Source: Fibrobacter sp.
GTDB lineage: Bacteria; Fibrobacterota; Fibrobacteria; Fibrobacterales; Fibrobacteraceae
Assembly: GCA_012515825.1 (NCBI GenBank)
Contig: JAAYXQ010000025.1
Coordinates: 1-43,758, forward strand
Direction: 5' to 3'
Length of the DNA stretch: 43,758 nt
Both the position numbers and the translations under genes were made by a program. The notes beneath the pieces were generated by a model. It searched no databases and was not told the origin of the DNA. It saw nothing but the letters and a program-made list of their open reading frames with translations. How positions within the stretch are numbered: position 1 is the first letter of the stretch; each line of letters opens with the position of its first letter. Of this stretch, positions 1-43,758 are shown piece by piece.

Positions 1-308
1 CGATCAGCAGCGGAAACACCTGTTGTACAGCCTTCAATTTTATCCACCATGATGGTAAAAGGTGTTCCCAAAATAGAAGTATTTTCTTGTGTTTGGCGAG
101 TTAAACCTAGAGCTTTACATCTGGAGATAGATAAAGGAGCACAAAGCACGCCACGACCTTCTTTTAACATAAAATTAACGGCTTCGGGCGTCACTTTTTC
201 TGCTGCGATTATAAAATCACCTTCATTTTCACGATCTTCATCATCCACGACGATCAGAAATTTTCCGTTTCGGAAATCCTCAATCGCTTCTTCAATTGTA
301 TTAAGCAA
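1..308 (-). CDS. ribB: 3,4-dihydroxy-2-butanone-4-phosphate synthase domain (RibB or N-terminus of RibBA). Only the 5' part is present; the gene runs off the window start.
   Basis: My reverse-strand translation reads (L)[68 protein letters not shown]..., the conserved DHBP-synthase N-terminus. It is absent from the ORF track because it is truncated. A putative TTG start at 308 overlaps the ribE stop; the start codon is uncertain. Confidence 0.8.
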
Positions 309-900
309 GTTTCGCTTCCTTTAAATAATTTTCGACGTACTTCCCAATCATATCCACTTCGATATTGACAAGAGTACCTGTCTGCCAAGTGGCCAAATTT
401 GTTTTTAATAAAGTTTCAGGAATAATAGCAACAACGATCCCAAGCTCAGTCTTTTCTGCAACGGTTAAGCTTATGCCGTTTAAGGTAACAGAACCGCGAC
501 GAATAATATAACGTCGCAAATCACTTGGTATCTCAAGTTCGACTTCGATTCCCGTTTCTCGTTCCACGCGAGAGTGCACTTTGATCGCACTATCTACATG
601 CCCCATTACAAAATGCCCACCCATTAAACTTTGTGGTGTACATGGCAATTCCAAATTCACGAGATCGCCTACTTTAGTATCAATAAAAGATGTGTTTTTT
701 ACGGTCTGATGAATCAAACAAAAAGTGGCCTCATCTTCAGTACAATTTTCAATAGTCAAGCAAACGCCATTATTTGCAACGCTATCTCCCACCTTACTAT
801 CTTTAAAAAATTGTGAAGCAAAAAGACGCATAGATAAAGCATCTCCACGCCATTCGAGAGAAAGTATCTTTCCGGTTGCTTGAATAATTCCTGTAAACAT
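301..900 (-). CDS. ribE: Riboflavin synthase alpha chain
   Basis: 199 aa beginning [12 protein letters not shown]. The two lumazine-binding repeats are visible ([12 protein letters not shown]... and [12 protein letters not shown]). Directly followed by ribB. Confidence 0.9.
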
Positions 901-1072
901 ACGAGGTAAAATTAGAAAAAAAAAGAATGTCAGAGTAAAGAATGGAAAGAATCTCGCCTAAATTAAGTTAGTTTCTTCGCTTTACCCTATTGTTACTTTT
1001 AGCAACCCTTTTCTTGACCCTTGAAGTGAAACGATTATAGGGGCTTTCTTTTTTAGAAAATTATTTTTAAAC

Positions 1073-1108
1073 AAAAAAAATAGGGCCTTTTTTGAAAAAA
1101 GCCCTATT
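1073..1108 (-). terminator. Rho-independent terminator downstream of sdhB
   Basis: On the minus strand: TAGGGC(T6)C(A6)GGCCCTA hairpin followed by a T8 run, about 20 nt after the sdhB stop. Confidence 0.7.
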
Positions 1109-1128
1109 GATAATACTAGATAAAAGAA

Positions 1129-1911
1129 TTACATGTCTTCGCCGTAAACTTTTTCTGCATAAAGAGCTGTGGCACCTAGGTATTCGCGATTCATTTTTGC
1201 AATGAAATCTACGGTGATACTCTTAGGGCATGCTGCTTGACATTCGTAGAGATTAGAGCAGTTACCAAAGCCTTCTTTATCCATTTGTGCCACCATGGCA
1301 AGTACACGCTTTTTAGCTTCTACTTTACCTTGAGGCAAATAGCTTAAGTGGCTTACTTTTGCAGCTACAAAAAGCATAGCGGAAGAGTTCTTACAAGCGG
1401 CAACGCAAGCACCGCAACCAACACAAGCGGCAGCATCAAAAGCACGATCAGCTTGGTCTTTTGGTACAGCAATGGTCGCTGCATCTGGAGCAGAGCCTGT
1501 ATTCACGCTCACAAAACCACCAGCTTGGATAATGCGATCAAATGCAGAGCGATCTACAGCACAGTCCCGAATGACAGGAAATGCTGAAGCACGCCAAGGT
1601 TCAATTACAATGGTATCGCCATCTTTAAATTTGCGCATATGTAACTGACATGTGGTGATCGCATGGTCAGGCCCATGAGGCATACCATTAATCACGAGAG
1701 AGCACATACCACAAATGCCTTCACGACAGTCATGATCGAAAGCAAAACCTTCTTTACCTTCTTTCATTTGTTGTTCATTGACAGTGTCAAGCATTTCTAG
1801 GAAAGACATATCTGGAGAAATGCCACCTATTTTAACTGTTTCAAACTGTCCTTTCGATTTGGAATCTTTTTGACGCCAAATTTTCAGAGTCAAATTCATA
1901 TTACCACTCAT
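1129..1911 (-). CDS. sdhB: Succinate dehydrogenase/fumarate reductase iron-sulfur subunit
   Basis: 260 aa with Cys clusters for 2Fe-2S (CREGICGMC), 4Fe-4S ([11 protein letters not shown]) and 3Fe-4S (CQAACPK). The start overlaps the sdhA stop (TAATG). Confidence 0.92.
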
Positions 1912-3824
1912 TATTTATAACTCCGGGTCACAAGGTGAACGTTTTCAAATGTTAAAGGTTCTTTAGATAATTCAGGTTTTTGATTATTGCCCTTATATTC
2001 CCAAGCACCAACATAGCAGAATTTTTCATCATCGCGTTTTGCTTCGCCTTCTTCTGTTTGGCTTTCCTCACGGAAATGGCCACCACAAGATTCTTCACGA
2101 TGTAAAGCATCTTGAGCCATTAATTCACCAAATTCAAGGAAATCAGCTAAACGGCTAGCATGCTCAAGATTCTGGTTAAAGGATCCTTCACTGCCAAGAA
2201 CATTTACATTCTTCCAGAATTCTTCACGTAACTCAGGAATTAAAGCCAAGGCTTTCTCTAAGCCAGCTTTATTACGTCCCATACCTACGTTTTCCCACAT
2301 GATGTGGCCAAGTTCACGATGAATATCAGAAACAGTACGCTTTCCTTTAATATTTAAAAGCTTATGAATACGTTCTGAAGATTCTTTCTTTGAAACTTCA
2401 AATTCTTTTTCAGTAGAAGAAATTTTCTCAAGTTTTGTGCTTGCAAAATAACCACCAATGGTATAAGGAATCACAAAATAACCATCAGCTAAACCCTGCA
2501 TAAGAGCAGATGCTCCTAAACGGTTAGCACCATGATCAGAGAAGTTTGCTTCGCCAAGAACAAAGCATCCAGGAATAGTACTCATTAAGTTATAATCAAC
2601 CCATAGACCACCCATTGTATAGTGGACTGCAGGGAAAATACGCATAGGTACTTTATATGGATTCTCATCGGTAATCTTTTCGTACATTTGGAAGAGGTTA
2701 CCATACTTTGCACTGACAGCAGAAACACCTAAACGCTTGATGGCATCAGAGAAGTCTAAGTAAACAGCTAATTTAGATTGACCAACACCCATTCCGTTAT
2801 CGCAAACGTTTTTAGCATTACGGCTAGCTACGTCACGAGGCACTAAATTACCAAAGCTTGGGTATTTTTCTTCTAGATAATAAAATCTTTCTGATTCAGG
2901 AATTTGATCTGGAGAACGAGTGTCTCCAGCCTTTTTTGGAACCCAAACACGGCCATCATTTCGAAGAGATTCACTCATCAAAGTTAATTTAGACTGATGG
3001 TCTCCTGTGACAGGAATACAGGTTGGATGGATTTGAGTATAGCAAGGATTAGCAAATACAGCACCCTTTTTATATGCACTCCAAGCAGCAGAAACGTTAG
3101 AACCCTTTGCGTTAGTGGAGAGATAAAAGACGTTACCATAACCACCAGAGCATAGACATACGGCATCAGCTTCATGGCTTTCAAGTTCACCAGTAACGAG
3201 GTTGCGCACGATAATACCACGAGCCTTACCATCGATCACCACTAAGTCTTGCATATCGCGACGTGGGAACATTTTCACTGTTCCCTTAGCGACTTGGCGC
3301 ATCATTGCTTGATAAGCACCAATTAAAAGTTGTTGACCAGTCTGGCCACGAGCATAAAATGTACGTGAAACTTGAGCACCACCAAAAGAGCGGTTATCTA
3401 AAAGACCACCGTAATCTCTTCCAAAAGGAACACCTTGAGCCACACATTGGTCGATAATCAAATTTGAGCATTCAGCTAAACGATGAACGTTGGCTTCACG
3501 AGCACGGAAGTCACCACCTTTTACTGTATCATAGAATAAACGATATACGGAGTCGCCATCGTTAGTATAATTTTTTGCCGCATTAATACCGCCTTGAGCA
3601 GCAATAGAGTGAGCACGACGAGGACTATCTTGAATACAGAAAGCCTTAACGTTGTAGCCTAATTCACCAAGTGAAGCTGCAGCAGAAGCACCAGCAAGAC
3701 CTGTACCAACGACGATCACAGTAAACTTACGTTTGTTTGCTGGGTTTACAAGCTTCAATTCAAATTTATGACGAGTCCATTTTTCACTAATCGGACCACC
3801 TGGGATTTTAGAATCGAGAATCAT
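1911..3824 (-). CDS. sdhA: Succinate dehydrogenase/fumarate reductase flavoprotein subunit
   Basis: 637 aa with an N-terminal FAD-binding [10 protein letters not shown] motif, the [14 protein letters not shown] covalent-FAD His region, and HYTMGG. TAATG overlap with the sdhC stop. Confidence 0.93.
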
Positions 3825-4687
3825 TAACGGCCTCCGTTCATTTCAAAAACATAGGAAACTTGAGTATTTTCAATTGAAGAAGGCAAAATGAAAGCACCTT
3901 TTTCAGCCTCTTCCATCTTCTTTTGTTCTTCAAGCATTTTCTGCTTGCCAATATCTCTAGATTTTTCAATAAGATCTTGCGTTTCAGGCTTGTTCCCTAA
4001 AATAAAGGAAGCCACAGCGATCAAAGCAAAACCAAGAGCGACAACAACACTATAGACTATGCCAAGTAATTCAATAAATGGGGTCCACTTTTGGTGTGCT
4101 ATTCCCATAGTTTGGAAAGCAGAAGAAATCGCATGGAACAAATGAAGCCCAACAATAAACATACTTACAACATAAAAAGCAGAGAACTTAATATCTGCAA
4201 AAGCAATGATGGTGGTGAGCCACATATCACGGATTACTCTTCCATCAGCAACATCAGGACTCTGGTAGAAAAAGTATTCACCAAATTTTAAGGACATTAA
4301 GTGAGACACTAAAAAGAAAACAACAAATAAGCCAGACCAGATCATAGTGAAAGTAGCAAAAGTCTTTTTGCCTTTTCTAGCATTGACATCATAATCACTG
4401 CCACCACGAGCTTTTTTATTTTGAAGTTTTAATGTTACCGCTAAAAATACGTGTAAAATAAAAACAGCCATCATCACAGCTTCTACAGTATAGATAAAAG
4501 CTTTATGACCCGTTAGTAGTTCACAATAAGCGTTATAAGAGGCCTGAGCGGCAAGTGGATCCAAGTTGATTAACTGAATGTTACCAACCATGTGTCCTAG
4601 AATGAACATAGCAAGAATTGCTCCTGTGCATCCCATTATTTGTTTTTTGCCAATCGAGGATGTGATGTATTTAATTATCCATTCCAT
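3824..4687 (-). CDS. sdhC: Succinate dehydrogenase/fumarate reductase cytochrome b membrane subunit (single large b558-type anchor) with an unusual charged C-terminal extension
   Basis: 287 aa with about 5 hydrophobic helices carrying conserved His residues (GHMVGN, LHVFLA, VSHLMS, GLHLFHA). First gene of the sdhCAB-type operon; AGGAG RBS upstream. Confidence 0.8.
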
Positions 4688-4714
4688 TGATGTATCTCCT
4701 TAAAGTTCATTCAA

Positions 4715-5173
4715 TTATTTTGCCATCACACAACAAGCTTTTTGACTTGCTGCATCATAAGCGTAAATGTTTTCTTTTTCAAACCAAAAAGCTATTTCTC
4801 TAGCGGCACTTTCCACACCATCTGAACTGTGAACCACATTTTCAGTCATGGAAGGGGCAAAATCATGACGAATCGTTCCTGGTTCAGATTTAGCTGGATT
4901 TGTGGCTCCATTAATCGCTCTGACTTTTGCCACAGCATTTTCACCACCGAGCACAAGCATCACAGAAGGGCCTTTAGTCATATATTCTTCGAGTTCACCA
5001 AAAAAGGGCTTTTCCACGTGTTCAGCGTAAAAGCCCCTAGCGTCAGCAGAAGTCATCTGGTGCATTTTTATAGCACAAACAGATAATCTTGCACTCTCAT
5101 AACGTTCAATAATTCGCCCTACTAAGCCAGAGGCAACGCCATTAGGCTTAATCATAGCAAAAGTCATTTCCAT
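4715..5173 (-). CDS. ndk: Nucleoside diphosphate kinase
   Basis: MEMTFAMIKPNG...GATNPAKSEPGTIRHDF...NVVHSSDG (active-site His). I moved the start to the ATG at 5173, which is preceded by AGGTGG. The track ORF begins at an upstream TTG at 5200. Confidence 0.9.
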   Translation of the reverse strand: MEMTFAMIKPNGVASGLVGRIIERYESARLSVCAIKMHQMTSADARGFYAEHVEKPFFGELEEYMTKGPSVMLVLGGENAVAKVRAINGATNPAKSEPGTIRHDFAPSMTENVVHSSDGVESAAREIAFWFEKENIYAYDAASQKACCVMAK

Positions 5174-5206
5174 AAAATACCACCTTTTTGTGTTTCGCAA
5201 ATATAA

Positions 5207-5236
5207 GTAAAAATAGGAACCTAAAAATAGGTCCCT
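5207..5236 (-). terminator. Probable rho-independent terminator after the SurA/PpiD-like gene
   Basis: On the minus strand: AGGGACCT-ATTTTT-AGGTTCCT (8-bp stem with one G.U pair) followed by ATTTTT. Confidence 0.5.
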
Positions 5237-5251
5237 AAAAGAAGATTTTAT

Positions 5252-7675
5252 TTATTCGGCTTTTTTGTCAGAAATTGAACCTAAGGAATCGGTCTCCTCT
5301 ATTTTAGAAATTTTTTCCACAAGTTCTTGAGCCAATTTTCCATTAGATTCTATGTTCTTAATTAACCATTCCACAGACTCTTTGAGTTCACTTTTAGGAT
5401 ATTTCGTGATGAAATCCTTAAATAAAGGAAGAGCTAAGGAATCATTTTTTAAGTTTTCAGACAAAACAAAAGCTCTACTAAATAACGCTTTTTCTGAATT
5501 AGGATCTGTTGGCCAGAGACTATAATAGACTCTGTATTCAGACTCTGCATTGTTGTAACTTTCATTTTCATTGTCGATCGTTGCTATTTCAAAAGTTGCT
5601 TTCTTGTAGGCTGCTTCGTTATCTGGATAAAGAGAACGAATTAATTCATAATTAGCACGAGCTTCGTTTAGCTTACGATTATTATAGAATTGTTCTGCTT
5701 CTAAGAAGAGTGAATCAGAAGAAAAAATTGTTTTTAAAGCAGGCATCTTAGAATTAAAGACGGTTACCTTATACTTACTCCACATATCTCTTTCTAAACG
5801 TTTCCATTGATTACTTTCTTCAATTGAAGAAATATTTCTAAAGACCATTCCACGAGCAGCTTCAAAATCAGCAAAAGAACGATAAGCATCCATATTGAAA
5901 TAATATTCTCTCTTAAGAACAATTTCTGGTGTTTTTAAATAAATTTTCAGTTGTGGAATAAGTTCTTCAAAGGTGGCCGTAGGAGCAATCTTCGCACCAA
6001 CTTGATCAAAAACGGTTTTAAGATCTTCATCTGAAAATTCTTTTTTGAGTCTTAAAGAATCTTTAAAATATTGATTCGTGAGATCACGGCGAGTTTGACG
6101 CACAAAAGCCTTGTATTCCCATGATTGATCGAGATCAAAAGACTTCGCTTCCATTGCATATACAGCCCATTGAGTTAAAAAGTCTATCAAACGAGTGCGA
6201 TTAAAAGCAACACGTTGACTTTCTGGAATTTCATTACGAAGAGCAATTAAATCACTTTCTCTCACTAAAGGCTTACCTTGAGCAGTGACTAAAACAAACG
6301 AGGAATCCAGCTTTAGATTATCATCGTTCGCTATTTCATTTAAAACCGTAGAACGTACTCGATCAAAGGATTTTGGCTCTGCTGGGATTTCTTTTTCAAG
6401 ATAAAATACATGGTATTTTTGTGTTTTTGGTGCTTTTATAATAGAAGAAATAGTTCCTGCTGGTTTACCCGTAAACTCATCAAAAACTTGAGGAACAAGC
6501 CCTATACCATAAGGCATGCTATGACTTTTTTTAACACTCCCTACTAGACCTTCTTGTTCTTTTGTAAAAGTATTTTGAGATAATTCTGTTGCTTTTTTCT
6601 TAAAATCATCAAGAGAAGAAACCTGATCTAAAACATCTTTCTTTAATATAGCTGAATCGCTATGCTCTATATGATAAAGGCTATAGCCAGGTAATGTCTT
6701 ATATAATTCTATATGAGAATCATAATATTTCTTAGCTTCAGCGTCAGATATAGGCTGTTTTACAACGTCATATTTTTTCTCAAAACGTCGATAAGATTCA
6801 CGCATCATATCTCGAGTATAGTTATCAATAAACATACGATGAAGATCAGCCAAATGTTCTTCTAGAACAGCGGCCTTCGTTTCTTTTCTGGAAATCATTT
6901 GTACAGTATAAAAGGTGGAATCATTTAAGGAATCCACAACGGCAATGGTCTTAGGAACTGAATCCACAGGAAGAGCTGAATCGCCAAAAATAAATGGTTT
7001 TAATTCTTTTAGAGCTGTTAATTCATGATATATTTTTTCATTTACAACTGTACGATTAACTCCTTTGATTGAATCTATTGGAGTCTTTGCAAGAATAGCG
7101 GATTCAATTTTTGATGATTCTTTCTTGGTATCCGATTTAAAGAAATAAAGTTCTGCTAGAGCTGGTTCACTAAAATTAGATAAATTCTGTTCAATAAAAC
7201 GATTTACGGAATCAGCATTGGCCTCTATAAAAAGCTTTTGAGCCACACTTTTTCGAATATCATTAAATGTTTGAGTTGAATCCATGGGGAAGGAATCTTT
7301 ATTAGCCTCATAATACTTTTCAACTTCACTTTGCTTAAATCCAAACATTTCAAGAACATGATACTGCTGATAAACCATAGTCATTAGACGGTTATCCATG
7401 CGTTTGAGATCATCGTCCACTTTTGAAGCTATTCCAGGATACGTGGTACGAGCAACAGCAGCCATACCCTCGTTTAAAATAACTTGATTAAAAATGTCGG
7501 CAAAACGTGCGGATTTTTTTTCTGCATTAGCAAGTTTTTGTGATAATTCCACATCGGAAAGATATACCTTTTCACTCCCTATACGAGCGACTAACTCTTC
7601 TTTAGTCCCCAAAGAATTACACCCAACTAGGCTTAGTAAAGTAAAAGAAAGTAAAAGAATTTTTTTCGAATTCAT
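5252..7675 (-). CDS. Periplasmic chaperone-like lipoprotein: SurA/PpiD-like N-terminal region, a degenerate parvulin-like segment, and C-terminal TPR repeats (YbgF/BamD-like)
   Basis: Lipobox LSLVGC. A SurA_N-like start (ELVARIGSEKVYLSDVE). A parvulin-like stretch (GLVGSVKKSHSMPYGIGLVPQVFDEF...HVFYLEKE). A TPR-like C-terminus (YPDNEAAYKKA..., WPTDPNSEKALF..., KYPKSELKESV). The start is set at the ATG at 7675, preceded by GAGGA; the track start at 7687 lacks an RBS. Confidence 0.6.
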   Translation of the reverse strand: MNSKKILLLSFTLLSLVGCNSLGTKEELVARIGSEKVYLSDVELSQKLANAEKKSARFADIFNQVILNEGMAAVARTTYPGIASKVDDDLKRMDNRLMTMVYQQYHVLEMFGFKQSEVEKYYEANKDSFPMDSTQTFNDIRKSVAQKLFIEANADSVNRFIEQNLSNFSEPALAELYFFKSDTKKESSKIESAILAKTPIDSIKGVNRTVVNEKIYHELTALKELKPFIFGDSALPVDSVPKTIAVVDSLNDSTFYTVQMISRKETKAAVLEEHLADLHRMFIDNYTRDMMRESYRRFEKKYDVVKQPISDAEAKKYYDSHIELYKTLPGYSLYHIEHSDSAILKKDVLDQVSSLDDFKKKATELSQNTFTKEQEGLVGSVKKSHSMPYGIGLVPQVFDEFTGKPAGTISSIIKAPKTQKYHVFYLEKEIPAEPKSFDRVRSTVLNEIANDDNLKLDSSFVLVTAQGKPLVRESDLIALRNEIPESQRVAFNRTRLIDFLTQWAVYAMEAKSFDLDQSWEYKAFVRQTRRDLTNQYFKDSLRLKKEFSDEDLKTVFDQVGAKIAPTATFEELIPQLKIYLKTPEIVLKREYYFNMDAYRSFADFEAARGMVFRNISSIEESNQWKRLERDMWSKYKVTVFNSKMPALKTIFSSDSLFLEAEQFYNNRKLNEARANYELIRSLYPDNEAAYKKATFEIATIDNENESYNNAESEYRVYYSLWPTDPNSEKALFSRAFVLSENLKNDSLALPLFKDFITKYPKSELKESVEWLIKNIESNGKLAQELVEKISKIEETDSLGSISDKKAE

Positions 7676-7751
7676 TTGTATCCTCATGTAGAAGAACTAT
7701 TTAAAATAACTTGTCCAAAAAATATAAAAATCAGCTTTTTAGACAATTGAA

Positions 7752-10700
7752 TTGAAACGAAATATACATATTCTAACTATATTATGGAGGTTGTCTAAAG
7801 AAACAGATCCTCAACATCAGTCTTCTAAAAATAAGAATTGGTCAAGGAGACTGATTGCTGTCGCATTTTTTGCGATTTTTGTAAGCAGTGTTGTCTTCAC
7901 CGCTTGGACTCTTTTTTATTGGCTGGATCATTTTTTAAAGGAAAAACAGACTTATGGTTCCGTAGTAGTAGAACCATTTCAATATTCAAGAGATCATATT
8001 TTATCACATCACTGGGATTCTATCCTTGTTTATAGCCCCGATTTTTCAATTTCAATCCAAAAGCCTCATTTTCGAATTTTTGATCTTCTTTCAAGCAAAC
8101 GATCGGCCTTATTAAAAGTAGAGCATGTAAAATGCCACTTTTCTACTCAACCCAAAGACTCTACCTCAGCCCCCTTTTCACTCGACTCCATAAAAATTCC
8201 AAATATTAAAATACCTATACCCGTTTTCATTGAATTAGACTCTAGTTTGGTAGAAGTCGATTCTACTCTCTTTTGGAAAACTCAAGGGCTAAAAATTAAC
8301 AATGAATCAGCGAACAACGTCATATTATCTATAGACACCATAGACGGAAGTTATCTAGCTTCTTCTTTGAATATCAATGCAATGATATCGCTAGACGATA
8401 TAGAAGTGGCATCTGAAATAAAAATAAATTCAATCAATGGAAAAGATCAGGTCAAACTCAAAGCCAACGCTCCCAAAGATGAACTTCGATCTTATAAGAT
8501 AGAACTAGAAGCCATCGTTCAAGATCCAAAGCAATGGTTACCAGAAAATACTCTACCAACAGGGATACCCACGCTTTCTGATTTAAAATTCAAGATCGAT
8601 TTTTCAGAGAATGAAGACCACTCCAATTATATCTATAATGGAAACATTCAAATAAATACATCCGAATTTTGGCCTCTAGAAGCTTTAAGAAACGACATTT
8701 CTTTTTCAGGAGACTCAAAGGAAATAATAGCCGAAGCCTTTCTACGTAATGAAGATGGTGGAGAAATCGAACTTCATGGAACTCTGGATTTTGATTTGAA
8801 CTTCAATCTCCGTGGAAGTGTAAAAGACATGAGTGCTGAATTTGGTCCTCAAATTATGCCTCTTGACGTACAAATACATTCTGCAGTGAAAAAAGGGAAT
8901 TCCATTGTAGCTGATATTAAAACAAGACGAGGCTCAGAAGTAAAAGCTAATCTATCCAATTTAGATTCAAATCTCAGAATAGACTATCAGGCAAGAATAA
9001 CGCCTACAGAATCTTGGGCTTTAGATTGGACTAGTGGAAATGTCATTCTAGAAGACATTACTCATATATCGGGCTATTTTCAAGATGGGCTTTTACATGC
9101 ACATGCAAAAATTGCTCCCGTCCCATATGCTTATGGCATGAAAGCCGATTCTGTGGTCACAGATCTCGTGCTTAACGAAGATGGAATAATATTTCCAACA
9201 ATTAATATATTCACTCCAAGAGATTCATTATTTGCCTCGGGTGAAGTCATATGGGCTCATCCAAAACAACACACTGCTTGGGAATTAACTTTACCTAATA
9301 GTTCGGCCAAAGCTTGGATTGATTTTGAAGACAGTATAAAAATCAGTGCAGAAACACATAACATTGAAGTTGCTTCCATTCCTTTAGCAAAATCAAATAT
9401 ACTCAATAAGATTAAAGGAACCGTCACAGCTTCTTGGAATCATAATTTTGATAGCAATGAAGGGTATGCTGAAATAGAAGCATCCACCATGTTAGACAAA
9501 TTTATGATTGAAGGGAAAATGACGGTTAAACAAAATCAAGATACCATTTTTATTCAAAACGCAAAAATTAACCACGATAAAAATGCTATCGAAGCAGAAG
9601 CCACATTCCTAATTCCAAACGAATCGACTCCTAAAGGAATTTTACCTGTCGATCTTTTACACGCTTGGGTTGCCTCACATGAATTCGATATTCCCCTCAT
9701 TTTACAACCACTTCAAGACTCCACTTTCAAAAGTGCCTTTTTTAGCGGAGACCTTGCATACAACAAACAATTTGGTTTACAAGGAAACATCAACTTTGAT
9801 CGCATTTTATTTAATAACATTTCAGAAGACGTATTAAGTATTCATCGAGTGAATCTTTTTACAGAAAAAGATAAAGCTGAACTAAATGCGTATCTCAAAA
9901 TAGGAAACGGTGGCTGGAACGGAAATACTCAAATTATATTAAGCGATTTATTTAATTCAAAACGCCATCTAAATATATCTCACGCCACAGAAACAGGTGG
10001 TACAATATGGACAGATGGTTTTATTGATACTTCATTAACGTTCAATGGTTCTATTCAAGCGACTGGATCTTGGTTTTTACCTGCAAATGCAGGAGAAATC
10101 ACTCAAACCGATTTACAAATTGATGTGAAGGCTCCTCTAAAAAAAGGATTGAGTGGAATTGAAGCTCAATTTTATTCAGATAAATCATTCTACAAAATAC
10201 CTTCATTTAACATGACTATTCCCATTTCTCTCCATGGAAAAATGAAAGACAAAGTGGTTTCTGTAGCAAACGTAAAAACTAAAAATGAGCTAGATGAAGA
10301 AATCAATGCCTCCGTTCAAATCAACTTAGATCAAATGGAACTGGATGCCATTCGTTTCTACTCCGAAAAATATTCCTTAACATATGACAGCATCCACTCA
10401 ATTGAAATCAAAAACTTATTTGGGCAAATGGAAGACTTTTCAGATGAGTTTATCATCTCGTCTGATTTATTTGAAATCGCGTATAATTTAAATTCACCCT
10501 CCATTGGTAAAGCCTCGGCCAATTTAAGGGGTAAACTAAATGTTAATATTCCACACTCTAAAGAAAACAGTATTGAAAACTCTTCTGTCAACGGATTTAT
10601 CTTTATAGACAAGGCCGTTTATGAAAAAGAAATAGACATTGATATTTCGCCAAAAAGTATTGATCGTTTACTCACCATGTTCAAAAACACCTTAGTAAAA

Positions 10701-11708
10701 TTCAGAAAATCTTCTATAGAAACAGCATCCATTGCGGGAGGCCGTCCAACCAACTTATCTATTCACATCAGTGACTCTCAAAAAGATTCCGTTGCTATTG
10801 TAACAAGTGTTGCAAAATTTCCTTTGACGGCTGATGTTTGGTTACTTGGAACAACACAACACCCAATCCTTCGTGGCGATGTAACGAGTTCTGGAGAAGG
10901 ATTCTTAGGCATTGAAAAACTGTATGAATTTAATTTGGATTACTTCCGAATATATTGGCCTGATGTGGCATGGCAAAAAGGACTTCTTGATGTATCTAGT
11001 TCCCAAGAACTACCTTATTGTAATTCAACAGAAAAAGAGGAAGAAGAAACCTGCCCCATAAACTTAAATATCATGGGAACAGTCACAGCTCCACAAGTCA
11101 TACCGAGTTCTTCTTGTGGCAATGAATCTTCAGCGGGTTCCATGTATTATAACATCTTTCTCGGCTGTATCTCCGATGAAAACACGACAAACTTAACTGA
11201 TTGGAATAAATTAGCAGGTAAAGCGATAGGAAAAGCCCTTTCCTCTACAGCAAATAAAACTCTGGGGGGTGAATATATTGGCGATATTGATATGAAAATT
11301 CAACTGTTTAATTCCGCAGGGACTTCTGAAAAGGATTCTAGTTATTTTAGAGTACCTATTTCCCTCGATCGCTGGGTAAAAGATCTTAGTATCATTTTCG
11401 GATACACACAAGATCAAAGTGAAAACCCTTCTTATGACCAATCACTTGAATTAGGGGTTAATTACACGCTCCCTGTTTTTAATGAAAAGGATCAAAATCA
11501 GCTAGAACACTTAGACCCCAAATTAACACTCAATGGCGTACTTATTTCCAAACAATATATTTCAAATACAGGTACCAGCAACTCTGAAAGCCGCGTAGAA
11601 AAAAATATAGGTTTCAACTATTCTTATCGTTTTTGGACTCCTTGTATTCTTGGTTTTGGGCAATGTAAAGATAAACGAGGCCCTTTTGATGAGGAGGATG
11701 AAAAATGA
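7752..11708 (+). CDS. tamB: TamB-like translocation-and-assembly-module protein (AsmA/DUF490 family)
   Basis: 1318 aa with one N-terminal TM anchor (LIAVAFFAIFVSSVVFTAWTLFYWL), a long beta-rich body, and a DUF490-like C-terminal region (LLGTTQHPILRGDVTSSGEGFLGIEKLYEFNLDYFRIYWPD). ATGA-coupled to an Omp85 gene. The start is a TTG and is uncertain. Confidence 0.7.
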   Translation: MKRNIHILTILWRLSKETDPQHQSSKNKNWSRRLIAVAFFAIFVSSVVFTAWTLFYWLDHFLKEKQTYGSVVVEPFQYSRDHILSHHWDSILVYSPDFSISIQKPHFRIFDLLSSKRSALLKVEHVKCHFSTQPKDSTSAPFSLDSIKIPNIKIPIPVFIELDSSLVEVDSTLFWKTQGLKINNESANNVILSIDTIDGSYLASSLNINAMISLDDIEVASEIKINSINGKDQVKLKANAPKDELRSYKIELEAIVQDPKQWLPENTLPTGIPTLSDLKFKIDFSENEDHSNYIYNGNIQINTSEFWPLEALRNDISFSGDSKEIIAEAFLRNEDGGEIELHGTLDFDLNFNLRGSVKDMSAEFGPQIMPLDVQIHSAVKKGNSIVADIKTRRGSEVKANLSNLDSNLRIDYQARITPTESWALDWTSGNVILEDITHISGYFQDGLLHAHAKIAPVPYAYGMKADSVVTDLVLNEDGIIFPTINIFTPRDSLFASGEVIWAHPKQHTAWELTLPNSSAKAWIDFEDSIKISAETHNIEVASIPLAKSNILNKIKGTVTASWNHNFDSNEGYAEIEASTMLDKFMIEGKMTVKQNQDTIFIQNAKINHDKNAIEAEATFLIPNESTPKGILPVDLLHAWVASHEFDIPLILQPLQDSTFKSAFFSGDLAYNKQFGLQGNINFDRILFNNISEDVLSIHRVNLFTEKDKAELNAYLKIGNGGWNGNTQIILSDLFNSKRHLNISHATETGGTIWTDGFIDTSLTFNGSIQATGSWFLPANAGEITQTDLQIDVKAPLKKGLSGIEAQFYSDKSFYKIPSFNMTIPISLHGKMKDKVVSVANVKTKNELDEEINASVQINLDQMELDAIRFYSEKYSLTYDSIHSIEIKNLFGQMEDFSDEFIISSDLFEIAYNLNSPSIGKASANLRGKLNVNIPHSKENSIENSSVNGFIFIDKAVYEKEIDIDISPKSIDRLLTMFKNTLVKFRKSSIETASIAGGRPTNLSIHISDSQKDSVAIVTSVAKFPLTADVWLLGTTQHPILRGDVTSSGEGFLGIEKLYEFNLDYFRIYWPDVAWQKGLLDVSSSQELPYCNSTEKEEEETCPINLNIMGTVTAPQVIPSSSCGNESSAGSMYYNIFLGCISDENTTNLTDWNKLAGKAIGKALSSTANKTLGGEYIGDIDMKIQLFNSAGTSEKDSSYFRVPISLDRWVKDLSIIFGYTQDQSENPSYDQSLELGVNYTLPVFNEKDQNQLEHLDPKLTLNGVLISKQYISNTGTSNSESRVEKNIGFNYSYRFWTPCILGFGQCKDKRGPFDEEDEK

Positions 11709-13576
11709 AACGCTTTATTTTAATCTTTTTCTTGTTTTGTTTCGTATCCCTCTTCGCAAACGATAAAATAAAAAATCCATGGTATGTCGAGTTTTCAGGG
11801 AATAGCCTATTCTCTACTTTTCAATTGACCGACAATTTAGATGTACCAAAAGAATTCGGTCAAATGGATACGACAAAGCAAGATTTCCTAATGAAGCTTG
11901 CAAAAGAAGGGCTCACTGGGCTTTATTATGCTCAAGGTTATTTTAGTGCTGATATCAACTTAGAAATTCAACGAGAATATTATTCGTTAGATAGCGCTCA
12001 ACGAGGTTATCTTTTTTATATCACAGAAGGCCCTCAATATACGTTAGATTCGATTCATATCACAGTAAAAGAAGGGAACAGAGAGCTTGAAATCAACAAG
12101 CATCGATTAAAATCCAATAAAAAAAGTGCGTACAATTCCGAAGCTATTATTGAAGATTTAGAATACATTAAAAGCATTTATCGAAAAGAAGGGTATTTAC
12201 ATACCACCATTGATTACAATGAGCTTTTAGATACACTTCAACATGTCGTGATGTTACAAGTTCGTATTGATCCCAAAACACAAGTTTTAATGGGAAAAAT
12301 AAAGAGTAAATCATTCAAACCCCTTAGTAAATCAAATACAGAAGCTCCTCAAGAAGAAGGACTTTCAGATACCTCTTGGTTAAATTCTCTTTGGAGAATT
12401 CCTTCAGAAAGTTTAATTGATGGAGAACAATTTAGTTCTTTCAAAAACAAGCTGTTTTCGACCCAATTATTTACTCAAATCAAGCTTGAAGATTCATTAC
12501 GAGCAGACGGATTTTCCGACGTTCACCTTCAAGTAATTGAACGTGTTCCAGGAGAAGCAAAGTACTCCATTTTCTTTGAAGAATACTATGGATTTGGTGG
12601 TAGCGCAAGCCTTCGCCATAAAAACTTTTTTGGCTCTTTTCATGAATTTTCGACACACCTGTTTGTCGCTCAAAATAAGCAAGAAATCGCATTAGGGTAT
12701 GCTAACCCACTTTTATTTGGAACAGCATTAACATTCATACCTACTGCCATTCGATTTGAAGATCGTCTTTCATTTAATCATGAAAAGATCACACCTCCAG
12801 CTTATCCTGATAGCGTTGAAGAACGAATGGAAGTCATTAATCGTGGTGATATCACCTTTGGATTATCTTCAAAAATTCGATTTCGTGGCACCCTAGACTC
12901 TCGTTTTGTGAATAAAAATAATGACCAAATCTTTAAGTTTAAATACGAAAACGCCCTTACTTTTGATTTTACGGATGATTTTTTCAACCCGAAAAAAGGG
13001 ATTCGATTCATACCCACATTAGGTGCAGGTATCAACTTACAAGGCACTGAAATGATCGGGAATCCCTATACCTATGGTGAATTAACCACAAACCTCTACT
13101 TCCCTATTATAGGAACACTTCTTGGAGCCATTAGTGGTAGTGGCGGCATATTCTTTAATGAAGCTCTTGAAGATGATGCCCGTATTTTTTATCAAGGTGG
13201 CGCAAGATCGGTGCGTAGTTATCGCTTTAGAAGTATCTTTGCAGGCTATGAATCTGTAGAAGATGGAGACACCTTAATTAATACCAGTTTAACTCCCAGA
13301 TACTTGAGACTAAATCAAGAATTACGTTTCAATATTCCAAGTGTTTCATGGAAAAACTGGCAAATTGTCCAATTCTGGGATTGGACAAAAGTCATGGATA
13401 AAGACAGCGACTTATTTAAGGAGAAAATGTCTGCAAGCGTAGGTCTTGGTATTCGCTATCACTGGCAATTCTTAACCCTTCGACTGGATTACGCTTTCAA
13501 AAAAGATTTTGGAAGCGCATCTCCAGAAGGATTTGCATTTAACCGTTTTACGTTTGATCTATCTCAAGCATTCTAG
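11705..13576 (+). CDS. Omp85-family outer-membrane protein (TamA/BamA-like, POTRA + surface-antigen beta-barrel)
   Basis: Signal peptide (FVSLFA-ND) and a POTRA-like N-terminus. Barrel motifs (GGARSVRSYRF, VGLGIRY, LRLDYAF). Terminal aromatic residue (...DLSQAF). Confidence 0.8.
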   Translation: MKRFILIFFLFCFVSLFANDKIKNPWYVEFSGNSLFSTFQLTDNLDVPKEFGQMDTTKQDFLMKLAKEGLTGLYYAQGYFSADINLEIQREYYSLDSAQRGYLFYITEGPQYTLDSIHITVKEGNRELEINKHRLKSNKKSAYNSEAIIEDLEYIKSIYRKEGYLHTTIDYNELLDTLQHVVMLQVRIDPKTQVLMGKIKSKSFKPLSKSNTEAPQEEGLSDTSWLNSLWRIPSESLIDGEQFSSFKNKLFSTQLFTQIKLEDSLRADGFSDVHLQVIERVPGEAKYSIFFEEYYGFGGSASLRHKNFFGSFHEFSTHLFVAQNKQEIALGYANPLLFGTALTFIPTAIRFEDRLSFNHEKITPPAYPDSVEERMEVINRGDITFGLSSKIRFRGTLDSRFVNKNNDQIFKFKYENALTFDFTDDFFNPKKGIRFIPTLGAGINLQGTEMIGNPYTYGELTTNLYFPIIGTLLGAISGSGGIFFNEALEDDARIFYQGGARSVRSYRFRSIFAGYESVEDGDTLINTSLTPRYLRLNQELRFNIPSVSWKNWQIVQFWDWTKVMDKDSDLFKEKMSASVGLGIRYHWQFLTLRLDYAFKKDFGSASPEGFAFNRFTFDLSQAF

Positions 13577-13592
13577 TTTCTGAGACTAGACT

Positions 13593-13624
13593 AAAAAAGC
13601 CCTCGTAGAAAACGAGAGCTTTTT
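13593..13624. terminator. Bidirectional rho-independent terminator between convergent genes (Omp85 gene / ettA)
   Basis: A6-GCCCTCGT-AGAAA-ACGAGAGC-T5. The stem is 7/8 on the plus strand and 8/8 with one G.U pair on the minus strand. Confidence 0.7.
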
Positions 13625-13653
13625 AAATGGTTTAAATAGCCTTAAAAACAACC

Positions 13654-15342
13654 TTAACGAGAAAGCGTTTTATAACGAATAGGCTTTGGATTATCAGCAT
13701 CTTCACCTAAACGTTTACGACGATCTGCCTCATATTCACTCCAGTTGCCTTCAAACCAAACTACTTTTGAATCTCCTTCAAAAGCTAATATATGAGTGGC
13801 TATTCGGTCTAAGAACCAACGGTCATGCGAGATAATCACAGCACAACCAGCAAAACGTAGAACCGCTTGTTCCAAAGCCTGAAGCGTTTCCACATCCAAG
13901 TCATTCGTCGGTTCATCCAAGAACAACAAATTCCCTGGTTTTTGAAGATTTTTTGCCATTAACACGCGATTTCGTTCACCACCAGATAAGACCGAGAGTT
14001 TTTTCTGTTGATCAGCTCCAGTAAAATTAAATAAGCCACAATAGGCACGACTATTCATTTTCCTTTCACCAAGAACTATTTCATCTCGTCCATCAGTAAT
14101 GGTTTCCCAAACTGTTTTAGAATCATCCAAACTATCACGACCTTGTTCCATCGAAATAATTTCAACGGTTTCACCAATTTTTAATTCGCCTGCATCAGGA
14201 GTTTCCGTTCCCATGACAAGCTTAAACAAAGTCGTTTTACCAGCTCCATTGGGGCCAATCACGCCGACAATTCCAGATCTAGGAAGTGTAAAGGATAAAT
14301 CATCAAATAAAAGTTTATCGCCAAATGCTTTACGGAGGCCACTTGCTTCAATTACCTTATCGCCAAGACGTTTCCCATTTGGGATAGCAATTTGAGCGAC
14401 CTTAATCTGTTCACGCTGATCTGCAGCAAGTAATTCCTCGTATGCTTTAAGACGAGCCTTGCTCTTTGCTTGACGAGCTTTTGGACTTTGTTTCACCCAT
14501 TCTTGTTCTCGAGCAAGCCGTTTCTGGCGATCCGACTCCCCTTTTTCTTCATTTTTCAAACGATCCAATTTTTGATCAATCCATTCGGCGTAATTACCCT
14601 GCCAAGGAATTCCTCGACCGCGATCGATTTCTAAAATCCAATTAGTCACATTATCTAAGAAATAGCGATCATGTGTGACTAATATAACAGAGCCCTTATA
14701 GTCTCTTAAGTGACGTTCCAACCAAGCCACAGATTCAGCATCTAAATGGTTTGTAGGTTCATCTAAAAGAAGTAAGTCTGGTTCTTCTAAAAGTAATCGA
14801 CAAAGAGCCACGCGCCTTTTTTCTCCTCCCGAAAGATGAGTAACAACAGCATCTCCTGGAGGGCAACGTAAAGCGTCCATCGCAATTTCAATATTGCGTT
14901 CAAGACTCCAAAGATCTTGAGCGTCAATGATATCTTGAAGTTTTCCCTGCTCTTCCATTAAACGATTCATTTCATCATCAGATAATTCTTCGGCAAATCG
15001 CATTGAAATTTCGTTATAAGAATCAAGGATGGCCTGTTTTTTCTTCACAGCAAGCATCACATTTTCTTTCACCGTTAAATTTGGGTCTAATTGAGGCTCT
15101 TGAGGAAGATACCCAGCAGTACGACCTGGTTCAATCCAAGCTTCTCCCTGAAATTCTTTATCAATCCCCGCCATAATGCGCAGTAAAGTGGATTTTCCAG
15201 AACCATTGGGGCCTATGATACCAATTTTAGCTCCATAGAAAAAACTTAAAGAGATATCCTTTAAAACTTCCTTGTTTGGAGGATACAATTTAGTCATGCG
15301 GTGCATATAAAAAATAAACTTCTCTGGTGTTTTTTCAGCCAT
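13654..15342 (-). CDS. ettA: Energy-dependent translational throttle protein EttA (ABC-F ATPase)
   Basis: 562 aa, collinear by eye with my recollection of E. coli EttA (FIFYMHRMTKLYPP..., LSGGEKRRVALCRLLL, ITHDRYFLDNV, IPWQGNYAEW, GPNGAGKTTLF, ISHDRWFLDRIATHIL). Confidence 0.95.
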   Translation of the reverse strand: MAEKTPEKFIFYMHRMTKLYPPNKEVLKDISLSFFYGAKIGIIGPNGSGKSTLLRIMAGIDKEFQGEAWIEPGRTAGYLPQEPQLDPNLTVKENVMLAVKKKQAILDSYNEISMRFAEELSDDEMNRLMEEQGKLQDIIDAQDLWSLERNIEIAMDALRCPPGDAVVTHLSGGEKRRVALCRLLLEEPDLLLLDEPTNHLDAESVAWLERHLRDYKGSVILVTHDRYFLDNVTNWILEIDRGRGIPWQGNYAEWIDQKLDRLKNEEKGESDRQKRLAREQEWVKQSPKARQAKSKARLKAYEELLAADQREQIKVAQIAIPNGKRLGDKVIEASGLRKAFGDKLLFDDLSFTLPRSGIVGVIGPNGAGKTTLFKLVMGTETPDAGELKIGETVEIISMEQGRDSLDDSKTVWETITDGRDEIVLGERKMNSRAYCGLFNFTGADQQKKLSVLSGGERNRVLMAKNLQKPGNLLFLDEPTNDLDVETLQALEQAVLRFAGCAVIISHDRWFLDRIATHILAFEGDSKVVWFEGNWSEYEADRRKRLGEDADNPKPIRYKTLSR

Positions 15343-15396
15343 GATAAAATCCTATAAAAAAAAGAGACTTATTAAACTTAAAGATAATAAAGGTTA

Positions 15397-15430
15397 CCTA
15401 TAATGTTTTTATAAAAAACACCTTTATAGG
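15397..15430. promoter_or_regulatory. 34-nt imperfect palindrome in the ettA / primase-helicase divergent intergenic region; it contains a TATAAT hexamer
   Basis: CCTATAATGTTTTT-ATA-AAAAACA(CCT)TTATAGG. TATAAT lies at 15399-15404 on the plus strand. No convincing -35 element was seen. Confidence 0.3.
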
Positions 15431-15500
15431 AAGGAATTTCTTTTTATTCGTGGTTCATTCGAAATAAATCTTTTATATTAAAAGACAAAAGAGGCTAGCT

Positions 15501-17222
15501 ATGGAAGACCCAAAAAAACTAATAAATCAGTTCTTAAAAACAAAACACTCCCCAAATGAAGTCAAAGATTCTCTCTTTAAGGCTGCAGAAGCAGCTTTAT
15601 CAGAAGGCTGGACTTATATGGAAGCGGCTTTTCAACTAGGTAGTAAGGCTCAAGAAGAAGGGCTTTCCGAAGAAGAATCTGAATCAATTATTAGAAGGGC
15701 TTTTGCCTCTGAAAAGAGAACAAAAGAAAGGGCCCCTGACTCATCAGAAGCTCCAGTAATCATGTCCACACAAGCATCGCCTTCTGTAGCCCATGCTTCG
15801 CCTACGTTCGCCGCTGGCATGATCCCATTAGATCAAGTCCTAGCGATGGGATTAGATACTCAATCCATAGAATTACTTCAAAACCATCGTATTGATCCAG
15901 AAGCTCTTTCCATTCCATGGCCTGCCACAGACTGGCGTAAAGATTTAGCGAAGTTAGTAGAAATTGCTTTCCATCCAGATGAAACAATTGACTTCAAGAT
16001 GTCTAATACACCAGAATCAACATCAGAGAAAATAAGTAATATCGTTAATCAATCTGATGCGATCAAAAAAATAATGAAGAGTCTCGATGGTCCCGAAGGA
16101 GCTTTAATTAGCATTAATGCAACTCACGGCGGCCCAGACGCCACGAACGAGAGTTATCGCTATCGTTATGTAGTAGTCGATAACCCTAAGATGAGCTTAG
16201 CAAAACAGCTAGCTTATTATAAAGCTCTAAATTTACCTTGCATCGCGCTTGTGAATACAGGAGCAAATTCCGTACAAGCATGGGTTAAAATTAACGCCGC
16301 CGACTTAGAAGAATACCACGAACGCGTCGACTTTTTATTTTCCACTTTAGAAGAACAAGGTTTTCCTGTAAATGCCGCGAATAAAAACGCAAACCAAATG
16401 GTGCGTATGCCAGGAGTCCTTAGAAACGGAAAGCAGCAATACTTAATTGGTTTAGAACAAGGGGCAAAAGACTTTCTTGAGTGGAAAGAATGGGTAGAAT
16501 ACTGTCTTGACGGTAAGCCGCTTATTGAACTTGCTAGTGATAGTGAAAAACCACCTAAAAAAGATGACCCGATTATTCAAAATGCTCTTCGGGCTGGCGA
16601 ATTTATGCTCTTAACAGCACCTCAAAAAACAGGCAAATCATTTGCATTACTTGATTTAGCACTATCGATTTGTTATGGAGAAGAATGGCTCGGTTCAACA
16701 ACAACAACAAACGATGTTTTATTCATTAATTTTGAATTCACAAAAGCGACGTTCTTAAATCGTCTCCATTTAATCGCAAGCAAAAGAAATATTCCCGCAA
16801 CAACATCCAAGCTCGGTTTCTTAAATCTTCGAGGCATGACTTTATCTCCTTTAGAAATTGCTCAGTTAATCGCTAAAAGAATCGAAGGAGCAAAAAAACT
16901 TGAAAATCATGATTATAAAGTGGTGATTATTGATCCAATTGCTTCTGTTTTACATAATCCGAAAGCCATGAGAACCACTGGGCCATCTCATCAAATTCTC
17001 ATGCAAATGGTAGATACGATCATCGCCTTAACAGGAAGTGCCGTTATTACAGCAAGCAATACGGATGAATTTCCCTACTTAGAAACACATGCCGATAGCG
17101 TCATTTCATTGAATCCAATGGAAGGTTGTCCTAATGTATTTCAAATTCATGGTACTTTTAGGGAGTTTGCGCCATTCCTTGCCAAAGAATGTTCTTGGAT
17201 TTTTCCTAGATTTATAATCTAA
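15501..17222 (+). CDS. Fusion protein: RepB'-type (IncQ-like) primase domain + RepA-type/AAA_25-like P-loop helicase domain
   Basis: The region around aa 195-315 (ALISINAT...YRYVVVDNP...CIALVNTGANSVQAWVKIN...QMVRMPGVLRNGK) parallels my recollection of the RSF1010 RepB' core (VYIRPA...LVLVDDL...ALVVETSPKNYQAWVKV...GRLAGFTNRK). The C-terminal half has Walker A APQKTGKS and Walker B KVVIIDP. AGAGG RBS upstream. Confidence 0.65.
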   Translation: MEDPKKLINQFLKTKHSPNEVKDSLFKAAEAALSEGWTYMEAAFQLGSKAQEEGLSEEESESIIRRAFASEKRTKERAPDSSEAPVIMSTQASPSVAHASPTFAAGMIPLDQVLAMGLDTQSIELLQNHRIDPEALSIPWPATDWRKDLAKLVEIAFHPDETIDFKMSNTPESTSEKISNIVNQSDAIKKIMKSLDGPEGALISINATHGGPDATNESYRYRYVVVDNPKMSLAKQLAYYKALNLPCIALVNTGANSVQAWVKINAADLEEYHERVDFLFSTLEEQGFPVNAANKNANQMVRMPGVLRNGKQQYLIGLEQGAKDFLEWKEWVEYCLDGKPLIELASDSEKPPKKDDPIIQNALRAGEFMLLTAPQKTGKSFALLDLALSICYGEEWLGSTTTTNDVLFINFEFTKATFLNRLHLIASKRNIPATTSKLGFLNLRGMTLSPLEIAQLIAKRIEGAKKLENHDYKVVIIDPIASVLHNPKAMRTTGPSHQILMQMVDTIIALTGSAVITASNTDEFPYLETHADSVISLNPMEGCPNVFQIHGTFREFAPFLAKECSWIFPRFII

Positions 17223-17223
17223 A

Positions 17224-18438
17224 ATGAAAACTATTACAGAATTATCTCAAAAAAAAGACCTCCTATTGGATTGGGTCCGAAAAGAAAAAATCCCTGGAAA
17301 AATACAAGCTTGGTATTCTTTGGAATCCGAAAGCACTCACTGTGATTTTCGGATCATTCAAATCAGGCGTGGTTCAAAAGAAATGCTTTCCATTGAGCCT
17401 CCAGTTCCTGGTATGGCCACTCCTGAAATGGTTCAAGCTATCTACGATCAACTTCGCAAAGAGCACTTACATATTCTTAAGAAGGCCATTATTCAAATCT
17501 GGATTCGAGCTTCTGGTCACGGTCAATTTGGAGTTCTAGTTCAAGCCAATTTAAGAAGTGCAGCAACAACCAAAGCCTATAAAAGCTTTGTTTCTTTCCT
17601 AGAACGGACCTTTCCAGAAATCGTTAGTTGTCACCACATTCAAACATACCCATTCACCCTTTTCGATCCAGCTCAAAACGATTCTCCAATAAGAATCGAT
17701 CTCAAGAATGATTTTGGAAATTCTTTTTTGCCTATAGGAAACACCCCATTTTCTTATCATATTGTGGACTGGGCACCAAAATGTAAAGCCGCTTGGATAC
17801 AACTTCCAGAAAGAATAAAGAATTTTATACATCCAACCGCAGAAGATCGTTTACTCGAATTTCACGCAAGTAGTGGCTACCTAGGAGCAAGTCTATCGCC
17901 TTATTTTAAATCCGTAGATAGCGTGGATATGTATGACTCGGCAAAACAAATGGCTATAAAAAATGCACATCAATTGCCAAAAGCAAACATGAAAGTGCAT
18001 CGTGAACGCTTAAGCGAAAAATGGATTCTTTCTTTTTTCAACATCCCTGAAAACGAAGGGAAATGGACTATTTTATTTAACCCACCTGCAGGGAAACCTC
18101 TCCCTACAGGAGTCATCATGGCTACTGCTAAAGCTTGTCCAGAAAGAATTCTTTTTATTTCTTCGAATTTAGAAGAAGCTGCTAAAGAAATTAAAAGATT
18201 TCGAAGAGAAGGTTATATGTTAAGAAAAGCCTTGCCGATGGATCTAGAACCTGGTACTAAATCATTTGAAGTACTGTTTCTATTTGTCCCTGACCGTGCA
18301 GGAATTTTAGGTGATAAGAAAACTTTTTCAACAAAAAAAGAGCAAAAAACGAATTCTAAACCTAAAAAAGAGGTAAAAATAGGAGAAATTCCTCATTTTG
18401 TACAAAGGAAAAAACCTACTTTCTCTAGAAAAGATTAA
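17224..18438 (+). CDS. TrmA/RlmD (RNA uracil-5-methyltransferase)-like fold protein with degenerate catalytic motifs and a basic C-terminal tail
   Basis: The scaffold motifs appear in the family order: LEFHASSGYLG (motif I-like), VDSVDM...IKNAHQ, WTILFNPPAGK (for DPPRxG), ILFISSNLEE (for SCNPxT; Cys replaced by Ser314), SFEVLFLF (for HxE). The tail is Lys-rich. The gene starts 1 nt after the upstream stop. Confidence 0.5.
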   Translation: MKTITELSQKKDLLLDWVRKEKIPGKIQAWYSLESESTHCDFRIIQIRRGSKEMLSIEPPVPGMATPEMVQAIYDQLRKEHLHILKKAIIQIWIRASGHGQFGVLVQANLRSAATTKAYKSFVSFLERTFPEIVSCHHIQTYPFTLFDPAQNDSPIRIDLKNDFGNSFLPIGNTPFSYHIVDWAPKCKAAWIQLPERIKNFIHPTAEDRLLEFHASSGYLGASLSPYFKSVDSVDMYDSAKQMAIKNAHQLPKANMKVHRERLSEKWILSFFNIPENEGKWTILFNPPAGKPLPTGVIMATAKACPERILFISSNLEEAAKEIKRFRREGYMLRKALPMDLEPGTKSFEVLFLFVPDRAGILGDKKTFSTKKEQKTNSKPKKEVKIGEIPHFVQRKKPTFSRKD

Positions 18439-18500
18439 ATTAAAAGATAAATTCAACGTAACCTCTTAGTATACAAAGAGTTACAAAAGGTAAACTCACA

Positions 18501-19670
18501 ATGAATCAAATGAAACTCTTAACCCTACTTCTTGGATTGACAGCGTTAGTCACAGGAGCCTATTTTGTAAAAAAAGGCGATACTTTATGGGATTTGAGCG
18601 AAACGTTCTTAAATGACCCCTTTGCTTGGCCTGATCTATGGGAGAACAATCGCCATATTGAGGATCCTCATTGGATTTATCCTGGTGACTCCATCTATTT
18701 TGGTGAAAATGATAGTGTTTCTGATACTATGCCTCCAGCTCAACCAAAAGACCAAAACCTTTGTAACTCAAGTATTCCTGATTCCGCATTACCTAAAACA
18801 GTAACCCCTGTTGGCTGTGATGAAAACGATTCCAGAGGAGATCAATTTGAAAACTTGCTCGGAAATTTAAGAAGCAAATCTAAAATTGAAAAAAAGAAAA
18901 AAGTAACTGACGAGTATTTCTATCAACAACGTCCAGAATCAAAAATATTTAATGGCTATTACCAAGTTTTGTCACCAGATGTTTTAAAACTGGATGAACT
19001 TAAAAATGATTCTCGTTGGTTTTCAGTTCAGTCTGGAGAACGTTCCACACCTCTACTTCACATGCCTGAAAACGAAATAGTCGTTGGAGTTGGATACAAA
19101 ACAAACTCGAATATAAAAAAAGGGGATTTAGTTGAAGTATGGCAAACCAAAACAATTGAATACCTAAATCCAGTTTCAAAAAATACAGAAAAAACCGCTC
19201 TACTTCAGATTGGTGGATACGCAAAAATCACAGCCATTGGCGATACCCTTTCTAGAGCCATTTTAGTTCAAAGCTTTAAAGAAATCAACATTGAAAAGAG
19301 CAAGGCAAAACTGAAAGAGCCATATTCCGCAATTAATGTCAAAGGCTACAGTACTATAAATGAAGTGAAAGTAGATGAAATGGGTTATGTTCTCTATTCT
19401 ATCGATCCTGCATTAGTCATCGGAGCTTATTCTTATATCATTATTGATAAAGGAACTAAGTCTGGTTACAACGCAGGTGATGGAGTCGCTATATGGGAAG
19501 AAGATTTATCAGATCCAGGACTTCCCCCACGTCTTCTAGGTAGAGGAATAGTTACACGAGCAAAACAAGAACAAGCCACTGTTTTAATTCGTGAGATCTA
19601 CTCCAATAATCGACGTATTAAATTAGGCCATCGCATTTCATTAACTCATAAAGCCCAATTAGTTCAATGA
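18501..19670 (+). CDS. Secreted LysM-domain protein
   Basis: Signal peptide, then a LysM-like [47 protein letters not shown]. The rest of the protein is uncharacterised. Confidence 0.7.
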
Positions 19671-19707
19671 TAAAGATGAATCGCTCAGATAATCTTTAAG
19701 AGAGCGT

Positions 19708-21753
19708 ATGCGGTTTTCTAAAAGCAATCCGATTCTCGTCGCTTTCTTTTTTGGGGGAATCATCCTTCCTACCGCGATTCTTTCTGTTTTAAGTTTTCGT
19801 AATATTCAAAATGAGACCTACTTAGCTAAAAAAAATTTCGAAGAAAACCTTAAGTCTTTTAAAAAAGAACTAGAAAATGTGGTTCAAAAAGAACAAGGGA
19901 AAATATTACAAGAGACCAAGGCGGCATCTCAATTTCTTTACGAACAGCCACAGAATTTATTAGAATTTGGAAACGCCTCCTCCTTTAAAAATGTAAAAGG
20001 GCTAAGCGCTATTTTCCTTTTCAATAAAGAGACAATCGTTTATCCTAATATAGCGTCTCATTTTTATTATGAAAGTTCTAAATGGCCTCAGACGAATTAT
20101 TCCTCTATAGAGCAACAACTTTTTTTTGAAGAAATCAATAAAACAAATGAAGAAAAAGTAAAATTAGCACGTTCTCTTCGTTTAATGCAAAATCCTTTTC
20201 AAAGCAGAAGCGAGCAAGTACAAAACCTTCTTGGCCTTCTTCGTAATGCATACCAAAATAAAAAATATGATGAAGCCCTCCACATCATCTCTCTTTTGCA
20301 ACAACGTCCTAATCTTCAAAGCTATCTGCATTATCAACTAAGAGAATCTCTACAACTGTTACACTTTGAAATTCTTGTTGAACAAAATAAGCACGAAGAA
20401 GCTCAAAACTTGTGCTTATTAGAATTAAATCGCTTTTTACAACAGCCCCATATTAATGATATTAGTGCCACTCGTTATTTTTTTGAAACCACATTTAATC
20501 AGATCCTTTCCTTTGAAAAGTTAACACAAGAAACTAGAGAAGCATTCTGGAATCTCCGTGAAAACTTTAATCGCCAATTAACCCATACAGAAATTTTATA
20601 CGAACATCTTCCCTTTTTCAAAAGACTACTTTCCGATCATTTATCCCCTAAAGAAGGTATTCTCTATCGTTTCGATGGAAATGACATGTTTTTTAGAATG
20701 TCATATCCTTGGCTTTCAGGAGATCAAATCGTTATAGGAAAAGTAGATGTTGAAAATTATGAAGCCCGCATTCGTTATCAAATTCAAACCATCGCTAGAG
20801 AATGGAAAAATATTCCGTATACGGTCACTAACATAAAAGACTCTATTCTCATAGGTTCTATTCCAGAAAATGGAACCATTTTAGAACAACTTATTTTAGG
20901 CCAAGATCTAAACTGGACTTTAACTTTATTTCAAAAAGACCCAAAAGAAATTCATAAAGAAACACGTCATAAAATGTTTCTCTTATACGGTTTAGTTAGC
21001 TTTTCTCTAATTACCGTATTATTTGGTTCCTTTTTCATGTTCCGTTTTTTGATTCAAGAACGAAAGCTTTTATTCATGAAATCAAACTTTTTGTCAAGCG
21101 TTTCTCATGAGCTAAAAACGCCTCTAACATCCATTAAAATGTTTGCTGAAATGATGGCCAGAGGACGAGTTCAAAAGCCAGAAAAAATTCAAGAGTATTC
21201 CTCTTTAATTGGAAAAGAATCCACTCGTTTAGAAAACTTAATTGGAGCTATTTTAAGTTACACTCGCATGGAAAACGGTACATCTGCATTTAAATGGGAA
21301 CGATTTGATTTAGGGATTTGTGCAGAAACAGTATATAATGCACTTCTAGACATTACAGAACAAAAAGGATTAGAAATATCATCTAGAATAGAAAAAAATC
21401 TTTTTATAATGGGAGATTACACCGCTCTTTATAGCTTAATTCAAAATTTAATTGAAAATGCAATTAAATACACGAATTCTCCTGGTTCTATTTTTGTTCA
21501 AGCCTACGAAGAAAATGAAAAAATTTTATTTTCAGTGGTAGACACAGGTATAGGAATTCCTCCTTCTGAGCAAAAAAATATTTTTAATGATTTCTATCGA
21601 GTTGGTGATGAAATGACAAGAAGTACAAAAGGCTCTGGACTAGGGCTTGCGATTGTTAAACGAGTCGCAGATACTCATAAAGCGTCTATATCATTACAAA
21701 GTCGCTTAGGAAAAGGTTCTACATTTACAGTGAGGTTTAAAAAGGCAGAGTAA
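19708..21753 (+). CDS. Sensor histidine kinase (large extracytoplasmic N-terminal domain, HisKA + HATPase_c)
   Basis: Two TM segments (aa ~9-29 and ~424-446). H-box SVSHELKTPLTSI, N-box NLIENAIKYT, G-boxes DTGIGIP and GSGLGLAIV. Confidence 0.9.
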   Translation: MRFSKSNPILVAFFFGGIILPTAILSVLSFRNIQNETYLAKKNFEENLKSFKKELENVVQKEQGKILQETKAASQFLYEQPQNLLEFGNASSFKNVKGLSAIFLFNKETIVYPNIASHFYYESSKWPQTNYSSIEQQLFFEEINKTNEEKVKLARSLRLMQNPFQSRSEQVQNLLGLLRNAYQNKKYDEALHIISLLQQRPNLQSYLHYQLRESLQLLHFEILVEQNKHEEAQNLCLLELNRFLQQPHINDISATRYFFETTFNQILSFEKLTQETREAFWNLRENFNRQLTHTEILYEHLPFFKRLLSDHLSPKEGILYRFDGNDMFFRMSYPWLSGDQIVIGKVDVENYEARIRYQIQTIAREWKNIPYTVTNIKDSILIGSIPENGTILEQLILGQDLNWTLTLFQKDPKEIHKETRHKMFLLYGLVSFSLITVLFGSFFMFRFLIQERKLLFMKSNFLSSVSHELKTPLTSIKMFAEMMARGRVQKPEKIQEYSSLIGKESTRLENLIGAILSYTRMENGTSAFKWERFDLGICAETVYNALLDITEQKGLEISSRIEKNLFIMGDYTALYSLIQNLIENAIKYTNSPGSIFVQAYEENEKILFSVVDTGIGIPPSEQKNIFNDFYRVGDEMTRSTKGSGLGLAIVKRVADTHKASISLQSRLGKGSTFTVRFKKAE

Positions 21754-21754
21754 T

Positions 21755-22468
21755 ATGGAAAATAAAATACTAATAGTAGAAGATGAAGAAATCATCCGCT
21801 TAGGGCTTCAAGATAATTTTGAACTTGAAAATTACATCGTAGAAACCGCTTCTGACGGAGAAGAAGCTATTGCTAAAGCGGATTCCTTTAAACCAGATCT
21901 TGTCATTTTAGATTTAATGATCCCGAAAAAAAGTGGTTTTGAGGTATGTCGAGTGATTCGTAAGAAGCATCCTAAATGTTTTATTATTATGCTTACAGCC
22001 AAAACAGAAGAAACAAGTAAAGTCGCTGGGCTAGAAATGGGTGCCGATGACTATGTCACCAAACCATTTTCTATTCTTGAATTACTCGCGAGAGTCAAGG
22101 CCTTCTTACGTCGTTCTGCGGATTTAAAAACCGCTATTGAATCAAACACAACAGTGGTTCCAGATGTAATCCAATTTGCTGATATTCGATTAGATTTTAA
22201 GAAATACGAAGCATTTAAAAAAGATGAACCCCTGGAAATGTCTGCCAGAGAATTTCAAATTCTAAAATACTTTTGGGGGCGTCGTGGCGAAGTTATTCTT
22301 CGTGAAGATCTCCTTCAAGAAATCTGGGGGTATACTCCAGAAAATATGCCATCCACAAGAACGATTGACAATCATATCGTCAATTTGAGAAAAAAACTGG
22401 AAGATGATCAAGCGAATCCGAAACTCATTCTTTCTATTCGTGGAGCTGGATACAAATTCGATGCTTAA
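21755..22468 (+). CDS. OmpR/PhoB-family response regulator
   Basis: Receiver domain (ILIVEDEE...DLVILDLMIPKKSGFEV...TAK) plus a winged-helix C-terminus (REFQILKYF...TRTIDNHIVNLRKKLE...IRGAGYKF). Starts 1 nt after the kinase stop. Confidence 0.92.
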   Translation: MENKILIVEDEEIIRLGLQDNFELENYIVETASDGEEAIAKADSFKPDLVILDLMIPKKSGFEVCRVIRKKHPKCFIIMLTAKTEETSKVAGLEMGADDYVTKPFSILELLARVKAFLRRSADLKTAIESNTTVVPDVIQFADIRLDFKKYEAFKKDEPLEMSAREFQILKYFWGRRGEVILREDLLQEIWGYTPENMPSTRTIDNHIVNLRKKLEDDQANPKLILSIRGAGYKFDA

Positions 22469-24965
22469 AATCATTTCAATACTAATGCTTCTTCTTACAG
22501 CCCAAATGACATGGGCTGTTAAAATGGCTACCGATATCAAAGAAGCATTATATCTATTTGAAATGAAAGGTGATTTTTCAAAAGCCACCAAAATACTCGA
22601 AAATGTGATCCATAATGGCGATCTTGATGATAAAACAAACGCCTATTTTTATCTTGCAAAAATACAAGACCTTAACGGCAATGCTTCTATATCCTCTTTA
22701 TACTATAAACAAAGCCTGACCTCAGCACAAAGTCCAGCAGATGCTTATTGGATTTCAGAACAAATTGCTCGCCTCTCCCCACAACCAGAAAATCTAATAA
22801 AGCAAAAAATTCCTTTTAAGCAAAATATCCTTAAAAGTTTTAAATCCCCATCTCAGCTATTTTTATTATTTGAAGATCGAAACCTTTTCCAAATTAATCA
22901 AGATAAATCCTCCCAAATTCCATTATCGGTCCCAAACACAAGCACAATACATCACATTTCATCTAATGGAGTTTGGTATAGTGATGTAGATCCCCTCCAA
23001 CTATATTTTCAACCATTAACTGCAAAAAGCCCAATTAAAAGCTATCCCATTTCAAATAAAATCGATGATCTTTTTACCCTACCAGGGAATCAAGCCCTTG
23101 TTCTATCAGGAAATTCTCTCTTTTTTATTTCTAACGACGGTATTCGTTTTTCAATTAAAGACCGATACCAAAACTGTTCCATAATGGGCCTCTATGAGCC
23201 ATTAAATCGCTTTCTTTTAAATTGCCCAGATAATGCCATTCACTTTATTCAAACGGACACTGGAACAGAAGACTATGTCATTTCTCAGCTAGATCCTATT
23301 ACTCATTTTAAAATAGAGTCGAATTTTATTCTTCTCGCTTCTGGCCACTCCATATGGCTTTATAAACCAGATGAGCACACTCCTTTAGTTTGGAAGTATT
23401 CTAATGTAAATATCGAAGATTTATCCATTTTCGAGAAAAAAATCGTGCTCTTAGAAACGTCGGGAAAAGTAACTCTTCTTGATAGACAAACTGGATTTCC
23501 CTTTTCCTCATTACAGACAGATGCCTCTTGGATATCCCCCATGGCAGTCGGTTCTTTAGGCTTATACAGCAAAGACGGCAGAGTGACTGCAGTAGATACC
23601 CTCCTTCGCCCTTTATGGTCTTTCCATTTAGGAATTGCATTACAAAATCGTCCATTCAAAATAAATGATCTCCTCTATTTTCCATTAACAGATCAGTCGA
23701 TTGTCGCCTTAAATACTTTACACTATGGGAAAACACCTCTTCTATCCACTGTTCTAGTGTCTCAAGCTCATAAGCTTGCTTCTAAAAAGCAATGGAAAGA
23801 GTTATCCCCTCTTCTGGATTCACTATTAAAAATAGAATACGGTAACGCTGAAGCATGGTTCCTAAAAGCCATACTTGCAGAAACAGTGAATAGTACGGAA
23901 AAAGAAAAACAAAAAGCCTGGTCAGAAGCCGTTCGTTTATCTCTTGGAGATTCGCAAAAATCGAAATTAATCTTATCTCGCTATAGTCAAATGATTAATG
24001 CTAAATTCACCCATTTTTTACAACTGTCTCCAAAAACGTCTTACCCTCAGTTTTTTGGCTACAAAAAGAATTTGTACACAGTGGACGTTCCTGCACAAAC
24101 TCTTCAAAATATAAATCCAGAAACAGGTGAATTACGTTGGATCAGAAATTTAGGGAAATTAACAAATAGTCCTGTAATGGCTAATGACGAAAATACACTT
24201 GCTATTGGCTCTGGATTTAAGGTTCATATCCATGAACTTTTAAAAGAAGAAAAGATAAAAACACTTGAATTACCAGGAAAACCATTTCATATAGAATATT
24301 CCAACAATGCAATTTATATTTCAACTTGGAATGGTTTTTTAGTTAAAGTTTTAAAACCAAATCTTAACCTCGCTTGGTCACGAAAAATCTTCACAATGCC
24401 ATTTCATTTTACCTCTAAAGGGAATGATCTTTTTGTCGCAAGTCTTGAAGGAGAGCTTTTAAAACTTTGGAATTCTTCAGGACAAATTAAGCATACTTTA
24501 GAAAGTTTACACACCACTATTACTCATTTAGAAGCTAAAGATTCTCTTTTAGCCGTAGCCAATGCGGATAATAAAATCTTTATTTTTTCCTCTAATTCAA
24601 ACACCTTACTCAAAAGCATTTCAACCTCTTCTGAAATTAATTCAGTTCAAATTGTCGAAATCAGCTCAAAAATCCATATTTTAGCTGGTTTAGCCAATCA
24701 AGAAATCATTCTTTATTCTTTAGAAAATGACAATCCCTTATGGAGTTTCAATGGAGCAGGCTCTATTTTTGTTTCTCCCATTGTCAACAACAATATTGCT
24801 TGGATAGATCAAAAAAATGAAATTATTGGCATTTCTCTAACTTCAGGAAAAATAAGTCATCGTTTTAAAACCCCAGGCGGGGCAAGTACACCTTTTATTT
24901 TAGATAAAACTATTTTTACAGCATCCCCAAAAAGGCTCTTATACGCCTTTAATCTCCCTTTTTAA
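22461..24965 (+). CDS. Secreted TPR + PQQ-like/BamB-like beta-propeller repeat protein
   Basis: Start set at the ATG at 22461 (MLKIISILMLLLTAQMTWA signal peptide), overlapping the response-regulator stop by 8 nt (ATGCTTAA). TPR-like N-terminus. Repeated propeller-type motifs (LLDRQTGFPF, AVDTLLRPLWSF, INPETGELRWIRNLG). Confidence 0.6.
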   Translation: MLKIISILMLLLTAQMTWAVKMATDIKEALYLFEMKGDFSKATKILENVIHNGDLDDKTNAYFYLAKIQDLNGNASISSLYYKQSLTSAQSPADAYWISEQIARLSPQPENLIKQKIPFKQNILKSFKSPSQLFLLFEDRNLFQINQDKSSQIPLSVPNTSTIHHISSNGVWYSDVDPLQLYFQPLTAKSPIKSYPISNKIDDLFTLPGNQALVLSGNSLFFISNDGIRFSIKDRYQNCSIMGLYEPLNRFLLNCPDNAIHFIQTDTGTEDYVISQLDPITHFKIESNFILLASGHSIWLYKPDEHTPLVWKYSNVNIEDLSIFEKKIVLLETSGKVTLLDRQTGFPFSSLQTDASWISPMAVGSLGLYSKDGRVTAVDTLLRPLWSFHLGIALQNRPFKINDLLYFPLTDQSIVALNTLHYGKTPLLSTVLVSQAHKLASKKQWKELSPLLDSLLKIEYGNAEAWFLKAILAETVNSTEKEKQKAWSEAVRLSLGDSQKSKLILSRYSQMINAKFTHFLQLSPKTSYPQFFGYKKNLYTVDVPAQTLQNINPETGELRWIRNLGKLTNSPVMANDENTLAIGSGFKVHIHELLKEEKIKTLELPGKPFHIEYSNNAIYISTWNGFLVKVLKPNLNLAWSRKIFTMPFHFTSKGNDLFVASLEGELLKLWNSSGQIKHTLESLHTTITHLEAKDSLLAVANADNKIFIFSSNSNTLLKSISTSSEINSVQIVEISSKIHILAGLANQEIILYSLENDNPLWSFNGAGSIFVSPIVNNNIAWIDQKNEIIGISLTSGKISHRFKTPGGASTPFILDKTIFTASPKRLLYAFNLPF

Positions 24966-24980
24966 TTTTTTTTGAATTCT

Positions 24981-25006
24981 TTTTACACATCTGTAAAAAC
25001 TTTTTT
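24981..25006 (+). terminator. Weak AT-rich hairpin + T-run; possible terminator
   Basis: TTTTACA-CATC-TGTAAAA followed by ACTTTTTT, 16 nt after the stop of the preceding gene. Confidence 0.3.
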
Positions 25007-25084
25007 CGTAGTTTTTATTTAAAAAAATCATTATCTTTATATCTGTGTTTTTAGTGTAGTTATTATTCATCATTTGGGGTTATA

Positions 25085-26848
25085 ATGAAAAAGAACAATT
25101 TCTTACTAGTTTTACTGACCTGCCTCATCACAGTTGCAGTTTTTTTTGCAGGTTGTAAGAAAGACGCCAGTAAAGATATTGTTCAAGAAAATAGCGAATT
25201 TCCTAGACAAGAAACCCTCTATGTAGGTGGTTTTGACTGGGCTCCCCCAACCACATTTAATCCCTTAGATGGAGATCCAAACTTCCCTGTAGATGGCAAC
25301 ATCAGATTAATGTACCAGTCTCTTTTTGCATATAATCAGCTTTCTGGTGAAATAGAGCCAATGCTTGCTCTTTCTTACACAAAAACAGATTCCATGATTA
25401 GTGTAAAACTGAATCCAAAAGCAAAGTGGAGTGATGGTTCTGCAGTGACTGCGGAAGATGTTATTTATACATTCTATCTAGATTCAATATTTCCTACACC
25501 TCGTCACGGCATTTGGCAATACATCTCTAAAATAGAAACAGTCAATCAAGAAATCGTTTTCTCATTCAAAAAGGAAAATAAAAACCCTCTTGTTGTTTTA
25601 GGAGCTCTTTCCGAAACGTCTATTTTACCTAAAAAGGTATTTGCTCCATTAGTAAAATCCTCTAAAACTGAAAAAGGGTACAATTACGCAAATATTTTAA
25701 GCTTCAAGAACGATTCTCTTCCTATTGTTTCAGGCCCTTACAACTTAAAACAATTTTATCCTGATAAGATCGTTTTAGAACGTATTGATTCCTATTGGGG
25801 AAATTATAAATACAATAACACTAAACCATCCCCAAAATATATCATTCATTCTCTTTACAATGGTAACAACCACTTTAATAGTGCAATGACCAAAGGGAAC
25901 CTAGATCTTTCATCAATATTCCTACCACGTATCTGGGAGAAAAAAAGAGATCATATCCGTGCTTGGAGTGAAAAAGAACCTTATCATGAACCTGGTTCTA
26001 TTCCTACTCTCTTAATTTCTCACACGATGCCTCCATTTAATGACGTTTCTTTCCGCAGAGCTTTAGCTCATGCCATTCATTTTGAAAAAATCAAAACTAG
26101 AGCCGTTTCAGACTACACTCCTAATATGGAACCTGGCTTTATTTTACCATTTGGGCAAGAAGCAAAGTTTTTTAATAAAGAAGACGCTGAAAAATACGGC
26201 TACACCTATAACATCGAAAAAGCAAAGAAAATCCTTTCTGATGCAGGGTATTCTTGGGATAAAGATGGAAACCTTCTCAGTAAAAACGGCACAAAAATTC
26301 GTCCTTTAAGCATTGAATGCCCTCAAGGATGGACCGACTGGGAAGATGTGATTAAAGTCGTTATTGAATCCTTTAAGGAAATTGGCGTTAGTGCTAACGA
26401 GAAATTTGTCGATTACGGAGCTTGGGAAAAAGACCTCCGTTTTGGTACTTTTGATCTTATTATGAAAACGCAAACCGCCGATCTCTCTGTGGCTACTCCT
26501 TGGGCTCGTTTTGATCAAATCATGAACAGTAAAAATATTAAAGCTGTTGGTGAAGAAACATTCACTAACCAAGGACGTTTTTCTAACAAAGAAGCAGACT
26601 CCTTGTTAAATATAATCCCCTCTTTAACAGATGAAAATCAATTAAAAGAAGCCTATCGAGCATTAAACCGCATATTTATGACAGAAATTCCTGTTTTAAC
26701 ATTAATGTATCGTCCTACTCAATATTATCAATTTTCAACTATTCACTGGACAAACTTCCCCACAGAAGAAAATCCATACGCTCCCCCACAGAATTTAATT
26801 GTAGCGGCTAGTGTAAAAGCGCTCTGGTCGATAAAACCAAACAAGTAA
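25085..26848 (+). CDS. ABC-transporter substrate-binding lipoprotein, family 5 (oligopeptide/oligosaccharide type)
   Basis: Lipobox FFAGC. The length and motif pattern are typical of SBP_bac_5 (LYVGGFDWAPPTTFNPL..., WSDGSAVTAEDV..., YNLKQFYPDKIVLERIDSYWG). No permease or ATPase genes lie next to it. Confidence 0.75.
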   Translation: MKKNNFLLVLLTCLITVAVFFAGCKKDASKDIVQENSEFPRQETLYVGGFDWAPPTTFNPLDGDPNFPVDGNIRLMYQSLFAYNQLSGEIEPMLALSYTKTDSMISVKLNPKAKWSDGSAVTAEDVIYTFYLDSIFPTPRHGIWQYISKIETVNQEIVFSFKKENKNPLVVLGALSETSILPKKVFAPLVKSSKTEKGYNYANILSFKNDSLPIVSGPYNLKQFYPDKIVLERIDSYWGNYKYNNTKPSPKYIIHSLYNGNNHFNSAMTKGNLDLSSIFLPRIWEKKRDHIRAWSEKEPYHEPGSIPTLLISHTMPPFNDVSFRRALAHAIHFEKIKTRAVSDYTPNMEPGFILPFGQEAKFFNKEDAEKYGYTYNIEKAKKILSDAGYSWDKDGNLLSKNGTKIRPLSIECPQGWTDWEDVIKVVIESFKEIGVSANEKFVDYGAWEKDLRFGTFDLIMKTQTADLSVATPWARFDQIMNSKNIKAVGEETFTNQGRFSNKEADSLLNIIPSLTDENQLKEAYRALNRIFMTEIPVLTLMYRPTQYYQFSTIHWTNFPTEENPYAPPQNLIVAASVKALWSIKPNK

Positions 26849-26852
26849 AATC

Positions 26853-26882
26853 AAAAAACTCACCTTTCGGTGAGTTTTTTTT
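26853..26882 (+). terminator. Rho-independent terminator
   Basis: A6-CTCACC-TTTC-GGTGAG-T8, immediately after the SBP gene stop. Confidence 0.85.
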
Positions 26883-26931
26883 ATAAATTTCTAGGAACAT
26901 TTAAGATTTTGTTTCTTTCTGGAGATTTATT

Positions 26932-27744
26932 TTGAAAATGACTCGCTTTATTCTGCCAAATGCTTTTACTAGCATGAATTTTTTACTCGGAGTCTTCGCT
27001 ATTTGTTGGGCTACTGGTATTTTTAGCGATTTTACTGATCGAGACCCTTATCGGATGAGTGCTTATTTTGTTGTATTATGTGTTTTACTTGATAAATTAG
27101 ATGGTTTTGCCGCTCGTTTAGTAAACGCTAGTTCTGAATTTGGGGCTCAATTTGATAGTCTTGCTGACTTGATTGCTTTTGGATTAGCCCCTGCTTTTGG
27201 TCTTTTCTTTGCCTATATGAATTATGCGAAAGAATGGAGTACTAAAAACATAATCCTTATTCTTGTTATTTTCTCTGTTTATGTTCTTTGCGCTGCTATG
27301 AGACTTGCAAAGTACAACGCCATGGACAGTAATTGTTTAACAGATTACTTCTCTGGATTACCTAGCACTTTTGCTGGAGCCATTAACGTCATCATTCTTT
27401 CTTTTTTCATTTATAAAGGTGGCTTTACAGCAGCCGTAAGTTCTCCAAATATCTTATTTATTCCTCTTTTCATTATGCTTTTAACAGCCCTTTTAATGGT
27501 AAGTCCTTTGTTTTTGCCAAAAATAAAAGCAAGAGCTAGCAAAGCATTTAATGCGTTTCAATTTGTGATGATCATTGTGACTTATATTCTTGGCTTTATG
27601 TTTATTTCCCCAAATATTCCCTTTATCCATGAAATCTTAATTCTATTAATGATTGGTTATATTGTAATCGGTTTTGGTGTAGGGCTTTATCGTCGAGAAC
27701 AAATCATCAAAGAAAGCGAAAAGAAATCCGAAGAATGCATCTAA
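26932..27744 (+). CDS. pssA: CDP-alcohol phosphatidyltransferase, phosphatidylserine-synthase type
   Basis: Motif DKLDGFAARLVNASSEFGAQFDSLADLIAFGLAP (DGx2ARx8Gx3Dx3D). Polytopic membrane protein. The start is either the TTG at 26932 or the ATG at 26938. Confidence 0.8.
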   Translation: MKMTRFILPNAFTSMNFLLGVFAICWATGIFSDFTDRDPYRMSAYFVVLCVLLDKLDGFAARLVNASSEFGAQFDSLADLIAFGLAPAFGLFFAYMNYAKEWSTKNIILILVIFSVYVLCAAMRLAKYNAMDSNCLTDYFSGLPSTFAGAINVIILSFFIYKGGFTAAVSSPNILFIPLFIMLLTALLMVSPLFLPKIKARASKAFNAFQFVMIIVTYILGFMFISPNIPFIHEILILLMIGYIVIGFGVGLYRREQIIKESEKKSEECI

Positions 27745-28442
27745 ATTGAAGCAATCCACTGAGCAAAAGAAACGGCAAAGTCCGTTTCCATTGTTTCAAG
27801 TGCGATTCTCGGAAGCTCAAGAGTAATACACTCTATATTATTTTCAGAACACCAAGTTCCTAAACTCCCTGGGGTTTCATAACCTATAGAAGGCACCCAT
27901 GGGATTTTAAAAATATTTTCTAAAGCTTTGACTTCTTTAGACTTAAGAGGGGCATCGATACAAGCCATTGGAGAATGCATCGAGAGAATGAGCTTTGGTT
28001 CTAGTTTCTGGATAAGAGACACTAAAGCACCCGTTTCTTTTTCGCTCAAAGGGGCTTTTCCAGGAGATAAACGCGTTTCCCTTGGTGATTCTAATGTCAA
28101 ACGACATAAAACATCCTCAGGCAGCCAGTTTGTCGTTAAAAAGTTGCGATTTAAATCGACTCCTCTTTCATTTCCTCTTGTCCCTAAAGCCATTCCATCT
28201 GGATTAGCGCATAAAACAAAAGCCACGTGATCCAAAGAATCCCTTAAAAAGCGAATTGCTCGGCTTAACAGGAAAGTCGTTTCAGGCTCTTCCCCATGAA
28301 TTCCTGCAATCAAAAGATGTGTGCATTTATTTTTAGAGGGAAAATAATATAAAGGAGCCCCGCCTTCTGAAACCCCATATTTTTCTTTTTTTAATGAAAT
28401 GATGCCTCTTTCTGCGTTTTTTCTAAACATAATAGAATCCAC
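27741..28442 (-). CDS. mpaA: M14-family zinc amidase/carboxypeptidase, murein-peptide amidase MpaA-like
   Basis: LIAGIHGEEPETT...CANPDG...RGNERGVDLNRNF...SMHSP pattern. The start is ambiguous (GTG at 28442 or ATG at 28430). The 3' end overlaps pssA by 4 nt, convergently. Confidence 0.65.
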   Translation of the reverse strand: MDSIMFRKNAERGIISLKKEKYGVSEGGAPLYYFPSKNKCTHLLIAGIHGEEPETTFLLSRAIRFLRDSLDHVAFVLCANPDGMALGTRGNERGVDLNRNFLTTNWLPEDVLCRLTLESPRETRLSPGKAPLSEKETGALVSLIQKLEPKLILSMHSPMACIDAPLKSKEVKALENIFKIPWVPSIGYETPGSLGTWCSENNIECITLELPRIALETMETDFAVSFAQWIASI

Positions 28443-28473
28443 TAGTGAAAATTATAAAAGAAACTTTTGATTT

Positions 28474-29160
28474 TTATAAAAAATAAGGGAAGATATAATC
28501 TTTTGCTAAATCATCTAATTGATCTAAAAGCACTTCTTTACAAGCAATATCCGTTTCCGAATAGAGGCCTTTTAATAATTGTAAATTGAATTCTTTTTGA
28601 AAAATACGTGCCGCAGGTAAATAAGATAAATGCCAGGGTTCAGGCTGAATTTTTCCTCGACCAGGAATAAACACCCGCTCAAAACCGAAAGAGTTTCCAG
28701 ATTCAATTTCTCTTGTCAACCAATCATGAAAAGGCTTAAACATGCCGTTACATTCTTCTGGGGTCAGTTGAACTTCATAGCCTTCAGGAATAGAAGATGC
28801 ATCCACAATGTCTATATCAGTTCCAAAATGATGACGACTCGCCCCAGGAAGAGCGGACCAGATTAAAATCGTTTTAACGAGTTCTTCTGGATCATCAATC
28901 GAACGTGTAATCAACTGTCCTCTTTCATCTAAAAGAGGAAGCTCTCTTTTCGCTTTACGGTTCCATATTGAGATTTGGCGATCAAAAGAACGATAAGCGC
29001 TTTCTACTCGTATTTCAAAGCCAAATAATCTAGCCAACTGCCTTAACTGTTCTAAAGCGTTGAAAGCCTCTTTTCGTAGGAGTAGCTTTTCTGGATATAG
29101 AGAAACTAAACCCTCTTCATCAAGGCCAAATGGGGCTAATTTTGAAACAACTTCATTCAC
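28474..29160 (-). CDS. M15-family (VanY/LD- or DD-carboxypeptidase-like) peptidoglycan metallopeptidase
   Basis: SAYRSFDRQISIW ... SRHHFGTDIDIVD ... EPWHLSY gives the Hx6D...H zinc-ligand arrangement of M15B/C peptidases. Confidence 0.65.
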   Translation of the reverse strand: MNEVVSKLAPFGLDEEGLVSLYPEKLLLRKEAFNALEQLRQLARLFGFEIRVESAYRSFDRQISIWNRKAKRELPLLDERGQLITRSIDDPEELVKTILIWSALPGASRHHFGTDIDIVDASSIPEGYEVQLTPEECNGMFKPFHDWLTREIESGNSFGFERVFIPGRGKIQPEPWHLSYLPAARIFQKEFNLQLLKGLYSETDIACKEVLLDQLDDLAKDYIFPYFL

Positions 29161-29719
29161 TTAACCCTCCACACTTTTTTAGTAAAGAACGCCATTCTTG
29201 TGCTTGATTTTTCCGTTTCTTTTTGACTAAACACGCAGGTTTAGAAACAGTGGTCACAGGATGCGCATGAGTCCAAGCAATGGCTAATGCATCTGATGCA
29301 TCTAAAGGGCCCTTTATTTCTTTTAACTGTAAGTGAACTTGAACCATTTGACAAACACGTTCTTTACTAGAAGAGCCGCTACCAGTCACTGCTAATTTTA
29401 CAGATTTTGGGCTGTATTCATGGTAAGTCATGCCCCGTTTTAAGCAAATGGCAAGAATAGCGCCTCGTACATGCCCTAACAACAATGCACTTTTTATGTT
29501 TTTTGCAAAGAAGATACCTTCCATGCTTAATGCTGTTGGCTTGTACTGGTTTATAAGGGCTTCTAAATCCGTAATTATATCCAATAAACGCATTTCTGGA
29601 GACTTTGTAGAGGAGGCTCGAATACAACCATACTCTAAAACACGAATCCATTGAGGAGCCGTTTCTAAAAAAGCATATCCTGTTGTATGTGAACCTGGGT
29701 CTATTCCGAGAATTACCAT
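29153..29719 (-). CDS. ruvC: Crossover junction endodeoxyribonuclease RuvC
   Basis: MVILGIDPGSHTTGYAFLE..., with conserved acidic residues (D7, E67-like MEGIFF, DASDALAIA). It has a short basic C-terminal tail. Confidence 0.9.
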   Translation of the reverse strand: MVILGIDPGSHTTGYAFLETAPQWIRVLEYGCIRASSTKSPEMRLLDIITDLEALINQYKPTALSMEGIFFAKNIKSALLLGHVRGAILAICLKRGMTYHEYSPKSVKLAVTGSGSSSKERVCQMVQVHLQLKEIKGPLDASDALAIAWTHAHPVTTVSKPACLVKKKRKNQAQEWRSLLKKCGGLSE

Positions 29720-29847
29720 ATCCTAATAATAACAATATATCAAGAAAAAGATTTTTTTAGTGATTCTCTTTAGTCTTTTGTTTATTAGATTTTTATGAGG
29801 AATATATAGCATCACTTTATGATACTTGGAAAAAAAGAGGCTTTTTC

Positions 29848-31728
29848 ATGTTTATGGACAAAGATCGCACTGGACTTCAAAGCATTAAAACTCATCCTAG
29901 GCACTTAGGAATCCCCCTCAGCCGATGGGGACGTAATTTAATTTCCTGTTGTCCTTTTCACGCTCCAGAAGAAACGTCCCTTTTCTTTTACGATGCTTTA
30001 GGCTATTGGCGTTATCGTTGTTTACAATGTGGCAGCGAAGGTGATCTTGTTGAATTTATCATGCGTAGCCGTTTTAACGGTTTAGATGATCAAGCCGCTC
30101 GTATTGAAGCACTCGAATTCTTTGGAGCCCAAGAGCAGGCTGATCCAGATAAATCTGAATACGAACACCCATGGGTGAAAGAAATTGGTGGCGAAAAATC
30201 AAAAGTTTTAGAACAGTTTGTTAGCTATTGTCATTGGGCTGCTTGTAAAAGCCAGTCTTCTGCTGAATTTTTGGCAAAGAGAGGCTGGAATATTGGGCAA
30301 GCACAATTATACGGTATCGGTTATTATTCTGGAGACCCAGAACCTTTTATTAGTTACAGCATGCTTGCTGGTGTAGAGCGTCATCAAATAAACTTCTATC
30401 TTGATAATTTAGAAGTATATCGTGAACCTAGAATAACTATCCCTGCAAGAAACTCAAAAGGGATTATTCATTCTGTTTATGGAAGAAGCATGGAAGAGAA
30501 CCACCCTCATCCTTATATTTCTTATGCTTCTGGCCCAGCCGATATTCCTTTTAATATCCAAGCCGATAACGAAAGGCCTGTCATTGTGGAGGGCTTTTTT
30601 GACGCGTTAACAGCCGATTTAGCTGGCATTGCAGGTGTTGTTTCAACAATGTATCAAGAATTGACACAAAGCCATTTGTATAAGCTTAAAGCCTGTGGTG
30701 CAGAATCTGTGACTGTGATTTTACGTCGCGATGCCAATCGGCGTCAGCAAGAATACCAAATCCAGAAATACTTAAAACTAGCAGAAAATTTAGATCTTAA
30801 ATTCAAATCCATTATTCTTCCTAAAGACGAAACAATCGATCAAATAGTTCGAAAAAATGGAGCGGATCAACTTTTAGAACTCATTACACATACCGAAGAA
30901 GATACGATTCATACACATCGTCGTTCTGTAATGCTTCAAGATATCAAAGAGAATTTCGATAATGCGATGGCATGCCCTCCAACCACGAGTGTTGGCTATT
31001 CGTTATCAAACTTTCCTAAATTAGACGCCACGATTGATGGAATTCAATCTGGTTGTTTTTTTATTTCATCACAACCTTTTGGTTTGAAAAGCCTTTTACT
31101 TACAAGTCTCGCATTAGACTTAGTAGAATCTAATCCAAAAATCAAGGTCATCTATATTGGTCTTGAAACACCTCGTCGGCAACTATTTGATCGTATGATA
31201 GCCATGATGACAGGTGAATCTATTTTAACAGTAAAAAAACAAAACGCAAATGATGAGACTAATAAAAAAATACTAGAAGCCACAAAAGAAATGATCTCCT
31301 ATGTGCGTCAAAATCGGCTTGAAATCTGGGAAGATGAGCCTGGTTTTGATAACGTCGAAATCCTTCGTATTTTAAAAGAAGAACTTAAAGAGCACCAAGA
31401 CTTAGCTGTCATCATCGATGGAATAGATCACCTGAAAATTACCGATAGAAATGATATTTCTGATATTCATGAAAGGCGCTCCACGGTGATGCTTGATCTA
31501 TATAAAGCGCTAGACATTCCTATTTTTCTTGGTGGCGAACTACTTTGTACAGAATCTGGTTTAGTTGGGCCTCGCCCCTATTTGAGAGACTCCGATGCCA
31601 TTATCTGGCTTGAATCTAAAGGTGGAAATTTATTTTTATCTGTGGATTCAAAACGTCTCGGTAAAAATCATCTTTACCAAGGTAATGTGATCATGGATTC
31701 TATTTCAAGTCGAATTAAAGAAGAATAA
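29848..31728 (+). CDS. DnaG-like primase (CHC2 zinc finger + RNA-polymerase core + Toprim) fused to a DnaB-C/RecA-like domain
   Basis: Zinc finger: CPFHAPEETSLFFY...YRCLQCGSEGDLVEF. RNA-polymerase core: RITIPARNSKGIIHSVYGRS. Toprim: PVIVEGFFDAL. C-terminal half is DnaB-like: GCFFISSQPFGLKSLL, IYIGLETPRRQLFDRMIAMMTG, AVIIDGIDHL, LRDSDAII. Confidence 0.7.
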   Translation: MFMDKDRTGLQSIKTHPRHLGIPLSRWGRNLISCCPFHAPEETSLFFYDALGYWRYRCLQCGSEGDLVEFIMRSRFNGLDDQAARIEALEFFGAQEQADPDKSEYEHPWVKEIGGEKSKVLEQFVSYCHWAACKSQSSAEFLAKRGWNIGQAQLYGIGYYSGDPEPFISYSMLAGVERHQINFYLDNLEVYREPRITIPARNSKGIIHSVYGRSMEENHPHPYISYASGPADIPFNIQADNERPVIVEGFFDALTADLAGIAGVVSTMYQELTQSHLYKLKACGAESVTVILRRDANRRQQEYQIQKYLKLAENLDLKFKSIILPKDETIDQIVRKNGADQLLELITHTEEDTIHTHRRSVMLQDIKENFDNAMACPPTTSVGYSLSNFPKLDATIDGIQSGCFFISSQPFGLKSLLLTSLALDLVESNPKIKVIYIGLETPRRQLFDRMIAMMTGESILTVKKQNANDETNKKILEATKEMISYVRQNRLEIWEDEPGFDNVEILRILKEELKEHQDLAVIIDGIDHLKITDRNDISDIHERRSTVMLDLYKALDIPIFLGGELLCTESGLVGPRPYLRDSDAIIWLESKGGNLFLSVDSKRLGKNHLYQGNVIMDSISSRIKEE

Positions 31729-31729
31729 A

Positions 31730-32911
31730 ATGACAATAATTGATTTTAATAATTTTTGGAGCCCCTCTGGTGGCGGCGTAAGACGATATCATTTAGAAAA
31801 AATGAAGTATTATAAAACACAAGAAAATACTCTTCTTGTATTTGTAATGCCAGACAGTAAAACATATACCGAAGAAGTATCTCCGTCTCTTATCATTGAG
31901 CATGTAAAAGCATTTAAAATGCCTCTTTATAATGGTTATCGTTTTATCTGGAAGAATAAGCAGATCGCACCCTATCTTCAAAAATACAATCCTGATATTA
32001 TCGAAGTGGGTTCACCGTATATTTTACCTAAAGCGGTTTCAAAACATGCTCATAAAATTTGTCCTCAAGCAAGATTAGTAGGGTTCTGGCACGCTGATTT
32101 TCCTGTTACCTATGTAGAACGATTTTTTTCTCACTTTTTTGGTAAAAAAATTGGTTCTATTGCAAAAAAATTAGCTTTTGCCTATGCGCATTATCAATTT
32201 AAGCATTATCACGGCATTCAAGTTTCTTGTAAAGAGATAATCGAAAGGCTTGAAAGTGAACAATTTAAAAACTTATTTTGGATTCCTTTAGGCTGTAATA
32301 TTGAGCTTTTTTCTCCTAACAAAAGAGATGAAGCTTTAGTAAAAGAATTAAAACAAGGCGACGAAAAACGATCTATTATCTTTTTTCCTCATCGTTTTTC
32401 TAAAGAGAAAGGTCTTGACCTCTTTTTAAAAGCCTATTCCATTTTAGCAGAAAAAATGAACCCTGTCCCTGCGGTTGTTTTCGCTGGCACAGGCCCTCTT
32501 CAACTTTTAATTGATGTGGCTCTAAAAAAATATAAACATCTTCATTATGTAGGTTTCTTATCTTCTGAAGAAGAAATGGCCCGCTATTATGCAAGTGCAA
32601 ATATAGGCGTCGCCCTTTCTGCTTGGGAAACCTTCGGCCTTTCTATTTTAGAAAGCATGGCTTGCGGCAATGCACTCATTGGTGCTTCAGCTGGTGCAGC
32701 AAGAGAACACGTTTCTTCTTCTGGAGCAGGGCTTATTTTAGAATCCTATAAAGCAGACGCTCTTGCGAAATGCCTATTAGAACTTTGTGAACAAGATCTT
32801 ACTCAAAAGCAAAAAGCAGCTAGGCTTTATGCTGAAAAATTCAGTTGGGATAATTGCTTTTCAAATCAATTAAAAATATACTCTACTATTATATCATCGA
32901 GGAAATCATGA
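31730..32911 (+). CDS. Glycosyltransferase, GT4/GT-B family
   Basis: C-terminal GT-B signature (FPHRFSKEKGLD..., ETFGLSILESMACGNALIGASAGAAREHV). Starts 1 nt after the upstream stop. Confidence 0.8.
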   Translation: MTIIDFNNFWSPSGGGVRRYHLEKMKYYKTQENTLLVFVMPDSKTYTEEVSPSLIIEHVKAFKMPLYNGYRFIWKNKQIAPYLQKYNPDIIEVGSPYILPKAVSKHAHKICPQARLVGFWHADFPVTYVERFFSHFFGKKIGSIAKKLAFAYAHYQFKHYHGIQVSCKEIIERLESEQFKNLFWIPLGCNIELFSPNKRDEALVKELKQGDEKRSIIFFPHRFSKEKGLDLFLKAYSILAEKMNPVPAVVFAGTGPLQLLIDVALKKYKHLHYVGFLSSEEEMARYYASANIGVALSAWETFGLSILESMACGNALIGASAGAAREHVSSSGAGLILESYKADALAKCLLELCEQDLTQKQKAARLYAEKFSWDNCFSNQLKIYSTIISSRKS

Positions 32912-33210
32912 TCAAACATATCGTTTTATGGAAAATGAAAGATAATGCAGAAGGTGCTTCTGCAATAGAAAACGCAACCAAGATAGTGGACATGTTACAC
33001 GATTTAAAAGGGAAGATTCCTTCTTTAATTTCTATTGAAGCAGGTATCGATTTTAACCGTTCTGGTGCTGCGTGGGATCTCGCTTTATACTCTTCTTTCC
33101 AAAACACAGAAGATCTAAATAACTATCAGATCCACCCAGAGCATCAAAAGGTAGCGACCTTTATTAGAGCGGTAACAGAGGATCGTTGCGTGGTAGACTT
33201 CGAGATTTAA
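32908..33210 (+). CDS. Dabb (stress-responsive alpha/beta-barrel) domain protein
   Basis: MIKHIVLWKMKD...YQIHPEHQKV. The start at 32908 makes an ATGA overlap with the glycosyltransferase stop. The upstream part of the track ORF lies inside the previous gene. Confidence 0.75.
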   Translation: MIKHIVLWKMKDNAEGASAIENATKIVDMLHDLKGKIPSLISIEAGIDFNRSGAAWDLALYSSFQNTEDLNNYQIHPEHQKVATFIRAVTEDRCVVDFEI

Positions 33211-33879
33211 ATGCCCCCACGTGGCGTTATTTTTGACCTTTATGGAACGCTATTTATCTATAAAAATATGGGTAAGGCGTTTTTTTCATGGCATGAATCT
33301 TTAGCATTAGGGGCAAAAGAACTCGGTTTTTCGACCAGTGCAGAGCAAATGGCAAAGGAATGTGAAACCTTCTTCTCTTTCCCCGTGACTCGCCTTTTTA
33401 ATATCACCCCCTATGAAGAACGGTTACTATTTCTATTTAAGAAAATAGGAGCGAACCCTTCTTTAGATTGGATATGTGATTTTTCAAATCGTTCCATGGA
33501 TTCTTGGCAAAAGGAAATGGTTTTACATCCTGAAGCCATTCCCTTTCTTGATGAATTAAAAAGAGCCAACGTAAAAACAGCTATTCTTTCAAACTTTGAT
33601 CATTACCCTCATGTTTATCGTTTTTTGAAACAAACGAAGCTCTCTGATTTAATGGATGCTATTGTAATTTCAAGTGAAGTAGGCCTTAAAAAGCCTGATG
33701 CTGAAATTTTCGAATACACACTTCAAAAGCTAAACCTCTCAGCTTCCTCTACGTTAATGGTCGGAGATGATTATAAAAAAGATATAGAAGGAGCAAAGAA
33801 ATTTGGGCTTATGACTCACTATCATCAGAATGGAGCTTCTTTTGCACCAATTCGTTCGCTTTTTAATAAAAATTTTTAG
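33211..33879 (+). CDS. HAD-superfamily hydrolase (subfamily IA; haloacid-dehalogenase-like DxYGT motif I)
   Basis: Motif I VIFDLYGTL, motif II ILSNF, motif III/IV KKPDAEIF...MVGDDYKKDIEGA. The start abuts the Dabb stop. Confidence 0.8.
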   Translation: MPPRGVIFDLYGTLFIYKNMGKAFFSWHESLALGAKELGFSTSAEQMAKECETFFSFPVTRLFNITPYEERLLFLFKKIGANPSLDWICDFSNRSMDSWQKEMVLHPEAIPFLDELKRANVKTAILSNFDHYPHVYRFLKQTKLSDLMDAIVISSEVGLKKPDAEIFEYTLQKLNLSASSTLMVGDDYKKDIEGAKKFGLMTHYHQNGASFAPIRSLFNKNF

Positions 33880-34044
33880 TCATTTTTAATGAAATGTCTA
33901 CTAAAGCATACAACTGAAAACACTCTCTAAATTAATACGCCAAAGTAAAAAAGATTTTTTGCGAGATATCCGAGCTAATTGAATTTTCATTTTTTTTGAT
34001 TATAAAAGAAGCAGATAATCTACTACATCAAACGAATTAAAAAT

Positions 34045-34605
34045 ATGGTAGAATTTCCAATAAGATTTGAAAAAATGTGGACAAATTGTATTTATGAAAG
34101 TATCTTTATACAATATATGGTAACTTTTTCTCAAACAGCCTGGTTTGAAACATCAAAGGAAGAGCTTATAAATACTCTTCAAATTGCTCCGTTTCATCTA
34201 AAAATGGAAAGTACCCCAATCGTTCATTATCACATGCCCGAAGGGACCGCCACAGGAGCCACTGTTCATTACCACTTAGTGGCTGGTTTTAATCGAATTT
34301 CTTGGACTGGTATTATTAGTTCTTCTCAAAACAATCAGATTACCACTCGCCTTGGAAAAGGGCCATTTCGTGGCTTTAATGCTAAACACTCTATTTTAAA
34401 TGACGGTCATCTTTCCGTCTGCTATGAAGAGCTCTCTTTTCAAGGGGAAGAAGACTCTTTTCGTACAGAAATTGAAAAAGCACGCATTCTGTATGGTTTA
34501 GAAGAACGAAAGAAAACACTTAAAATGTTAATGGCATACGAGTCTAAGAAAAAAACCAAATCTTTTGAATCTCTCGATTGTTTTGGTTCTTCGACTGCTG
34601 GTTAA
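34045..34605 (+). CDS. Hypothetical protein, possibly SRPBCC/START-like
   Basis: GKGPFRGFNAKHSILNDGHLSVCYEELSF resembles the GPFxxxxHxHxF...D.v.y pattern of SRPBCC proteins. The start is uncertain: ATG at 34045, 34075 or 34117. Confidence 0.35.
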   Translation: MVEFPIRFEKMWTNCIYESIFIQYMVTFSQTAWFETSKEELINTLQIAPFHLKMESTPIVHYHMPEGTATGATVHYHLVAGFNRISWTGIISSSQNNQITTRLGKGPFRGFNAKHSILNDGHLSVCYEELSFQGEEDSFRTEIEKARILYGLEERKKTLKMLMAYESKKKTKSFESLDCFGSSTAG

Positions 34606-34644
34606 TATATTTTAAGTAGACTATCTTAGTCATAACATTTTATT

Positions 34645-36453
34645 ATGTCGTATAAGTCTTTAGAAGATGCTTTAATTGATCTCAAAAAAGCGGGAATGCT
34701 TCTTACCATTTCTGAAGAGGTCGATCCATATTTAGAAATGGCTTCTATAGCAAGACAAGCTTATAAAAGAAAAGCGCCAGCGATTCTTTTTGAAAAAGTA
34801 AAAGGCTCCCCTTTTCGCGCAGCCTGTAATATTTTTGGAACGCTTGAACGAGCTGAATTTTTATTTCGCAAAGAATGGAAAACTCTTGAAACGGCAATAT
34901 CAGCAAAAGCAAATCCCCTTTCTGTATTTCAAGCGCCACAGAATTTGCCTTTACTGCCTTTTGCCGCCATCCAAGCAAAGCCACAACGTTCTTTTCAAGT
35001 ACCCGTCCTTAAAGAAGAATGTTCTTTAAGCGATCTTCCTCAACTACACTCTTGGAAAGAAGATGGAGGAGCTTTTATCACGCTACCTCAAGTATGTTCT
35101 TTAGATCCAGAAGAATCCTCTCTTCTAAAAGCAAATCTAGGAATGTATCGAATTCAAATTTCAGGAAATGATTACATCGCAAATCAAGAATGTGGTTTAC
35201 ATTATCAGATTAACCGAGACATTGCACGCCATCATCAAAAAGCAATCATTCTAAAAAAACCATTAAAAGTGAGCATTTTTATCGGTGGGCCTCCTGCACA
35301 TACGCTTGCAGCAGTGATGCCTATGCCCGAGAATTTATCCGAGCTAATTATGGCAGGCCTGTTGAACGGTCGCGCGTTTAGGTATTCCATGCACGAAGGC
35401 TGGGTTATCTCAGCAGATGCAGATTTCTGCATTTTAGGGGAAATCGATATTCTTCAAAAGCCCGAGGGACCTTTCGGAGACCACTTAGGCTATTACTCTG
35501 CAAAACATAATTTTCCATTCTTAAAAGTTTCAAAAGTATTCCATAAAAAAAATGCCATTTTCCCATTTACTGTTGTAGGAAGGCCTCCTCAAGAAGACAC
35601 CGTTTTTGGGCATTTAATTCATAAAATTACTGCCCCGATGGTACCAGCATCTATTCCTGGGCTTATGGAAATGCATGCCGTAGATGCCGCAGGAGTTCAT
35701 CCTCTACTCCTTGCGATCGGCAGTGAACGCTATGTTCCTTATCGCCCTTCGGAACCGATGGAATTATTAAAAACATCCAATGCACTTCTTGGATTTAATC
35801 AAGCCGCTCTAGCTAAATACCTTCTCATAGCGGCTTGTGAAGACGATCCGTCTTTAACTACAAAAAATATTCCTGCATTTTTTAGCCACGTGTTGTCTCG
35901 ACTCGACTTTTCAAGAGATCTACATTTCCAAACATCTACCACAATTGATACCTTAGATTATTCAGGAACATCCTTAAATCATGGGTCTAAATTAGTCTTA
36001 GCCGCTGCTGGAAAACCAAAACGAGAACTCGGAAATGCTCAAGGGGAAGTATTCCAAACATTTCCTAAAGTAGAAGGCTTTTCTAATTTAAAATACGTCA
36101 TGCCTGGTGTATTAGCTCTAGAAGCGAAATCGAGAGCCTCCATGGAAGCTCTCGCCAGAGCTTTAGAATCATGGGAACATAAAGAACTATACCCTTGGAT
36201 TAGCATTGTGAACGACGCTTCATTTACATCGGAAAGCATTGAAAACTGGCTCTGGATCACCTTCACGCGTTCAGACCCCGCTCAAGATATTTATGGCGTT
36301 CGCCATCACATTCACTACAAACATTTTGCATGTGAAGCCCCTATTCTTATTGACGCACGTATAAAAGCTCATCATCAAAGGCCGCTAGAAACCAATTTTG
36401 AAGTAGAAGACCGTGCAGAACAAAAACTCTTAAAAGCATTAAAAAGAGCTTAA
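34645..36453 (+). CDS. UbiD-family (prenyl-FMN-dependent) decarboxylase, long form
   Basis: 602 aa with UbiD-type blocks (ILFEKVKGSPF, GMYRIQISGN, IFIGGPPAHTLAAVMP, ADADFCILGEI, GPFGDHLGYYS). Confidence 0.8.
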   Translation: MSYKSLEDALIDLKKAGMLLTISEEVDPYLEMASIARQAYKRKAPAILFEKVKGSPFRAACNIFGTLERAEFLFRKEWKTLETAISAKANPLSVFQAPQNLPLLPFAAIQAKPQRSFQVPVLKEECSLSDLPQLHSWKEDGGAFITLPQVCSLDPEESSLLKANLGMYRIQISGNDYIANQECGLHYQINRDIARHHQKAIILKKPLKVSIFIGGPPAHTLAAVMPMPENLSELIMAGLLNGRAFRYSMHEGWVISADADFCILGEIDILQKPEGPFGDHLGYYSAKHNFPFLKVSKVFHKKNAIFPFTVVGRPPQEDTVFGHLIHKITAPMVPASIPGLMEMHAVDAAGVHPLLLAIGSERYVPYRPSEPMELLKTSNALLGFNQAALAKYLLIAACEDDPSLTTKNIPAFFSHVLSRLDFSRDLHFQTSTTIDTLDYSGTSLNHGSKLVLAAAGKPKRELGNAQGEVFQTFPKVEGFSNLKYVMPGVLALEAKSRASMEALARALESWEHKELYPWISIVNDASFTSESIENWLWITFTRSDPAQDIYGVRHHIHYKHFACEAPILIDARIKAHHQRPLETNFEVEDRAEQKLLKALKRA

Positions 36454-36454
36454 G

Positions 36455-38092
36455 ATGCGCTTTTTATTTTTTGTTCTTTTCCTTTTATTTTCATGGTCTT
36501 TTGGCCTTCGCCCCACTTGTGGTACTGAAAAATTTATCAAACACCAAAAACAAATTAAAACTGGACTTCTTTCTAGATCCATCGCTCAGTCTGCTTTGAC
36601 CTCCTGTCCTGAAGAATCCTATTACGATAAAATCGATACCATTTTAACTAAACATTTTGTCATTTATTACACCCTAGAAGGCCCACACGCGACCACTGAA
36701 TCGTTTTTAGATTCTCTCACTTTTTATTTAGAAAAAGCATGGAATTTACACACCACTAAATTAGGGATGAAGCCTCCAAAAGCAATGAGCCGCTCCTATC
36801 ACTATAAACAAGAAAATCCATTGGGGCTTTACCCCGTTGAAGTAATAGACATAGACCTTTTACGCGATACAGATAATTTAATGGGAGGGTCTTGCCATGG
36901 TTGTTTTGGGCTCACCTACCCTGGTGATCCAGAAAATCCTGAAGCCACCATCTTGATGATTGATAATGATTTTAAATATACTCCAGAATACAACCAACAA
37001 GAAGCTTGGATTACAGATTCAAAAGGTAAAGAATGTAGTTATCCAATCGCAACTAAAGAACTTTATAATAATAATCAAACATCTTATTCTTACTTTGATT
37101 ATCCTGAAAAAGCGATTCAAGTCACTGCATTTCACGAACTTTATCATGCCGCACAAATTCGTTACATGAGTTTTATCGACTATCCTTCATTTTGGTTTGA
37201 AGCGTCAGCAACAGGAGTAGAAGAAATTGGGGCAAAAGAGGTGAATGATTATTGGGGTTACCTCTATGATATATTTGATTATCCTGGTACAGCGTTATCG
37301 GCCTTAAATCAAGATTATAGTGCAGTCGTTTTCTACTTATACTTATACGAAAACAATGGCCCCCTTTTTGATGCCTCTATCTGGGAAGCCTATTCTAAAA
37401 ATCCAGAAAAACCTTTTTATGAAATTCTTTCCAAAAAATGGGTCGCTCAAGGAATTGAGCCTGATTCTGCGTTTCATGATTTTGCAAAGCAGCTCTTCTT
37501 TACAAACACAAGATCCAAATACAAGCCCACGGATAGCCTTTATTATGAAGACATGCCTCATTGGCCAGAAATGACCATACGCCCCTACAACGAGAAAAAC
37601 CAGAACTTGAGTTCCTTAGCTTTTAATTATTTATCCATCAAATCTAGTATGCCTGATATTTCCTATTTTAAGGGCCAAGCATCACTTTTTTTCTGGAATA
37701 GCGATGATTCAGAAGTATCTATAAAATCACTCTTAAATGCAGACGATATCGACTTATGGCGATCAACCATCTCTGAATCAGATTCAGCAATACTAGTCCT
37801 TAGTCGCTTTAGTGATGATTCCCCTACAATCGTTCCTCTTGTGGCTAAGCCTCTCCGTGCATACCCTACACCGTGGCAAGGGACTACTGAACTATGCTTT
37901 TCTCCACTCCCTAATACAAGATCTTTTATAGAAATCAGAAACAGAATAGGAAATTTAGTTATAAGAATTCCAACAAATTCAACCACTCATTGTTTAAAAC
38001 CTGACTATATAAAAAGTATAATGTCTCCAGGATTATATCACTTCAGAGTAGGAAGCCACGGTAAAACAACCCCTCTTCTTTTAATTTATTAA
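36455..38092 (+). CDS. Secreted putative HExxH zinc metalloprotease with a C-terminal beta-sandwich sorting domain (T9SS CTD-like)
   Basis: Signal peptide. HELYH at 37133-37147 (aa 227-231). The last ~80 aa (AYPTPW...IEIRNRIGNLV...PGLYHFRVGSHGKTTPLLLIY) match the pattern of Por_Secre_tail/FlgD-Ig-like C-terminal domains. Confidence 0.55.
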   Translation: MRFLFFVLFLLFSWSFGLRPTCGTEKFIKHQKQIKTGLLSRSIAQSALTSCPEESYYDKIDTILTKHFVIYYTLEGPHATTESFLDSLTFYLEKAWNLHTTKLGMKPPKAMSRSYHYKQENPLGLYPVEVIDIDLLRDTDNLMGGSCHGCFGLTYPGDPENPEATILMIDNDFKYTPEYNQQEAWITDSKGKECSYPIATKELYNNNQTSYSYFDYPEKAIQVTAFHELYHAAQIRYMSFIDYPSFWFEASATGVEEIGAKEVNDYWGYLYDIFDYPGTALSALNQDYSAVVFYLYLYENNGPLFDASIWEAYSKNPEKPFYEILSKKWVAQGIEPDSAFHDFAKQLFFTNTRSKYKPTDSLYYEDMPHWPEMTIRPYNEKNQNLSSLAFNYLSIKSSMPDISYFKGQASLFFWNSDDSEVSIKSLLNADDIDLWRSTISESDSAILVLSRFSDDSPTIVPLVAKPLRAYPTPWQGTTELCFSPLPNTRSFIEIRNRIGNLVIRIPTNSTTHCLKPDYIKSIMSPGLYHFRVGSHGKTTPLLLIY

Positions 38093-38096
38093 TGCT

Positions 38097-38819
38097 TTAG
38101 AATTGATAGCTAAAAACAGCACCACTACCGTCAGGATAAAACTGAGGCGCAATATCCCAACGACGAGTCATTTTTTTAGAAGAAGTGGCACGATAAATAC
38201 GCATGACATCTAAGAACGAAACCACACGATTTAATATCAAAGCACCGACAGAAACTTGAAATACAATTCTAGAGACTCGGTAATTCCGAAGCATATTCTT
38301 ATATATATCCATATGTTCTGTATTTTCTGGATAATCGCTTGAGCCCCAATCCCATTGATACTCCATTGTATTAGGATACTCTTCATCTACTGATTTACCC
38401 GATCGAATCATCGCTTGATTATAATCTTCATTCATATCGGGATTCGAGTTTTGCCCAAAAACGCCTCCACGACTACGATAATCAGCAACGGTATTTAAGA
38501 AATCAACACTTTTTTTTGTAGATGAAACACCAGCATGAGTCACCGCATAATTATGCGCAGAAGAAATATACTTTTCACCTATAAAGTAAGACCCGATCGT
38601 AGTGATCCACAAAGCTGCATCAGTCCAAATAAAAGGACGAAGCAACTGTTTCTCACCAAGATAATATTCTCCCGTTCCAGGCAATAATAATGAAGCTCCT
38701 AATGACAAGGCAATGCTTTTGTTTTGATTACGACTAATAGATTCGTCTATAGAAATAACTGTTTGAGCCCAAAGAGAAACAGAGCATAATAAAACAAAAC
38801 AAAAAATCTTTTTCTTCAT
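38097..38819 (-). CDS. Envelope protein, short paralog of the upstream gene (DUF5683-like PGxGxxYxG motif)
   Basis: Start set at the ATG at 38819 (MKKKIFCFVLLCSVSLWA signal peptide), forming a TAATG overlap with the upstream stop. Motifs LLLPGTGEYYLGE and GALILNRVVSFLDV are shared with the neighbour. Ends in ...SYQF. Confidence 0.6.
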   Translation of the reverse strand: MKKKIFCFVLLCSVSLWAQTVISIDESISRNQNKSIALSLGASLLLPGTGEYYLGEKQLLRPFIWTDAALWITTIGSYFIGEKYISSAHNYAVTHAGVSSTKKSVDFLNTVADYRSRGGVFGQNSNPDMNEDYNQAMIRSGKSVDEEYPNTMEYQWDWGSSDYPENTEHMDIYKNMLRNYRVSRIVFQVSVGALILNRVVSFLDVMRIYRATSSKKMTRRWDIAPQFYPDGSGAVFSYQF

Positions 38820-40129
38820 TAAAAATTCCAATAGGCCTGAACAGAAGCCATAAATCCATCAAAAAAGGATACGCTACTACCTAGATGCATTTGATCTAAC
38901 CAAGATAATTTTTCTTCATACAATAACTTATTATTTGCATTAGCAGAAAGAGCTGCATCAAAAGCAGAAATAACGTGGTTTAAGATTAAACCGCCAAAAA
39001 ACCAAGCTTGCATAGACGCATAGTCATTTGCTTTATCACGCATATCTTGATAAGTACTTAAATTAGAAGAAGTACCTAAAGGAACCGTTTCTGATTGAGA
39101 ATCCGATAATCCTAACTGTTGATAAGAGGCTCTATCAGTCACATCATCCCAACCCAAGACAAAAATTGGGTTTGCAATCAGCTGATAAAATTGATTGTCA
39201 TCATAAAAGCTTGTGCCTTTTTTGGATTCACCAAGAGAAACATTAGCAAAAAGATCTAAATGCCTTGAATCTTTCTCGAAAAGGTTTTCACTACTATAAC
39301 AGTTATTTGTAGTAGCCGTGCCATAAATTGATTTACAATAAGATTCACGACTATTTAAATACCTTATTCTAAAATTCGCCTCTTCAGAAGCGTCTTCTAA
39401 TTGAAGCAAATAGATGTTATGCATTTCTTGTTCATACGCTCCAACAGAGAAATGAGTATTTGCATAATCTTTATATCTCGAAACTTGATTATTGTATTTA
39501 TGAACAGAGTAATAATACCAGCCACTCCATAAAGCAGCCTCTAGAGCTAGATAAACGCCACCTCTCACTTTATTAAATGTCGAAGTGCCCACATATATTT
39601 GCCCTGCACCAGGAAGAACTAAAGACATAAATAAAGCCTTTCTAGGACTTTTATACGAGCCCTTCATTTCGTTAATGCCACGGATTTTAGAAACCTTCAC
39701 TGGCCCCAATAAATCACGACGAGACATGGAAGAACTGGATGCAATTGGAGCAACAACTTGTATAGACGAAGAGGAAACCATGTTTACAGAAGAAGAACTT
39801 GATGATACTGGTATAGAAATCACGGATGTATCAGCAACTGGAGTCTCTGGTGCTACTTGTGAAGAGCTTGATGACACAGGGTTTTCTGAAATAGAAGAAC
39901 TAGATAAAACAGGAACTTCTGCTGAGGAGGAAGAAATCTCTTTTATTGAAGAAGAGCTTGATGACAAGGGACTTTCTGAAATAGAAGAACTAGATAAAAC
40001 AGGAACTTCTTCTGAAGAGGAAGATGAGGACTTAACTTCGGCTTCAAATTCAGCGAAAAGATCTCTAACCTGGGCAAAAGAAGAGGTAGAAAAAATAATA
40101 ATGAGTAGAAAAAATAACCTATAATGCAT
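38819..40129 (-). CDS. Envelope protein with a poly-Ser repeat N-terminal extension; long paralog of the downstream gene
   Basis: Signal peptide (SSFA-QV). About 135 aa of Ser-rich repeats (EEVPVLSSSSISESPLSSSSSS / AEVPVLSSSSISENPVSSSSS). Then SLVLPGAGQIYVG and GGLILNHVISAFDA motifs. Ends in ...AYWNF. Confidence 0.6.
   Translation of the reverse strand: MHYRLFFLLIIIFSTSSFAQVRDLFAEFEAEVKSSSSSSEEVPVLSSSSISESPLSSSSSSIKEISSSSAEVPVLSSSSISENPVSSSSSQVAPETPVADTSVISIPVSSSSSSVNMVSSSSIQVVAPIASSSSMSRRDLLGPVKVSKIRGINEMKGSYKSPRKALFMSLVLPGAGQIYVGTSTFNKVRGGVYLALEAALWSGWYYYSVHKYNNQVSRYKDYANTHFSVGAYEQEMHNIYLLQLEDASEEANFRIRYLNSRESYCKSIYGTATTNNCYSSENLFEKDSRHLDLFANVSLGESKKGTSFYDDNQFYQLIANPIFVLGWDDVTDRASYQQLGLSDSQSETVPLGTSSNLSTYQDMRDKANDYASMQAWFFGGLILNHVISAFDAALSANANNKLLYEEKLSWLDQMHLGSSVSFFDGFMASVQAYWNF
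39861..40020. repeat. Intragenic direct repeat: a 60-bp unit repeated at a 90-bp period inside the Ser-rich gene
   Basis: 39861-39920 and 39951-40010 (GAAGAGCTTGATGACA..GGG..TTTCTGAAATAGAAGAACTAGATAAAACAGGAACTTCT) are near-identical. A more diverged copy lies near 39790. Confidence 0.85.
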
Positions 40130-40142
40130 GCATTAAATGTAC

Positions 40143-40177
40143 AAAAAAAACCGCCTCAAAATGAAGCGGTTTTTTTT
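40143..40177 (-). terminator. Rho-independent terminator of the rpsF-rpsR-rplI operon
   Basis: On the minus strand: ACCGCTTC-ATTT-GAGGCGGT (8-bp stem with one G.U pair) followed by T8, 16 nt after the rplI stop. Confidence 0.85.
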
Positions 40178-40192
40178 ATAAAAGCCAATTGT

Positions 40193-40639
40193 TTAATTTT
40201 CTTTAACAACCCAAACTTTTACAGTGGCTTCTACATCGCCAAATACATTGATAGCGACGGAAAATACACCTAATTGTTTGATTGGTTCAGGAAGAATCAC
40301 TTGATTGCGATTGATCTTAATACCTTGTAAAGTAATGGCTTCTGCAATGTCAGCAGCGGACACTGAACCATAAAGACGTTCGTCTTCTACGACGCGACGA
40401 GTTAAGTTCACAGTCACTTCTGAAAGTTTAGCTGCCAAATCACCTGCAGCAGCAAGTTCTTTGCGGAATAAAGCTTCCATAGCTTCACGATTGCGTTGAA
40501 TTTCAAGTTTAGCAGCTTTTGTTGCACGCATCGCTAATTTTTTTGGGAAAAGAAAGTTACGAGCGTACCCATCTTTTACCTTAACGATATCGAGCATTTT
40601 ACCAAGCTTAGCAACATTTGCTTTAAGAATAACTTCCAT
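40193..40639 (-). CDS. rplI: 50S ribosomal protein L9
   Basis: MEVILKANVAKLGKMLDIVKVKDGYARNFLFPKKLA... Confidence 0.95.
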   Translation of the reverse strand: MEVILKANVAKLGKMLDIVKVKDGYARNFLFPKKLAMRATKAAKLEIQRNREAMEALFRKELAAAGDLAAKLSEVTVNLTRRVVEDERLYGSVSAADIAEAITLQGIKINRNQVILPEPIKQLGVFSVAINVFGDVEATVKVWVVKEN

Positions 40640-40648
40640 GATATCTCC

Positions 40649-40900
40649 TTAGCGAATGCTATCTGCGACAAAAGGCAAAATAGCCATTTGACGAGCACGT
40701 TTAACAGCTTGGTTCAACATACGTTGATATTTTGCACTTGTACCAGAAATACGACGAGGAATAATTTTACCACGTTCTGAAACGAAGCGACGTAAAATCT
40801 TTTCATCTTTATAGTCGATGAACTGAACGTTATTTTCTGTAAACCAGCAAGTTTTCTTGCGACGAACGCGAGCACCTTGTTTCTTATCTTCGAAAGACAT
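40649..40900 (-). CDS. rpsR: 30S ribosomal protein S18
   Basis: ...[50 protein letters not shown]. Confidence 0.95.
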
Positions 40901-41268
40901 TAGTCTACCTCCACGTCATCGACATCAATTGGAGTGATGTCTTCTGTAGTCTGTACTAAATTCTTGTCATAAATGATTTCTGTCATTGGATAATCAACGA
41001 GAGTCATCCAACGAAGAAGATTATCATTATGTTTGAAAGCGGCTTCAAGAGCAGCAACGACAGAAACTTCAGCCTTGTAATAGAAAATTACATAGTAGCC
41101 GTGTGTCTTTTTATTAATAGAATAAGCCATTTTGCGCTTACCCCAATCATCCCGACGAAGGATTTCTCCACCCGCCGAAATAATACTAGCCATGGCCTGA
41201 ACTTCAGCATCAATTGCTTCGTCAGAGATCATAGCATCGATGATAACCATCGTTTCGTATTGTCTCAT
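40900..41268 (-). CDS. rpsF: 30S ribosomal protein S6
   Basis: [13 protein letters not shown]...[26 protein letters not shown]. The start is moved to the ATG at 41268. The track ORF extends upstream through the leader and promoter. Confidence 0.92.
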
Positions 41269-41341
41269 GTTTATTTTCCCTTTGGTCGTTAGCCCAAAAT
41301 CACCATGATTTTGAGAGGGTTCCGTTAATACGGACACGCCA

Positions 41342-41370
41342 AATTTAGGACAAAATTCAAGTATTGTCAA
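41342..41370 (-). promoter_or_regulatory. Sigma70-type promoter for rpsF
   Basis: On the minus strand: TTGACA (41370-41365), a 17-nt spacer, then TAAATT (41347-41342). This predicts a ~65-nt leader containing two hairpins (41321-41334 and 41295-41313). Confidence 0.5.
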
Positions 41371-41394
41371 TAAAAATAAGGTTTATAAGGCGAA

Positions 41395-42141
41395 TTAGAC
41401 CCCAAAAAACAGGCCTAACAAAATGGTTTCTGACCACAAACCATCTCCAGTTCCTAAATAACGTTGCCATTGGATTTCTAGAGAGAGCCAACTGGAAAGC
41501 ATGCCTTCTTCTAACCTCTTCCAATGGTTCCTGATGTTAAAAGTAACACCCGCCGTGAGTGCCATATAATGGAAATCAGAGAAATTAAACTCATAAAGGG
41601 CTCCAGTAACTAATCCAAAATCTTTATTGACTTTAAGACCAACACCTAAATCAAAGCCCATTGAAAATCCATTTAGCGCAAAAGATTCGGTACAAACATC
41701 TTCCTCTAATTCAGTATCTATAGGTTCTCCAGTGGTAATATTTTTTTTAATCTCGTGGAGATCCGTTGTTTCAAAACCAATTAAAGGGGCTCCATAAAAA
41801 GCTAAATTCTCCATAATTTTTTTATGATAACGAAGATGCAACTGGTATCGTTGATATATAATCATGCTATGACGATCAACATCTCCCCCATAAAAACGAA
41901 TATCTGCACCACCACTTAAGTATGGCAAATAAAAGTAATCCACATGAGCTTGCCACATTCCAATACAGTTACAATCGTCCCCACTCGGATTAAATACGCC
42001 AACTCCAATACCAATAGCCAAACCCTTACCCGTAAAAGCAGATTGCTTTGGAAGAGGAATATCTTCCATCGCTGCTATAGGACTACTTAAAATAAGGAGA
42101 CCCATAAAAAGAAGAATTTGTTTTTTTAGAGTGGAAAACAT
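41395..42141 (-). CDS. Outer-membrane beta-barrel protein (small porin/OmpA-beta-barrel-like)
   Basis: Signal peptide (SSPIAA-ME) and alternating amphipathic beta-strand patterns rich in G/Y/F (GIGVGVFNP, GADIRFYGG, GFDLGVGLKV, TAGVTFNI). Confidence 0.6.
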   Translation of the reverse strand: MFSTLKKQILLFMGLLILSSPIAAMEDIPLPKQSAFTGKGLAIGIGVGVFNPSGDDCNCIGMWQAHVDYFYLPYLSGGADIRFYGGDVDRHSMIIYQRYQLHLRYHKKIMENLAFYGAPLIGFETTDLHEIKKNITTGEPIDTELEEDVCTESFALNGFSMGFDLGVGLKVNKDFGLVTGALYEFNFSDFHYMALTAGVTFNIRNHWKRLEEGMLSSWLSLEIQWQRYLGTGDGLWSETILLGLFFGV

Positions 42142-42189
42142 AATTACAAATCTAAGAAATCATTTAAGATAAAACTATCTTTTAGCAAA

Positions 42190-43503
42190 ATGTTGAGGTT
42201 AGATATGATTCAAAAAACTTATATAAGCCATTTGACTTCTAAAAAGAACGAAACAGTTGAACTTGCTGGCTGGGTTGTAAAAGTACGAGACTCTGGTAAA
42301 ATTTGTTTTATGCAATTTCGTGATGGTACTGGCTTTATTCAAGTAGTCGCGACACCAAACGATATGAGTGCTGAAGAATTTGAAATCATGAGACATTTAT
42401 CCATTGAATCGGCGGTAAAAATCAAAGGGATTGTCGCAGAAAATGTAAAATCCCCTTCTGGCATTGAGATTATCGCGAAAGAACTAACACTTGTTTCTAA
42501 AACAGAAAACTACCCTATTACCCCCAAAGAACATGGTACCGATTTTTTAATGGATATCCGCCACCTCTGGATTAGAAGCCCTAGGCAACATGCAATTCTT
42601 CGAATCCGTCACCAGATTATTACAGCCATTCGCCATTATTTTGATGATCTAGATTTTACTCTTACAGATGCCCCTATCTTTACAGCGAACGAATGCGAAG
42701 GTTCCAGCACTTTATTTACCACAGAATACTTTGGAGAAAACGCTTATCTTTCTCAAAGCGGTCAATTATATATGGAAGCCGCATGCCAAGCCGTGGGTCG
42801 AGCCTACTGCTTTGGTCCAACGTTTAGAGCCGAAAAGTCAAACACAAGAAGACATCTCACAGAATTTTGGATGGTAGAACCAGAAGTTGCTTATATGGAC
42901 CTAGAAGGTTGTATGGAACTTGCCGAAGGTTTAATTCAAGCAATTGTCAAACGCGTTTTAGAACATTGCCCACAAGAGCTAAAAATTCTTGAACGAAACC
43001 TAGAACCTCTTGAATCCGTGATTGCAGGGCCTTTTCCGAGAATAAGCTATGATGAAGCCGTTGAAATTATCAAGAAATCAGGAACTCATTTTGAATACGG
43101 AGATGATTTTGGAGGCGCCGATGAAACCATTATCAGTAACGCTTTTAATCGCCCAGTCATCGTTCATAGCTACCCAACGGCCATTAAGCCTTTCTACATG
43201 AAAAAAGATCCGAAAAACCCTTCCGTCGTTCGAAACATGGATGTTCTTGCTCCCGAAGGATACGGTGAAGTCATTGGAGGCGGGCAACGAGAAGAGAAAT
43301 ATGAAACCCTTCTTGAATCGATTCTAGCGTCTGGTTTAAATCCTGAAACGTATTCTTGGTATTTAGATGTACGTCGCTTTGGAGCTGTTCCTCACGCAGG
43401 TTTTGGTTTAGGCGTTGAACGTTGTGTGGCTTGGATCGCAGGCATTTCTCATGTACGAGAAACAGGGTTATTCCCAAGAATGCCACAAAGACTACGCCCA
43501 TAG
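42190..43503 (+). CDS. asnS: Asparagine--tRNA ligase
   Basis: Class IIb: an N-terminal OB fold, then motif 2 FGPTFRAEKSNTRRHLTEFWMVEPE and motif 3 GFGLGVERCVAWI. An alternative start is the ATG at 42205. Confidence 0.92.
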   Translation: MLRLDMIQKTYISHLTSKKNETVELAGWVVKVRDSGKICFMQFRDGTGFIQVVATPNDMSAEEFEIMRHLSIESAVKIKGIVAENVKSPSGIEIIAKELTLVSKTENYPITPKEHGTDFLMDIRHLWIRSPRQHAILRIRHQIITAIRHYFDDLDFTLTDAPIFTANECEGSSTLFTTEYFGENAYLSQSGQLYMEAACQAVGRAYCFGPTFRAEKSNTRRHLTEFWMVEPEVAYMDLEGCMELAEGLIQAIVKRVLEHCPQELKILERNLEPLESVIAGPFPRISYDEAVEIIKKSGTHFEYGDDFGGADETIISNAFNRPVIVHSYPTAIKPFYMKKDPKNPSVVRNMDVLAPEGYGEVIGGGQREEKYETLLESILASGLNPETYSWYLDVRRFGAVPHAGFGLGVERCVAWIAGISHVRETGLFPRMPQRLRP

Positions 43504-43540
43504 GTTTTGTTGTTTTTTTCATTAAACGTCAATATTACTC

Positions 43541-43758
43541 TTGTTGACGGCAATGGTTTTTTCACTAAGTGAATTCTATATAGCCAATGTTGACGGTAAT
43601 GGTATTTTCATTAAAACACATTAATACTATGGTTGACGGTAATGATTTTTTCACGATTAAATCTAAATAACCATTGTTGACGGTAATGATTTTTTCACGA
43701 TTAAATCTAAATAACCATTGTTGACGGTAATGATTTTTTCACGATTAAATCTAAATAA
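43541..43758. repeat. Tandem array of at least 5 copies of a ~44-bp unit with a conserved 24-nt core; truncated by the window end
   Basis: TTGACGG starts at 43544, 43590, 43633, 43677 and 43721 (periods of 46, 43, 44 and 44 nt). The core is GTTGACGG(C/T)AATG(G/A)T(T/A)TTTTCA(C/T). The last three units are identical (GTTGACGGTAATGATTTTTTCACGATTAAATCTAAATAACCATT). The first two differ in the 20-nt inter-core part. Confidence 0.9.

Follow-up and report, generated by a model that had tools for sequence, protein, structure and literature searches.

Two adjacent genes of a Fibrobacter sp. probably encode an exapted pseudo-primase ATPase paired with a pseudo-m5U-methyltransferase, with neither protein performing its ancestral chemistry. 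They lie in a window of 43,758 nucleotides, the whole stretch of DNA that was analyzed, and are followed by a block of LysM and two-component genes.

15501..17222, + strand: 573-aa gene, putative pseudo-primase/P-loop ATPase and InversePrim derivative (ORF list, PHROG 2597 match)
17224..18438, + strand: 404-aa gene, putative pseudo-methyltransferase with a predicted m5U-methyltransferase fold (ORF list, AF2, Foldseek)
18501..22468, + strand: block of LysM protein, histidine kinase, and OmpR-type response regulator (synteny, Pfam)

Each of the two ORFs has hundreds of homologues; both are therefore real genes, and chance ORFs are ruled out. In this genome, a single base separates them (TAA, A, ATG), with ettA located 5′ and the LysM gene and the two-component pair 3′ of the pair. 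Scans of the window found no tRNA, Rfam match, iteron, meaningful repeat, integrase, or compositional break. At the pair's locus, we found no RepC gene and no replicon context, and a terminator scan found no terminator-like site between the pair and the LysM/kinase/regulator block. These scans are in agreement with the surroundings described in a preceding sequence-only reading of this DNA, whose two frames, 1-nt gap, and quoted motifs, including Ser314, were all present where it had placed them. The same window also contains a DnaG-type primase gene, a standard replication gene whose presence favors the reading of an exapted pair.

Closest relatives and domain layout of the 573-aa protein

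The 573-aa protein is matched by PHROG 2597, "DNA primase" (3.7e-72). tblastn returned primase/helicases of Faecalibacterium, Bacillus, Paenibacillus, Streptococcus, and Lactococcus phages at ~32% identity, and the nearest InversePrim phage primase-helicases are ~32% identical to the protein over ~370 aa (E 1e-46 to 1e-50), with a range of ~31–34% over ~320–400 aa. InversePrim is a family of archaeo-eukaryotic primases in the PrimPol-PV1 supergroup (Kazlauskas et al. 2018, PMC5862659); the supplement of that study lists BCJA1c YP_164400 and Paenibacillus phage Vegas as InversePrim (PriCT_2+Prim+RepA). Judged by these alignments, InversePrim, comprising AEP primases of Firmicutes phages, is the closest known family. 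Its members (e.g., Bacillus phage BCJA1c gp22 and Faecalibacterium phage FP_Lugh gp15) share the order of a helical PriCT-type domain, an AEP domain, and a RepA/AAA_25 P-loop domain, and their motifs are collinear with those of the 573-aa protein, with D227, N228, the RMPG arginine, Walker A, and Walker B in common.

15501..15725, + strand: N-terminal helical domain, residues 1-75, weakly PriCT-2-type-like (AF2, hhalign, BLASTP)
15726..15815, + strand: low-complexity, poorly conserved linker, residues 76-105 (pLDDT, identity, dN/dS)
15816..16535, + strand: AEP-like domain, residues 106-345, with an eroded active site (InversePrim alignments, 79-species column counts)
16173-16175, + strand: V225, AEP-like domain
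16179-16181, + strand: D227, within YVVVDNP, with N228 next to it
16275-16277, + strand: Q259, motif II position of the AEP-like domain
16371-16373, + strand: N291, within PVNAANKN, motif III position
16404-16406, + strand: R302, AEP-like domain
16536..17222, + strand: RepA/AAA_25-type RecA-like P-loop domain, residues 346-573 (Pfam, Foldseek, alignments)
16635-16637, + strand: Walker A K379
16932-16934, + strand: Walker B D478

Residues 1-75 are all-helical in the AF2 model (pLDDT 77-88) and align with the phage N-termini in hhalign (E 5e-4); the BLASTP alignment to FP_Lugh gp15 begins within the Pfam PriCT_2 region of gp15. The linker has a pLDDT <40, a mean identity of 27%, and a dN/dS of 0.62. 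Pfam AAA_25 covers residues 345-517 (E 1e-21), and Foldseek matched the P-loop domain to KaiC, RadA, and RSF1010 RepA (1g8y). The fusion of a primase-like segment to a RepA-type P-loop domain, proposed from the sequence, is thus supported by the InversePrim alignments and the AAA_25 match.

The designation of this protein as IncQ-like was not supported. It had been based on the presence of YVVVDNP, IALVNTGANSVQAWVKIN, VRMPGVLRNGK, PVNAANKN, APQKTGKS, and VVIIDP, all of which were found, and on RepB′ motifs, which proved accurate: the RSF1010 RepB′ sequence contains LVLVDD (73-78), NYQAWVKV, YDADPASAD (131-139), and GRLAG (144-148). A Pfam search, however, gave no RepB_primase match, and the nearest relatives are the InversePrim phage primase-helicases. 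RepB′, a PrimPol-PV1 member as well and likewise with a Gln in motif II, is a remote cousin, collinear in a weak profile-profile alignment (E 6.5e-4, probability 27%) that pairs D227 with D77, N228 with D78, Q259 with Q106, position 291 with D134, and R302 with R145. RSF1010 RepB′ and RepA are separate proteins, whereas their Fibrobacter counterparts, including a P-loop domain of RepA (AAA_25) type, form one polypeptide; RepB′ moreover carries PriCT-1 at its C terminus and acts together with RepC, iterons, and ssi sites.

Erosion of the primase and helicase motifs

Phage-type relatives (mostly 620-850 aa) keep LVE[SC]D, SGGKSxHA, hD..N[KR]N, and SRLSRxPG in our alignment with few exceptions, and almost all InversePrim members retain the ExD/His/Asp/SRLSR set, whereas the protein of this genome has V-x-D, Gln, and Asn291. 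Column counts showed that position 225 is acidic in 0/79 species, the Fibrobacter form being V/M-x-D, and that Gln259 replaces the motif-II His in 79/79 Fibrobacter proteins. R302 is conserved across the 79 species, and D291 is present in 77 of them, with Asn in this genome and Ser in L007. According to these alignments, the motif-I carboxylate that has been lost, compared with the closest family, is a Glu located two positions ahead of D227, here V225, and the motif-III Asp is lost in this genome's clade. The sequence-only reading had instead regarded N228 as the motif-I change; the Asn is indeed present, but it is no loss compared with the phage relatives, because those with the full motif set also carry Asn. 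Of the three catalytic aspartates of RepB′, this genome's protein retains only one.

Active enzymes of the RepB′ and PolpTN2 types normally have a Gln in motif II (PMC5862659), and most of the Fibrobacter proteins have D227, D291, R302, and Gln259, so residual nucleotidyl transfer is possible outside this clade. Because the AEP domain has a pLDDT <50 in the AF2 model, compensating metal ligands may exist there. The core at residues 201-345 is the most conserved domain of the 573-aa protein (78% identity), and dN/dS is 0.026 over AEP residues 106-345. Such strong conservation of the core is also expected of an enzyme.

Walker A (APQKTGKS), Walker B (VVIIDP), and the catalytic Glu412 are kept. 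A 14-residue deletion takes out the RepA H3/H4 "HHxSKG…RxSGS" helicase region, and the protein also lacks the phage C-terminal domain, whereas most InversePrim members have both; HHHSKG…DRASGSG is kept in most of the phage-type relatives aligned. The alignment of the 573-aa protein to RepA 1g8y ends before the HHASKG motif, whereas a phage homologue aligns through it. The deletion and the lack of a C-terminal domain were seen in all chromosomal members aligned (four from Fibrobacteraceae and six of 519-556 aa). The primase/helicase scaffold suggested previously is not supported as a working enzyme, as primase metal-binding residues and the H3/H4 region are missing.

The 404-aa protein retains a predicted methyltransferase fold but lacks the nucleophile Cys

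The profile of the 404-aa family matches RlmCD (E 7.6e-11), and the AF2 model (pLDDT 88) matches RlmCD, RumA, and TrmA in Foldseek with E down to 1.7e-23 and a TM of 0.69. We are confident in this predicted fold, in which the central and Rossmann domains (TM 0.69 to 5zq0) and the motif order resemble those of RlmCD, RlmD (RumA), and TrmA; the protein itself scores 30.8 bits, far under the family threshold of 183.55.

17785..18303, + strand: Rossmann-type methyltransferase-like domain, residues 188-360 (HMM alignment to RlmCD, column counts)
18163-18165, + strand: S314 (TCG), within ISSN, at the nucleophile Cys position
18316..18435, + strand: predicted disordered Lys-rich tail (pLDDT <50, invariant columns)

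Consistent with the earlier description of a TrmA/RlmD fold without the catalytic Cys, the nucleophile of m5U methyltransferases is missing from this family: column counts in 59 homologues and 80 species never found Cys at position 314 (0/80 species), which is occupied by S, G, A, T, P, E, Q, H, or R. The DPPRxG motif is changed to N-[LP]-P-x-x-E, with N286 taking the place of the Asp (NPPAGK here), and the Gly-rich GxGxxG SAM loop is degenerate. A TRAM domain seems to be lacking at the N terminus, and a basic tail has been added, as the earlier reading had noted; it bears a short conserved motif, IPHF…PTF, with P380 and F392 invariant. E212, D235, N286, and E349 are kept. They correspond to SAM-binding and general-base positions, among them the acidic SAM ligands of motifs I and II and, at E349 in the alignment, the general-base Glu. 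From its sequence, the protein may bind a ligand or carry out a different chemistry.

The pair is a vertically inherited core locus of Fibrobacteraceae

The 573-aa gene lies directly upstream of the 404-aa gene in 79/80 Fibrobacteraceae species loci, and the LysM, kinase, and regulator genes follow in every locus long enough to show the block. The genes are thus conserved as a syntenic pair, not patchily distributed, and the description of the pair as an orphan was incorrect. In 79 species, both genes have uninterrupted, full-length frames. Identity of the 573-aa protein is 60-90% across the 79 loci (63-71% outside the closest relatives), with a dN/dS of 0.053 against L006. The 404-aa protein evolves much faster (~45% versus ~68% identity; dN/dS 0.098), and both genes have dN/dS values in the same range as their neighbors. 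On one-genome-per-species contigs, 91/91 relatives of the 404-aa protein belong to Fibrobacter or Fibrobacteraceae, which makes the protein lineage-specific. Repeated rearrangement has altered the upstream flank, where the neighbors vary and are housekeeping genes (ettA, GlnRS, ThiC, aconitase, SNF, MatE, SpoU), including RNase D and a SpoU/RlmB-type methylase just upstream in 30/80 loci; the pair was never separated in the 79 species. Because both are core genes in Fibrobacteraceae, their co-occurrence says little, and it is the conserved adjacency that suggests that the two proteins may be physically or functionally coupled.

Known InversePrim members are phage or prophage genes, mostly of 680-800 aa, whereas the 573-aa gene is a chromosomal core gene; IMG/VR yielded no copy of the Fibrobacter type. 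Relatives of 519-556 aa that have diverged further (n = 6 aligned) occupy other chromosomal contexts, and these sister lineages have lost two or three primase ligands and the Arg. They have no methyltransferase-like neighbor, one contig ending at the gene with its downstream side unseen. Clp-type ATPase and bamA genes follow the relatives in two lineages outside Fibrobacteraceae, and no methyltransferase-like neighbor was found at a third, L093. As these diverged chromosomal relatives lack the partner, sequence comparison indicates that the ATPase gene was domesticated before its pairing with the methyltransferase-like gene.

Discussion

The sequence-only reading left two options, a decayed replicon remnant or a domesticated module, and our data favor the latter. 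That the pair is what is left of an integrated IncQ-type plasmid or prophage, decaying and without function, would account for the missing catalytic residues and for phage genes being the nearest relatives with a full motif set. This explanation is contradicted by the data here and has next to no credibility: intact, full-length frames in 79 species, synteny of both genes among housekeeping genes, and dN/dS of 0.03-0.10 reveal a pair under strong purifying selection, and integrase, tRNA, repeat, compositional shift, RepC gene, and iterons are all absent. The phage origin of the 573-aa gene could also suit an anti-phage device, in which a dead primase-helicase poisons or senses the replisome of InversePrim phages with the pseudo-methyltransferase as its partner, and PADLOC gave weak matches to MADS components (mad8, E 0.01; mad2, E 7e-4). 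Neither score is significant, and the matches extend only over generic P-loop and Rossmann segments. Defense genes are normally patchy and located in variable islands, whereas this pair is universal, syntenic, and evolving no faster than its housekeeping neighbors, which include no defense genes. We consider such a device improbable.

An active but unusual primase-helicase, serving in repriming, restart, or a small nucleic acid, together with a Cys-independent methyltransferase, is unlikely, although several observations speak for it: conservation within the protein is highest in the AEP core, D227, D291 (77/79), R302, and Q259 are conserved, active RepB′ and PolpTN2 relatives also have a Gln in motif II, Walker A, Walker B, and Glu412 have been preserved, and the 404-aa protein retains E212, D235, N286, and E349. 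Against it, position 225 is never acidic, and residue 291 is Asn or Ser here and in the nearest relatives, yet the AEP dN/dS is still 0.026. Sister chromosomal lineages lack two or three ligands and the Arg, the H3/H4 region is deleted, and in the partner, the SAM loop and DPPR are degenerate and position 314 is variable. We give similarly little weight to functionally unrelated neighbors, with the 404-aa protein as an RlmD-derived rRNA- or tRNA-binding assembly factor or chaperone and an independent role for the 573-aa protein. The partnerless relatives outside Fibrobacteraceae, the RNA-related genes upstream in 30/80 loci, and the faster evolution of the 404-aa protein are compatible with this, but the genes have never come apart in 79 species despite many upstream rearrangements, and a 1-nt gap separates them in this genome.

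The 573-aa gene descends from an InversePrim phage replication protein with an N-terminal PriCT-type domain, an AEP primase, and a RepA-type helicase. It was acquired by the Fibrobacteraceae ancestor or earlier, and vertical descent has since maintained it among the core genes of the chromosome. During that descent, one motif-I metal ligand was lost, as was the motif-III Asp in this genome's clade, and the motif-II His was replaced by Gln, while the P-loop, catalytic Glu, and Walker B were kept. Under the favored explanation of an exapted pair, the two proteins would carry out no primer synthesis, processive unwinding, or m5U formation; the pair would be an ATP-binding or ATP-hydrolyzing module that binds nucleic acid or nucleotide, with the dead primase domain and the pseudo-methyltransferase providing binding surfaces and the P-loop domain a nucleotide-dependent switch. 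Its pathway is presumably a housekeeping one, and the pair may be co-expressed with the downstream LysM and two-component genes.

The DnaC/DnaI helicase loaders (PMC5109545) are likewise phage replication genes fixed as vertically inherited chromosomal genes. They retained a replication role and their ATPase motifs, whereas the ancestral catalytic sites of the 573-aa protein are eroded. Given this erosion, and as DciA is reported in the replication operon of Fibrobacteres (PMC5109545), a replication role is not indicated for the 573-aa protein. Since both genes are vertically inherited core genes that have lost most of the catalytic residues of their ancestors, Fibrobacteraceae seem to have taken an ancient phage replication protein into service, probably for a non-catalytic cellular job.

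The gene pair and its flanks

Protein 1, in which an AEP-like primase domain (residues 106-345) precedes a RepA/AAA_25 P-loop domain (346-573), and protein 2, which has an m5U-methyltransferase fold, are encoded on the same strand by ORFs with just one base between them (TAA, A, ATG):

15501-17222, + strand, protein 1 gene (ORF, 573 aa)
17224-18438, + strand, protein 2 gene (ORF, 404 aa)

Every motif string quoted in the sequence-only reading was recovered from the window ORFs at the residues named there, and Ser314 of protein 2 is indeed the TCG codon at 18163-18165. Its account of the flanks was also accurate: ettA lies 5′ on the opposite strand, and genes for a LysM protein, a histidine kinase, and an OmpR-type regulator follow 3′. 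The window contains no tRNA, no Rfam match, no iterons, and no meaningful or flanking repeats. Promoter-like and terminator-like sites were not in excess, there was no compositional step, and the terminator scan found no terminator-like site between the pair and the downstream LysM/two-component genes.

Elsewhere in the window, the listed start of an 853-aa β-propeller (BamB/PQQ-like) ORF (22404-24965) falls within the response-regulator gene (21755-22468), giving an overlap of 65 nt at that gene's 3′ end; alignments with homologues begin only near residue 36 of the ORF, so that its true start is probably further 3′. A 1318-aa ORF (7752-11708, + strand) with no Pfam or NCBIfam match overlaps the start of an Omp85/POTRA protein gene (11705-13576, + strand) by 4 nt, a layout resembling TamB/TamA in which the large protein is unrecognized by models.

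Kinship of protein 1 with phage primase-helicases

Pfam matched protein 1 through AAA_25 alone (residues 345-517, E = 1e-21; 77.8 bits vs a cutoff of 27), and a PDB profile search returned nothing at E ≤ 1. The PHROGs family phrog_2597 ("DNA primase") matched residues 175-485 with E = 3.7e-72. Using tblastn, we found 271 phage-genome records matching protein 1 at ~29-34% identity over ~320-400 residues. They are mostly Firmicutes phages, with some Gordonia phages, and include Lactococcus, Streptococcus "Javan" prophages, Faecalibacterium FP_Lugh, Bacillus BCJA1c, Paenibacillus Vegas and Hayley, and Enterococcus EFC-1; the matched proteins are annotated as primase, primase/helicase, or replicative helicase. 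BCJA1c gp22 (YP_164400) matched with E = 9e-46 and Paenibacillus phage Vegas with E = 4e-47. The PMC5862659 supplement assigns both to InversePrim, gives their architecture as "PriCT_2+Prim+RepA", and has no Fibrobacter sequence among its InversePrim entries.

InversePrim proteins consist of a PriCT domain, an AEP primase domain, and a RepA-family helicase, in that order (Kazlauskas et al. 2018, PMC5862659), and members occur in Firmicutes prophages (PMC5862659). FP_Lugh gp15, recorded as "AEP primase-helicase", has PriCT_2 (7-80), an unannotated domain, and AAA_25 (340-516). In protein 1, the succession of a primase-like domain and AAA_25 is clear. Its N-terminal helical domain gave no Pfam PriCT_2 match and only a weak hhalign alignment to the PriCT-2 region of the phage proteins (E = 5e-4). 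The nearest relative of protein 1 that retains the full motif set, P0253, is located in a phage-like contig. Whereas the known InversePrim members are phage or prophage genes, the protein 1 gene is chromosomal and syntenic amid housekeeping genes in 79 species. A plasmid affinity was dropped, since tblastn against 72,556 plasmids gave one match only, in a 2.7-Mb Paenibacillus replicon.

The sequence-only reading had called protein 1 IncQ-like. Pfam RepB_primase gave no match at E ≤ 1. In hhalign against three authentic RepB′ sequences from the PMC5862659 supplement, the AEP domain of protein 1 was weakly but collinearly matched over all motifs (E = 6.5e-4, probability 27%), with the equivalences D227=D77, N228=D78, Q259=Q106, residue 291=D134, and R302=R145. 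The motif parallel thus reflects a real remote homology. D77, D78, and D134 are the RepB′ catalytic aspartates (PMC4434180), in place of which protein 1 in the window has D227, N228, and N291. The IncQ-like assignment was not supported: the nearest relatives are the InversePrim phage proteins, and RepB′ is a separate small family within the PrimPol-PV1 supergroup (PMC5862659). An IncQ replicon also has separate RepA and RepC genes, iterons/oriV, and ssi sites, whereas protein 1 is flanked by ettA, LysM, and a two-component pair.

Chromosomal relatives outside Fibrobacteraceae

An exhaustive search with residues 1-350 of protein 1 yielded 1060 relatives, of which 14 reached E ≤ 1e-30. The Fibrobacter homologues form one 50% cluster. 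Next come six proteins of 519-556 aa (P0243, P0244, P0247, P0248, P0249, and P0251), which share 35-40% identity with protein 1 and align from the N terminus; beyond them lie many phage-type proteins, mostly of 600-900 aa. Three lineages of the 519-556-aa relatives came with surrounding DNA: two are placed amid flagellar, chitinase, clp, bamA, skp, lpxD, and lpxC genes and the third amid polyamine genes, and none of the three has a methyltransferase-like neighbor. P0243 adjoins ABC-transporter genes, and its contig ends at the P0243 gene.

In two lineages (L087, 8001-12256; L090, 3534-7774; L092, 3060-7300), a Clp/Hsp100-type ATPase gene lies directly 3′ of the relative. In L087-L089, the sole lineage whose contig reaches further, bamA, skp, lpxD, and lpxC follow this ATPase, and one of the Clp-adjoined lineages has flagellar and GH18 chitinase genes close by. 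The primase residues of the Clp-adjoined relatives are even more eroded than those of Fibrobacter protein 1.

Primase and helicase residues of protein 1

We compared the motifs of the phage-type proteins, Fibrobacter protein 1, and the 519-556-aa relatives.

Motifs of protein 1 and its relatives (phage-type; Fibrobacter; 519-556-aa relatives)
Motif I: hLVE[SC]D; V/M-x-D; E-x-R/K/V or R-x-K
Motif II: SGGKSxHA; Gln; Gln
Motif III: h-D-xx-N[KR]N; Asp, but Asn in the window; F/N/E/D/D/Q
Arg motif: SRLSR[ML]PG; Arg kept; without Arg
Helicase region: HHHSKGxQGxKxxxDRASGSGVFARDPD; deleted; deleted
C-terminal domain: about 100-250 residues; absent; absent

InversePrim motif I is E-x-D, which supplies two metal-binding carboxylates. 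Protein 1 lacks the first of these: of 79 species, 61 have V and 18 have M at position 225, and none has an acidic residue there (the window reads V225-V226-D227); D227 is kept in 78 of 79. Motif II is His in InversePrim (PMC5862659) but Gln259 in protein 1, in 79/79 species, and Arg302 is equally invariant (79/79). At residue 291 in motif III, the window has Asn (codon AAT, 16371-16373); among 79 other species, 77 have Asp, one locus (L006) has Asn, and another (L007) has Ser. Most Fibrobacter copies retain D227, D291, and R302 and might conceivably have residual catalysis. That the window's clade has lost D291 without relaxed selection argues that catalysis is not what selection acts on. The AEP core is the best-conserved domain of protein 1 within Fibrobacter (78% identity vs 72% for the P-loop domain).

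In the P-loop domain, Walker A K379 and Walker B D478 are present in 79/79 species, and the catalytic Glu412 is E in 76 and D in 3 of 79. An AF2 model of protein 1 (51 homologues) had a pLDDT of 55 overall and <50 across the primase core, so that Foldseek was informative for the P-loop domain only; this domain has a predicted RecA-like fold matching KaiC, RadA, and RepA (1g8y).

The H3/H4 region of RepA (HHxSKG … RxSGS) comprises the γ-phosphate sensor, a DNA-binding loop, and the arginine finger. BCJA1c gp22 aligns with RSF1010 RepA (1g8y) up to residue 201, pairing "HHHSKG…DRASGSG" with "HHASKG…ASRGSS" (E = 4.5e-7), whereas the alignment of window protein 1 stops at RepA residue 176, before HHASKG (E = 0.16). 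Compared with the displayed phage-type relatives, protein 1 carries a 14-residue deletion that takes out the HxSKG…RxSGS segment. This deletion and the absence of the C-terminal domain are common to all chromosomal members aligned, namely four Fibrobacteraceae proteins and six 519-556-aa relatives.

Protein 2 has an m5U-methyltransferase fold without the nucleophile Cys

Pfam gave no match to protein 2, and the RlmD model TIGR00479 scored 30.8 bits against a cutoff of 183.55. The profile of the protein 2 family matched RlmCD (5xj1) with E = 7.6e-11, followed by RumA and TrmA. The AF2 model (pLDDT 88, pTM 0.83) matched RlmCD, RumA, an archaeal rRNA m5U methyltransferase, and TrmA over ~370 columns by Foldseek (5zq0, E = 1.7e-23; 2bh2, 9e-21; 3bt7, 7e-16), and in the viral library protein 2 matched giant-virus m5U methyltransferases. 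Protein 2 thus shares with these enzymes the central domain and the class I methyltransferase domain; the offset of the RlmCD alignment suggests that the TRAM domain is absent.

Catalytic and SAM-binding motifs of protein 2
Motif I: RlmCD, DAYSGIGTIG; family consensus, EFYSGSSYVS (also given EFYSGSSFVS); window, EFHASSGYLG
Motif IV: RlmCD, VDPPRKGL; family consensus, LNLPADESL (N-L-P-x-x-E); window, NPPAGK
Cys motif: RlmCD, YISCNVAT; family consensus, LQTSNLEV
General-base region: RlmCD, HHVET; family consensus, GKFEV

m5U methyltransferases carry the SAM motifs I (DxxxGxGxxG) and IV (DPPRxG), whereas both are degenerate in protein 2. That it also lacks the nucleophile Cys of the SCNP motif, as proposed from the window sequence, holds across the species scored: position 314 is unconserved and Cys in 0 of 80 species (S37/G22/A11/T3/P2/E2/Q/H/R), the window having Ser314; a set of 59 homologues gave S35/G17/P3/R/Q/A. 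Residues E212, D235, N286, and E349 are conserved. E212 and D235 are the acidic counterparts of the SAM ligands in motifs I and II, and E349 aligns with the Glu of RlmCD HVET, in a column that is E (64) or D (11) among 78 scored. The last 40 residues (365-404; window 18316-18435) are basic and disordered. They hold a motif conserved across the family, IPHFxQxxPTF, with invariant P380 and F392, which may be a docking peptide.

Distribution, synteny, and selection

Protein 1 was described in the sequence-only reading as an orphan. It has hundreds of full-length homologues (67-89% identity), including some in isolate genomes on contigs of up to 956 kb, and all the named ones are from Fibrobacter/Fibrobacteraceae. 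The homologue names identify the source of the window as a low-GC member of Fibrobacteraceae. The 187 homologues of protein 2 (43-82% identity) come from the same taxa. A protein 2 profile scan of one genome per species found 91 relatives, and 80 loci were retained, every one from Fibrobacter, Fibrobacteraceae, or Fibrobacterales. A protein 1 homologue lies immediately 5′ of protein 2 in 79/80 loci, the 80th being a 1.7-kb contig, and LysM, kinase, and regulator genes follow the pair wherever the contig is long enough. Two metagenome-assembled genomes, RGIG6669 and SRR6425803_bin.126, hold two different locus copies each (L021 + L078 and L020 + L025, respectively), which suggests mixed bins or strain heterogeneity rather than gene duplication.

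The 5′ side is variable. The gene upstream of protein 1 is ettA in the window's closest relatives; a block of RNase D, 5-FTHF ligase, and SpoU methylase genes is found there in 30/80 loci, and other neighbors are GlnRS, ThiC, aconitase, an SNF symporter, and MatE. At least seven different genes lie directly 5′ of protein 1 across L006-L085. Mobile-element and defense genes are absent from this set of upstream neighbors. A tie to upstream RNA-modification genes was rejected as a general feature, since RNase D and SpoU occur in just 30/80. Because the upstream side varies between lineages, the conserved block begins at protein 1, and because the run of genes from there through the response regulator stays unbroken, its left edge lies exactly at protein 1. 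This long-lived block is possibly an operon.

Identities vs the genus were ~63-71% for protein 1, 41-50% for protein 2, ~57% for LysM, ~59% for the kinase, and 72-86% for the regulator. We computed dN/dS between the window and L006, a related locus.

dN/dS, window vs L006
Protein 1, whole: 0.053
Protein 1, AEP domain: 0.026
Protein 1, P-loop domain: 0.031
Protein 1, linker: 0.62
Protein 2: 0.098
Neighboring genes: 0.05-0.08

With clade-specific patterns, a search of limited sensitivity, IMG/VR viral contigs contained no Fibrobacter-type protein 1 or protein 2.

Origin and possible role of the pair

Our data show that the gene pair is phage-derived, vertically inherited, and strongly constrained, and that it is missing the residues for primer synthesis, RepA-type helicase function, and m5U formation. 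One of the two readings first offered, a decayed remnant of an integrated replicon, is contradicted by the conserved synteny, the low dN/dS values, and the lack of an IMG/VR copy in the scan with clade-specific patterns. A replicative role, in which protein 1 would replace DnaG, DnaB, or a helicase loader, is unlikely and was set aside, because the window has a DnaG-type primase gene and DciA is reported in the replication operon of Fibrobacteres (PMC5109545). A defense role was rejected, since the PADLOC matches to mad8 (E = 0.01) and mad2 (E = 7e-4) were too weak and too generic.

The DnaG-type gene (29848-31728, + strand) adjoins ruvC and encodes a 626-aa protein in which a DnaG-type primase is fused to a DnaB_C-like RecA domain, in the domain order of T7 gp4 or Twinkle. 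Its primase part has a CHC2 zinc ribbon (22-74), a TIGR01391 match (E = 4e-26) far below that model's cutoff, weak Toprim matches, and a match to Aquifex DnaG (2au3, E = 1.5e-9). The RecA part matched PF03796 (E = 2.8e-8) and Aquifex DnaB (4nmn, E = 0.006), and its Walker A appears degenerate (SSQPFGLKS). Possibly this protein represents an atypical DnaG of Fibrobacteraceae.

With belief and doubt in equal measure, we propose that a phage InversePrim was captured by an ancestor of Fibrobacteraceae and at least two other uncultured lineages, lost its primase and helicase chemistry, and has long been kept as a core P-loop protein with a non-replicative role, paired in Fibrobacteraceae with a purpose-built pseudo-m5U-methyltransferase. 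Protein 1 would then be an ATP-binding or ATP-hydrolyzing switch whose AEP-derived domain now binds nucleic acid or nucleotide only, and protein 2 a non-catalytic nucleic acid binder. The two would act in a housekeeping pathway and might be co-expressed with the LysM/two-component genes.

In public databases the two go only by the names "AAA family ATPase" and "hypothetical protein", and in the literature searched, neither an InversePrim lineage that is chromosomal and catalytically eroded nor a pseudo-methyltransferase of the protein 2 type is described. If true, the capture and stripping proposed here would define an undescribed class of exapted "pseudo-replication" protein. It would also depart clearly from the conclusion of PMC5862659 that PrimPol-PV1 primases are "(nearly) exclusive to MGE", that is, almost exclusively genes of mobile elements. 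Throughout a whole bacterial family, the protein 1 gene belongs to the chromosomal core, and selection on it matches that on its housekeeping neighbors while its catalytic residues erode. It offers a clean natural case for asking which functions are left to a primase fold joined to a RepA-type P-loop once priming and unwinding are gone, and it poses the further question of what keeps a methyltransferase fold that lacks the nucleophile beside it. As the pair is conserved across Fibrobacter, a major rumen fiber-degrading genus, both proteins are candidates for a lineage-specific essential function.
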